A stretch of 62,667 nt of DNA, counting the filler, from Sphacelaria rigidula (taxonomy: Eukaryota), in the NCBI GenBank assembly GCA_964200075.2. It is 11 parts of 11 records of this genome, joined end to end, with 100 filler letters (N's around TTAATTAATTAA, not from the genome) between each part and the next. Parts side by side here need not be neighbours in the genome. Positions count along the whole stretch, not along the records: positions 22,827 to 28,432 come from CAXNAA020025925.1; 10 more parts are not named here. One strand, written 5' to 3'. Position 1 is the first letter of the stretch, and every line of letters starts with the position of its first letter. A program made the translations under genes and the position numbers. The notes below the pieces were generated by a model. The model made no database searches. It was not told where the DNA came from and saw nothing but the letters and a program-made list of their open reading frames with translations. Of this stretch, positions 1 to 62,667 are shown in pieces.

Positions 1-3000
1 ATCGGATTCCCGACACGACCGAGACCAGCAGTGCACCTTTATGGCCGGATCAGGAACCCGCACGTTGACCTGTGGCGAGTGATCACTCCAAAGTGTGTTC
101 CCGATAGGGAGCAGATCTACTGGCCAGTGGTCAACTCTCGATCCTCGAGTCCTGACCTGCGAAACCCCATCCCCGACACGAACGATATTTGCCTGCTCTT
201 CTGCGAGGGACAGACAGACTGTTGTTAACCTGTCGCAAGTGATTACTACCACGTGTATCACGGATATAGAGCAAACCTGCTTGCTACCGCTCAATGCTCG
301 TTCCTCGTGTCCTAACGTCCGAGACCTGATCTCCGACACGAATGACATCCAGCAGGGCACCCCTCTGACCGGGACAGGAACCCGAATATCGACCTGTGGC
401 CAGTTGTTCCTACCGGGTGCACCTTGAATAGAGAGCGAGAGTACTCGCCAGGGCTCACCTTTTGGTCCTCCTGCCCTGACGTCCAAGATCGGATTCCCGA
501 CACGACCGAGACCAGCAGTGCACCTTTATGACCGGATCAGGAACCCGCACGTTGACCTGTGGCAAGTGATCACTCCGAAGTGTGTTTCCGATAGGGAGCA
601 GATCTACTGGCCAGGGGTCAACTCTCGACCCTCGTGTCCTGACCTCCGAAACCCGATCCCCTACACCAACGATATTTGCCTCCTCTTCTGCGAGGGACAG
701 ACAGACGGTTGTTAACCTGTCGCAAGTGATTCCTACCACGTGTATCACGGATAGAGAGCAGAAGTACTTGCTACCGCTCAATGCTCGATCCTCGTGTCCT
801 AACATCCGAGACCTGATCTCCGACGCTGATGACATCCAGCAGTGCACCCCTCTGACCGGGACAGGAACCCGAATATCGACCTGTGGCCAGTTGTTCCTAC
901 CGGGTGTACTTTGGATAGAGAGCGGAGGTACTTGCCGAAACACACTTTTCGGCCCTCCTGCACTGACGTCCAAGATCGGATTCCCGACACGACCGAGACC
1001 AGCAGTGCACCTTTATGGCCGGATCAGGAACCCGCACGTTGACCTGTGGCGAGTGATCACTCCAAAGTGTGTTCCCGATAGGGAGCAGATCTACTGGCCA
1101 GTGGTCAACTCTCGATCCTCGTGTCCTGACCTCCGAAACCCGATCCCCGACACGAACGATATTTGCCTCCTCTTCGGCGGGGGACAGACAGACGGTTGTT
1201 CACCTGTCGCAAGTGATTCCTACCACGTGTATCACGGATAGAGAGCAAAACTACTTGCTACCGCTCAATGCTCGATCCTCGTGCCGTGACGTCCGAGACC
1301 TGATCTCCGACGCTAATGACATCCAGCAGTGCACCCCTCTGGCCGGGACAGGGAGCCGAATATCGACCTGTGACCAGTTGCTTCTACCGGGTGTACGTTG
1401 GATAGGGAGCGGAGGTATTTGCCGAGACACACTTGTCGGCCCTCCTGCCCTGACGTCCACGATCGGATTCCCGACACGACCGAGACCAGCAGTGCACCTT
1501 TCTAGCGGGATCAGGAACTCGCACGTTGACCTGTGGCAAGTGATCACTCCAAAGTGTGTTTCCGATAGGGAGCAGATCTACTGGCCAGGGGTCAACTCTC
1601 GACCGTCGTGCCCTGACGTCCGAGACCTGATCTCCTACACGAATGACATCCAGCAGGGCACCCCTTTGGCCGGGACGGGAATCCGAATATCGACCTGTGA
1701 GCAGTTGTTCCTACCGGGTGTACGTTGATTAGAGAGCGGAGGTACTTGCCAGGGCTCACCTTTCGGCCCTCCTGCCCTGAGGTCCAAGATCGGATCCCCG
1801 ACACGACCGAGACCAGCAGTGCACCTTTTTAGCCGGATCAGGGAGCCGCACGTCGACCTGTGGCAAGTGATCACTCCAAAGTGTGTTTGCGATAGGGAGC
1901 AGATCTACTGGCCAGGAGTCAACTCTCGACCCTCGTGCCGTGACGTCCGAGACCTGATCTCCCACACGAATGACATCCAGCAGTGCACCCCTTTGGCCGG
2001 GACAGGACCCAAATATCGACCTGTGACCAGTTGTACCTACCGGGTGTACGTTGTTCAGAGAGCGGAAGTACTTGCCAGGGCTCACCTTTCGGCCCTCCTG
2101 CCCTGACGTTCACGATCGGATCCCCGACACGACCGAGGCCAGCAGTGCACCTTCATGGCCGGATCAGGGAGCCGCACGTTGACCCGTAGAGGTGATAACA
2201 ACAAAGTGTGCTTTCCATAGGAAGAAGATTTACTGGCCAGGGGTCAACTCTCGACCCTCGTGCCCTGACCTCCAAGGCCCGATCCCCGACACGAACGATG
2301 TTCGTCTCCTCTTCGGCGGGGGACAGACAGACGGTTGTTCAACTGTCGCAAGTGATTACTACCACGTGTATCATGGATAGAGAGCAAAGCTACTCGCTAC
2401 CGCTCAGTGCTCGATCCTCGTGTCCTGACGTCCGAGACCTGATCTCCGACACGAATGCCATCTAGCAGTGCACCCCTCTCGCGGGGACAGGACCCAAATA
2501 TCGACCTGTGGCCAGTTGCTTCTACCGGGTGCACCTTGAATAGAGAGCGAGAGTACTCGCCAGGGCTCACCTTCCGGCCTTCCTGCCCTGACGTTCACGA
2601 TCGGATTCCCGACACGACCGAGGTTAGCAGTGCACCATTATGGCCGGATCAGGGAGCCGCACGTTGACCTGTGGAGGTGATAACTACAAATTTCGCTTTC
2701 CATAGGAAGAAGATCTACTGGCCAGGGGTCAACTCTCGACCCTCGTGTCGTGACCTCGAAGGCCCGATCCCCGACACGAACGATGTTCGTCTCCTCTTCG
2801 GCGGGGGACAGACAGACGGTTGTTCACCTGTCGCGAGTGATTACTACCACGTGTATCACGGATAGAGAGCAAACCTGCTTGCTACCGCTCCATCCTCGAT
2901 CCTCGTGTCCTAACGTCCGAGACCTGATCTCCGACACGAATGACATCCAGTAGTGCACCCCTCTGGCTGGGACAGGGAGCCGAAAATCGACCTGTGGCCA

Positions 3001-5607
3001 GTTGTTCCTACCGGGTGCACCTTGAATAGAGAGCGAGAGTACTTGCCAGGGCTCATCTTTCTTTCCTCCTGCCCTGACGTTCACGATCGGAACCACGACG
3101 CGACCGAGACCAGCAGTGCACCCTTCTGGCCGGATCAGGAAGCCGCACGTCGACCTGTAGGGGTGATCACTCCAAAGTGTGCTTTTGATAGATAGCAAAT
3201 CCAATGGCCAGGGGTCAACTCTCGACCCTCGTGCCCTGACGTCCGAGACCTGATCTCCGACACGAATGACATCCAGCAGTGCACCCCTTTGGCCGGGACA
3301 GGAAACCGAATATCGACCTGTGGTCAGTTGTTTCTACCAGGTGTACGTTGGATAGAGAGCGGAAGTACTTGCCAGGGCTCACCTTCCGGTCCTCCTGCCC
3401 TGACGTCCACGATCGGATGCCCGACACGACCGAGACCAGCAGTGCACCCTTCTGGCCGCATCAGGCAGCCGCACATTGACCTGTAACAAGTGATCACTAC
3501 CAAGTGTACTTTCGATAGGGAGCAGATCTACTTGCTACCGGTCAATTCCCGATCCTCGTGCCCTGACGTCCTTGACCTGATCTCCGACACGAATGACATC
3601 CAGCAGTGCACCCCTCTGGCCAGGACAGGGAGCCGAATATCGACCTGTGGTCGGTTGTTCCTACCGGGTGTACGTTGGATAGAGAGCGCAAGACCTTGCC
3701 AGGGCTCACTACCGGTTCTCCGGCCCTGATGTTCACGATCGGATCCCCGACACGATCCAGACCAGCAGTGCACCTTTTTGGTCGGATCAGGGAGCGGCAC
3801 ACTGACCTGTAACAAGTGATCACTACCAAGTGTACTTTCGATAGGAAGAAGATCTACTGGCCAGGGGTCAACTCTCGACCCTCGTGCCCTGACCTCCAAA
3901 ACCCGATCGCCGACACGAACGATATTTGCCTCCCCTTCGGCGGGGGACAGACAGACGGTTCTTCACCTGTGGCAAGTGATCACTACCACGTGTACCACGG
4001 ATAGAGAGCAAAGTTACTTGCTACCGGTCAATTCCCGATCCTCGTGCCGTGACGTCCGAGACCCGATCTCCGACACGAATGACATCCGGCAGTGCACCCC
4101 TCTGGTCGGGACAGGGAGCCGAATATCGACCTGTGGCCAGTTGTTCCTACCGGGTGCACCTTGGATAGAGAGCGGAAGTACTTGCCAGGCCTCACCTTCC
4201 GGTCTTCCCGCCCCGACGTCAACGATCAGATCCCCGACACGACCGAGACCAGCAGTGCACCCTTCTGGCCGCATCAGGGAGCCGCACGTTGACTTGTGGC
4301 AAGTGATCACTACCGAGTGTACTTTCGATAGGGAGCAGATCTACTTGCCAGCGATCTACTCTCGACCCTCGTGCCCTGACCTCCAAGACCCGATCGCCGA
4401 CACGAACGATATTTGCCTCCCCTCCCGCGGGGGACAGACAGACGGTTGTTCACCTGTGGCAAGTGATCACTACCACGTGTATCACGGATAGAAAGCAAAA
4501 CTACTTGCTACCGGTCAATTCCTGATCCTCGTGCCCTGACGTCCGTGACCTGATCTCCGACACGAATGACATCCAGCAGGGGACCCCTCTGGCCGGGACA
4601 GGGAGCCGAATATCGACCTGTGGTCAGTTGTTCCTACCGGGTGCACCTTGGATAGAGAACGGAAGTCCTTGCCAGGCCTCACCTTCCGGTCCTCCCGCCC
4701 TGACGTCCACGATCGGATCCCCGACACGACCGAGACCAGCAATGCATCTTTCTGGCCGCATCAGGGAGTCGCACATTGACCTGTAACAAGTGATTATTAC
4801 CGAGTGTACTTTCGATAGGAAGCAGATTTACTGGCCAGCGATCTACTCTTGACCCTCGTGCCTTGGCCTCCAAGACCCGATCGCCGACACGAACGATATT
4901 TGCCTCCCCTTCGGCGGGGGACAGACAGACGGTTGTTCACCTGTGGCAAGTGATCACTACCAGGTGTACCCCGGATAGAGAGCAAATCTACTGGCTAGGG
5001 GTGAACTCTCGATCCTCGTGCCCTGACGTCCGTGACCTGATCTCCGACACGAATGGCATCCAGCTGTGCACCCCTCTGGCCGGGACAGGGAGCCGAATAT
5101 CGACCTGTGGTCAGTTGTTCCTACCAGGTGAACCGTGGATAGAGACCGGAAGTACTTGCCAGGCCTCACCTTCCGGTCTTCCTGCCCTGACGTCCACGAT
5201 CGGATCCGCGACACGACCGAAACCAGCAGTGCACCCTTCTGGCCGCATCAGGGAGCCGTACGTTGACCTGTGGCAAGCGATCACTACCGAGTGTACTTTC
5301 GATAGGGAGCAGATCTACTGGCCAGGGGTCAACTCTCGACCCTCGTGTCCTGACCTCCAAGACCCGATCGCCGACACGAACGATATTTGCCTCCCCTCCC
5401 GCGGGGGACAGACAGACGGTTGTTAACCTGTGGCAAGTGACCCCTACCACGTGTACCACGGACACAAAGCAAAACTACTTGCTACCGGTCAATTCCCGAT
5501 CCTCGTGCCCTGACGTCCGAGACCTGATCTCCGACACGAATAACATCCAGCAGTGCACCCTTCCGGTCGGGACAGGGGCCAGAATATTGACCCGTGGCCA
5601 GTTGTTC
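1..5607. repeat. Higher-order tandem satellite: three related monomers A (160 bp), B (164 bp), C (163 bp) forming 487-bp ABC units and ~327-bp hybrid(A/B)+C units
   Basis: Anchor ACCTGT recurs at 68, 228, 392, 555, 715, 879, 1042 and so on. The monomers share ACCTGT..CAGT..GATAG(A/G)GAGC..TAC..CCTGAC..CCGACACGA. There are about 35 monomers filling the whole contig. Unit lengths shift the reading frame, so the ORFs are not coding. Confidence 0.95.
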
Positions 5608-5707
5608 NNNNNNNNNNNNNNNNNNNNNNNNNNNNNNNNNNNNNNNNNNNNTTAATTAATTAANNNNNNNNNNNNNNNNNNNNNNNNNNNNNNNNNNNNN
5701 NNNNNNN
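5608..5707. other. Artificial contig spacer (N44-TTAATTAATTAA-N44). Identical spacers at 11315-11414, 17021-17120, 22727-22826, 28433-28532, 34139-34238, 39845-39944, 45551-45650, 51257-51356, 56963-57062
   Basis: The same 100-nt block with six-frame stop codons separates segments that are all 5605-5607 bp long, i.e. length-sorted concatenated contigs. Confidence 0.98.
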
Positions 5708-5870
5708 CGTGTCTTCCGGGCCCACAGGGATGCCCGGTTAAGCATGAAAAGAATCAAACCAACACCATACTCTTTCCCCCCCCCCCCCCCCATCCCTCGA
5801 TATATTAACGCTTGATACACTTACGTATCTTGCCTCGACGTGATTCGACCCGAACCGAATCGAACCACAG

Positions 5871-7930
5871 GTGTTCGACTACCATGGCGACACGAACAAG
5901 CAGCTGGCGCGCGCGATGAAGGCCTTCAGCAGCAGCTTCGCCAGGGCGAACAGGCGTAAGCTGTTGAGGAAGCACTTCCTGGCTTTCGACGTGAACAACA
6001 CGCAGCGCATCAGTCGCGCGCAGTTCATCGAGACCGTTAACGAGGTAGGTATGCGGAGTGCGGTTGGTTGGCGATGAAGGGATGTGCAGACCCCAGGGTT
6101 CGGGAATTGGAGTTCAGGGTTGTTCGGCAGGGGTGCGTACGGTAGCTTGTCTATTTCGGTGGTTCCCCACGCAACGACTTGGGCAGGGAAGATGCTTTTA
6201 GCAGCCGCAATATCGTTCGAAATGCCCTCGAATTCGTTGTCTGCGGCAGCTTGTGGCGTCAATGCAGATGATGATGCCATCATGTGGCCGAGGATTGCGT
6301 GGGAAACCGTGCCTTCGTGACGCAGCGGAACAATAAATAATATCGATTAATTAACATCATTTTTGCGTTTTCAGTTTTATTTTTTTCCTTCGTTTTCGTT
6401 GTTTGTTTTTCACTAGTTTCTCCCTGTTGTTATTGTCCACCGCATCCTCCACGAGTTTTCCCCACAGTACATAGCGGGCGCTCACGTTCATTTCATATAT
6501 TATGTTGCCTTAGGTACGCCCATCTCGTGGCCACCTTCGGCTGAGCTCCTAAAAGGGTTAGTTCATGTGAGGCAACTAATCAATCTGGACTGAACAACGG
6601 GCAGGGCATGGCACATCGTCACGCCACCTTCGGTTTAAGGAATGACAGGGGGGGGGGGGCTGATAGCATTACGTACAGAAACACCAATGTCCCGTGGTGC
6701 CGCCGCGCCCCCATGGTGTGATGGTCCAACTGTCGCCGTTGGGGTGGAGTTAACGACGGTTTGATTCCCCATGCGTTGGGTTTTTCTTCGTGACATCTGT
6801 TTTTCACCGTGGAAGGCGCGAGAACGTGAGTAAACAAAGTAGTCGACTGAGATTATTTCGCCTGAGTTGACGCGATGCGGAAGTGCTGATGGTCATGATC
6901 CAATCCGCGAGACCAAAATGCAAGGCGTGTGCCGGGGGAGAGATGGGTTGATCCCTTGAGACCACAGACTCGTCTCGAGGAAGGGGAGGGGTTCAAAGTG
7001 CGATAAATAAAAAATAAAATAAAAGTGTAGACGCGCTTCTCACGAAGCCCGTGTAGGCGAACGCATGGTTTACTTAAGTACGAAATAATGGGTCATCCTC
7101 CACGTGTGAGTACGTCGAGCCTAGAGTCCACTGAACAGAACGCTCTGTTCAGAGCGGCTCACTATGCCACTGGTATTGCTCGTGTCCAAGGTGTAGATCG
7201 AGGCAGTGATTCTGGCCATCTGTTACTATCAGACGTGAACGAAATGATGCTAACATGGTGCCATGTTTCGTGAGTTTGAGGCCACATTTTGACCGCCTGC
7301 TGATTTTCGCGTACAGGTGGCTTCGGAGTTTTTCATAGACTTCGACAGCCGAAACAAGAACCTTCTCGCTACATTCTTCTTCCCCAAGGTACTTGTACCC
7401 AAATGTATACCGCCAATAAGTATTATATTTGTTTTGAAGTATGCTGGACACGTACCACAATCGTCAATGTCTTGAAAAAACATAGATATGAGATCATACC
7501 GCAGAATAAATACAGCACTTGCATATTGAGTGAAATATCATAGTGTTTACATAGATATACACCGTAGTACGTCTCCCGACTATAGAGTGCCATGTGCAAT
7601 AATTGCTCATACGTAGCGTTCTCAGGCGACTAACGAGGTGTTGATGGGATCGACCGAAAAAGTATGCCGGTGGCTAGACAGATTTCACCATCAACAACTA
7701 TCGCTCAGCTACTTCTCACGGCAACGTCTGTATCCCATTTCCCGCCGTAGGAACACGGGCGCGTCGAGTACGAGACTCTATTGGAGATCATCACGGCAAG
7801 AGATGTGCGTCGCGCACACGCGTTTAGGCAGCAAACGGTAGAGGAAGGGGCCGACTTTGACGAGCTCTTCACCGGCATCGACAACACAGCCAGGAAGAGG
7901 GACTTCGGCGGCACGCTGGTGCGTTTCTGA
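5871..7930 (+). CDS. EF-hand domain protein, 3' part (exons 5871-6044, 7317-7388, 7751-7930)
   Basis: AG/GT-bounded phase-0 exons splice in frame to ...LRKHFLAFDVNNTQRISRAQFIETVNE|VASEFFIDFDSRNKNLLATFFFPK|EHGRVEYETLLEII...DFGGTLVRF*, giving an EF-hand pair. The last exon could instead end at a GT donor after 7918. Confidence 0.8.
6890..7025 (+). repeat. Dispersed short repeat with A-rich 3' end (SINE-like). Other copies at ~9518-9570, ~20980-21050, 47468-47580
   Basis: Shared core AAATGCAAGGCGTGT.CCGGGG...GTTGATCCCTT(G/C)AGACCAC..ACTC...GTTCAAAGTGCGA followed by an A-rich run. Confidence 0.6.
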
Positions 7931-8722
7931 GAAAAGATTAGCTAGATTTATTTCAATTTTGGGAAGCAGCATGGGCGTACTTCTTGTACTGCCGTAGCTG
8001 AACTAGTGTTTTGTCGCGAAGGTGTTCATGGCAACAGCAGCAGCAGCGGCAGCAGCAGCAGCAGCGGCAGCAGTAATATTAGCTTGCATAGCTGTCCGAG
8101 TCAGATGTGAAGTCTCGAGATATGTTGTTTTCCTCACTCTAAGAAATACCGTTTCATGTATGCAATCTTGTGTATTTCTTTGCTCGTACTCGATGACGAA
8201 CGGCTCCTCCTTCCCTCTATCGTTTGCGAAGGCCATCACAAAACATGCCGTGACTTCTGCGCTGACTGATCCCTCTCCTCTGTGCCACCGGCGCGGCGTG
8301 CATGTGCTGTGTGAAACTCACTCGCCGTAGAACCTGTTCGCTACGGCACACTGACAAAAGGAGGCACGCGACAACACCTGCCATAGAGAGGGCATGATCC
8401 ACGGGGACCCCGAAACTCCGGCAGAAATATGGCGTGGAGTATCCCAGCACACATGTATCCCACCCCTTGCTGGTGTACAACCGCTGCTACCACATCAGTA
8501 GACTGCCTGCGAACAGCAGTAGCAGCGTTCACTCGCGTAAATATCGCTGCTACCTGACAAATAGGCCCCTGCATAAGCGGCGCCGGCGCCGGCGGCGTCA
8601 CGGGCGGAGCGGCCACATAATGACTTCTCCTCGAGGAGCACGGCATGCACATTATGTGATCGTCTTTAGTATTCACGAAAGAGCCAAGGGGTTTTCGAGG
8701 AGGCGTGTGTCTTGGGGTAGGG

Positions 8723-8824
8723 AGGGGGGTGTACTCATGATCTTGCATGCATAGTGATATGACCGTTGACCTCGCATCTCTACCAAGCCGGGATGGAGCA
8801 CGCGGGGTTTTCGCCGGACCAGGC
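8723..8824 (-). mobile_element. Poly(C)-tailed retroposon-like element, subfamily 1, with ~15-bp TSD
   Basis: The minus strand reads GCCTGGTCCGGCG...CATGAGTACA-C(n). It is flanked by TGTCTTGGGG(T/C)AGGG at 8708-8722 and 8825-8839 (14/15 identical). Confidence 0.75.
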
Positions 8825-10879
8825 TGTCTTGGGGCAGGGGGCAAGGAGAGTTAAATAGGGAGGGAGCAAGGGGGTTGTGCTGTGGGTATAGAGTAGTGAC
8901 CTTCCGCCGCAACTGCTGCACCGGGTGCGAGCGTAACGAAGGGACGGAGATGAAAGGAACGCTGTTGGATGGACTATTGTTTTGCTATTATACCACTTGG
9001 AATGTTGTGAAAAAAAGATGATCGAGTCAAGGATTGAGAACTTGAGAGGTCTTCGTTGGGAGGGCAAGGCGTGTGTCGTTGGGAAAACGTGGTGGCGGTG
9101 TATGTATCGTGCAGCGCGCAGAAATCTATGCTGCCGGCGCAGGCGAAAACAGGGTGTCGATGAAAACCACACGGCGAGCGCAAGGGGGAAGCTAGTGAGG
9201 TTGTAGGAATATGAGCGGTTGGGGTGGTGAGTCGAGTACATATAGTGTCCATCAACAAGAATGAATAGGGAAACGAGTCCCTCGCGCAGGGGTCACTTCA
9301 GGGAATGCGACAAAAACCAAACGGTGGTTGGAACTTTGGCACCCTCCTGTGAGTAGTAGTACGTATGCGATGAGGAGTGAAGAGCGAGAAACAGAGGCAG
9401 AGGTGGAAAATGGCAATGACAGCGTATCAGGTTTGACACATGACTCATAATATCCTTTGGCGTCGCACAACAGACACCACACGCATGTCCAAGGATCTTC
9501 TCGATTCGTAGTAACGCAGAAGATATGGCTTGATCCCCTGAGACCACGGAGTCGTCCCGAGTATAACGAGTGGTTGAAATGATGAAGAATGGAAGTATGA
9601 AGAATTAAAAAAAAAAAAGTGTATCTTATAAGTCCCGACGACCGAAATGACCTCGAAGCTACCTATCGCCCCCTGTACCACTGAGGGATGGTGTTCCTCA
9701 CCTGATGTAGTCATATAGTCAGTCTTGAGCAATTTCTGTTCACGGTGAAAAGAGTTGCAGCTCACGGGGGGGTCAACGTACTAATAATTGTGGAAGAAGA
9801 CCCATGCGTCATGTAGGAAAGCGGGGGACAAGAGCGTCGACGTAGGCCCCTGGCGTGACAAATAGGCTTCGTTTTTAGTTTTCGTCATTGTATGGCAACA
9901 ATGTGAAACTTTGCCCGGTCTTCCGGCGGGTGCTACAGCTCTAAACTTCACGAGAGCTCTGTCTCAAATCGAGTTGTTCTGGTACAGTAAGTACCCCCAG
10001 GCAGGAAAATGAAACGGTCTCCATTTTTTGCACTGGTTCATGTCTGGCAAGAAGAGAAAATCTCATCTGTTCTGCTCCGGGGTGTTCCAGCTGGCTCCGG
10101 CCTTCATGAGAGCACCGTGACTGTCATGAAAACTGAAATTTCGAACAGTGCTATCATGTCGCACGATAACTCGGGGAGTGGTGTACGGTACTCTTGCCCC
10201 GCGGGCATAACAAAATAATGCTTGAGTTTTGGTTGTGTCTTATTTTCGCCGTGTTTTAAACCGTTCTCATTCTTTGGGACGAAGTCGCGTCTGATATATC
10301 AGGGGAACCATATATTACCGTGCAACTTTCATCTGGGATATCATATCCAGCTGTGATGTCCGTCTGAAATATTGTATCCATGTGCTGCCCATCCGGGATG
10401 ATATCGATGTCCGTTTGGGAATATCAATGTCCATCTGGGGTGCTCACCTGGGGTGTGGATGCCCATTTGGAGTATCTATATCCACATCCCCGATGGTTGC
10501 CTATCTAGGATACGAATATCTATCTGGGATGTCCATCTGGGGTATCCGCACTCGTGATAGACAGGCGATATAGATCTGATATCTCAGATGTGGATGGATG
10601 TCCAAATCCCAGATGATGTCTCCATGTCGGATATCCACATCCCAATGGCGGTTATGCGATAGTGCAAGATCGTGTATTTTGGAATTGCGGAATGGATTAG
10701 CACTCCAGCATCGCGCCAAGTCATGTTTCAACAAAGATTCTCGTGAAAAAACGCTCCTGGATCATACTACAACAGGGGAGGGGGTATTTGGTTGCACGAA
10801 AAAAGAGACTCATAGGTTTGTCAGACGACCTGCCACACTCGCGGTGCGCTTGTATCTGGTTCAAAACGGTGTCAAGCTA

Positions 10880-11012
10880 TATGAGTGATCGTCATTTATC
10901 GATAACGAGCTCGTTCGAACAACCGTTGCTGCTTTCAACGACCATTCGCCTTGAACTTTCGTGCAAGAAGTGGCCCGAATTACCCCCCCCCCCCCACATC
11001 GTAGGATGACTC
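10880..11012 (-). mobile_element. End of a dispersed element starting GAGTCATCCTACGA-G(n). Other copies at 28304-28432 (+) and 39798-39823 (+)
   Basis: The reverse complement matches 28304-28432 (GAGTCATCCTACGA..G-run..GTA.TT.GG..CA.TT.TTGC.CGAAA...GAAAG.AGCAACGGTT.TTCGAAC). The 39798 copy interrupts a LINE reading frame, which fixes the terminus. Confidence 0.6.
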
Positions 11013-11208
11013 TCCTCTTTGTCGGCTTTGAACCCCCGAACGTCTACCCTAACTATTTGTTGAGACACCAAGTGACCACCGGGCCGCGGCATTCGATGTA
11101 TGAAAATAGGCGAAAGCCCAATTTCGTTTGGCTGGAATATACCTCGTGTATATATGTAGGACGGTATGTTTAAAAGTTGCTGCTGCATTGTCCCTCCCCC
11201 GTATTGGC

Positions 11209-11283
11209 TGGATGCGTGGTCAATGGTCAAACGACTAAGGCAAGCAACAAATGAGTACGCCCCCCAACCCCCCCCCCCCCCCC
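11209..11283 (+). mobile_element. Poly(C)-tailed retroposon-like element, subfamily 2 (5'-truncated)
   Basis: GGATGCGTGGTCAATGGTCAAACGACTAAGGCAAGCAACAAATGAGTACG-C(n), near-identical to the copies at 22600-22674 and 26785-26849. Confidence 0.7.
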
Positions 11284-12286
11284 TCGCCCCCCAAATCCAT
11301 ACCACCACCGTCCANNNNNNNNNNNNNNNNNNNNNNNNNNNNNNNNNNNNNNNNNNNNTTAATTAATTAANNNNNNNNNNNNNNNNNNNNNNNNNNNNNN
11401 NNNNNNNNNNNNNNACGTTGGGTGGGGGGGGGTGCTCGTAGCGCCCCGCGCTAAAAGAAAAATGAGGATCCGTTTTTTTTTTTTTTCCAGCATACATGTG
11501 TGGTTCTTTCTGCTGAATTTTGAATCACAATTCTAAGAGTTGGGCAAAAAAATTGAGATAAGGCCCAAGAGCAGTGTTCATTCTCTTCAAAATTCCACTA
11601 AAAACGCGAAAAAACGAGAAAAGTGAAGGAGATGTTTTGTTTTTCATTTCATTATGCACCATCGGTTCTCGATACGAAATTTCATAGCATAACTATCAAA
11701 AACTGAGACGCGATATCCAGATTTAGTTCATCTAGTTCCTCTGCTCGTAATGTATTGATTTTAGTATTAAAACTTATGTGCGCCATATCTCGAGATATAT
11801 GACGAACTAGGTGAAGGTGAGGGTATATATCGTCTCCACATGCTCCAGGGAAGGTCTACACCAAAATTCGTCGTCACCCGCTGAATGTATCGATCGGGGG
11901 CTTCATATGCTCCGGAGTATTTTCTAGTATGGACGCTACCTCCGTTAGGTATAGGAACTATAAGACATGGGGTTTGATCGACGAGAAAATATTGGCCCAG
12001 ACTTTTGAGCAGATGCGTACCTTCCCGTTAATGAGATGATTAATACGATATGAGGATCATAGCCCAACTCGTCTGTGTCGATGAGATATTGCTCTGAGAG
12101 CTAAATCCGTTTGTAGGCTGGCCCAGCTCGTAGTGTGATCCACTGTACTACTTCAAAGTAATTTCATGACACCAAAACGAGGTCACAACGGATTTGTAAA
12201 ACTACCGCACCCGCAAGACCATTTTATCGGCTAATGGAAGTTCAGCCATGCACACTACGATGAGCACAAAACCAAATCCGGCGTAC

Positions 12287-15200
12287 CTCGGTCCGAACGG
12301 GAGCGATATCCGTTTCCATGGCCGCTGTGATGCGGAAGCCAAAGTGAGCGTATGCGCAGTATCCACACTCCACACACAAGAACGCCTCAAGCGACTCGTA
12401 ATTGATGTGACGGCACTGAATCGGTTATGAGCACACCGTCAAAACGAAATCACGGAGGGGGAGACGGCGGAATAGGGGTTGTGATATTCAGACGCGTTAC
12501 TAGCCGGACAATCTAATACATTCTCACCTCAACCCGACGCGACGGGACGAGACCCGATCCCACACCAAAAAACGCGTTTCGATTCAATACTTGGCAGCAA
12601 TACAAACCAAACCACACACGTCGGGGTTTTGAAAGACACCTGGCAGCACTGGAAAGCCACTTCCCCGCATTGGCGGCACACCCCATGCATGTCCGTCACT
12701 GGCCGTCCACACCGAGGACAGTGGAGCGCGCCGCCGCTCCCGTGACCCCTCCTTCCACCACTCCCGCCGCCCGCCGCGTCGTCCGCCCGTGCCGGATCGG
12801 GGTGGAAGTCGGCAAATTCTATCATGATGTTGGCGCAGCTTAGCGGTATCGCAAGGTCGAGCTGCACTGACGTCTTATCGCGTGGAACCTGAGGGGCGTA
12901 TTTCGAGTATACCAGGTGGCGGCGCGTGGGGATGGGAAGGGCGCAGGAAAAAATGGCGGGAAGAAGCAGTGAGTTGGGCCACGATTTCATCATCCCGCAT
13001 GCGTGGTAAGTGCGTTGTGCAGTCTTTACAGCAGAAATTACGTGTGTGGAATGATAACAAGGAAAATGGGTGATGACCGTGTGGGGACAACGAATTACAG
13101 CACGAGCCTGGTACCGATCGAAAGCTCTACTCACAGGCTTTGCGCCGACGCCAGTTCTACGTTCGCATTCGTTGTTGATGTCCAGTAATGAGCAGGCAGC
13201 GTCATTTTAATCATCCCGAGACGAATTATCCCGTGTTTGGAAGCCGTGATCGAATGATGTACAGATGGCGACAGTTGCATTGGAAAGTCCTTGAAAAAAG
13301 CGTCCATTCGATATAGGTAATGTAGGGTATTTTCGTCACTCCACCTTCACGTGAAAAACATAGACTTCCTCACAACTGAATATATTGTCGCCATCTCATG
13401 AGCGAGAGCACCACGGCACGAATTCACGAATGGACGGCACTCCGCCAACCGCCAGATGTGCGCAATTGAAGGGGGAGGATAAGGTTACCAGGTGCAAGCC
13501 ACACACACAAAACTCAGACGACAAATCGGCGATGAAATATCACGACAATCATCATGAAGATACTTTTACCTCCACTGTCCCCGCCAACCTCCACTTCGCC
13601 ACGTTCTCCGGCAGTTTGAGGTCGTTCAAGTTTGCCACCGGTTTGGTGTGGTAATGCAGCCGGATTGTACGCACGAATCGCCCGTGAGCATCCGCAATAC
13701 GCACGGACAACCGTCGGATCTTGAACCGGCCTTTCAGCTTCACCTGACAAACGGCGAAGGCAATACGGAGATCATTAGTTGGATGGAACATGTTTTTTGT
13801 GCGACCACGCCGTTTCTGCGAAACAGCGTGGCAGCTACAATCTAATGAAAGGGGTCACCTGCAAAAGACTTGGCTGGGGTTGCATACATCTCCTGCAAAT
13901 TATTAGCATGATGACCTAGGGTGTAAACTGGCAGGCGTTGATCACAGGCTCGTGTGTGAAAAATATATCGAGGATGCTGCTGCCACGTTCGTCGCACGTA
14001 CAATTCCAGTGAGCACAAGGGCTAACCTAGGGACGCCATGAAATGCACAGAATACTGGCCATCACAACGTGTTTCGACGTTAAAGTGATAAAAATGCCCA
14101 CGCCACACGCACACACTCCGGCACAAGCGATGAAGATCTTACCAGCATCGCACTCTCGGTCGACTTCGAGGCAGCCTTTACGGAGTCCAACGGATAGTTC
14201 AAGAACACCAACCCCGATCCCGCGCCCCCTCCACCGCTTGCCGACGCTGACATCATCCCTCCAGGTGGCGCCGAGGCCAACGCGGCTGTTGCTGCCGCGG
14301 CTGCCGCTGCCCCGCCGCTAGTGCCCTCACTCTCTCCCGCCGCAGTTCCGGCCGCCATCTCGCCCCTCCTTTCTTGCTCGAAACAAGCTAGGCACGGTTC
14401 GAGCTCGAGATAGTGACCGGCACCGGGAATGATCCTGGCGATCGCCGCGTACAGCGCGGCGTTGGGGTGGTTCCGGAGGTTCGCCCACAGCTCCTTCACC
14501 CCAGCCGTCGCTGCTCGAACCAGCGCACGAAGCGGCGGCGACAAGGCACCCGCCGCCTCTACACCTGCCTCATCCCCCGCCCTTGATGAGCTCGAACTAT
14601 TTCCTGCTCTGTCAGGCGACACCACCTGCGGGCATGAATCCGCTACGGCATGGACGAGGAACGATAGCCACTCTCGGGCGCGAGAACTCTGCCTCGTTGC
14701 CGAAGGGAGGTGACCAGCGAGACAATGAACTACCTCGGGACGAGATTCAGGGGGGTTTGCCGCCCACAGATGGTGGAGCACGCTCGCAGTGCGTTGTCTG
14801 GCCTCCACCCCGACCCTAGGCGATAAGAGGTACTGAGCCATCGCCACCAGCGTGCCGGGACCCACCAACCTCCGAGAGATCAGCAACTGCGCGGGGGACT
14901 GCAACAGCCCTGGCTGAGGTGTGCTGCTCTTCGCCATCGCGACGCTGACGAGACTCGTTGATGGGTTACCTCCAGGTGTTGCGGTTGCCGGTTCTGCTGC
15001 TCCGGCTTGGCGCTCACCCGCCCGAGAAGCACGTGCAAGGTCTCCACCACCGGTGCTGGTCGACGTCCTTCGCGCCAACGCTACCTGAGCGAATTGAGTA
15101 AGGAATGTGCCCCTGAGCGCATCCCCCGGTTGAGCACCAAGTCCCTGTCCGGCAGTCGTTGTGATGGCCGTGGTTGTCGCCAGGGACGAATGATCCTCCG

Positions 15201-16848
15201 GTCGAAGAGTCAACTCAAGCAGTTGCCACAGAATAGATTGGAGCTCGCCCAACGAGGAGGTGGACGGTGTGGGTCCAGCGGCCTCAGCTGCCGTAGTGGT
15301 AGCTGCCGCCCTCCTAGCCCCCGTTCCCCCGCCGCCGCCGCCACTATCGCATAGCGCAAAAAGCACGCATACAGGAGAATGAACCCCGAACTCGGTCAGC
15401 GGTGCACGTTCGTGACCGGTGTTTTCCACTGATTGTGCCAACACTGTATCGGCCGTGACGGCCTCGGCACTCTGCGCGCTTGTGCTCGGCGAATAAATGG
15501 ATGTACCCGCATCATCAAGGCGCGGCAGGCGCGGCGACGCGCAGTATCTGCGCCAGTTGACCGGTCGCGTCTCCGCTGCCTTGAGGAGGCTGCTGAGCGA
15601 TCTATGCAGAGCAACCTGTGCTTCCAGCACGATCGACACGTTGGGTTAACCAAATATACCCCCGAGTTGAACGTGCAGCGGGGGTAACCGTACGACAAAC
15701 ACAAAAAGGGAAGGGGGTTGTTAGATCAACACAAGAACGCAAAAGCCGTAGCAACAAACAAAACGGCGGGATAGATAAGATGAGCGAAATGATGCACGTG
15801 CCACCGACGCTGAAGGGGAGAATCGTATCGAAGTGCATCGACATTAGGGCAAACGCACGTACAACAATACCCCCTCCCCCCCTCTTCCCGCCAGGCATCA
15901 CGCCGCGCCCTGGTCTGTTCATCGCGTCACACTAGTGTGCGCCAATTTCACACCAACCTGTGTAGTGAATGGCAAATCGTCTTCTATATCACTAGCGACC
16001 GCAGCGCCACAATTATTGCCACAAGCAGTTATCGCGGCAGCAGCTTCCTCGCGCCCTCTTTTTCGCCCCGCTACCGGCAACGCGGGAGGATATCGCAACA
16101 TATCGCATGCTGCGCGAGCCACCCCCGGAGGTAGTGACTCCAGGACCTTGCGGAGCTCGGCCGTGAACTGGTAGCCGTCGCGGACACTATGATACGCCGC
16201 CTGATCGAAGTATGCAAAAAAAGTGTTGGACATGGTGCCGACGCACGTCAGGAGCAGTGAGCACAGTGTTGGTGGGAAATGGGGGAGGTATGCGCCAGAT
16301 GGAATGGGTAGAAGGCGGAATAGATTTGGTCGCGTGCTCATATGTCAAAAGTTGCACCGGGTGTTGGCTGATTCAAATCAAGATGGGCACGAAGAGACAA
16401 GGCGAGCTTCCGCTGCAGAAACGGCACGGGTTGAGGGAAAATAGTTGTTATTGCTGTCCTCAGAAACTGAACGTGTTGTGTACTCTACAGATATGCTGTC
16501 GCACAAAGTCACTAACGTGTGCGAATGGAAAACACGTTCGATCACGAGAATGATTCCCAGAAACATGCGTTTCGCACGGTACCATACACGCTTGAATTGT
16601 TTGTGTGCTGTGCTGCGTGTTACCTGCGTGCCGCACAGTTTACGGAGCAACCGCTTCGCGTCGTGCCGCAGGGACTTGAGTTCCTTGTCCGCGATTAGCG
16701 AGCACAGCAGCGACTTCCACTGACGAAGCCAGGGCTGGTCGTGTTGCGGTTGCTGTGGCTGCGGCTGTAGGGTACCCGTCGCGGGGGTGCTCGAAGCAGC
16801 ACCACCACTTGGCAAATTCTGGGTCTTTCTAGACAAGTTCGTGAGCAC
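12287..16848 (-). CDS. UBR4: E3 ubiquitin ligase UBR4 / auxin-transport BIG homolog, internal part (exons 16848-16624, 16200-15958, 15615-14143, 13743-13570, 12888-12640, 12415-12287)
   Basis: Six GT-AG, phase-0 exons splice in frame. Hallmark UBR4/BIG motifs are present: HPNAALY...YLELEPCLAC, VKLKGRFKI...RFVRTIRLHY, IPLSCANIMIEFADF, LHCPRCGRPVTDMHGVCRQCGEVAFQC, CRHINYESLEAFLCVECGYC. Confidence 0.92.
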
Positions 16849-17120
16849 CTGCCTCGTGTGAAAGAGACGCACACAAGCAGTGAAGTCGGGGGCGGTTGAG
16901 TGCTTGGATAGCTAGCTAGGCAGTAACAGAATTATGGCGCACTGACACGTACGGTGAACGAGGTGTTCAAAAAAAAAAAAAGCTGTGTTATTTCTCCGGC
17001 GCCCCCCCCCGGGGGGGGGGNNNNNNNNNNNNNNNNNNNNNNNNNNNNNNNNNNNNNNNNNNNNTTAATTAATTAANNNNNNNNNNNNNNNNNNNNNNNN
17101 NNNNNNNNNNNNNNNNNNNN

Positions 17121-17267
17121 CGAACACACCACGGCGCTTCGCGCTTGGTAATTGAGTGCGAGCCTGGTTCGGCAAAAACCCGGCGTGCTCCATCCCGGTT
17201 TTGTAGGGTTGCGGGGTCAATGGTCTGATGACCATGGCATGCATGACCATGAGTACACCCCCCCCCC
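17121..17267 (+). mobile_element. Poly(C)-tailed retroposon-like element, subfamily 1 (cut by contig start)
   Basis: Matches 56475-56615 and the reverse complement of 55250-55390. Ends CATGAGTACA-C10. Confidence 0.7.
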
Positions 17268-17822
17268 GGAGGGCATTTTTTCGAAAATTATCATGATTTT
17301 TTATTTACTTTTTTGTCAACTTTATTGCAAGAAATTGATCAATAACGTCTGTTTCGATCCTTTTCTCTTAATGTTGTTCTTAATCTTGCCAGAAATTGAT
17401 CAGCAAACACTGACAACAACCGAGAAGTCTGGTGGGCCTTGCGGGGTTCGTATATCTGCTTCTGCTCCTCACCACCTCAACAGGAAACAAAATCAGCAAA
17501 AGCTCTTTTTAACTCACCTTTTCGTACAGTTCTGATATCGGGTCTTACTATCGAAAAGGTGTACAGGTACAGTTGTTCTTGCAAGCAATTTGCGCATCAT
17601 GTGTTGCGGAGGCACATTGTTCATAGATCCTCGGTTATAATTACGTCAAAATAGTGTCAAATCTAACAAACTATGTCGCAAACGAACCGCACGCGAAAAT
17701 GTAGTTCGCCGCTCGAGAACAAGGGGAAAAAATAAAAGTACGTTGAGTTATGGCAGATTTTCCCCTGTTTTTTAGTCACCATTAATTCGGCGGGAAATTG
17801 ACCATATTACTAACTCGCTTGA

Positions 17823-18125
17823 TATTTGATGGTTGCCCACAAACGAGGGCTCTAATGAAGCGCACGGGCGATGGGAACACGTATTAAAACACTTTGGGCC
17901 CAAAAATGGTTTTCGGGTTAAGTTTGGCCGTATCTGTCAAGACTATCCCGGTTCTCCTCAACCAGGCGCTGGAGCGGCAAAAATTGATGAAAAGTGGCCG
18001 TATTTCGCTCAATATTCGATGGCTTCTCACAAATGATGGCTCTAATGAACCGCACGGACAATGCAAACACGTGGCAAAACACTCTGGCGCCAAAAAAACA
18101 TTTCCTGTCGAGTTTGACCGTATGT
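17823..18125. repeat. Diverged tandem duplication, period ~191 bp
   Basis: ATT(T/C)GATGG...GGCTCTAATGAA.CGCACGG...AACACGT...AGTTTG(G/A)CCGTAT occurs at ~17823 and ~18014. Confidence 0.6.
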
Positions 18126-20515
18126 TTCAGGCCAATAGTCGTGTTGAAGAGAGGGGTGGTATTCAGAGTTTGTGTATGTATGAATAGGTGATTGACTTTT
18201 GTCAACTATATCTGAAAACAAAACCACATAAATTTTACCTTTGCTATCAACGTTCAGCCTTAGATCATCGTTCGACGTTGGCAACTCTAAAGCCATTCAC
18301 CCTCTCTGTGTATTTTCCCTTCTTCATGGTTTTTCAGTGCCTCCCCTTGGAAATCGTGCACGGCGTTTTTGCCAAACACTTGCTTGCAAGTGTGGCACAC
18401 CCAACCTCGTTCCTTAGACCAAGTCGCGAGACGGGCGACGAACGGGGCAGCGGCCGCTCCAGAAGATACATCAGAGCCTTCGCTATAATAGTAGAGGGAA
18501 CTGCTGAAGATGAGCTTGGGGGGTGGCGGCGTGTTCGTCATCTGAGTGATTTACGTAGCGAGGATCTCTGTCCACGGCAGCTAACTGCATCCGCCAACGC
18601 TTCGGCAGTAAAGCAGGGGACAGACGGCTGGGTCCCCCCCCCCTCCCAAGATCATACGTGATTGTGTTGGTTGTTTGTCAAGTACGTGCATGTCCCCCTG
18701 TGGTTGCCATGTTCATGTCCCCCACCTCGTGAACCAATAGTCTGTTCGCGGAGAGGTTCTCAGGGTTGAGGTGTGATTCTGTTGTTTGATTGCCCGAATA
18801 CGTGCCTGCGCCCCCGTGGGCGCCATGTTCATATCCCCTTCCTAGTAAGCCACTTGTCCGTTCGCGACAACCTGTCCGAAATCTCCCCAACATACTTTCA
18901 TGAGTGCTCTCATCCACGGGTGGTAATTTTTTATCCATTTTCATCCATTTTCGCCATAATTTTCATCCATATCCATCCATAAGTGGACAAAAATAGACGA
19001 AAATAATTGAAAAATAAAGCCTGTTATGAGGACTGCAAGTCAGATGAGTCTTGAACCTGGCTCGTGCCACTCGGACTTGTCCGGGCTAAATGTTTCGACC
19101 GATTTCCGGATGATCGACCCGTATGTCTCACCCTGCATGGGCCAAAGGCCGAGAAAAAATAGCTCGGCTCGAACATGGCGGTTTCTCGCCCTGTGCTGGA
19201 AACAGAAACGTTGAAAAAAACAAAAGTTAGCCGTCCTCGCCATCACTGGAACTTTAAATAATGCTAGACTGTCGCAGGTGTTGGTGAAGGCCTCCTTATC
19301 ATATTTCACCACTTTTTTCCAACGTCCCTGCCCTCTGCCGCACCGGCTCTCAAAATAATGCCGGAAAAACAAGAAAATCCACATTTCGATCCGAACGTCT
19401 TTCAGTATGAGTCGGATTTTTTTTTTTCACAGTATGCATTTTCACGGTTTTGTCTCTTCCAACAAACTAGACTAGAGCATCATCAGCACTTGCTCTGTTG
19501 GGGAGATACTATCTGCACGCCGTAAGAGACTCTTACTTGTGGCACAGAGGAAGTATTACCATTCTCCTCGACCAGTTGGCGGATGGTGACCCTCGACTTT
19601 CAATCATGACGTCCGGTTGTCAAAGAGAAGACATGTGTCATGTTCAATTTTTACTGGGCTGATTATTTGTACTCTCCTATTCCCGGGATGGACATGCCAA
19701 ACCAGGTCGCCATGTCCAACACCCTCCGTCGGTGCAATACATGCCATTTCGGAACATATAAAGTGCCGCATCACCGTTTTTTGCATGGTTCGCGAATATT
19801 TTGTATCAGTTTTTCGGGGAACATTTTCTCACATTCCGACTAGATTTCAATACGCATGGCCCGTAGAAATCACACCTTCTTTTTTCCCGTGTAAGGAATG
19901 GTCATGCGAGACTACTGTTGTTACCGTGTTTCATAGGGGCATGTAAGATTTTTTATTATTCCCGTCCAATCTCAAAGACGGTACTATTATAGTAGAGACT
20001 GCTCGTATGAACAACGGTATATTGTTTGTGTTCACGTGAATATTCCGCGGGTAGAGACTGTGACTACGGAAATACGGGAATTTCGGGAGCTAAAGACGTC
20101 CCGAAAACGACAGTACACGACGCTGTACTGTAATATCTACCTTCGCTTGCGCAGCGTCCGTAGGATAACCACGGGACACTCTTCAAGGCTTATATACTAG
20201 TTGGCAAACTGCACTGGGTACGTAGGCGTGTTTGCCAACGTTCCCCCGAAACGCGGAATAAAGGCTCACATATTCCAAAACTATTCTGAAATTAAGTGAA
20301 AATATAACACTCCCGTGTGTTCTACCGCGGGCAGGGACGACGCTATGAATGGGAACGTTACCCTGAGTATGAGCAAAAAGTTTAACGGTTTTCAATCGTG
20401 GTGCTGTACTACGTCTGGAGGCTCTGCGACTAAAAATGGCATACTTGTCACGTCGTTACTAACTATTCCCGTTCCCTGCTTGCGTTTTTCTCTCAACACT
20501 TGCTCTTCAAGAAAC

Positions 20516-22358
20516 ATGTTATATCTGTTGGGTCTCGCGGCATCATTCGTAGTCCTCGGATCCGCAGCTAGCAGCGGGCTGGATGTCGTAGACTTACCGT
20601 TAGGATTCATGCCCGAGGGCATAGCGCGTGGAGACGGGTGGACCGCGTACGTCGGGAATCGCCTAGGTGCGTAAAACACGAGATAACTCAATACTTTCTC
20701 CGGCCACCGTAGCTCTCTGCTTTCAACTTTGCACTGATTAGTCCCAGGGTGCCAAAAGGTGTATAAGCCCAAATCTTCCCGTGTAGATTTTCTGCCGGAC
20801 ATTTTCCACGGGGTTCATTCGGGGGAAGGTATGACCCACAAGATCGATTGGATTTTAGTACTGACCCCGCCAACGGCACAAGCGTAGTTTACCTCTATTT
20901 GTGGCTCGATGCTATACGCGTAGAGGCATCCGTCACCGCGTTTTGCTCCGTGTAGTCACATATTTTGCCTAAATACTAACGGGGAAAATATGGGTCGATC
21001 CCTTGAAACTGCGGGCTCGTTCCGACAATGGGGAAGAGTTGAAAATATCCCGAAACAACGCATACGATTATCTAGCAATGTTCTCTATGATCATGTGGTG
21101 TATGAGTAGAAAGCTTCATGTCTCCATGTATTGACAACCGATTTTAGCCTGACAGTTTCCTTTTTCACTTGGCTGAGCATTAGCATACACTGTACATGAT
21201 TCCTTTTCTCCCATTTGAGGTGCGGTAATGCGTAAAATTCCGTTGTTTTCGCAATCGACACCACCGAATCCTGAAGCTGCCACTGTCAGCAGGCAATAAT
21301 TATAGTAGTGAATTGTGCTGACTGCTCCAACCCCTCACTGTTCCATTTTCCGAGAATAGAGAGTTTCGGAGAACGCTTTTTTTGTCATTTCAGAGTGCAA
21401 ATATCTCAAGATCAGAAACGAGAAATAAAATTAAAAAAAAAACACCTCATCGAAAAATAGTCAAAAGGATACCACATTTGAGGGAGCGGGGGACATTGTT
21501 TTTTTGTCACACTCTAATCCCGAGATATATTTGCACTCTCAAAAAATGGCAAAAAAGAGTTTTCCGAAACTCTCTATATGCCTCCTCTTTCACGGCGCTC
21601 GTTCTGGGCCCTGGGCAAGAACCATAACTGCGTCATACCGTTCACGTCCCATGATATCTCGGTGCTTCCCACAATCCTGGTGAGCGCAGACGGATCTATA
21701 TGGAGGGGAGATCTTACGACGGGCGAGGGTGAAATCGTCGTACCTGCTGTTGGCACCCTTGCCAACGGATTGGACTACGATGAGCGCTCCGGCTACCTGT
21801 ACGTTGCTGGTGGAGACTCTGGTGAGGAATTGCAGGGAGTGATCGGATTGGTGCATCTCGACCGCTGCCCCCCCAGTCGGGAATGCTCTCGCTGCCACGT
21901 GCGCTGGGAAGAAAAACGCTGATAATTTTGCGATCAGTCCCAACTAAGTCGTCCTGATACAGTGTGAGAGGTCTACGCTCTAAATGATATTCCCTAGGGC
22001 CCGCGATACCGTTCATGGCGGTATGTATGGTAAACCTGGTACGTTCTCAACCAGTACACAGCAACGGAAGTGCAAAGTTCATCACTGGGGTTCCTCGTGG
22101 TGCCCCTGCTGTCAAAGGTGCCCCGGCATCGAAATGATGTTATGCAATGTATATCACGACGAATGCCAAGATGTACACTTGGTGGTTTTTCTCTCCTTTC
22201 GCGCACCCCCAGGCACTGTTCGCGTCTACGACTCCAGCTTTGATCTCGTTGTCGACCTCGCCTTGGCCGGCGCGAACGTGACCTCCTTCGTGAATGATAT
22301 CATCGTCACTAGAACAGCGGTTTACATCACCGACTCCTTTAATCGCAACCTCTACAAG
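20516..22358 (+). CDS. Secreted SMP-30/gluconolactonase/LRE-like beta-propeller protein, 5' part (exons 20516-20666, 21690-21821, 22213-22358)
   Basis: An ATG and hydrophobic signal peptide (MLYLLGLAASFVVLGSAASS) are followed by an in-frame splice to LPLGFMPEGIARGDGWTAYVGNRL-DGSIWRGDLTTGEG...GLDYDERSGYLYVAGGDS-GTVRVYD...SFVNDIIVTRTAVYITDSFNRNLYK. Intron phases 1 and 1 are consistent. Confidence 0.85.
21359..21574. mobile_element. MITE with TIR GAGAGTTTCGGA...TCCGAAACTCTC, TA-flanked, in intron 1. Second copy at ~50807-51004
   Basis: Terminal inverted repeats extend ~50 bp (…TTTGTCATTTCAGAGTGCAAATATCTC / GAGATATATTTGCACTCT…), with TA on both sides. Confidence 0.75.
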
Positions 22359-22599
22359 GTGAGGGTCTGAACGTGTGGGTGGTTTGACGACAGTGATTGC
22401 TTGGATCGTTGCTCGACTATTGGATCGCTTGAGTCATCGATACGCAAGTGCAATATCTGTAAGATGAAGACCTTGATGTGCTTCAATTCTTGCTTACTCG
22501 GCCGTCAGATTCCGTCGTCCCTACAGCCGCTTATTTCCCTGCCCGCGGGGTTTGGTGGAGTTTGGTTGGGGCAAAAGCAGCCACCTCCCTTTTTTGTGC

Positions 22600-22674
22600 T
22601 CCGTCTCGAAAGGGATGCGTGCTCAATGGTCGAACGACTAAGGCAAGCAATAAATAAGTACGCCCCCCCCCCCC
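22600..22674 (+). mobile_element. Poly(C)-tailed retroposon-like element, subfamily 2
   Basis: TCTCGAAAGGGATGCGTGCTCAATGGTCGAACGACTAAGGCAAGCAATAAATAAGTACG-C12, with a possible decayed TSD CCCTTT...GTGC on both sides. Confidence 0.7.
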
Positions 22675-23244
22675 TTTCGGGTGCAACTTCTGAAAATCAT
22701 GAAGTCACTTCAATCTAGTGCAAATCNNNNNNNNNNNNNNNNNNNNNNNNNNNNNNNNNNNNNNNNNNNNTTAATTAATTAANNNNNNNNNNNNNNNNNN
22801 NNNNNNNNNNNNNNNNNNNNNNNNNNTGTTTTTCTTAGAGCCGGTGACCACCTTGTTACTAACGGAAAGGCCGAAAAGGGGGGGGAAGAATAAATGGGGG
22901 GGGGGGGGGGGGGTCCCGGCTTTTCCTCATGGAAAGAGCAAGCTAGCTAGTCAGAATCGGAGTACCCGTCCAGGCAGTGGTAATACGATTGCGTAAGAGA
23001 TTCGTAGAAGCTAAGAAGGCCTTCCGTGTACCGTTGCTCCGCAGGCTCTCCTGAGCCAAAATAGTTTTCCCACCCGATAGCGTACTGAGCATGATATTTG
23101 TTTGAATCGGCGATCATTTCCAGACTTTTATCAAGTGAAAATGATGCCGATTCCAGATGTGAACATCCAAGCGGTAAAAGGCGTCAAGTGGTGTGGCTGG
23201 TGGAGTTTGTAAGGATAAGAAATGGTGCCAGCTTTTTGTTGCAT

Positions 23245-23960
23245 ATTCTACGAGAATGCTGCACCGTTTCTTTCTCTGCACGGAGACGTAAAGAACATCG
23301 ATGCGTGGCGTGCCGTAATCGAAGCGTACCCTGCCTGTGCACCCGCGTGTCTCTATCGTTTGAAAAAGTCCTGCGCCCCCCCAAAAGTGAGCTTCCCGCA
23401 CTCCCATTTATAGTGTTCCCAACTTCAGTCAGCCCGTGTATCGGGGAGTCGTGGGGTTTTTGGGTGTGGATGTTTCCAAAAACACATCAGCATTTCGACA
23501 GATTTTTCTTTTATTCAATTAGTGTGCCTCCGTAAATGACTGGTCCACCACGAGACTGCAGCTCTTCTTCCTGCATGGAGACGCAGAGGACACAGATGCG
23601 CTGGCAGCTGTGATACGAGTGCACCATGCCTGTGCATCAACATGTGTCTATCGTTTGAACAGTTTCCGCGCTGAAAAGGAATTGTGAACGTCCCGCACAA
23701 TTCTTGCGGCCATTTGCAAAGTTCACAAGTTCAGAGAACCCGTTGATCGGCGAGGCTTCGGCTTTAGTAGCCTGTGGATGCTTCCAAAACACAGAAGCAG
23801 GTTGACAGGTTTCGTTGTTTTCAATCTGTGTACCTCCGCGTGCATGACTTGTCCACGACGAGGCTGCAGCTCCTCTTGCTGGACAGAGACGCAGAGGACA
23901 CCGATGCGCGGGTTGCTATGATACAAGTGCGATCTTTTTCTGCAACCACGTGTTATTGAG
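23245..23960 (+). repeat. ~300-bp diverged tandem repeat (about 2.5 units), possibly decayed coding repeats
   Basis: GAGACG(T/C)A(A/G)AG(A/G)ACA..GATGCG at ~23283, ~23578 and ~23886. TGTGGATG(T/C)TTCCAAAA at ~23465 and ~23773. Confidence 0.6.
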
Positions 23961-26784
23961 ATCGTCGGGTTGAGCGCGAACCTCTTGGGAGGTGTCGACT
24001 TTGCCTTACCAATGCTCATCGGTGACGCGTGCGATTCGTGCAATTTGTGTTGCGTTTTGTGCTTCATATCCCACTGTAGGAGCCCATGAACTCATTGTCA
24101 CGGCCAGTCATGCGCTCACCACATAAACCGGAAAATGGCTGAAACTTGAGCCTTGAGGGTACGCTCTGAAATGATTTGAAAAGCGAGGCTATAGACCCCT
24201 CTCTGTGAGCGGTCAGGTGACGTCTACAGCCTCCGAATGGGGAGGGCGTAGCCTCAACTCACGGACGTACCATCAAAACGATGCAGGTTTAAAATCGAGT
24301 GAAGACATATCAGAAAAACGGAAGAAAAGATGAGTTGTCTATGGTCGGGAAAAAATGTCGTCGAACAGCCCTGACACTTTTCGGAGACCAACACCCGGCG
24401 ATTCGCACCCCAAACAGTATAAAACGAGGTACCTCTTCGGTCAAGTGAGTACGAGCTAGGCCAGCCGGAAGAAGTGCATACCTCGGGCACACAAATACTT
24501 CTTCAGCTTCCTGAAACGACCCGATGTGAGCACATCGCTGCGAAACCAACGTGTTGATGCACGCTTTGCCACACACAAAAGAAATGAAAACAGTGTACGG
24601 CATAATGTATGACCTCGACAAACACGTGCGCTGCCGAGGGGGACAAGCTAGCAGGGCAAGAGCTCTCTTTTCTACCCTGCTGTCTGTGTTTTCTGCTGCG
24701 GCTAGAGCAACATGCGCTAAGTGGTTCAGAACAAGGCAGTCGCACCGCAGCATGAACACGAGTCGCGTACACCGCGCCAAGGTCGCACGTATTTGGCCAA
24801 CGCCGACAGTCTTGGGTGAAGTCCATTATACCCCATGCCGGTGTGGTTACAGCGTGACAGTACCGTATGTGCACCACAGCACACGGGGTTGGCAAGACGA
24901 GAGTCAGGTGCGAGCAAATATACACTGCAGAAGAACCCTGGTGATAAATACCACATCGCACATGTGCATACACGAGTCGGCACGTTATGGCGCTACACGA
25001 GAAAGCTTCAAACTCACGGATGTTTGATCGGTCGACGCTATACGGAAAGACAGGTATTTCGTGTGCGCGTGCACGGGCGGGTTCGGGTCCGCAGGCAGCG
25101 ACGACACATCTCATGAACTGAAAATGGTCCACCTACGCATGTACACACGCGGTGCCCACCTCGTGAACAAATGATGCAAATCACACACGAGGGAGGTTCA
25201 GCGGTTAGAACCAGAACTGTACGGACGACTCATTCGGCAATTTTGCTCCGTACTGCTTCAACAAGGCCGGAAACGTCGAAACAAACATGCTACTCAGCAC
25301 ACATCAATAACTAGGACATCAGCTCGATGTGCGGCGAAGGTCTCATCGGATGTGACTATAGTTTTTGCGCGGCCTCGCCAGAGGTTTCGTGGATTCTTCC
25401 AGGATGTTGCTGGAGCAAGCCGCCGCGGTGAGACGGCCATAACTCACACGAAGGGACATGAAGGAATCTCGCAATTCGCATCTCAGTCCACACGGCACCA
25501 TACAACACAGAAGCAACACACGGGGGGAATGGTTGATGCGTTGAAGCCGGCGAATATTGTCTGGAAAAGCTCAACAGCCTGTACGCTAGCGTTCAAATAT
25601 GACCTGTGGCCGGGCTTGTGGGGGGCAAGCCTTTCCTCTCATATTGAGATGGGGTGTGTCGGATTGTTGGCTTTCGAAGTTCACCTCGAGTACGTCTACC
25701 TTGTAGATGATGACTTCGCCCGGATCTCCCGGGCATTACTTCATGCGCAACGATCAATCAATCCGTCAGTCAGCTCATGTCTTAGAACTCAACAAGCCGC
25801 GCGCCTGCGGGGGAAAAAAATACGTGGGTGCGCGCACCGCGTGTTCTCCCGGCCTTTTCGGACTTCACATGGCTGGTAATGGTAACTTTGAGGCACCTCG
25901 ACCGGTAATACATCAAACACCGCTTACATTTAGGGGCAAAACCGTCGGCTATTCGCTTCTTATCACCATCCCAACGATTGCACACTCATTTGCCTGTAGT
26001 GACTGTGCTCCTCACATGCACTTCTATACTACCTGTGCTCTTGGTGGCAAAACCTGTGCACTACTGTCTGTAGCAATGCCCTGTGGCTGTCAAGTATCAT
26101 GTATGTTAACAAGATACAGGAGACATTTTCCACGATAGCCCCCGCCCCCCCCAAACCAGCCCACAAGTGTCGAGAAAACAATTATCATACAGCGCCTAAT
26201 GTTTGGGTTCATGCTGCATGAAGCGCCTCATATGGGCGACATCAGCGAGAACTCACCCAAGCGTGGGAATCTTCAGCTGCTCGTTGTGATCTTCTGTTTC
26301 TATTTCGAGTTACGTGAAGGTTTCCCCCCCCCCCAAACCCGGCCCTTTTTTGGGGGGGGGGGGGCTAATCGTAGAAAGTGTCAGAATAGTACGTCTACAC
26401 GGCTCTCAATACACATGCCGTGGTTGATGGGGCACTGCGGACTTGAAACATGTAATTTTCGATCACGCGTGCGTGTTGAGATGGTCTGTGAGTGTAGGCA
26501 TAACAACTTCGTCGCAGCTTGATACGGCACCTGGAAAACGCGACCAATACTCTCGAAGTCACCGAAACATTATTCCTTGAATCTCTATTTCTGTAGTGAT
26601 TTGGGGCACGGTATGTTGTCCATAATTTTACATGCACCAAAATTCGTAAGGTGGTACACTTGTGTACTACGCTTGAGTCATTTCATGTGCAAAGGTGCGC
26701 CTGGAATTCACGCGCCGTGCTTCTGCGCATCATGAAAGTTTGGCATTTTCCATCGGAGAACGAACATTCAGACCTGCGGTGGGG

Positions 26785-26849
26785 GGGGGGCGTACTCATT
26801 TGTTGCTTGCCTTAGTCGTTTGACCATTGACCACGCATCCCTTTCGAGA
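26785..26849 (-). mobile_element. Poly(C)-tailed retroposon-like element, subfamily 2, with perfect 16-bp TSD
   Basis: Flanked by CAGACCTGCGGTGGGG at 26769-26784 and 26850-26865. Confidence 0.85.
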
Positions 26850-27496
26850 CAGACCTGCGGTGGGGCGGAATACCAATTCCTCTCGTCTACCGTGTCCTTC
26901 ATTGGAGTGCGGAGCAACATGTGTGTACTACATACGACGGGAACGCGCCGGGAGGGGTGGGGAACGCTTCACTCTGAGAAGAAAAACGCTCCCTACACTG
27001 AAGAATATGAGTACAGCGCCTTCAATATCGGCGTTTATCCGAGAGCAGGGGTGCTGCTCCTTCGGAGTAAGACTGCAGAGCATGACCACTCCAGACTCCT
27101 AACCGATCGACGGGTCCTGTAACTGTTTCCATCGAGAACAAGCTGTGACGGAAGGGTCGCATGAGACGATATCCTCCAGAGTCCACTTGTAGTCTACTGT
27201 ATCAGGCATCCGGAAAGGAGATGTTACATGAAAATATAACAGTGCCGAGCTAAATACTAAAAGAAGTGAGAGCCATCAGTGGACGATTGGGGCTGGTCCG
27301 TGCAGCCGAGCGAATGCGTGGATGAATTTCATTGATAAAGCAGAGACAGAATGAGCACTCCGAGTGTCCTAGGTGGTGCATGCACAACTCCCGTTGCATA
27401 AATTGACAAGCAAGAATGGGCATGAATATTCAGTAAGACGAGATCGCTTGCGGGTGAAACGCGGATAACGATCCAGTAAGTTCTACACGCACGCAC

Positions 27497-28046
27497 GTAC
27501 TCCAGCGTATCGTTCTTCTCCCCACCTTTCGTTCCATCTCGCCCTGTGCATCGATCACGTAAAGCGTCACGAACGGTGCCACTTCCATCTGTACGTATAT
27601 TCAGGGCAGTGTCGGTGCAAAGCGTTGGCGATACGGTCAGAGCCACGCCCAGAATGAGGGGGGTCACGGGTAGAGTTGATGTTGAGGCGTCGGTTTGGAG
27701 CTTGGCGGTAGGGTTCGAGGGCTACGTTGACGTGCACACACGCGAGTACACGCATCATGGCACCGTTCCACAAAGGGAAAGTTTTCGAACACATCTGGCG
27801 TTGCAGATGGAAACAGTGCACGTGGTTCGAAAGGCTTCAATGCCTTCGCGTTCGAGATATCGCTCGAGTTGCTGCTGGTGCTGCTACTGCTGCTGCTGCC
27901 ACAACTTTCGAAATGCACCGTTGAAAATGACATGACACATTCACAACGACTACCATGTGGCACGTGTGCTGCACAGTCGACAGAAAAGACGTGCTCCAAC
28001 GTGTCCTTCGCCGACCAGCTATCTCGTCCAGCCGACGCTGCGCGAC
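27497..28046 (-). CDS. Possible two internal exons of an unknown gene (28046-27954, 27721-27497)
   Basis: AG/GT-bounded, phase-0, open: VAQRRLDEIAGRRRTRWSTSFLSTVQHTCHM|PSNPTAKLQTDAST...GEKNDTLEY. No recognisable domain. Confidence 0.3.
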
Positions 28047-29552
28047 CTAGATTCTCGCCTCTCCTCTCACAGCGTCAATAAATCATCGAAACGTTTCACA
28101 AACCTTCCAACACCAAGTTCAGAAGCACAGAATCCCACCGACCAAGAAAACGTAACAACAAATTGGAGCGTGGTGCGTATCCACATTGGCCCAGGAAAAC
28201 GTTAGGGTGAAGCTCACTCATCAACGATAACTTACGCACACATAAACATGATACGTATCCCTTCCCACACGCCCCGAGTAAATTGATACAAAGAACGCGT
28301 CAAGAGTCATCCTACGACAGGGGGGGGGGGTATTTTGGGTCATTTGTTGCTCGAAATTTCGAGTCAGATCGCCGCTGAAAGTAGCAACGGTTTTTCGAAC
28401 AAGCTTCTTGTGGATCAATAACGCTCATCCATNNNNNNNNNNNNNNNNNNNNNNNNNNNNNNNNNNNNNNNNNNNNTTAATTAATTAANNNNNNNNNNNN
28501 NNNNNNNNNNNNNNNNNNNNNNNNNNNNNNNNTCTAAAGGGATTTGTGGTCGATTTTACAATTGCTAATGCAAGACATAATTTAGCTAGGCCTTCCCCCC
28601 CCAACTCCACCCCTGAACATTAACTTTATGAAGGTTTCAAGGGTTGGAGGAATACTGATTGATTTGAAAAATGCTCTCGTACGGTGTAACTGACTCGTAA
28701 CGCATTTTTCTGCTCCTTCGTTTTCTTGAACGAGTGTTTCAGTTTTGCTTTTGTTGGGTACGTCTGTCATGCGACCACGGCTGGACCCATGGGTGGTCAG
28801 TTCAAGTGCATCAATCAATCATATCAACCAACGCATACAAATATCAATATTTCGGCTTTTGTCGAGCGTTGCATCCCAGGCACGTAAAATAGCGCAAAAC
28901 TGGCATGAAAACTTTTCTTTACCCGCGGTCTATTTTTACCTTTTTCGAGCAATCAGACCCTCGGAAAACAGAGATGTGTTGCTTCGAACGAGCGATAAGT
29001 CGTCCGACCTTTGGAAGACCCGGGTCGTTTGATATTGTGTTGACAGTGTACGTTGTATACGACCCCCTACTGAATGCTACTCCTGTTAAGTTGTTCTGAG
29101 CATCACCCCAGGGTTATACCGTAAGGATGTGCGTCATGGCACACGGGTGGGGATGGATCCCTCCATCCTATATGTCAACAACGGGGAGGATCCATTTGGA
29201 AGATATCCCCGACGCCGTTACAAGAAATGATAAATCAACTTCCTCACTCTCCTCATTGTCGAGATGTCAAGCGGCAAAATAGGTGACACCTCTGCGCGAT
29301 TGCGCGCTTTTTTACCGTACCCTTGAACATTTGGTGATGACATACATTTCGTCCGTTCGCATGCGTTGCAACATCCACTTATACTCGTCAGTGAAAAAAA
29401 ATCGACAAGAGTAGACAATCACACATGCTTACTCGCGCAAGCGATTGTACTGTGCTTGTATTTGCGCTTTGCGCCTCACGCAGTGAGGGAACCTAAAACG
29501 AACCACCACCCACCCACGACAAATCCTTGCTGTACTCTTGTGATACATGCAG

Positions 29553-31951
29553 GGCTTCGACAAGAGGGGCTTCGTCTGGTACACCAACTTCGAGAGCCGG
29601 AAGTCGCAGGAGATGTCTCACAATCCGTACGGAGCGTTGTCGTTCTGGTGGAGCGAAGTGCAACGGGCTGTCCGCATCGAGGGGGTCGTGTGTAAGGTGC
29701 GATCCATTCACACGTGATGGGGTATCATGGGATGCGGGGTATGTGCATATAAGCCACCGCGCTGAGGAACCCAGCCTTGATGTTTTGGACCGGTGCGGCG
29801 ACCGCGGGACCTGATGTTGTATTCTTGGCTATATATTTTTTGTTCGAGATCTTACGGTGAAAAATATCTGATAATGGTTGGGACCCTTGTCTGCAGGGAG
29901 AAAAGTAGGTATTTCTGATCGCCCGGGGTGATGTAAACTCTGGATAATGACGTATCATATGCGACAGCAACGCAAGGCCCGGAAACGGCCAGTTGATGCC
30001 CCGAGTATTATTCATACGTTCTGCACTTTTCATGGGTTTTCGCACATGGCATTCGCGGTTGGGCGTGCGATCTTAGCTTTGCCTCGAGGACACCCCACCT
30101 TCGAGAGTACGTCCAACGTTCTGCCTGGGGCCATATTTCACGAAAAGGCCTGGCCAGAGTGGATGTGCGTGTCGAAATACGCTCGAAGCAATGTAATATT
30201 ATGGCGATACTTCCGTTTGTGTTCGAGGAGAAGAGTGCGTACGTTGTTTCTTGGGGACCAATATCGGAGTATCTTGTGTTTTGAGGCATTTAGCAATGGG
30301 TAACACCGAAGCGTATGTAACCAGGGAGATATACCTTCCACACTGGAGGTAGCTGAGCCTATTCCACGGGCTTCACAAATGCCCGCGAACGTGCTCAAGT
30401 CATGGGATTCAGGCTGGGTGATACGATGGAAGTTGATGGGCTTTTTGTGTGTGGATCCATTGCCCAATGACAGTCTACATGGTGGGTACCGTGATGGAGA
30501 TGGATTATCCGATTCCCTCGGACCGTAGACTCGTCCTGAAGGAAAGAGGGATGACAACCTTTTCGAAGGGAACTGGGAAAAGCTCCAAGGGCGTGTTCAG
30601 TAGCGTGTTTCCTAGATTCGGGTGTTTTGTACAATCGTACTCTAAGCACCGCAAGACCTAGGTAGAGCATTGAGATGAGACCATGGCAACACAAAGTTCG
30701 GGAGAGTAGATACACGGGTATTTACCCCAACCAATACACCTCTGGAAAGTCTGTCCCCTCAGCCCCTCCTTCCTTCACCCTCTCCTAAAGATCTCGCCTA
30801 ATGCACATGGATGTCACTCCGGTGTCCCATCTGTGATTCACACGGTGCAAAACGAAGGAAACGGCGTTCACCTAATTTCTATATTTGGATATGTTTATTT
30901 TTTGTGGAATTCTCGCACCGCGGTTCAGGTATCGGAAAAGGAGAGCACGGAGTACTTCCAAAGCCGACCGCGTGGGAGCCAAGTGGGGGCTTGGGCGCTA
31001 CACCAAAGTCGTCCGGTCGAGAGTCGGGGCTCGCTCGAGACCAACGTTAAAGACGTACAGGTACATGAATGACATGGAATGATCCTGTGCTTTCAATTTA
31101 TTCGTTTTTCCTGTACGCAAAGAGAGATTACTGCGAGTGAAGGTTGTCGTTGACGTACTGCAAGGCTCACCGCTTCTCTCTCGTTAAGATAGAGAAATTG
31201 GCTCTCGTAATCATAGTAAACCGGGGGTGGATTCGCCATCCATTTCTTGTGTCCTTATATTCATGATGTTGGGTCATTTGTTTGATCGGGGTAGCCAATA
31301 TTAAAGTCTGCACGTACCTTGGGTCCGCGGTGAAGCTCCACCTGAGGCCCATTTTCACGCGATTGGACTTCTCTTGCGGCGCAATCAGATGGCTTTCCAC
31401 TGAATAGTGAGACTTTGTAGTGGGACGTACGGAAATAGGATGGTACTGGCAGTACTTTCAATACTGAGTCCTATTTTCCAGTACCAGTACCAGTAGTACT
31501 GCCGGTGTGCACTGGTCGAGTTCCCAGCCCCCACCATTCGACGCGTAAACCACATTCTGTTGGAAGCAGAACCGGGTGGTGTTCCATGAGGATTCCCTCT
31601 GACAGAGACTTTCTGGTGTTTTTGTTTTCTCATGTTTTTATTCATCATTGTGCGCTTATTCTGCGCCCACCCTAGCTGTTTAACGTGTCCTCAGTCTCGC
31701 ATTTTTTCACAATATGTCCTTCGTGCCCTGTTGCATATTGCTTCTTGTCGATGCCCCGCGGGGGTAAATGGTTCCGAAAACAGAACAAGTTCAGCTCCAT
31801 GAGGGATGTGCCGCGTCCGCCCCACTTCGGAGGATTCCGCCTGCGACCGGATAGGATCGAGTTCTGGAAGGGTCGGCAGACCCGGATCCATGATCGGATC
31901 GTCTACGTGATCATGGACGATAAGTGGATCATGCAGCGGCTTCAACCGTAG
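29553..31951 (+). CDS. PNPO: Pyridoxamine/pyridoxine 5'-phosphate oxidase, 3' part (exons 29553-29696, 30929-31060, 31784-31951)
   Basis: In-frame splice to [21 protein letters not shown]...[14 protein letters not shown]...[16 protein letters not shown]...[29 protein letters not shown]...RLQP*. These are canonical PdxH motifs. Confidence 0.95.
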
Positions 31952-33632
31952 TTTGCAGCCAACAAAGGTGTAAGATATCTGCTTTGTGGTTTCTTTTTGT
32001 GTGTGTACTGTGTATTGAGATAGGTTGGGTTGGCTGGTAGTTGCAGGTCCTTTAACTAGGTAAAATGGTTTTTGTCAATGTTGCGGAGTGTTTCATGTAT
32101 GTACACGGGTATTTTGTCCGTTCTCACGTGTGTTTGTCGTGTTTGAAAGATGAGGAGACGCGTTATTTGTTTTGTTTTTCTTTCAGCGGTTTCGTTCTGC
32201 CTCGCGTCGTGGCGACTGCTCCAAGGGTGTAGCGACCGAGAACTGCGGCGAGAAGCCTCCGGTGTCGATCTTCCATCGCAACCTGTATATCTCGCGTCGA
32301 TATTCTCTTTGGCCTTTGCTCTTAGGGGGTCTTGTAGTAAAGGGGGGGGGGGGGGGGGGGGTTTTTGTTTTTTTCACCACCACCNNNNNNNNNNTCTTCG
32401 CTTTCTCGGGGGTTTGTGGTTGTTGGTGGTGTGTGTGTGGGGGGGTGGGGGGGGGGTGGGGGGGGGGGGGGGGGTTATTAGTTCATTTACACGACATCCG
32501 TACGCCGTGTAGTGTCCCGGGAAAATAGTCTGCGCGTTGACTTGTCTACCGTTGGTGGTATATGACTATATGACTCCATCCTAGTGCGCCGTGTGAACTC
32601 AAGCGCTATTTTTTTCGCCGTATACATCAGTGCGCTTCCGTTGAGGCTTCATTGGTTCCGTTGCAAAGCGTTCACCGCAGATTTTGTCTAGCGTGCTTGC
32701 GGTCGAAACGGGTAATACGCAGCAGCAGGGTTCACGGCGCTTTAAAGTGGTCAATGTAAAACCCCCTGGTCGCGTGTTATCATGTTCACGATTGCGACGT
32801 GCTCGTCTTTTTCTTGTTTCTTAGATGCGAATTGAAGGATGAATCGAATAATCGTTCGTACGAGTAGAGGATCTTGAATATCATGACCGTGATCAAAATC
32901 GACGATACGCTGGGCCTGCGAAGAACGGTAGGGTTTTTTCATTGGCGCTATTTTGTTGTGTACAGGGAAGGGGTGATGCAAACGGAAGTGAGGGAATGTT
33001 GGAGGACATTTTCTTTTACTTGTTTTTTTTTCATATTTGTTTTCGGCTCACCATCGCACGTAATACTCGGTGTGACTTGTGTCTGATCGCGATGTTTTGA
33101 GACTGCAGCTCGCCGGTCGAGGCCACAGTTGCATAAAAATGCGTAGTATAGCTTTTCATGCGGGGCATGCACTCAGCCAAAAAACGGTCACTGGGTGTGT
33201 CGGGGGGGGTGGGGGTGTTGCTGGGGCTTCTGATAGATGGCGTTTAGCAAGTAGGGAAATAACTGCTTCGATGTTGCCTTGATGATTGAGGGAGGGTGTA
33301 AGCTACGTACTTGCACCTTGTGTTTTTTTTTCGTACCATGATGATCTCGAGGGTGCTACACTTGTTCATTAAATCACGTCCGCCACCAAGATGACTCATT
33401 TTTTGGTAGTGAAAATGTTAGCCTTCACGTCCCCCTGTCGTGTCTCCTCGGCATGTTTACTCGTTCGAGATGAAGATATCTTGTTTCAAGTGGGAATACG
33501 TCAACAGATTCGTCAGGTGAACCTACACGTTCTTGTCTCTCTGATTTTACAGGGAATCCGAAGCACCCAGTGGTTACAATTGCTGATTCTACAAAAGATG
33601 GAACATCCCTCAGTCCCCCTCCCCCCCAGAAG

Positions 33633-33711
33633 CCCTGGCGTGCTCGGTCCCGGCCTTGTAGGCATGCAAGATCAAGAGTCTTATGACTGTGGCATGCATG
33701 ATCATGAGTTC

Positions 33712-33750
<39 letters not shown>
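33633..33750 (+). mobile_element. Poly(C)-tailed retroposon-like element, subfamily 1 (5'-truncated, ~38-nt C tail)
   Basis: GGCGTGCTCGGTCCCGGC...GTCTTATGAC...CATGAGTTCA-C(n), with CCCCTCCCCC-like sequence on both flanks (possible TSD). Confidence 0.7.
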
Positions 33751-35689
33751 TTCTCCCCTCCCCCAAAATAAACCTATGTTGTGACTCTGGCCCTCCCTCT
33801 GGCCACCCTNNNNNNNNNNCTCCTCGCGTTCCGCAAACCCGAGAGACTTCATACTATCGCAAACAAGAGCAACGCGCACCCCCCCCCCCCCCCCCCCCCA
33901 GGCGATACTTGTCGTCTTCACATGAAAAACTATTCCGATATCTGCGCGGTACATCCGTACTGGGCATCTGATGCAAACGTCTTCCGTGGTCACGGGCTAG
34001 CGACCTATTATAACAGTGTTTTCGTGAGATTGAGAGTAGATACGATATAGAGTGGCTTTGATCATTCGCTTTAAGTAGGTCATTTTTTTATTCCACGTAT
34101 GCTTTTCTTTACGTCCATCACTTGCGTGTGCTTACAGCNNNNNNNNNNNNNNNNNNNNNNNNNNNNNNNNNNNNNNNNNNNNTTAATTAATTAANNNNNN
34201 NNNNNNNNNNNNNNNNNNNNNNNNNNNNNNNNNNNNNNCCCCGTGAAGAGTTCATCGCTGCTGGCGATGCTGTGCAGTGTGTTTACGCACAGACACTACC
34301 CTTCACATGTAGCTGCGGGCCCAAGGTACTGGCGGAAAAAATAAGTAATTAGGTTGGACGGGGAATCGAACCGTCGACTTCATCGTTATACAGTCAACCG
34401 GTTACACACGGAGCTACGTGTGGTAGTCGTTGTGGATGACGTATTTTCTTTGTACTTCTGGATTTTGGGGCCCTCGAAGGTCCGTGTCAATAACACTGAA
34501 ACCCCCCGAATTGTTTTGAGAGGCACAAGTGTATTGGAAATCTGGAATTTGGACAGCCTCCGCTGTTCGAAATAAATTCTAATTCCAAACTTGGAATAGG
34601 GGGAAAATGATTCATTTTGAATAGTTTAAGTTGTACAGATAGTCCCATATACACTATATATGGCAGATGGAGTTTGTACACCGCCAAGAATACCTGAAAT
34701 TGGGTGGAGAAAGAACTTGCTCGCGAGCAGCTTCAGCTGTTCAAGTCCCACATACTGCACGCAAGCCTTTGTTGCAGCTGACGGCATGATAACGGATCCC
34801 AATTTACCTCGGTCATCGATTCATATACCTGATGAAAACGCCATAGTCCCGTGTCGACGAAACTAAAACAATATACAGGGAATAATGAAACATATCATCG
34901 CGCGGTTGATGCTGCGTACTCGAGATATATATTCACAACAAAAAACTGTACTGGACTGTACAACACCACTGCATGCGGGACAGTGCGCTATATCGCCGTG
35001 CTTATACGTGCAGCGCCATATACTGCAGATGGCTGGCTATGTATACAATGTAGTCGCCTGCAGCATATTTTGATATATGGGGGTGTTATATACCGTCACC
35101 AACTCCAGTTTTTCACGCGCGTTCCACAGCATATTTGCGTACAGCTGCTGCAGCACAGTAAGTAGGGCGTGAAAGGGAAAGGGGAACGTACAGTACAGAT
35201 AGCGCAGGACAATGTATTGTATGTTCTCTACTTACAGTGCGACGTGAAAAGGACTTGAACAACGTGCAGCATATCGTACGCGGCCTGTATGCTGCACTAT
35301 GTTATATCGCGGTGCGTCCGCAGCATGCATATGCTGAGTGTGTATATGCATAATATAGGCGGCCGGTTGATTGTTCCTCGCATCCGCCTGTACGCACCCC
35401 GCGTATGTCGTCGCCGCGCGATGTCGCGACCATGAAAGAAGGTGCTCCAGTTTCTACCAACGAGAAATACATCATATCCACCCGCACGGCAGTGTGTATG
35501 TGTCTGTATCCCTGTGCCCAACCTGTGCTCTTTGCTGCAGGGTTGTGTTGGTATAGCTGGGCGGAATAATACTGTTGTGCGGGTGGGTGTTCATTGGTGT
35601 TCGATTTGTGTGCGGTGATATATACGAAGTATAGATATCTTGGGGTAACGGTCTACATACCATTAATATTCGATTGGTTAAGTGACATT

Positions 35690-36650
35690 TTCTAAACATG
35701 GTTGGTAGACGATGGAATACGGGGTTTTGTGAAGTATGTGGATACATGAGCGAGGTATACCCTATCGTCCCGCACCCTTCGACGCCTTCCCAGGGGTTTC
35801 AGATGAAGCACAGGTGTGGACATACACACGTATCCAACGTGTGGGATCTCTATGCAGCGAAAGCTGTTGAGAGTTATTAATCCTTTAGCCCATGTACACA
35901 TGGACTGGGATGCAAAAGGGTGAATACCTTTCAACAACTTTTTCTGCGTGTCGGACCCCATGCGATGGTAACGATGGAGTATGCGGGATTTGCCCAGAAG
36001 CTGATGCTGCTCGCAATAAAGCTCTTTTCCCCCACTTTCCGGATGAATGGGAAGGCTTAGTAAAGATTTCTTTCGAGCTTCTTCTGCTGTTCAACTTCCA
36101 AATCTGCTACTGTACATGGGATTTGCGCAGCAGAGGAAGCTGTTCGAAATAGATCCTTTTTTCGCTCATTTCAAAAATGGGCGAAAAAAGGATCGATCTT
36201 GAACAGCTTCTTCTGCTGTTCAAAGTATATCATTCTTTTTTGCCGAAATAAATTAGGCGAGAAAAGGATCTGTTGTGAATAGCTTGTCGTGCTGTCAAAA
36301 ATAGAATCCTTCTTGCTCGATTCAAATCGGTTGAAGAGGAATTTACGTCGGACAGGAGGATGAGCTATTGAAAATATATAAATTTACAGATTTTGTACCA
36401 AAATATTTCGAATTTTCGGCGAAAAAAACCCGTCAGGGTTGTTTACCAAAACACTAACATATGACTGTGCAGGGCTTTGCCGACAAGCCTACACAGGGCT
36501 GTAAACCCAACCCTGGGGAAAACCCTATCAAAACGGTACGAGAGGTACAGGTTTGGATTTTTACTGCCAGGGTTTTTTCGCAAAGACTGTGGAGGACCCT
36601 GTACGGACTCTGCACAGTGCGCCCCACAGGGTGCTTTCTGTCCACGGGTG
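35690..36650 (+). mobile_element. Non-autonomous CAC...GTG DNA transposon family, partial copy (others at 46590-47467 and 60098-61435)
   Basis: About 900 bp of similarity to 46590-47467 and to the reverse complement of 60098-60950. Ends CTGTCCACGGGTG. Confidence 0.75.
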
Positions 36651-36689
36651 ACGCTGCGGTCGCAAACAAGAAGCAGCGCCTCCCACTGA

Positions 36690-38902
36690 AGCAGGGGCAC
36701 GACACCCTAGGACACATCGATTCGGCTGGCATAAAACACCTCGAGAAGCGTGGGGTGATCAATGTCATTGATATTACGGTGACGTCTGAGATACGCTGCA
36801 GCGTCTGCAAGGAATGCAAGCTCGAGGCGCTCAGCTCCGGCCGCGGCGGTGGGAGTCCCCAAGCACCAGGTGAAGCTGTGCGCACTGAGCACGGAGGCTC
36901 TTTCCACGCCGATGTCACGGGCATCAAATACTACCCGGTTTTCGTGGACAAGGCCATTTTGAGATAAGCACGTTGTTGGACTCCAGATACGAGATGCTGC
37001 CACTGACACCACGGGAGCCTACATCGACGAAATGACCCGCAAGAGAGTGGCCATCAAATGCATCAGTGGGTACGGTGCTGGGGAACTTGAACGGTCAGGC
37101 GAATTTCAATTTATGCTGGCCAATCACGGCATCAAGTGGCGCTGCTCGCCGCCAAGGACACTGCGAAGTAATGGAACAACTGCTGAATGTGCAATTTAAC
37201 AACTGGTGAGGAAAGCACGCACCCAAGTGGTGAAAGCGGGACGCAGAGAGGACCACTGGTTCTTCGCTGTGGCGAACGCGGCATTAAAGACCGCAGGGGT
37301 GCCCCACGAGTACCTAGGGGGCGAGACCCCATGTAAGAGGCTGACAGGGAAGCCTTTCAACTTCGATCGGCTTCGCACTTGATCTCCGAGTGTTTTGTGC
37401 ACCAGCACAAGCAGCAGCGTGGCGCGGCTGCAACGTTCCACCCATATGCGAAGCGGGGATCTTGGTGGGGTACGATCGGCCCTCTCCCTGCTGGTATGTA
37501 TGGCCTAAACAGGAATCGAAGCTGGTGAACTTCTCAAACATCACGGTTCGATTAGAGGCCAAGATCCTGGACATCATGGGGGAGCGGAAGGCGGTCGAAT
37601 TCAGTGACGACGAGGACGAGCCGTCTGAAGAAGAGAACGCAACACTAATCGATGGCGATGGTGGCCCGGTTGGACAGCCACCACCGGACCCGACATCATC
37701 GAAGCGCTCTTCTCCGGACAGTGGACTGCACGGGTCCAGTCGACTGGCGCAACGACATCGAGGGGACAATACACAGCAGCGCTTCAGGAGATCTGACAAC
37801 AGCAGTTCTGATGACGGACATTTCCTCGCCACCCTTTTAAAAATCTGGACGACGGCGCATCCTGCACGCTCGAGGGCGGAGTCGTCCCTAGACCACAGGA
37901 AACATCGAAGAAGCGCTGGTAGGACCAGATGCTGACATATGTACAGTAGCCATGGACGAGGAAATCCAACGGAACGACAACAAGCTTCAGAGCTGGAAGG
38001 CCGGAGAACGGCGGCGCCTGTAACCCATGCGACTCCAAGCAACACGGGATCGTACAAATTGGGGATGGATCTTGTATTGGGGATGAGAACCCGGAGGATT
38101 ATAATCTTCGTATCTACACCAAATCTTCGAAATATGGTGTTCAATTTCTTCACCTACTGATAGCCATCGACAACTGCTACAAGCCATAGAAATTTGGATT
38201 TCGGCCACTGAAATGTTGGGGTCCTGGGTAAAAAACCAATTTTTGGCCATTCCGGATGTCCGAACGGACGCCAAAATGGTTCCGAAACTGGTTTTTCACC
38301 TACGACCCCAACAGTTTGGTGATCTAGATCCAAACTTCTATGGCGCGTGGCAGTTATCAAAAACTCTCAGTAGGTGAAGAAATGGAACCATACTTCGAAG
38401 ATTTGGCGTGGATACGACGATTTTAATTCTCCGGGTTCCTCATCCCCAATAAACGATCCATCCCCAATTTGTAAGATCCCGTGTAAAGCGCGGACGAGCG
38501 CTCCGAAGGCCCAAAGACGGAGGCACTGCGAACAAGACAAGAGCGACATATCGAAGTAGAGGATCGTGCCTTTTCGAGCGGAGATGGCCGCGAACAGGGT
38601 CGAGTCACTGAAGCAACGGAGACGGGAAATAACGAAGGGGCAGCACTCGAGAATGCTTGTCGAGCGCAGACGATTCTACCGAAGAAGCAAAGAAACAACC
38701 CGCGACAAAGAGAGCGACAACGGTGGTGGACGGGCCACCGGAAGGTGCGGGATGCATGCCACTAAAGGACACCATCGCACAAAGCCAACAAACGTTGAAG
38801 TCGCCGTTCCCGACTAAGGACGTCAAAACGGAACGGGCGGCAGAGGTCGGGATGAATCCGGAGGGTCCAGGTCCACCACGTAGACTCTATGGTATTGAAT
38901 GA
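36690..38902 (+). mobile_element. Decayed Ty1/Copia LTR retrotransposon internal region (GAG-pre-integrase zinc finger and integrase; RT/RNaseH apparently mostly deleted)
   Basis: HDTLGH...CSVCKECK (H-H-C-C), followed by YYPVFVD and G(Y)GAGE...F...HGIK integrase-core remnants and an SH3-like GILVGYDRPSPCWYVW segment. Frameshifted. Confidence 0.75.
38043..38483. mobile_element. MITE with ~120-bp TIRs (CACGGGATC...GATCCCGTG) inserted in the Copia
   Basis: 38043-38163 is the inverted complement of 38365-38483. Confidence 0.85.
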
Positions 38903-38985
38903 AAAGTTTCATTTGTTTTGTATCTAGCACGTTGAGTGTGATCGTGTCAGCTCTTTGGTATTACCGCTATACGATCATGGAGGAG

Positions 38986-39385
38986 TGTGCAGACTATGTA
39001 TTGGGCATAGATCTCATACGTAGATTCTCGGACGTGTAGTCAACCAGCCTGGTATGAGCCAGTACGGTTCAGCTCGAGGTACCACCAAGAACGGTCTGGG
39101 AACCAGTACTGTAGCCAGTATTCAGCCGAGCTAGAACGACTCCGCAGCTCAATATTGTAAGATTTCTTCCGGGGCTGAGGGCTGAGATTAAGGGAGAGAC
39201 GGTTGAGATAGAGCTGTACACAGGCAGGTGACAGCTGAATGAATAATTCAAATCACGGCGATGCAGAGTCCCACTGGGGTCCGTCATCTGTTCAACCCAT
39301 CAAGGTCTCTCGTGATAATTGCCTTGCCCCGCTATAAACCGATGCACTGCGAACACACGCGCCACGGCCACATCAAACACTTCAC
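38986..39385 (+). mobile_element. Putative Copia 3' LTR
   Basis: The purine tract GGAGGAG directly precedes TG at 38986, just after the end of the pol remnant. The 3' CA end is only approximate and no second LTR is in the contig. Confidence 0.35.
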
Positions 39386-39689
39386 AAGTGCACAATCCTG
39401 GAGAGAACGCGAGCAAAGAATGTGAGAGGATGGAGACGAAGAAGGTGTCGGCATGAAAGGAAATTATGGAAATTATGCATAGCCAATGGAACAAAAGACC
39501 TAAGACGTAGCCTGCGGGTAACTGGAGGAAAGGATAAGTAGGAAAAACTAAGTGCCCGGAAGGAATAGGGGAGGGAAAACAGTTGCCCATAGAATACAGA
39601 CAAAGGTCAAACAGAGAGGGGAAGAAGGTCAAGAAAGGGAAAACAGGAGTGAAAGCAAGAAAAAAGGAGAGCGGATAACGACTCGATAA

Positions 39690-39797
39690 ATGATTCTGAG
39701 AATAGGATTGTGGAACGTGCGTGGTTTCGCCACACAGACGAGCTCAAAATAAAAGAGATAGCCCAACAAGTAAGTAACCGCGACCTAGATATAGTGG
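39690..39797 (+). mobile_element. LINE ORF2 N-terminus (APE endonuclease remnant), interrupted by the GAGTCATCCTACGA element
   Basis: Translates MILRIGLWNVRGF, then after a frameshift IKEIAQQVSNRDLDIV. This matches the WNVRG...DIV(G)xQE start of APE domains. Confidence 0.65.
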
Positions 39798-40221
39798 AGT
39801 CATCCTACGATAGGGGGGGGGGGGCGTTCTCATGTGTTGCTCGCNNNNNNNNNNNNNNNNNNNNNNNNNNNNNNNNNNNNNNNNNNNNTTAATTAATTAA
39901 NNNNNNNNNNNNNNNNNNNNNNNNNNNNNNNNNNNNNNNNNNNNTTTTTGGTGATTCCCCCATCCCCCCCCCCCCCCCCCTTTAATGACCGTCTTCTTTC
40001 GTTCTTTCGCGCTTGTAGGACTAACGCTTTTCGCCCTCTGGCGGTGAGGATGGACACCATTTTTCACATGTCTGGATGTGTTGGTTCCCCCAAGCGCCGC
40101 CATTTTTAACAGAAGTTTTTTTCCCGTGAGATTGTGAACTCTCCTTCGAAGTTATCCACCAGTTGGGTGACTCCCCACTATTTTTCACGAATCTGATGTC
40201 ACGACTTAACTTTTAGTCGCT

Positions 40222-40282
40222 TGTTGGGGGGAACCGGGATTCGAACCCGAGACCTTCCGTTCATGGAGCGAACGAGTTATCT
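40222..40282 (-). repeat. tRNA-derived fragment (probable SINE head or tRNA pseudogene)
   Basis: The minus strand has AGGTCTCGGGTTCGAATCCCGGTTCCCCCCA (variable loop, T-arm, acceptor 3' strand). The D-arm and 5' acceptor strand are not recoverable. Confidence 0.5.
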
Positions 40283-40704
40283 CCTGCTGTCGGCAAGGTG
40301 AAAATATGGTTTCCACAGACAACTTTGATACCCTGTCCACTGAATGTCGTCTCAACATCAAGATCTTTGTACTAGGTCGGGCAGACTCTGTAGAGGCTAA
40401 TGGACAACCCTTTTAGGTCACCTTACAAGCTGTCTGTGACCTCAGGCGATAATTCAACGGCATCTCCCCCCCTCGAACACATGTATTTGAAAATTTGAAT
40501 GGCCCAGAAGTTCGTCCACAACAGTACTTCACGAGTCAGGCGTCTGGTTCTTGTCGTATGTATTTGTGGTCATGGTCACGTATCCCATCGCATTCGTAGG
40601 TGTCATTCCCGCAAATTCTCAATATTACCCATCCTCCGCCCGTTTCCTCAATGCCGTTGACTGCTTGCTGGAACCGACAACAAATAAACCGAGAAAATAA
40701 CTAG

Positions 40705-42358
40705 GGCGACAAAGAAAAAGATGCCGCGAACAGCCGGGCACGTGGAGGGGTCTCGCCGGGCAGCTGAGGCAGTAGAGGCGTGCCGAGCGCTGGGGGTCGA
40801 AGTGAGTAAAGGGCGACAATTTTTTGGTTGACGTAATAATAACAGTTGTAGCCCCTCCATGGAGTCGTGATTCTTTTTTGTTTTGCTTGGCCGTCGCACT
40901 TAGTGGGATCCTCACCTTGTCGGCCGTTGCGGTTTCCTCGGCTATGGTATTCATCACCAAAGAACGTTCAGCAATCGGGGAGGTAACCCGTTTTATTCTG
41001 TGGCTGCGCGATGACACCCGAGGCGTATCAAGAGTCATTTCTGGAGTGTTTTGCATTACAAACATACAGAGCGATGCGTCGGTAAAGTGCTTGCATCGAT
41101 TCGGAACCTCGATTTCACACTCGCAGTCACGGGGTCATGCACCACTTCGGCCCCGCCCCTCGAAACACTGATATTACACACAAACCTGGGTTTGCCAGCC
41201 GTGCGTTTGTGTACCACGTGCGCAGGCTATTTTTTATGTTCATGACTGCCCTCCTCTGACGATGTCCCCGGATGCATATCCCATCGCCCGTTACACGCTC
41301 CCCTTTTGCCGGGTGTCAACAGTTCGTGACGTTGTATGCCTTCTCTACGGAAAACTGGAACAGGCCGGAGGCAGAAGTGTCCTTCTTAATGAACGTGAGA
41401 AGTACTGCGGTGTATTCGTCGTACTTTTTAGACAAGTGCTGAACCACAACCGAGCCGCAGTCGGCACTGAAGTTGAACACTCGCAGTCGACTTTCGATGT
41501 GAACATTTTTTGCCTTGTTGTGTACTGTCTCCCCTTGTCCCGTCCTTGTCCTGTCCAGTTGAGAACATAGTGCCTTGGACACCAAACGTGAAATATAAAA
41601 GTGACTCCGAGAGATTAGGCAATGGCTGTCCGTTCAGTGTTACGCAGCACTCTCCGACTTTTTATCTCGTCTCCCACCGTCACAGGTCGCCGTGATTCAT
41701 CTTGTACAGACGCTCGTGTATAATGAAACAAGAAGATTAGTGTAGTAAGAAAAACGGCCCATCGTGCTATCGGCCATTTCGTTGACCTCTCTACATTCCT
41801 CCAACCTTGCCTCGTGTGGGTGCGCCCGTCTTCTGGTGCCTGAAGCTGATGGAGAAAACTCTGCTAGATCAGAGGGATGACCTTCGCCGAGGACGAATAC
41901 GACTCGCGGTCATCGGTGAGTTGCATCGCTTGCCGCCGCGGCTTCGTGTTCTCTTGCAAGAAATGCAGACGGAGTCGTTCAGCGATTCGGTGACGACGAC
42001 AGCGGCGGCGGCGAACGGAGGAGGTAGTATTGATGTCAGTGCTTCGGGGGGCGGGGATACTCCGACCAGCACACGCCGAGATCGTGCGGATGTGCATGCG
42101 CATCCAGCGGATGAGGTCGTTACCCCTGCACGCCTGGGAAACCGTGGCGGATGGACCACTTGCAAGGGCGATAGAGATAGTAGCGATAGCGGTGGTGGTA
42201 GCAGGGTCCTTGTAGATGGAGGAGGGGCAAAAGAAGCAAGAGGAAGGGACGGAACGTCGTCGGGTGGGGCGTTGATACCAGAGGGCGCATCTTCTCGAAC
42301 AAGCGGGGCTAAGACTTCGGAGTCCGAATCAGCAGGCGACCACTTCCAAAACGGCAGC

Positions 42359-42390
<32 letters not shown>

Positions 42391-44146
42391 TGGTAGTGGC
42401 AGCCGCACCGAGGAAATAGTATCGTTATCCGTTGGAATGGAAGCGGAAAATGACCAGAGCAGAAGCATTCCTCCCCCGCCGACTATGACTCTGTGCTTGG
42501 CTATATCGTACGGAGGAAGGGCGGAGGTCGCGGCGGCGGCACGTGAACTGGCGTTGGAGGCAGCAGCGGGAAGGTTAGACCCACGAGACATTGACGAAGA
42601 TGCCTTGGGTCGGCGTCTCTCCACCGCGCGTCTGAATATTCCTGATCCGGATCTGGTAGTGAGAACCTCGGGAGAAAGCCGGCTGTCGAATTTATTACTG
42701 TGGCAAGCCGCCTACACGGAGTTGTACGTCGTGAGCAAAGCCTGGCCAGAGTTTAGACGACCGGATCTTATGGAGGCGTTCAGGTGCGTGTATTCCGTAC
42801 TCCAGGGTGTGTGCGTATCTGTGTGTTTGAATAAAGGCTATTTTGGGTTGAAAAGTGCTAGGAGACGGGCGGCGGGGCGGGAGAGGGTGTACTACTGTGC
42901 GTTTTTATCACGCGTAGACATGTGCCAGCGTTATTTTCATATCCTTTGATACGTACCGGGGAGTTGAGACGCTTTTTGTTGCACGAGGTTGCTCCTTATA
43001 ACAAAAAAAAGTCCTGTAAAAATGCTACCCTGGTCCTTTTTCGTCGTTTTACGCTCTGAAAGGGAGCTAGGTGGAGTATGACACCTTGGAATTACTTGCT
43101 TTCCTCATTGAGACGCTTCCTGGACATCTTCTGGTTGCCGCAGTTTTAATTTTGGCCAAACTTGTATTTTTGTTCAACAACGGTCAAGAGCGGTCAGGCT
43201 AGGAAAAAAAAACGATTTTTCTCTGGATTTGACCGTCTCTCGACAAAAATGCTTGTTCGGCCAAAATAAAAACTGCGACCACCGGAAAACACGAGAAAGT
43301 CATTTCAAGGTGTCAAACTCCGCCTAGCAATCTTTTAGGACGTAGAACGAAGAAGGACCAAAAATACACTTTTACAGGACCTCTTCTTGTTTGCTATAAG
43401 GAGCGGGCTGGCTAGACGAGTATCGACGTTGTAAATATTCCACACCTTGGACAACATATGGTCAACAGTTGCAATAAAACAAGAAAATTACTGGATAAAG
43501 TATAGACCTATTGCGACTATTGTCGACCGGCAATAGTTGCAATAGGCCTATACTTTATGCAGTATACTTCTCGTCTAATGCATCTATTAACCATATATTG
43601 TCCAGGGTGTGAAATATTCTCATGGTGTGGTCGACCGCTCGTGCTCGCGTTTTTCTAGAAAACTTGTGCTCATCGCTTCTTCTGATGAGTCAAATGATAA
43701 GAAGACTGGATCAAGAATGACAAGTCAGAAGGGGCGTAGCTTCTTGTACGTGGAGGTCGTGTCCTCCTGGATTATGTAAATCACCGACACTTGAGTGTTC
43801 GAAGTTGAATTGGGCTCCTCACCCTTGTCTTTGGCGAGCCAAACAAATTGATTCGGAGCAACGGGGTTGAGTTTCAGGACTCTAGTTGTCCCGTGCGCAC
43901 TACATGCTGTACCTTTGAAAGGCTGTGGCTGTGCTCAGGTCCAACAGGTTTTGATGTGTTGCTCCAATCTAAATTGTGGTCGCCATGTCCTGATCCGCCG
44001 TCTTGGTGTCTGCGGGTCTCTCGCGTTATTGTCTTTTCGTGTGTGTGCGTGTGTGTGTGTGTTTTCTCATCTTACGTATGTTCAGGGAATTCGGAAAGAG
44101 GCGAAGACGCTTCGGCAAGACACCCGAGCAGGCGGCTGAGGCTTGA
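40705..44146 (+). CDS. cis-prenyltransferase (undecaprenyl/dehydrodolichyl diphosphate synthase family), lacking first exon(s) (exons 40705-40801, 41323-41394, 41846-42783, 44086-44146)
   Basis: In-frame splice to MPRTAGHVEG...CRALGVE|FVTLYAFSTENWNRPEAEVSFLMN|L...IRLAVIG...LCLAISYGGR...PDPDLVVRTSGESRLSNLLLWQAAYTE...WPEF...R|EFGKRRRRFGKTPEQAAEA*. These are canonical cis-PT regions II-V plus the C-terminal RxG. Confidence 0.93.
42991..43404. mobile_element. Foldback/MITE with long imperfect TIRs in the last cis-PT intron, related to the core of 54348-55236
   Basis: GCTCCTTATA...GTCCTGTAAAA...GCTAGGTGGAGTATGACACCTTG is mirrored by CAAGGTGTCAAACTCCGCCTAGC...TTTTACAGGAC...TATAAGGAGC. Confidence 0.75.
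43433..43618. mobile_element. ~185-bp palindromic MITE (whole-length hairpin)
   Basis: AATATTCCACACCTTGGACAA...ATAAAGTATAGACCTATTGCGACTATTGTCG / CGGCAATAGTTGCAATAGGCCTATACTTTAT...TTGTCCAGGGTGTGAAATATT. Confidence 0.8.
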
Positions 44147-44479
44147 CTTGAGCATCACCGGTCGACCACTTGCCTGGTGCATGGCGCTCGAAGGGAGCGA
44201 CCGCTGGTTTTTTCACGTTTGACTTTTTTCTTCCCCCCTGATTATTGGTGGCGGTGCTGCGTTGAAAAATTCAAGGTTTAGGTTGGAAAACATGCGGTCT
44301 GTACATATTCTCCTGTATCCGTGCGTGTGACTTATCTTGTACGTGGAAGTGTGTAAGCTTGTGTGATACGCAGATTTGTATCGTTATAAGTTCGCGGCCG
44401 TGACGATGCCTTGGATACGAGATCTGAATCAAAAAGACAGCGTTGAATGTTGATAGTGTTAATTACATGGTATCCCTCG

Positions 44480-44862
44480 TGTTTTACCGCATGTCTGTGT
44501 TGTTGTATTTTGCCATCCTATCTATTCTGGACATCAGTCTATACCTTTCGGTATATGTGGGCGCATGAGCCGGGGTCAGAAAGGAGGAAATCCAACACGG
44601 GAGTTCTCATGTTCGTTTATTATGCTTTGGTACTCCACCTTGTTCCCGCGGTGTTTGTCTTATTTTTCATGGCGAGTGGGGTTCGGCAGTCCCTTCCCCT
44701 CGTCGACCGTCGAGTTGAATTTTGTGTACCCACGACATGGTCGCTTTCCATTGTTGGGCATGGTGTGAGAAAAACCTCCCAAATCGCGCGACTTCACCGA
44801 GATTCGGACCTACGACCCAACCGTCAGAAGGATTCGAGGTTACCAACGAAGCCACCGGGGCG
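44480..44862 (-). mobile_element. tRNA-derived SINE
   Basis: The minus strand begins GCCCCGGTGGCTTCGTTGGTAA (A-box-like) with GGTCGTAGGTCCGAATCTCG (B-box-like) at tRNA spacing. The body and a ...CAACACAGACA end follow; the 3' limit is approximate. Confidence 0.55.
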
Positions 44863-45329
44863 GCCGGTATGAGCTTTTCTACAATAGATGTAAGGGAAAT
44901 CGTCACGAGGCTTCCTGAGTCTTTCCTGCGTATCATGAGTGGAAATTAAACGACGCATAAGTCCACATCACCGGAACATTACGGTTTCGGGCATGATTGG
45001 ACCCCGTTGGAACCGTTTTCAAATACTATTTTCCCGTTAGATTCTTGAGGTGATGGCGGTCACTACGATTTGAAGCATGTGGAGATTCGGTGGAAATTGG
45101 GCTTGGAATTCGTAATTTTTAATTTCGGATTTGAAAGGCGCTGATTGGTCGAGACTTGTTTTTGTTCATTGCGCCACCGCTATAGCCTTAAAAACAAATC
45201 CGGCTATGTCACCCGCTTTGTTTATTGCGGCCAGTATGATACCATGTATGCGACTATTACGTGCGTATTGCAGATGGCATTTGCTGGTGACAGAACTTGT
45301 GTTTTTTTCTGTGAACCAGCCTGTAACGA

Positions 45330-45450
45330 TTCTAGATGCACAAGAATGTGGGTCAGGGTATCCCCGTTTGCAACTTCATTCGAGATATCCCCAGCACATT
45401 GGAGTAGTAACCCTGTCGTACTCTCACATATTTTCATAAGTCGTGTTTTG
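45330..45450 (+). repeat. Dispersed repeat, also at 62110-62225
   Basis: GATGCACAAGAAT(G/A)TGGGTCAGG...TATCCCCAGCACATTGGA.TAGTAA.CCTG.CGTACTCTCACATATTTTCATA is shared. Confidence 0.65.
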
Positions 45451-46589
45451 CTTGAGACACTTTCTACGATAGCCCCCCGCCAAAATCAGCTAAAATCATC
45501 ACGAAAAAAATGGCCATACAGCGCCTGATGTTCGGGTTCAGACTGCATGANNNNNNNNNNNNNNNNNNNNNNNNNNNNNNNNNNNNNNNNNNNNTTAATT
45601 AATTAANNNNNNNNNNNNNNNNNNNNNNNNNNNNNNNNNNNNNNNNNNNNCGAAAACGGTAAAAATGGCGTGTTTGGCTGTTTTCGCGTTTCTGTCCATT
45701 TTTCGTACCTTTGATAGGCAAAAAACGAGAAGGTATACTTTTTCTAGGCCATTGTCCGTTTAAAATGGTGGCCTGTTGGTATAGGCTATGACCCGAGATC
45801 CACGCAAATCACCCGTAACACTAACATTTTTGTTCTTAGCTATATACCGCACTACCCTATATACTGTCTGTAGCAAAGAGCACGAGTTGGGCTCAGGGAC
45901 ATAGATACACACTGTCGTGGTTGGGTATGAGGTATTTCTCGTCCGTGCATGGGAACTTGAGCATCTTCTTTCATAGTCGCTGGCATATCGCGTGGCGACG
46001 GATCAAACCGCGCCATATGCACGCGGGGTACATATAGCACGCGTGCTCATCGCATATAGTTGATGTATGGGTGCAGGCATCGTCAGTACAAAGCTGCACG
46101 TTGTTCAAGTCCTTTTCACGTCGCAGTGTAGGCAGAGAACAAATATGGTCCTGCGCTGTCTGTACTGTACTTTCCCCGCTTCCTTACCATGCCCTGCTCA
46201 CTGCGCACTTCCGTGCGCGCGTCCTGTGTGAACTCTGTAGTTATATCCCTGACGGTAAATAACATCCCCATTCATCAAAATATAAGCTGCAGCATATATC
46301 CACATTGCATAGCCATACGTAACGCATATGCCGCGCTCACTCTGCAGTACATAACACCTGACTTAAGAGCACGCGGTATTGCACTGTCCTGCATGGTATT
46401 ATACAGTTTATTGTTGTGATTTTATAAACCATGGCTGGACCCCTGCTACGGGTGGGTCAGTTAAAGTGCGACAGTCAACCAATCAATCAATCTATCATCC
46501 CCATCAGAGTACATACATACAATATAAATATATACCGCGATCAAGTTTGTTTCGCGTTTTTGCTAAAAATCATTTGGTGTGTGTTATTG

Positions 46590-47467
46590 GTAGGCACTGG
46601 ACCCCGGGGTTTCCATAAGCTATGTGGATTCATATGCGAGGTATATGCCGTCAATACAACATATTTACCACGCCTGCACCGGAAGTGTCTCTTCGAAGCA
46701 CAGGCGTGTGGACATACACTCGTAAGCAGTGTGTGGGATCTCTATTCAGCAAAAGCTGTTGAGAATTCCATCCTTTAGCCCAATTGGTACATTAACTGGG
46801 GGGCAAGAGGATGAATCACTCTCGACATTTTTTTCTGCGTGTCGGATCCCATACGCTGATTACGGTGCAGTATGCGGGATATGCCCAGCTGACGCTGTTC
46901 GCAATAAATCTCTTTTTGCCCAATTTCCGGATGAATTGGAGGGCGAAGTATAGATTTATTTCGAGCCTTTTCTGCTGCTCAAATTCCAAATCTGCCAGTG
47001 TGCATGGGATTTGTGCAGCAGAAAAAGCTGTTTGAAATAAATAGTTGTTTTGCCCAGTTGGAATGGGCGAAATAAGGATCTATTTTGAATAGGTTCTGCT
47101 GTTCGAAATAAATATTTTTTTTGCCCAAATAAATTGGGCGAAAAAATGATTTGTTTTGAAAAAGTTCTCCTGCTGTCCGAGATAAATTTCCTTCTTGCCC
47201 GATTTGAATCGGGCAAAAAGAGGATTCATCCCGGACAACAGGAGAAGCTATGAAGAAAAAAAAGAATACAGATTTGACATCAAAATAGTTTGGAATTTTC
47301 AAAATTGGGGAGGCCTCTCCACAGGGTTGCTTGCAGGGTTTCGACAAAAACGCTATGCAAAATGCTGGTAGAGGTACTAGGGTTTGCAAATGTAATGTAG
47401 GGTTTCTCAAAAAAGACTGAAGAACCCTGTGCAGCACGTCCTACAGGGTGCTATCTGTCCATGTGTG
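46590..47467 (+). mobile_element. CAC...GTG DNA transposon family, partial copy ending CTATCTGTCCATGTGTG
   Basis: Similar to 35690-36650 and to the reverse complement of 60098-60950. The terminus abuts the SINE-like repeat at 47468. Confidence 0.75.
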
Positions 47468-48411
47468 AACCCGCAAGATCCAAATGCAAGGCGTGTACCG
47501 GGGGAGAGCTGCGTTGATCCCTTCAGACCACGCACTCATCCTGAAGGAGGAGAGAAGTTCAAAGTGCGACGAAAAAAAACTATGATAACTGTTGACGTAT
47601 GTGTGAGCCAACACCTTATAGGTAGTCCATTTTAACCCGTAGACCGCGGTGCAGGTAGTCCATCTGGATTATGCATACTTTTACAAGTGAATATTGATAC
47701 CGATTCAGTAGGTGACCTACCTCCACGGTCAAAAAGGCTCAACGACTGATTGGTACGTGACAACCCACCTGCCGAAATGACACCCCCCGCGCGTCGCGAC
47801 GCGCTTTTTTTACCGAGAGGTTATTATTTACAACGTTGGTCAACAAACAGAAACTACAGTACAAGAGCCCTCTGGTTGCCGACATAAATCTGAGCTAACC
47901 CTTCAGACCATCCGCTTTAACGATCGATTGACACACAACAATTGAAGTGCCTAAATGGCACCACCTGCGCGGCGAGCTAGCCCACGCTAAAACAAATCAT
48001 CATCAATAACTAGAGACACATCTAACTTGCTATTAATAGTTGCAGAACTGGCAGACGTCAAAGGCAAGAAACAAATAAGCTCTTGCTTATATTATAGCCC
48101 GACGTTTACGATAGACCGAATTTGACACAGATCACCACAAACCCCTACTTCGTTGTCCTCCACCTAACTGCGCAATCTCCTTCCCGAAAACACCAAAGTC
48201 CTAGTTCACGTCATAGGTACGTCCGCAAGGCACGCATGCAAACGCAGTTATTTCGGGCGAAAAGCACAACCAATACACACGCACAGACATCGGAGACTTC
48301 AGCCGAACACAGTGAAGCTCAAGGGCACTTCCGACTACCAAGCAGGTGTGCCTCTCCGTTGTACCGATAAAATCGCCCTCCTCTACAGCTTTGAGCTGCT
48401 ATATTCCTAAC

Positions 48412-49714
48412 TTAACGCCAAACAGCCGCAACGGTAAGGGCGACACAGGCCAGCAGGGAAGATGTTGGGCTAGGGGGTGCGAATCCGTTTGACGAGTCTG
48501 CTTGGTTCGTTTCCAGATCGTCGCTCGACTGTGTTGGCAAGAAGACGTTATCCGAAAGAAGTGTAGCGAATAGCCGCATGGACAAACAGGGAAAAGGGGA
48601 CGGAGCGAGCAGTTGAATAAAGGAAAGCATGGACGACTGAATGAAGGAATACCGCATGTGACCTTTCACCAGGAGATAATGACATTTGCGGGAGCACTGT
48701 TATTCACGGGGGTCAGTATACGCCATAGGGAAAAGCATCATATTTGGTAAACGTGTGGATGAAAGAAGCGAAACCCATCCACAGCACCAATCCCGACTAT
48801 TTTCCTCATCGAAGACGGTAGAGATGGCGTTAGAATGTTGAGAGGTGTTCAGGATAAAAGGTTCATTAAAGAGGAACAAAATGGGCCCACGGTACGCGCT
48901 GGGCCAGCCTGAAAACAGGTTTACGCTCTCACGGCCATATCCCATCGATGCAGACGAGTTTGACTGTGATCCGCACATCGTTGTGATCGTATGTATTATC
49001 AAGACACGGATGCCCATCTGCTCTACACGCCATGCCGAGCAAATATCATGACGTACGGAAGTACGGCCCATTCCAACCCCCGAGAACTTAGGATCAGATC
49101 CGCTATTGGGTTTTTTCATTTAATTTCACATATTTTTTAACGCGGGATTTTCGGAACAGAACCAAGTGCGTTCCCTACCCTTTCGTGTCACGCCTTTTTG
49201 TTGCTCGCCAATCAACCGCTTCTGTCCGTGATGGGATGAGGAGAAAAGCAAAGGCGTGTGAATGACCTGCATACAATAACCAGCACACTATAATAATTAC
49301 ATGAAACACGTGTTCCATCACAGGAAAAACACGTTGATCGAATGGAGAATACGTTGATCAAATCAACGGCAAAGCACGCTAGAATGTACGTTATATTTAC
49401 AACCACCTACCGTCGGGCTTGACGTGCTATTATCGGTGCCCGTCGTGTCGCTGGTACTGGTAGACACGGGGCTAGGGGTCGCAGCTGGAGCAAGAGTTTC
49501 CCCTTCAGCTAGCGGCATCATCGTGGGAGTCGCGACAGGGGTCTGAGTGATTGTTGTTTCTCCTGGTATACACAAAAGTGACCGAAGCATATCGCCCATC
49601 AGAGTAGAGAAAATACATACGGAAAGAGAAAAGGCAGACGCAATAAGTGAGTGACGTAGTACACGAGGGCAACATCGCGAGACACCAACTACACGTTGTC
49701 GGATTTTTTATGAA

Positions 49715-49757
<43 letters not shown>

Positions 49758-50681
49758 AAAACACAAGCACCATCAGCGTATGGTAGGAGCCCTCGCTGAA
49801 GGACGTCTTGTCCGCCCCACACAACATGGATGCTATGCGTAGTGTATGCATCAACTTGAAGAGTAAAAAAATATATACAGAAAAAAAAAGAAGCGACGAG
49901 ACAGCAAAAAACCACAGTTGTTTTTTCCAAAACGAATAAACCCGACAGCATGGATGATACGACGATCCATTCTGGACGCCTCAGGAATGTGCGTGAAGCC
50001 GTTAGAACTTGACGTTAGCGTGGGAAAAGAGGGGAGTCCGGGATGTTCTTGTCTAGCTCTCGTCTGGCCGTCGGTCGCCTACCCGCGTCGACCGCTTCCC
50101 TCTCACCGCAACGCAAAGACGAAACGGGTGCAGCTACAGCCCCTCCCTGCCCTCTACGGTCGCTGCTCCCTACTTCGCCGTTGCTCACGTTATTTCGTGT
50201 TGCTTCAATCCTTTGTTTTGCCGTTGCTCATGTTATTTCTCTTCTATTTTTTCTCACCGTAGTACGCCGGACAATTGACGCCGGTGCTGGAGTTGATGTA
50301 TGCCGCGTCGGAACCTTCCAAGAATGACACCTTTTGGGGGAGATTTATGATGGTCACGTGGGATACAAACGACGAAAGAAATGTGAGCACCATCACGGGT
50401 ATAAAATTGGACAGAATCCATAGAGGACAGTTCTGCAACGAAATCCAGAAATACCTGCTGATACGAGCCCCAAGAAATCGACCGCTTTTACGATATGCAG
50501 ATAATTCTCGCGGCAGGGCAAATCACCATATATATATATATATATGTCGGGAAGTACTAGACATCAATATCAATCAGTCACCTCGTACTGATCTGTCACG
50601 ACAGTCCCGAGCTCAGGCTCGTATTCGTCGGTGTACCCTGCCTCGGCGTCCGTGGAGCACGCTTCCACCAGTACATCGCAC
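48412..50681 (-). CDS. Cell-surface Ser/Thr/Pro-rich protein with hydrophobic C-terminus (probable GPI anchor), 3' part (exons 50681-50582, 50330-50258, 49562-49411, 48528-48412)
   Basis: Phase-consistent GT-AG splicing to CDVLVEACST...DQYE|VSFLEGSDAAYINSSTGVNCPAYY|GETTITQTPVATPT...STSSPT|SSDDLETNQADSSNGFAPPSPTSSLLACVALTVAAVWR*. Confidence 0.7.
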
Positions 50682-51399
50682 CTGCGGAATGTTTCCCATA
50701 AAAAAAAAACAATGGACATGTCTTCAGAACCCCGATACATGCACACGACGCGAAGCACCCAGACCCTCCTGGAACTCCTTCGATATCTCTCACCACAAAC
50801 ATGTTTGAGAGGTTCGGGAAACGCTGTTTTGCCATTTCAGAGTGAAAATACCCCAGAGTCAGAGTATCACGAAAACTCGTTTACCCCTACATCAAATGCC
50901 ATATCCCCTTCACTTTTTCCTGATGAGATTGTTTTCTAATTTTCTACTCTGGTCCTCAGAGGTATTTCCACTCTGAAGTGACAAAAAAGCGTTTCCGAAA
51001 CTCTGCATTGAAATCTCTGGCAGCAACCGGGAGTGGCCCAACTTGATGCATCCCGAGACAGGTTTTTCATCATACGCATCAAAACACGTGAAGAGCTAGA
51101 TCAACACAACTAAGCAAATCACGAGGAGAGTAAACTAAAATGAGCAAAAAAAAGGAAACAAAAAGCCACACGGAAGAAAGATTGTATGTAACAACAAATT
51201 GTGCGATTTGAGGTTTAACTCCGAGATGAGGTTCAAGCCCAAAACAGTGCTTCCCCNNNNNNNNNNNNNNNNNNNNNNNNNNNNNNNNNNNNNNNNNNNN
51301 TTAATTAATTAANNNNNNNNNNNNNNNNNNNNNNNNNNNNNNNNNNNNNNNNNNNNATTATATCCATCACGTTAGCTCGATCTCTCGAATCCGTGGTCA

Positions 51400-53930
51400 C
51401 AGAGCGCAAGGAGCATACCACCAATATACCCAAACGTGATGGGGAGAAGAAGCGAAAGAGGCTTAAGAGTACGGAGAGAGGCACACGTAAAATATCTACC
51501 GAATAAAACTACAGTAGGATGGAAGGAGCATGCTACAGCTCGAAAGGGGGTAAAAACGATGGTAGAGAAGAAAAATAAGGGAATATGGAACTTTGTAGTG
51601 AATAAAACAAAGGAAGGTTTCGATGGCGGGATGAAACAAATGTGGGTAGGGATAAAAGGGATAATGGGGAAACCCGGCAAGGGGAATAGACAAGGGGAAA
51701 GCCACACTATGGGCACGGAACGGTAAAACGGTCAGTAGTTCGAAGGGGAAGGGAAAAGTACTACAGTAGTAGAGCACTACCGTAAAATATTAACATAAAA
51801 AACTAACGAAGATTCGACACGGAATCCGAGAAAAATGAAAACGCATGGGCAGAGGCCAATGCAGAGGCATCAAAGTGGTAGGACAGTGGTTCCAGGGAAC
51901 TGCAGAGAGAGAGTTCACAAGTAAAGGAGTGTGTGGCTGAACGCTAGAACAGAAGGGAAGCAGAGACAAAGACGAAATGATGGATGAAGTTCTCCAGTAC
52001 GGGGGAGAGGGAATTGCCATCATGCTTATGCCGTAAAATTAAAGATGTGAAGAAACGAGTACGCACCCAAGAGGTGAAGAGAAGGAGTAGGAATAAACCT
52101 CTTCAAGAAAGGAGACAAGGCTGACCCAGGGAATTATTGAGGGATAACGCTACTGAGCACCGTAGGGAAAACGTTATGTAAGAATCTGAACGGTAAAGTG
52201 GGAACGATGCTGGAAAGGCGGGAAAAAAGTCAGCGAGAGGAAAACAAGTTTTAGATTCAACCGTAGTTGCGTAGACCATGCGCACACATTGGGTAAATTG
52301 TTCAAGGTAGGAAAGATGACGGGCTGACAACGTGCTGTTTCTTTCTAGATGCACGAAAGACGCATGACAGTATGGAGAAATGATCTCAAGGAAACGTTGT
52401 GGGAAACTGGGATCGTGAGAGGAAAATTGTGGAGAATGGCGAAGAAGATGAGAGACTATGCCAAAAGTGCTATGGTGCTCGATGGGGAAATATCGGAATG
52501 TGTTGACATTTTACAAGGAGTTGCACAAGCACACCCACTTTATTCAAAGTATTAATCGATGACCTGATAACAGCAATAGAAGCAGCAAAGCAAGGAGTCA
52601 AGATGGGGGAAGGAAGATACGATATCGGGATTGATGTTCGCGGATAATTTCGTGGGGATTTCAGGAACAGTAGAAGGATTGCAGAAGCAACTAGAGAAGG
52701 CACCAGGATACACTAGGGAATGGAGAGTGACAGCGGAGGTAAACAAGTGCGCGGAAGATGTATGCAAGAGGACAAGGGAAACCCGGGGGAGTTCAAATGG
52801 AAGTGGGGAGAAGAGGAACTGCCGATCGTAGACCAGTATACATACCTTGGCGTAAAGGTTGGAAGAAATAACTATTCTTGGGATGCACACAAAAATAACG
52901 TGATAGGAAAGAGTAATCCACAGATAGGCAAGATAAACGTGATCCTACGAGACGCGCATAGATACTAGGATTAAGATATGTACACTGATGAACGTGATTG
53001 TACCAAAGCTGGAATGTGCGGGAGACGTATTGGGGGGAACGTGAAGCTGGTGAAGAAGCTGGAAACATTACAGATAGCAGCAGCTAAGAAAATACTCGGA
53101 TGTTAAAAAAACGACGGGTAATACAGCATTGAGAGAAGAGTTGGGATTATATGCACTTGAAACAGAGACATGGGAAAGCTGAAGTGGCAATAGAGCGTAA
53201 GGTGCATGCCAAAAGAGAGATTGCCAGCTGCAGTTGATGGAGCCGAATGGAAGACAGCGACGAAGGGGTAGGCTGGAATAAGGTGGGATAGAGTAGTCGA
53301 GAAAGTGTGGAAGGAGATAGGAGGAGACCAAGACGAGACAATGTCCATGGGTGAATGTGGCGGACGGGTACAAGACGGAAGTAATGGACATGATCGAAAT
53401 AAGGGGAAAATAAGCGCTAAGACGGAAAGTAGACGAGGAAGAGCACCTGGAGATATACGACAGGCTGAGAGAGGAGATAGGGATGAAAACATGTCCGCAT
53501 GACCCAACGGACTCGGCGGAAAGGATGAAATTGCGATCTCGGTTAGGAGACCTGGGCCTGCCAGAAAGAAGGAAGGGGTACAAAATATCAGCATTCGAGT
53601 GAAGGAGGAAGTAGATGCACAGAATTGCCCCTGTGGCAAAGCAAAAGAGAGTGGAACTCATGTAGTGGCAGAATGTGAACTACACAAGGAAGAACGGGAA
53701 GTGTTAGAGGGGGACATATGGAAAGTAAACGAAGGTATCATGAAACCGTTTGATACATTAGACAGTGGCGAGGCAACGGTGGCTGTACTAGAAGATAGAT
53801 GGTGGCCACAGACGGCGAATCAGAAAGGGGACAAGATATGTAATTTTGTTTGTGTAAGATGTGGAAAAAACATAATGAGAGCCGAAAGGTTCGAGGTGAC
53901 TCTATTAGGAGTAGGAGTGGCGCTTGGGGC
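51400..53930 (+). mobile_element. Decayed non-LTR retrotransposon (LINE) ORF2: reverse transcriptase and C-terminal CCHC
   Basis: Fragmented motifs include LFKKGDKADPGNY*GITLLST, ILQGVAQ, LMFADNFVGIS (YADD box), YTYLG and CPCGKAKESGTHVVAEC. There are many stops and frameshifts, and the sense strand is purine-rich. Confidence 0.9.
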
Positions 53931-54347
53931 GCCGAAAATGAAACAAAAATGGTGTTTGGGCCCAGGACGATTCGTTCATCCTACCCCTGGCATTATACAT
54001 GACCTCAATGAGGTCACTTCATATGGAAACCACAAATACGAGCGGGGCCAGGCAAGAGTTCCTCTTCGCGGTTGGCAGGTGACGCGCCGCTTTATAATAG
54101 GAGCTGAGCGCCGACATTTTGAACATTTTCAAAGCAGCAAGGAGAAAAATAAAACAGCAAGTTGAAGCGATTTGGAACTCCTGTAAAAGAAGGATAATGC
54201 CGTAACTCCATGAAAAAACGGAAATCTGTTGCTACTTCGAGCACGACTTTTTAGCTTGCGTGCAGAGAATTTCTTGGGCTCAAAAATCAAATTGTGCTGT
54301 GCGCCCTACTTCTTTTGTGTGACGCCGCTGCGCCCCGCTTGTCTATG

Positions 54348-55236
54348 TGATACAGGAGACTCCCGCTACCGGGGTCACGAGTTCGGATCCCGATATATCC
54401 CTTTTTTTTCGCAGAATCTGGTTCCGTCAGGCCAGAATAAGTTATGATGCAGCATATTCTCTGTAATTGATGTTAGCGGCAGAGCGTGCATCACCAGGTT
54501 GGTGTGCAGTTTTCCAGTCATGTACTTGCATTAGGCTGTTCGGGAAACTGCAAAATATGATGTGTGCCCGGGACTGCGGCTGGCCCGGCTTGTAATGTCC
54601 TGGAAAAATGCATTTTTCGCCTACCTCCTGCGTCGTTTTACGCTCCAAAAGAGGGCTAGGCGGATGCTGACACTTTGGTATGCCTTGCTATACTCGTCGA
54701 GACGGTTCGAGGACACCTTCGTGTTTTCCGGTGGCCGCAGCTGTTTTTACGGCCAAGCTTACACTTTCTTGGACAGACGGTGGAGTCCAGAAACATTTCG
54801 TGCTGTAGTTCGGTTGCTGGCGTGGTTGCGTTGGCCCATCGAGTATACCAAGATTCCGGGGGTAGCTGTGGAGTTGTAGCGCTTTGCCCCTGACCGCTTT
54901 GTACTCACCCCAGGAACCGAAGTCCAGTACGAAGTTTTCTGAACTTGACCGTTTGTCCAAGAAAATGTAAGTTTGGCTACAAAAAGCAATAGCGAAAACG
55001 GGAAAACGCAAAGGTATCCTAAAACAAGTCTCCACGAGCATAGCGATGCCAACTTTCGTCTTGACCACTTCTATGGTGTAAAACGACGCAGAACGATGAA
55101 AGTGCAATTTTTCCCAGGGTAGTTATTTTGTTTCCATAAGAAGCGGCCTGACGGAACAAGGTTCTGCAAAAAATCTCAAGTACCTGTCGGGATCCGAACT
55201 CGTGACCTTCCGCCCTCATGAAAGTCTCTCGTATCA
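54348..55236. mobile_element. Foldback element whose ~90-bp inverted arms contain a tRNA T-arm/B-box-like motif. Related single arm at ~59250-59440
   Basis: TGATAC..GAGACT...GGTCACGAGTTCGGATCCCGA...GTTCCGTCAGGCC is mirrored at 55146-55236. The inner arms at 54597-54645 and 55078-55120 are also inverted. Confidence 0.65.
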
Positions 55237-55249
55237 GTTAGACTATGGG

Positions 55250-55819
55250 GGGGTGTACTCATGATCATGCATGCCAGAGTCATAAGATCATTGGCCTCGC
55301 ATCCCCTCAAAGCCGAGACGGGGCACGCCGGGTTGTCGCCGGACCAGGCTCACATTTAATCACCGAGTGCGAAGTGCCGTGATGTGTTCGGCGAGTCGCA
55401 TGAGGAGTGAGTTGCATCGTGCTGAGATTGTTCGGCCCGAAGCCTATTGATTATCTTGCATTCAGAGGACAGCTTACAACGAGTTGCTTTACTTTCTGGT
55501 ATCGCCACTTCCCGAGACAGCCACGGCTCATACACTGCCTCATGGGTGTCTCACAATTCAAACACGTCGTAGTACGATCATCCCCATTGTACGGAGTTGA
55601 GGTTCTCCCACGCCGCACAACTTGATCTAGCTCGACTACCATCATGGTTTCCGCAGAAAAAACGCAAGCGCGCAAAGCAAAAACGGTAACCTGGTTTCCT
55701 AGCTTACGCAGTGAGTGGCGTGTTTCGTAGCGTTATCGCCAACCGACGCCAACCCCATCGAGGATCCGCCCCTGCAAAGCCGGGACGGAGCACGCCGGGT
55801 TCTCGCCGGACCAGGCTGA
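55250..55819 (-). mobile_element. Longest poly(C)-tailed element copy (subfamily 1, ~570 bp) with 10-bp TSD and internal direct repeat
   Basis: AGACTATGGG flanks it at 55240-55249 and 55820-55829. A ~45-bp block is repeated at 55310-55350 and 55777-55817. Confidence 0.8.
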
Positions 55820-56424
55820 AGACTATGGGTGCAGCAATGTAACACAAAAGTAGAATGCACGGCCCAATTTGACCAGTTTTGAGCTAAACTTTACACATAT
55901 GTTCTACTCGTCGATACGCAAAACCGTATTGCAGTAGCCAAAGATATGGAAATGTATTTGTTGATATGTGATAGCTCTACGTTCTTTCAGAATTTGAAAC
56001 TGGCTGTAATTTGCTCTTTTATTTCTTCTTGGCTACTGCAATACAATTTGCGTCTTCGTAATGTAAACCTTGTGTCAATACCTCAGCTTCTATTTCTTGA
56101 AGGCGGGCTGTACAAAGCTAGTCAAGCCCCAGCAAATGCTTCGAGCTGACCGAGCTCATCCCTCCTCCATTATCTGACCTTTTTTCACCAGAAGAAAATC
56201 AAGTATCGCCAAAGTTCCGATTTAGTCTACATCTTTAAGATGTATAACGAAATCTCAGTTTTTGCCACATAGTGCAATACAGTACGAGGCTTTTTCCTGT
56301 CCGCAGGATGTACGACTTGTTGAATAAGTGAATTAACTTTGTTATATATCTATTAAAATTTCCAAATACTCAGATCCTTCCGCGTACATGTAGCTCATGC
56401 AGAAAATGCCCACCACCTATGCGT

Positions 56425-56615
56425 TGGGCCGCACAATCTTAGCAGGATGCAGCTCATCCCTCATGCAACTCGCCGAGCAAATTACGGCGCTTCGCGCTTG
56501 GTGATTGAATGCGAGCCTGGTCCGGCACAAACCCGGCGTGCTCCGTCCTGGCTTTACGGGGATGCGAGTTCAATGGTCTTGTGACTAAGGCATGCAAGGA
56601 CATGAGTATACCCAT
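56425..56615 (+). mobile_element. Poly(C)-tailed element subfamily 1, 5'-truncated, decayed C tail
   Basis: Matches the reverse complement of 55250-55440 over ~190 bp. Ends CATGAGTATACCCATCCCAC. Confidence 0.7.
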
Positions 56616-59600
56616 CCCACGCCACCCCCACTGTTCCCTTCCCTTCGATACTCGTTATTTTTTTGCATTCCTTGGCGCGCACGAACAGCTGCAGTGCTCC
56701 GACCACAGCACGCTCAACACTCACCCCAGTAGCCTATCTATGACCCCAGGGAAGCGGCATCGCTTCCCCTGTTGCTGTTCGGGGCAGGCAATTCAAGCCC
56801 ACGAGGGGAGAGTTGATGCATGGCTCTGCAAAATCAAGATGAATGTTGATGATACCGCACCAAGCACTCCCTAGAATAATATGGGATACGGTACCGTAGA
56901 CTAATGGTGTCGCAACCCCCCAACCCCGACCTCGCCCGCCCACGCCCCCCCCACCCCCCCCCNNNNNNNNNNNNNNNNNNNNNNNNNNNNNNNNNNNNNN
57001 NNNNNNTTAATTAATTAANNNNNNNNNNNNNNNNNNNNNNNNNNNNNNNNNNNNNNNNNNNNATTCTCACAATTTGTTGTTAAATGGTGTTGGTGACGGC
57101 ACGACAGTTGCGCGGGGCACGATGTGCATAGAGGAAAGAGGTGGGCATGATTGCCGCTGTGGTTTCGACCACGACAAGGCACTGTCGTTTGCATAGGGGT
57201 TGACCGTGAAAGTGCAAGCGTTTTGTAAGGTAACCGCGCACCGTGAAGGCACAAGCTGCTGGCTTATGGTGCTTCCAGACGGGTGCAATTTGGTGTCGTT
57301 TTATCAGGGGGTGGTTTATACCGTGACAGTGTTCGAGTGTGAAGTGATCCCTCACACACAGGCGGGTGGCGGTGTGCACGAGTGGGAGAAAGCAAGAGGA
57401 GTGGAATGGAGGCGAGCGTGACAGTGCTGCATTACACCCTGGCGCTGTTATTGGGACAAGTTCAATAGTTTTGTGCGCGACTGTGAACATCGCTGTGTGC
57501 TTGGCCTCACCTGCTCTTCGCTGCGAAGGTGTGCCCAAGGTGCGGTGCTGTACAGACAGTGCAAGGAGCCCCCTCCGCATTGCACTGGGCTTTCCTGCAC
57601 GTGGGGAGGGCACATGACACCAAACAGTCGAGATTGGTGTTGATTGTAGTTGTTGGATAGCGATCTGTGAGTACGTTCTTTGCCTGTGCAGCCTCCACTG
57701 CTTCATCGGTTTTTAGAGCCAGTGCGAGCACCCTTCCAGCATTTCAGCCCCTCTGCCCAGCTCGAGATTCATCGCAAGCGACTGGTTTTCAGCGGTCAAA
57801 GGCACTTCTTCGCCCGTGCGGGTGTTTTGTTTCCCTATGATATGAGGTCGTCGCCTTTGCGCTGTTTTGGGTTGGGGGGGGCTGCGTGATCGAGTTGTAC
57901 ACGCAGATGCGCACGCTGTACACACTGTGCGGTGCATGAGCCTCACCTTGTAGGGGCTCAGCTTCGAGTAGGTCTTCTGCAGACCTTGTTGTCAACGTCC
58001 CCAACCTCCGCGGAAGCAGTCGTAACACCAATCAAACCGTTCTTTCTAGAAAATTCGGTTCACCTACTGTGGTGAACGTTCCACTGCCGGTGAAAGCAGC
58101 TGTCAAGACGCTGTGGTGGACCCAGGACGGCCTGTGAAAGATGTGGGTGTCCGGATTCGCTCACGTTGAATTTGCAGGACCCCCAGAGGACGGCCCGTAA
58201 CGGCCCAAAAACCGCCGTGCAGCGGTGATGCTTACCTCCGTCGTTTGACGCCGATAGGGCTCTGTTTCCAAAACTGTTTTTTTACAGCCTTTGTGTGCTG
58301 CCTGCGGACCCTGTGCGAGTATTATTTTCTACTGCTGTCGCCGTTACATGCAACGCCTTCAATGTGTTTTCTGACAGCCGTCATGTTCAAGTCCGCAGCG
58401 TACCACCTGGTTTGTGGGGGTTCTTCCCACCCACCGTGTTCACCACACGCGGCAGTTGACCCTGTTATACGCAGATATTCGGCTTCTCCACTTGTCAGCG
58501 GTTATCACGATATCATTGTTTACGCAGAGGGATCACTATATACGCTGAGATATCCTTGCTGGCATGCACGCGATGTTGGCTGAAACATGATGAAAAAAAA
58601 GCGACGGAAGCACGAGTTCGGTCTAGTTTCAGTATAAAATTAAAAAACTACGGATCTTGCAAATATCAGACGCTAACTACTGTAGTTCAGCAAGCAAGGC
58701 AGAGCCAACAAGTGATCGAAGGTGGACTGGCTGGCATCTGGCCACGCCGGAACCCAAATAATGACAATAAGAAACGCGGTAACAACACGTCACGGAACCC
58801 AGGGTCTACGAGCAGACCCGCACATCGTGATATCTTGCAATGCCGCTGAGCTTCATCACATTGACTTCGACCGCCACTTGTACCGGTTGGGACACAAGTT
58901 CGTGAAATTGTGCTCCGATCATATATGCAAGCTGGACCAGCTGACAGTGATTTGCGAATGAATCCGGGCCGGGCGGTGGGTAATCCGAAGCGTTGGGCGC
59001 TGAAATTTTGACACAAGCTTTTTATCATCACTACACACGATTTTCCCGTGGATGCCAAGAAAAATGAAACAAAACTAATAATCAGAGCGATTTGAAGTTT
59101 CTGCAAAAACTAGAAAAATGCTATGACTAGTTGAAAATGAAGAAACGCGGGGGCATCTCCGGTGTAGATATGTGCCCTTGTGTGGCGGAGATCCTGGTGC
59201 AATTCTGGCCAAAACATCCAGAAATTGGGCGCAGCAGTCAACTTTTTGTGTGGCACGGCTGCATTCCTTTAATTCAAGTGATGCAGCTGACTTCAGGTAT
59301 AGAGGTCACCAGCTCGAATCCCGACGGATTCCTTTTTTGTTCCGTCAGTTAGGTAATACGTCATGTGCAGTACATTTTTTTCATATTGTTTTTCATTCAG
59401 CGGCGGTCCCGTGCGTTACCAGGTTGGTCTGCAGGTCACACTAACATACTCAAGTCGGGGTGATTTGGTAAACTTGATACGTTGTAGCATCACATTCAAA
59501 TGCGGGATTTACTGCTCGCCCAGCTAGTTTATCTGTCGTTCCCACAACTACTTGCGATCAACGGACGACCCGACATACTGCGTGTTGACACACTTCTACC

Positions 59601-60097
59601 GCCAAAGGACAATCCGACATGCCGTCGCCACCTCGCAACCCCTTTCCCGTGCTTTCATTCGTTCTCATGTCCCCAACACAACGCACAGCAAACTTTCCCA
59701 CACATCCCCGCGTTTTCTTCTGCTTATTTATGTGTGACCTCTAATGATATCTATTAACGTCCTCGATCGAGCGGCCTGTGCAGTTGTTGAGATTACCGGT
59801 TTCCCCCATCGAATGGAACCTCAACGCACACGGTTATAGGTGCCTTCCACAAGGGATCGACGGGAAAATACCAGCAATGTTTTGGGTGATGCCAGCCTGC
59901 GACCCTGAGGACGCCAAGGAGGTTGCACCCGATATCAAGGACTGTAGGTACCTATTAACCCGTTCCTTAAGGTCTCCTTCGTTGAGAAAATCGTCATTCT
60001 TAACCACGGCACAGGCCGTTCGATTGGGGACGCTAATGGATACCACTGGGGCCGACATGTAAATTTACCTGCGCTCCTGATCTACGAAGGACCGCTG

Positions 60098-61435
60098 CAC
60101 ACGTGGACAGATAGCATCCTGTAGGACGTGCTGCACAGGGTTTTTCATAGTCTTTGTGAGAAACTCCGTATTGCATTTGCAAACCCTAGTACCTCTAGTA
60201 GCGTTTCGCATAGCGTTTTTGTCGAAACCCTGCAAGCAACCCTGTGGAGAGGCCCTCCCAATTTTGAAAATTCAACTTTTTGTTTTTTAATTCCAAATTA
60301 TTGTGGTACAAAATCTGTAAATTTGTCTATTATGAATAGCGTTTCCTGCTGTCCGAGATAAATTCCTTTTCGGGCAAAAATGAATTCATCTCGGACAGCA
60401 GGAAACGCTATTCGAAACAGATCCTTTTCTCGCCCAATTTATTTGGGCAAAAAAAGGATTTTTATTGAACAGCAGAAAAACCTATTCAAAATAGATCAGT
60501 TTTTCGCCCAATTTGAATGGGCGATAAAAGGATCTATTTCGAACAGCTTTTTCTGCTGCGCAAATCCCATGCACACTGGCAGATTTGGAATGTTCACTTT
60601 GCCCTCCAATTCATCCGGAATTTGGGCAAAAAGAGATTCACTGCGAACAGCGTCAGCTGGGGATATCCCGCATACTGCACCGTTATCAGCGTACGGGATC
60701 CGACACGCAGAAAAAAATGTTGAAAGTGATTCATCCTTTTGCCCCCCAGTTGATGTATACGTGGGCTAAGGGATGAATAACTCTCAACAGCTTTTGCTGA
60801 ATAGAGATCCAGCACATTGATTACGAGTGTATGTCCACACTCCTACGAGCTTAGATACGACGCTTTGGCTCAAGGCGTGGATGTAGGGATAACGGTGTAT
60901 ACCTCGCATATCAATCCACATAGCTTATGAAAACCCCGTGGTCCGCAGCCTACCAAAATCACCCAATCGAGCATGCTTTTGTTTATGGAAGTTTTTGCTT
61001 GATAGTAATTAAAAGCACAAAATATTAGTCGTGCCAACAATAAATCAGGTAGCTCAATATGCGACTCGTCGCACTCCCGAGCACGCAATCGTGAATTCAA
61101 TTCCTACCACTACAAGTTCTCGACCGTTTTTTTCTGCCAGCACCATGTCCATGCTGTATGGAGTATATTGTATGTGTGCTATAAAGGCTGTACAGCATAC
61201 TAACAACAATGAACAGTACTCGGGGTGACGAAACCCTGTGAAGCGTACTGTGCGGCGCGAAAAAAGAACTCCAGCCAAATCCCCGCGACAAACACTGCAC
61301 AGTTTCCCTGAAACCCTGTGAAGCGTACTGTGCGGCGCAAAAAAACACCCTACAGCTAAAACTCCGCGAGAAACACTGCACGGTTTCCCTGAACCCTGTA
61401 AACGTGCCCCACGAGGTGCTATCTGTCCACGTGTG
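60098..61435. mobile_element. Complete non-autonomous CACTA/CMC-like DNA transposon (1338 bp)
   Basis: TIR CACACGTGGACAGATAGCA / TGCTATCTGTCCACGTGTG, TG on both flanks (2-bp TSD), and subterminal repeats (AAACCCTGTGAAGCGTACTGTGCGGCG at 61231 and 61311). No transposase ORF. Confidence 0.8.
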
Positions 61436-62667
61436 TGGTCTGTTCGTTCCTCTTCTATTTGCGCCCATCCTTTGTCTGATTATTTGCAAGTTGTCGAATT
61501 ATTTAATTATTTTCTTCTTCAAGGTGTCTCCTCCTTATCAAAAACAAAATCCTGAAAAGCATCCCAAACCTTCCCCGTGACAGAAAAACACACGGCAACA
61601 ACAACCGACACAACAAAGGAAAAATATCCCATGCATTGTACTATGCGTTTTGTTCATCACTCAACGCACAATACATTCTTGCCCCTGTCCAAAACCCCCC
61701 AAAACAGCCGAAAGCCTCTCACAACAAACCCAATCCAATTCCAACCATTCTACTGTATACAGTATCTGTATTGCAACTGGTACGGGCAAACGTACCTGTG
61801 AACGGCTCTAACGTGCGTTTGACCCGGTTCTAGTTACAATACTGCACTGTGTAAATAATTTCGACCTCATTTCATTCAGTTCGTTCCCCCCAAACAAAAA
61901 CGCCGTTCCTGTTTTATACATAGGGCTATGAACTGGACCAGTTTGTAGTGGTGAGAGGATTTCGTGCTTAGAGGACCGCGCCGTAGTCCAAAACACCCCA
62001 GGACCGACGTTTTTCGAAACGAATCGGGCCAGTCCCTGCAGGGGCGACGCCCGTAACCCTAACCCCAACACCAACACTAAACCTTGTCTGGTTCGGGGGC
62101 TCCTAAGGATTCGAGATGCACAAGAATATGGGTCAGGATCCCGTCTGCATATTCAGTCGGGTTATCCCCAGCACATTGGAATAGTAATCCTGGCGTACTC
62201 TCACATATTTTCATAGGTCGTGTTTGGATGAGGTCGAGGACTTCTAACAATTATAACCTCTGACCATGTATGTGCACCCCTACCGTAGCATCACTCTCTT
62301 GCGGGATACTGGAAAATGGAAAAAATAATGGAATATTGAAATATTTGCTTATTCACACATCGAATGTACTTATCCTGAGGGCCTGCCGGGACCAAATTAT
62401 CAGGTACGTAGCCCCCCTCTCCCCCTCCCGAAGGGCATTTCACGGAAAGCTGTCATGTTTTTGTTGTTTTTGTTGTTGTATATTGTTGGAGAAATCGATT
62501 AAGAAACACTGGCAAAGAACGAAATTTGTGGTGGTTTTGCCCGCTCTTAAAAACATCCTGTTTTGAAGCATGTACAGCGTTCTTGCTTGTAACAGGGCTG
62601 CCAGAAAAATGAGAACGTATTTTGAAATGAGAACCAACCACTCCCCGGGATTGTGTCCATTTTTCGG

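What the first reader, a model, noticed from the sequence alone, without database searches (positions are those of the whole stretch)
26769..26865. Poly(C)-tailed, G-tract-targeting retroposon family (9 copies in 6 unrelated contigs)
Seen: short elements end ...ATGAGTAC(A/G)-C(n) at 8723(-), 11209(+), 17121(+), 22600(+), 26785(-), 33633(+), 39813(-), 55250(-) and 56425(+). They have variable 5' truncation and variable tail length (7 to ~38 C). Three have clear TSDs of different length: 16 bp perfect here, 15 bp at 8708/8825 and 10 bp at 55240/55820. In element orientation every TSD starts with CCC. Established: variable TSD, 5' truncation and a homopolymer tail matching the target are the signature of target-primed reverse transcription, normally poly(A) annealing to a T-tract. 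Inference: here a poly(C) RNA tail primes on a nicked G-tract, a C/G mirror of the L1/Alu system. The closest precedent I recall is (C)n-associated Penelope-like (Chlamys) elements of green algae, so the autonomous partner could be a PLE or a LINE; none is visible in this window.
Basis: partly seen in the sequence, partly recalled or inferred. Interest (0 to 1): 0.85.

Follow-up and report, generated by a model that had tools for sequence, protein, structure and literature searches.

The report
C-tailed LINE copies in brown alga
The short repeats ending in a run of C are truncated copies and small hitch-hikers of a jumping gene (a LINE retrotransposon) of brown algae whose C-run tail and C-rich insertion sites are already catalogued in Ectocarpus, so the finding is real but largely known.

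Summary
Observation confirmed. All 9 copies are present, in 6 of the window's 11 joined pieces. They end in ATGAGTAC(A/G) plus a C run of 3-38. Three have TSDs of 16/16, 10/10 and 14/15 bp, each starting with CCC.

(1) An autonomous partner exists and is visible in the window. It is a LINE with an apurinic-type endonuclease and a reverse transcriptase, not a Penelope-like element. Its ORF stops at the TGA of "ATGAGTAC", 5 nt before the C run. Degraded copies lie at 51437-53924 and 39405-39797.

(2) It is not new. A host gene and the LINE's only named relatives are brown-algal. The curated Ectocarpus TE table lists RTE-X LINEs with "(C)n 3'" and "C-rich" TSDs. It also lists non-autonomous partners of 607 bp and 188 bp sharing the 3' 60-100 bp. 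The window holds a 188-nt unit and a 570-nt unit of that design.

Public runs show a very high-copy family with long C tails and head-to-tail units. Priming by a C-tailed RNA on a G tract remains an inference. Verdict: new member of a known kind, modest interest.

The parts
26785..26849 (-). Family-A copy: the last 59 nt of the LINE (the end of its ORF, the TGA stop and GTACG) plus 6 extra C. It is 5'-truncated at LINE position ~5090.
   Evidence: 96% identity to L076 over 77 nt; other genomic copies run on into LINE sequence beyond 26850.
26769..26784 (.). Target-site duplication, tail-side copy (16/16). In element orientation it starts CCCC.
   Evidence: read directly.
26850..26865 (.). Target-site duplication, 5'-side copy (16/16).
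   Evidence: read directly.
22596..22674 (+). Family-A copy, about 67 nt of the LINE 3' end plus C12. The end of the LINE ORF is still readable (…APSRKGCV.NG.TKASNK).
11210..11283 (+). Family-A copy, 50 nt of the LINE 3' end plus the tail C6-AA-C16.
   Evidence: 95% identity to L076.
39813..39844 (-). Family-A 3' end (20 nt, cut by the end of the piece) plus C12. The tail abuts the motif TCGTAGGATGACT and an oppositely oriented LINE 5' fragment.
8723..8825 (-). Family-B copy of about 100 nt, starting at GCCTGG, with a C-rich tail. It is flanked by a 14/15 TSD at 8708-8722 and 8826-8840.
17121..17267 (+). Family-B copy plus C10. Its 5' end is cut by the start of the piece.
33627..33750 (+). Family-B copy of about 86 nt plus C38. 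The flanks are C-rich and there is no clean TSD.
55250..55819 (-). 570-nt non-autonomous element. It has a 49-nt box at the 5' end that repeats an internal box, about 320 nt of unique sequence, then the full 188-nt family-B unit and 4 extra C. It is flanked by a 10/10 TSD at 55240-55249 and 55820-55829. Its design is like RTEX-N1_Ec32 (607 bp).
   Evidence: comparison.
56426..56613 (+). Full-length family-B unit, 188 nt, with a decayed tail. It is the same length as RTEX-N2_Ec32.
   Evidence: comparison.
51437..53924 (+). Degraded copy of the autonomous LINE, covering the reverse transcriptase and the C-terminal CCHC region, with many stops and frameshifts. It lacks the last ~75 nt and the tail. 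Its start is cut by the piece boundary.
   Evidence: tblastn with P0003, E 1e-146. blastn, 75% identity to L076 positions 2604-5090.
39405..39797 (+). LINE 5' fragment, covering the N-terminal region up to the start of the endonuclease.
   Evidence: E 2e-10; 68% identity over 418 nt.
10886..10995 (+). Diverged LINE-type 3' end ('X') plus C13, followed directly by the motif TCGTAGGATGACT.
28320..28427 (-). Second 'X' 3' end (…CAACAAATGACCCAAAATA) plus C11, followed directly by the same motif.

Best explanation
The repeats are products of one lineage of APE-type LINE retrotransposons of brown algae. By its features this lineage matches the RTE-X elements curated in Ectocarpus.

The LINE has a single ORF of about 1360-1382 aa with an endonuclease, a reverse transcriptase and a CCHC region. 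The ORF runs almost to the 3' end: the stop codon is the TGA of ATGAGTAC, then GTACG, then (C)n.

Family A copies are LINE copies truncated to the last 50-79 nt. Family B is a non-autonomous partner, with a 188-nt unit and a 570-nt relative, that keeps only the LINE's last ~75 nt.

Proposed mechanism (inferred):
1. The endonuclease nicks the bottom strand at a G tract.
2. The exposed G-ending 3'-OH pairs with the templated C run at the 3' end of the RNA.
3. Reverse transcription starts there, and slippage makes the tail length vary.
4. Second-strand cleavage 10-16 bp downstream yields a TSD that begins with C.

Because every tail is itself a C/G tract, older tails would become targets. That would give head-to-tail units and nested copies, and would seed the genome with long C/G homopolymers.
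For: Shown:
- Three marine metagenome contigs and one contig of a 'MAG' bin carry the family-A end plus C8, C11, CC-T-C7 and C13. Directly upstream is a conserved ORF.
- L076 holds an open frame of 1382 codons, 88% identical to P0003. The TGA stop lies 5 nt before the C run.
- P0003 and P0005 carry Exo_endo_phos + RVT_1.
- 3 of 3 clean TSDs differ in length and start with CCC. Each tail has 4-6 more C than the empty site.
- In the 15 nt after the first C run, C makes up 81/195 = 0.42, against 0.246 in the window.
- In public runs X1, X3, X4 and X5, the summed contig depth on the element's bin is 7.07 million, against about 65 on unique flanks in X1.
- Loose ends on the tail side are poly-G of 20 nt or more, followed by unlike flanks.
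- Hundreds of loose ends share a tail interrupted by the same single base (…GGGGA). This points to templated, inherited tails.
- 'Goes back 70' joints, meaning head-to-tail units, occur in 51, 14, 40 and 4 contigs of the four runs.
- C/G runs of 10 or more: 20 observed against 0.16 expected.

Literature: Ectocarpus RTEX-1/2 are noted as 'single EN-RT ORF; (C)n 3'' with 'C-rich' TSD. RTEX-N1 is 607 bp and 'can be present in tandem'; RTEX-N2 is 188 bp. The only named relatives of the LINE and the best named hits of a host gene are brown algae.
Against: - No RNA evidence was obtained. No RNA holder was listed, so a C run at the RNA's 3' end and its pairing to a G tract are inferred.
- Only 3 of 9 window copies give a clean TSD.
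- No TSD of 8 nt or more was found for the intact L076 copy. That contig may not reach the element's 5' end.
- RNAalifold on 12 copies gave a small hairpin (13 pairs) with 0 compensatory changes. A 3' recognition structure is therefore unproven.
- RTE-X membership was not tested by phylogeny or by alignment to the Ectocarpus consensus sequences. Those FASTA supplements could not be read.
- More distant named relatives, at about 25% identity, carry generic 'jockey' names.
- Summed contig depth is not a copy number. Joints through long G runs in k-mer-based contigs may be mis-joined.
Confidence: 0.85

Rival explanations
1. A Penelope-like element of the Chlamys type mobilises the repeats. The C runs are pre-existing (C)n microsatellites into which it prefers to insert.
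For: Chlamys elements show an insertion bias for (CA)n and (C)n (PMC8557442, passage seen). Ectocarpus has 3 Chlamys families.
Against: The ORF that ends in the repeat has an APE endonuclease N-terminal to the RT. No other Pfam family, so no GIY-YIG, was hit. The Ectocarpus Chlamys-1 is annotated with an (A)n 3' end, not (C)n. The three reconstructed empty sites hold only 3-5 C, and the tails add 4-6 more.
Confidence: 0.02
2. The same LINE is responsible, but the C run is not in the RNA. The reverse transcriptase adds untemplated G to the nicked bottom strand before it engages an RNA that ends in …GUACG.
For: Tail length varies from 3 to 38 nt in the window. Untemplated addition at the start of target-primed synthesis is known for R2 (recalled, not checked here).
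Against: Source copies with an intact ORF already carry C8-C13. Hundreds of contigs share the same interrupted tail: a single T after 2-4 C, seen as …GGGGA loose ends at 26782-26784. The L054 copy has CC-T-C7. Sharing of this kind is expected from templated inheritance, not from random addition.
Confidence: 0.1
3. The repeat is the end of a DNA transposon, or the homopolymers are assembly or sequencing artefacts.
For: Homopolymer lengths are error-prone in sequencing. The window contains many C/G runs that are not attached to a recognised element.
Against: TSD length is not fixed (10, 15 and 16 bp) and there is no paired inverted terminus. The repeat is the coding 3' end of an RT gene. The element with its runs recurs in four runs from two studies and in four unrelated public contigs.
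Confidence: 0.01

Closest known systems
RTEX-1_Ec32 and RTEX-2_Ec32, RTE-X LINEs of Ectocarpus (PMC12477816, supplementary file 1, read)
   Same: Single EN-RT ORF, a (C)n 3' end, C-rich TSDs, brown-algal host and thousands of copies. The only named protein relatives of the LINE found here are brown-algal: Ectocarpus at 59-67% identity and Sphacelaria.
   Different: This is a different host species; a host gene is 82-84% identical to its Ectocarpus and Hapterophycus homologues. Sequence identity to the Ec32 consensus sequences and the RT phylogeny were not tested. The cited paper only tabulates the tail and the TSD; in the passages seen it does not discuss the mechanism.
RTEX-N1_Ec32 (607/604 bp) and RTEX-N2_Ec32 (188 bp), non-autonomous partners
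   Same: They share only the 3' 60-100 bp with the LINE, have C-rich TSDs and a head of unknown origin, and 'can be present in tandem'. The window has a 188-nt unit (56426-56613) and a 570-nt unit (55250-55819) built the same way. No Rfam family was hit at E<=1.
   Different: The match rests on length and design only; the sequences could not be compared.
L1/Alu (poly(A) tail, T-tract nick; recalled textbook knowledge)
   Same: An autonomous element with a parasitic partner, a homopolymer tail that merges with a TSD starting with the same base, 5' truncation, and insertion into older tails.
   Different: Poly(A) is added after transcription and lets L1 act on any polyadenylated RNA. A C run must be templated. 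Here the partners also keep about 75 nt of LINE 3' sequence.
Stringent-type LINE/SINE pairs with 3' microsatellite tails, such as UnaL2/UnaSINE1 and CR1 (recalled, not checked here)
   Same: A shared 3' end between LINE and partner, a short templated repeat at the very end, and variable repeat number consistent with slippage.
   Different: The repeat unit here is a single nucleotide. A recognition hairpin is not demonstrated (0 compensatory pairs). The shared 3' module lies inside the ORF.
Chlamys Penelope-like elements (PMC8557442, passages seen)
   Same: Association with (C)n tracts.
   Different: They have a GIY-YIG endonuclease and pseudo-LTRs. The element here has an APE endonuclease.

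Membership tests
APE-type non-LTR retrotransposon (LINE) | ORF with an apurinic/apyrimidinic-type endonuclease N-terminal to a reverse transcriptase | tested here: met
   In P0003, PF03372 and PF14529 cover residues 170-414 and PF00078 covers 740-989. P0005 is alike. L076 has an open frame of 1382 codons.
APE-type non-LTR retrotransposon (LINE) | Insertions with variable-length TSDs, 5' truncation and a 3' tail | tested here: met
   TSDs of 16, 10 and 14/15 bp. Family-A copies start at LINE positions 5086, 5090 and 5103. Tails are 3-38 C.
RTE-X clade (as curated in Ectocarpus) | RT-domain phylogeny with RTE-X reference elements | not testable with these tools
   No Repbase or reference RT set is available. 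The Ec32 consensus FASTA supplements could not be read.
RTE-X clade (as curated in Ectocarpus) | Single EN-RT ORF, (C)n 3' end, C-rich TSD | tested here: met
   compared with the table rows read.
RTE-X clade (as curated in Ectocarpus) | Close protein relatives in Ectocarpus | tested here: met
   P0161 at 59% identity, P0007 at 67% (on the C-terminal part) and P0175 at 51%, all named Ectocarpus sp.. It was not shown that these proteins are the RTEX-1/2 ORFs.
RTEX-N1 / RTEX-N2 non-autonomous elements | Unit of about 600 bp or 188 bp that shares only the 3' 60-100 bp with the LINE | tested here: met
   The 188-nt unit is at 56426-56613 and the 570-nt unit at 55250-55819. Both match the LINE only over the last 50-77 nt. 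Sequence identity to the Ec32 families was not tested.
Penelope-like element (Chlamys) | GIY-YIG endonuclease joined to the RT; pseudo-LTRs | tested here: not met
   Pfam at E<=0.01 lists only APE and RVT_1 for P0003 and P0005.
SINE in the strict sense (pol III head) | Head derived from tRNA, 5S or 7SL | tested here: not met
   No Rfam match at the gathering score in the whole window, and none at E<=1 in 55180-56700. A degenerate or unknown head is not excluded.
L1-type poly(A)-dependent retroposition | Poly(A) tail and an A-starting TSD | tested here: not met
   None of the 13 copies examined has an A run after the element.

The most novel reading that the evidence does not exclude
In this brown alga the (C)n-tailed LINE may be self-targeting. 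Its own tails would be the preferred nick sites. This would produce head-to-tail arrays of 60-80-nt stubs at very high copy number. It would also make the element the main source of the genome's long C/G homopolymers (20 runs of 10 nt or more in 62 kb, against 0.16 expected). In this reading, priming works by C:G pairing between a templated RNA C run and a nicked G tract, with the recognition module lying inside the last 60-75 coding nucleotides. The unexplained 13-nt motif TCGTAGGATGACT, which follows a C run in 3 of 3 window occurrences and in high-depth contigs, would mark either a hot target or the fixed 5' end of a further partner family.
Probability: 0.4. Interest if true: 0.5.

Novelty: new member of a known kind. 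Interest (0 to 1): 0.3.

Why it matters
The finding shows how one LINE lineage can spread homopolymer C/G tracts through a brown-algal genome. Such tracts hamper sequencing and assembly. (From general knowledge, they can also form G-quadruplex and i-motif structures.)

It also offers a natural test of how far base-pairing between the RNA tail and the nicked target decides where a LINE integrates. For annotation, it explains the many short "C-tailed" repeats and names their source.

As a discovery it is limited. The tail, the C-rich TSDs and the partner families have been tabulated for Ectocarpus since 2025.

Tried and rejected
- No whole genome is held for the window, and the records behind L012 are not held. 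A genome-wide census of tails and TSDs was therefore not possible.
- Rfam found no family in the window at the gathering score and none at E<=1 in 55180-56700. A hammerhead or tRNA-like head that I had considered from the sequence was not found.
- RNAalifold on 12 copies gave 13 pairs with 0 compensatory changes. The structure is neither shown nor excluded. A single-sequence fold call failed on length and was not repeated.
- The metagenome scan with a 19-mer gave 74 loci. Only 3 (L012, L020, L054) carry the element; the other 71 are chance matches.
- The viral-contig scan gave 0 matches.
- Empty site: among the 15 joints shown (169 more not shown), none skips the element at 26785-26849. Contigs of X1, X3 and X4 cross its 5' junction (records 7, 14, 23). 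No polymorphism was seen, but this does not show fixation.
- No RNA holder was listed among the 10 runs, so expression and the RNA's 3' end were not examined.
- No TSD of 8 nt or more was found for the intact L076 copy.
- Literature searches for 'poly C tail' + retrotransposon gave 0 papers. Searches for poly-C, polyC and C-rich tail with non-LTR, and for brown algae with homopolymer, gave nothing relevant in the listings. These searches cannot match 'poly(C)' written with brackets.
- Earlier findings of this scan held nothing on this genome or this sequence. The word search returned only unrelated retroposons.
- The idea that TCGTAGGATGACT is simply the antisense of the LINE's endonuclease region at its native G6 run (L076rc 1691-1696) fits the 39797-39812 copy. 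It does not explain why two other occurrences keep only about 20-45 nt of it. This is left open.
Full report
**What the window is.** The 62,667-base window is not one locus. It is 11 pieces of about 5606 bp joined by N44-TTAATTAATTAA-N44 spacers. G+C is about 50%. A cis-prenyltransferase gene fragment at 41807-42949 (Pfam PF01255) has brown algae as its best named relatives: Ectocarpus spp. at 84% and Hapterophycus at 82%. The next tier, at 65% or less, is bacterial. The host is therefore a brown alga. No whole genome is held for it.

**Check of the observation.** The pattern ATGAGTACRCCCCC with up to 2 mismatches occurs 10 times, against 0.62 expected; 0 of 100 shuffles reached 10. Eight of the 10 matches belong to the family and two (27007, 52055) are chance. 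The nine copies lie in 6 of the 11 pieces.

They fall into two subfamilies:
- A: 11251, 22654, 26786, 39820.
- B: 8725, 17249, 33704, 55249, 56426.
The two subfamilies are alignable over the last ~75 nt.

The first C runs measure 6, 6 (+AA+C16), 10, 12, 10, 38, 12, 7 and 3 nt.

Three TSDs are clear by direct reading:
- 26769-26784 / 26850-26865, 16/16.
- 55240-55249 / 55820-55829, 10/10.
- 8708-8722 / 8826-8840, 14/15.
In element orientation each begins with CCC(C). The reconstructed empty sites hold only 3-5 C, and the 3' junctions carry 4-6 more. The run therefore belongs at least partly to the element. The other six copies gave no clean TSD. Two are cut by piece ends, and two have only C-rich, imperfect candidates.

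**What it is.** A scan of metagenome contigs with a 19-mer shared by A and B returned 74 loci. Three of them (L012, L020, L054, all marine) carry the family-A end followed by C8, C11 and CC-T-C7. The 600 nt upstream are conserved among the three and form an open reading frame. It ends …NGAPSRKGCVVNGQMTKASNK, and its TGA stop is the TGA of "ATGAGTAC". The LINE's 3' untranslated region is thus just GTACG plus (C)n.

Protein searches with this C-terminus found full-length proteins: P0003 (1360 aa) and P0005 (1328 aa). Both have an apurinic-type endonuclease (PF03372/PF14529) and a reverse transcriptase (PF00078), followed by a Cys-x-Cys…His…Cys region. The C-terminal domain has 2087 representative relatives at E<=0.001.

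An exact 22-mer scan of genome contigs found one contig, in a bin labelled as an uncultured bacterium, and it was fetched whole (L076, 5259 bp). It carries an uninterrupted frame of 1382 codons, 88% identical to P0003. It ends …AAATGAGTACG-C13.

Family A is therefore the extreme 3' end of an APE-type LINE. The window copies start at LINE positions 5086, 5090 and 5103 of L076 and are 94-96% identical to it.

- A degraded copy at 51437-53924: tblastn E 1e-146 with many stops and frameshifts; 75% DNA identity to L076 positions 2604-5090.
- A 5' fragment at 39405-39797.

**Family B** matches the LINE only over its last 50-77 nt. Two copies share the same 5' end (GGGCCG…), which defines a 188-nt unit at 56426-56613. 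A 570-nt element at 55250-55819, flanked by the perfect 10-bp TSD, ends in this unit. No Rfam family was hit, at the gathering score in the whole window or at E<=1 in 55180-56700. The origin of the head is unknown.

**Evidence from public runs.** Five of the 10 listed runs, from two studies, hold the 25800-27800 stretch. Four carry the same coded organism label and one is labelled algae metagenome. None is on record as RNA. Contigs of X1, X3, X4 and X5 were laid on piece 22827-28432 at 90% likeness or more:
- Unique parts have summed word depth of about 65 in X1, while the bin holding the element has 7.07 million. The tool warns that this is not a copy number, but 78,361 contigs were laid in X1.
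- On the tail side (before 26781) the loose-end consensus is poly-G of 20 nt or more, followed by unlike flanks (agreement about 0.4).
- Several hundred loose ends at 26782-26784 share the same single-base interruption (…GGGGA).
- On the 5' side (behind 26850) the loose ends continue into LINE sequence. This confirms that the copy at 26785-26849 is truncated.
- Joints that 'go back 70' (26850 to 26781) occur in 51, 14, 40 and 4 contigs of the four runs. These are head-to-tail units. One caveat applies: paths through long G runs in k-mer contigs can be mis-joined.
- Contigs of X1, X3 and X4 cross the element's 5' junction. No empty-site joint is among the 15 joints shown.

**Target preference.**
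- All three clean TSDs start with a C run.
- The 15 nt after the first C run are 42% C (81/195), against 24.6% in the window.
- Head-to-tail units are what insertion into older tails would give.
- C/G runs of 10 nt or more are 20 in the window, against 0.16 expected. By my reading of the flanks in the list, 8 of the 20 follow a recognisable LINE-type 3' end.

**Mechanism.**
- Shown: a LINE with an APE endonuclease and an RT; a 3' end that is coding sequence plus 5 nt plus (C)n; variable TSDs that start with C; 5' truncation; partner elements that share the 3' module; very high copy number; tails inherited with their interruptions.
- Inferred: the endonuclease nicks the bottom strand at a G tract; the G-ending 3'-OH pairs with the templated C run of the RNA; reverse transcription starts there with slippage.

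A C run cannot come from polyadenylation. The system therefore resembles microsatellite-tailed 'stringent' LINE/SINE pairs (recalled) more than L1/Alu, although its footprint mirrors L1/Alu.

A conserved small hairpin (GGUC-NNNN-GACU within a UGC…GCA stem) is predicted. It has 0 compensatory changes among 12 sequences, so a recognition structure is unproven.

**Comparison with what is known.** But the ORF here has no GIY-YIG domain.

The decisive comparison is with the curated TE table of Ectocarpus (PMC12477816, supplementary file 1, part 1 read; passages of the main text):
- RTEX-1a_Ec32: 'single EN-RT ORF; (C)n 3'', TSD 'C-rich', 5867 bp.
- RTEX-2_Ec32: '(C)n termini/TSD'.
- RTEX-N1_Ec32: 607 bp, non-autonomous, '60 bp 3' end 83% RTEX-1/RTEX-2', 'can be present in tandem'.
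- RTEX-N2_Ec32: 188 bp, 'could be SINE', C-rich TSD.

The main text calls RTEX-N1 the most abundant family in that genome. In the passages seen it does not discuss the C tail or its mechanism. Saccharina japonica also has an RTEX-1 element (PMC4421812, passages).

The only named relatives of the LINE found here are from Ectocarpus (59-67% identity) and Sphacelaria. The match in design is close: a single EN-RT ORF, a (C)n tail, C-rich TSDs, a 188-nt partner, a roughly 600-nt partner and tandem units. However, membership of RTE-X was not tested by phylogeny or by alignment, because the consensus FASTA supplements could not be read.

**Unexplained.** The 13-mer TCGTAGGATGACT occurs exactly three times in the window, at 10999, 28305 and 39798. 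Each time it directly follows the C run of a LINE-type 3' end. High-depth contigs in the runs place it between a C run and a truncated family-A unit (table 5c).

At 39797-39812 it continues into an oppositely oriented LINE 5' fragment. It lies next to the place where the intact LINE has a native G6 run (L076rc 1691-1696). That suggests recurrent insertion into that G run. The other two occurrences keep only about 20-45 nt of it. A fixed 5' end of another partner family is therefore equally possible.

**Verdict.** The partner is a LINE that is visible in the window. The kind of element, including its C tail and C-rich TSDs, is already catalogued in a related brown alga. This is a new member of a known kind. 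Interest is modest, and lies mainly in the untested priming mechanism and in the element's role in seeding homopolymers.

Noticed in passing
window 1-5607: The whole first piece is a tandem array. Self-matches of 70-90% identity occur at many offsets, for example 488-5607 against 1-5120 at 84%. It is a satellite-like repeat unrelated to the finding.
   Followed up: no
window 26324-26364: A C11 run and a G13 run face each other across AAACCCGGCCCTTTTTT. The bin holding them has summed contig depth of 485,000 against about 65 on unique flanks in run X1. This is another very high-copy unit with homopolymer ends.
   Followed up: no
window 10999-11011, 28305-28317, 39798-39810: The exact 13-mer TCGTAGGATGACT occurs three times, always directly after the C run of a LINE-type 3' end. 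It is also seen in high-depth contigs. Whether it is a hot target inside the LINE or the 5' end of a further partner family is unresolved.
   Followed up: partly
window 10886-10982 and 28331-28427: A third, diverged LINE-type 3' end ('X', ending …CAACAAATGACCCAAAATA before the C run). The two copies are 77% alike.
   Followed up: partly
window 53925-54000: The degraded LINE copy loses similarity to the intact LINE about 75 nt before its 3' end, close to where the short family-A copies begin (L076 position ~5090). No tail follows.
   Followed up: no
L076 (whole contig, 5259 bp): A contig binned into a metagenome-assembled 'uncultured bacterium' genome is an intact eukaryotic LINE. It is probably a mis-binned algal contig. 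By eye, a segment upstream of its ORF (about 455-520 in element orientation) resembles an inverted copy of the element's own 3' end. This was not tested.
   Followed up: no
window 35805-36417, 46587-47467, 60098-60965: Another dispersed repeat family, 78-89% identical between three pieces and partly palindromic (for example 60334-60413). It was not characterised.
   Followed up: no
window 41807-42949: A cis-prenyltransferase (PF01255) gene fragment. Its best named relatives are brown-algal proteins at 82-84% identity. It was used only to place the host.
   Followed up: partly
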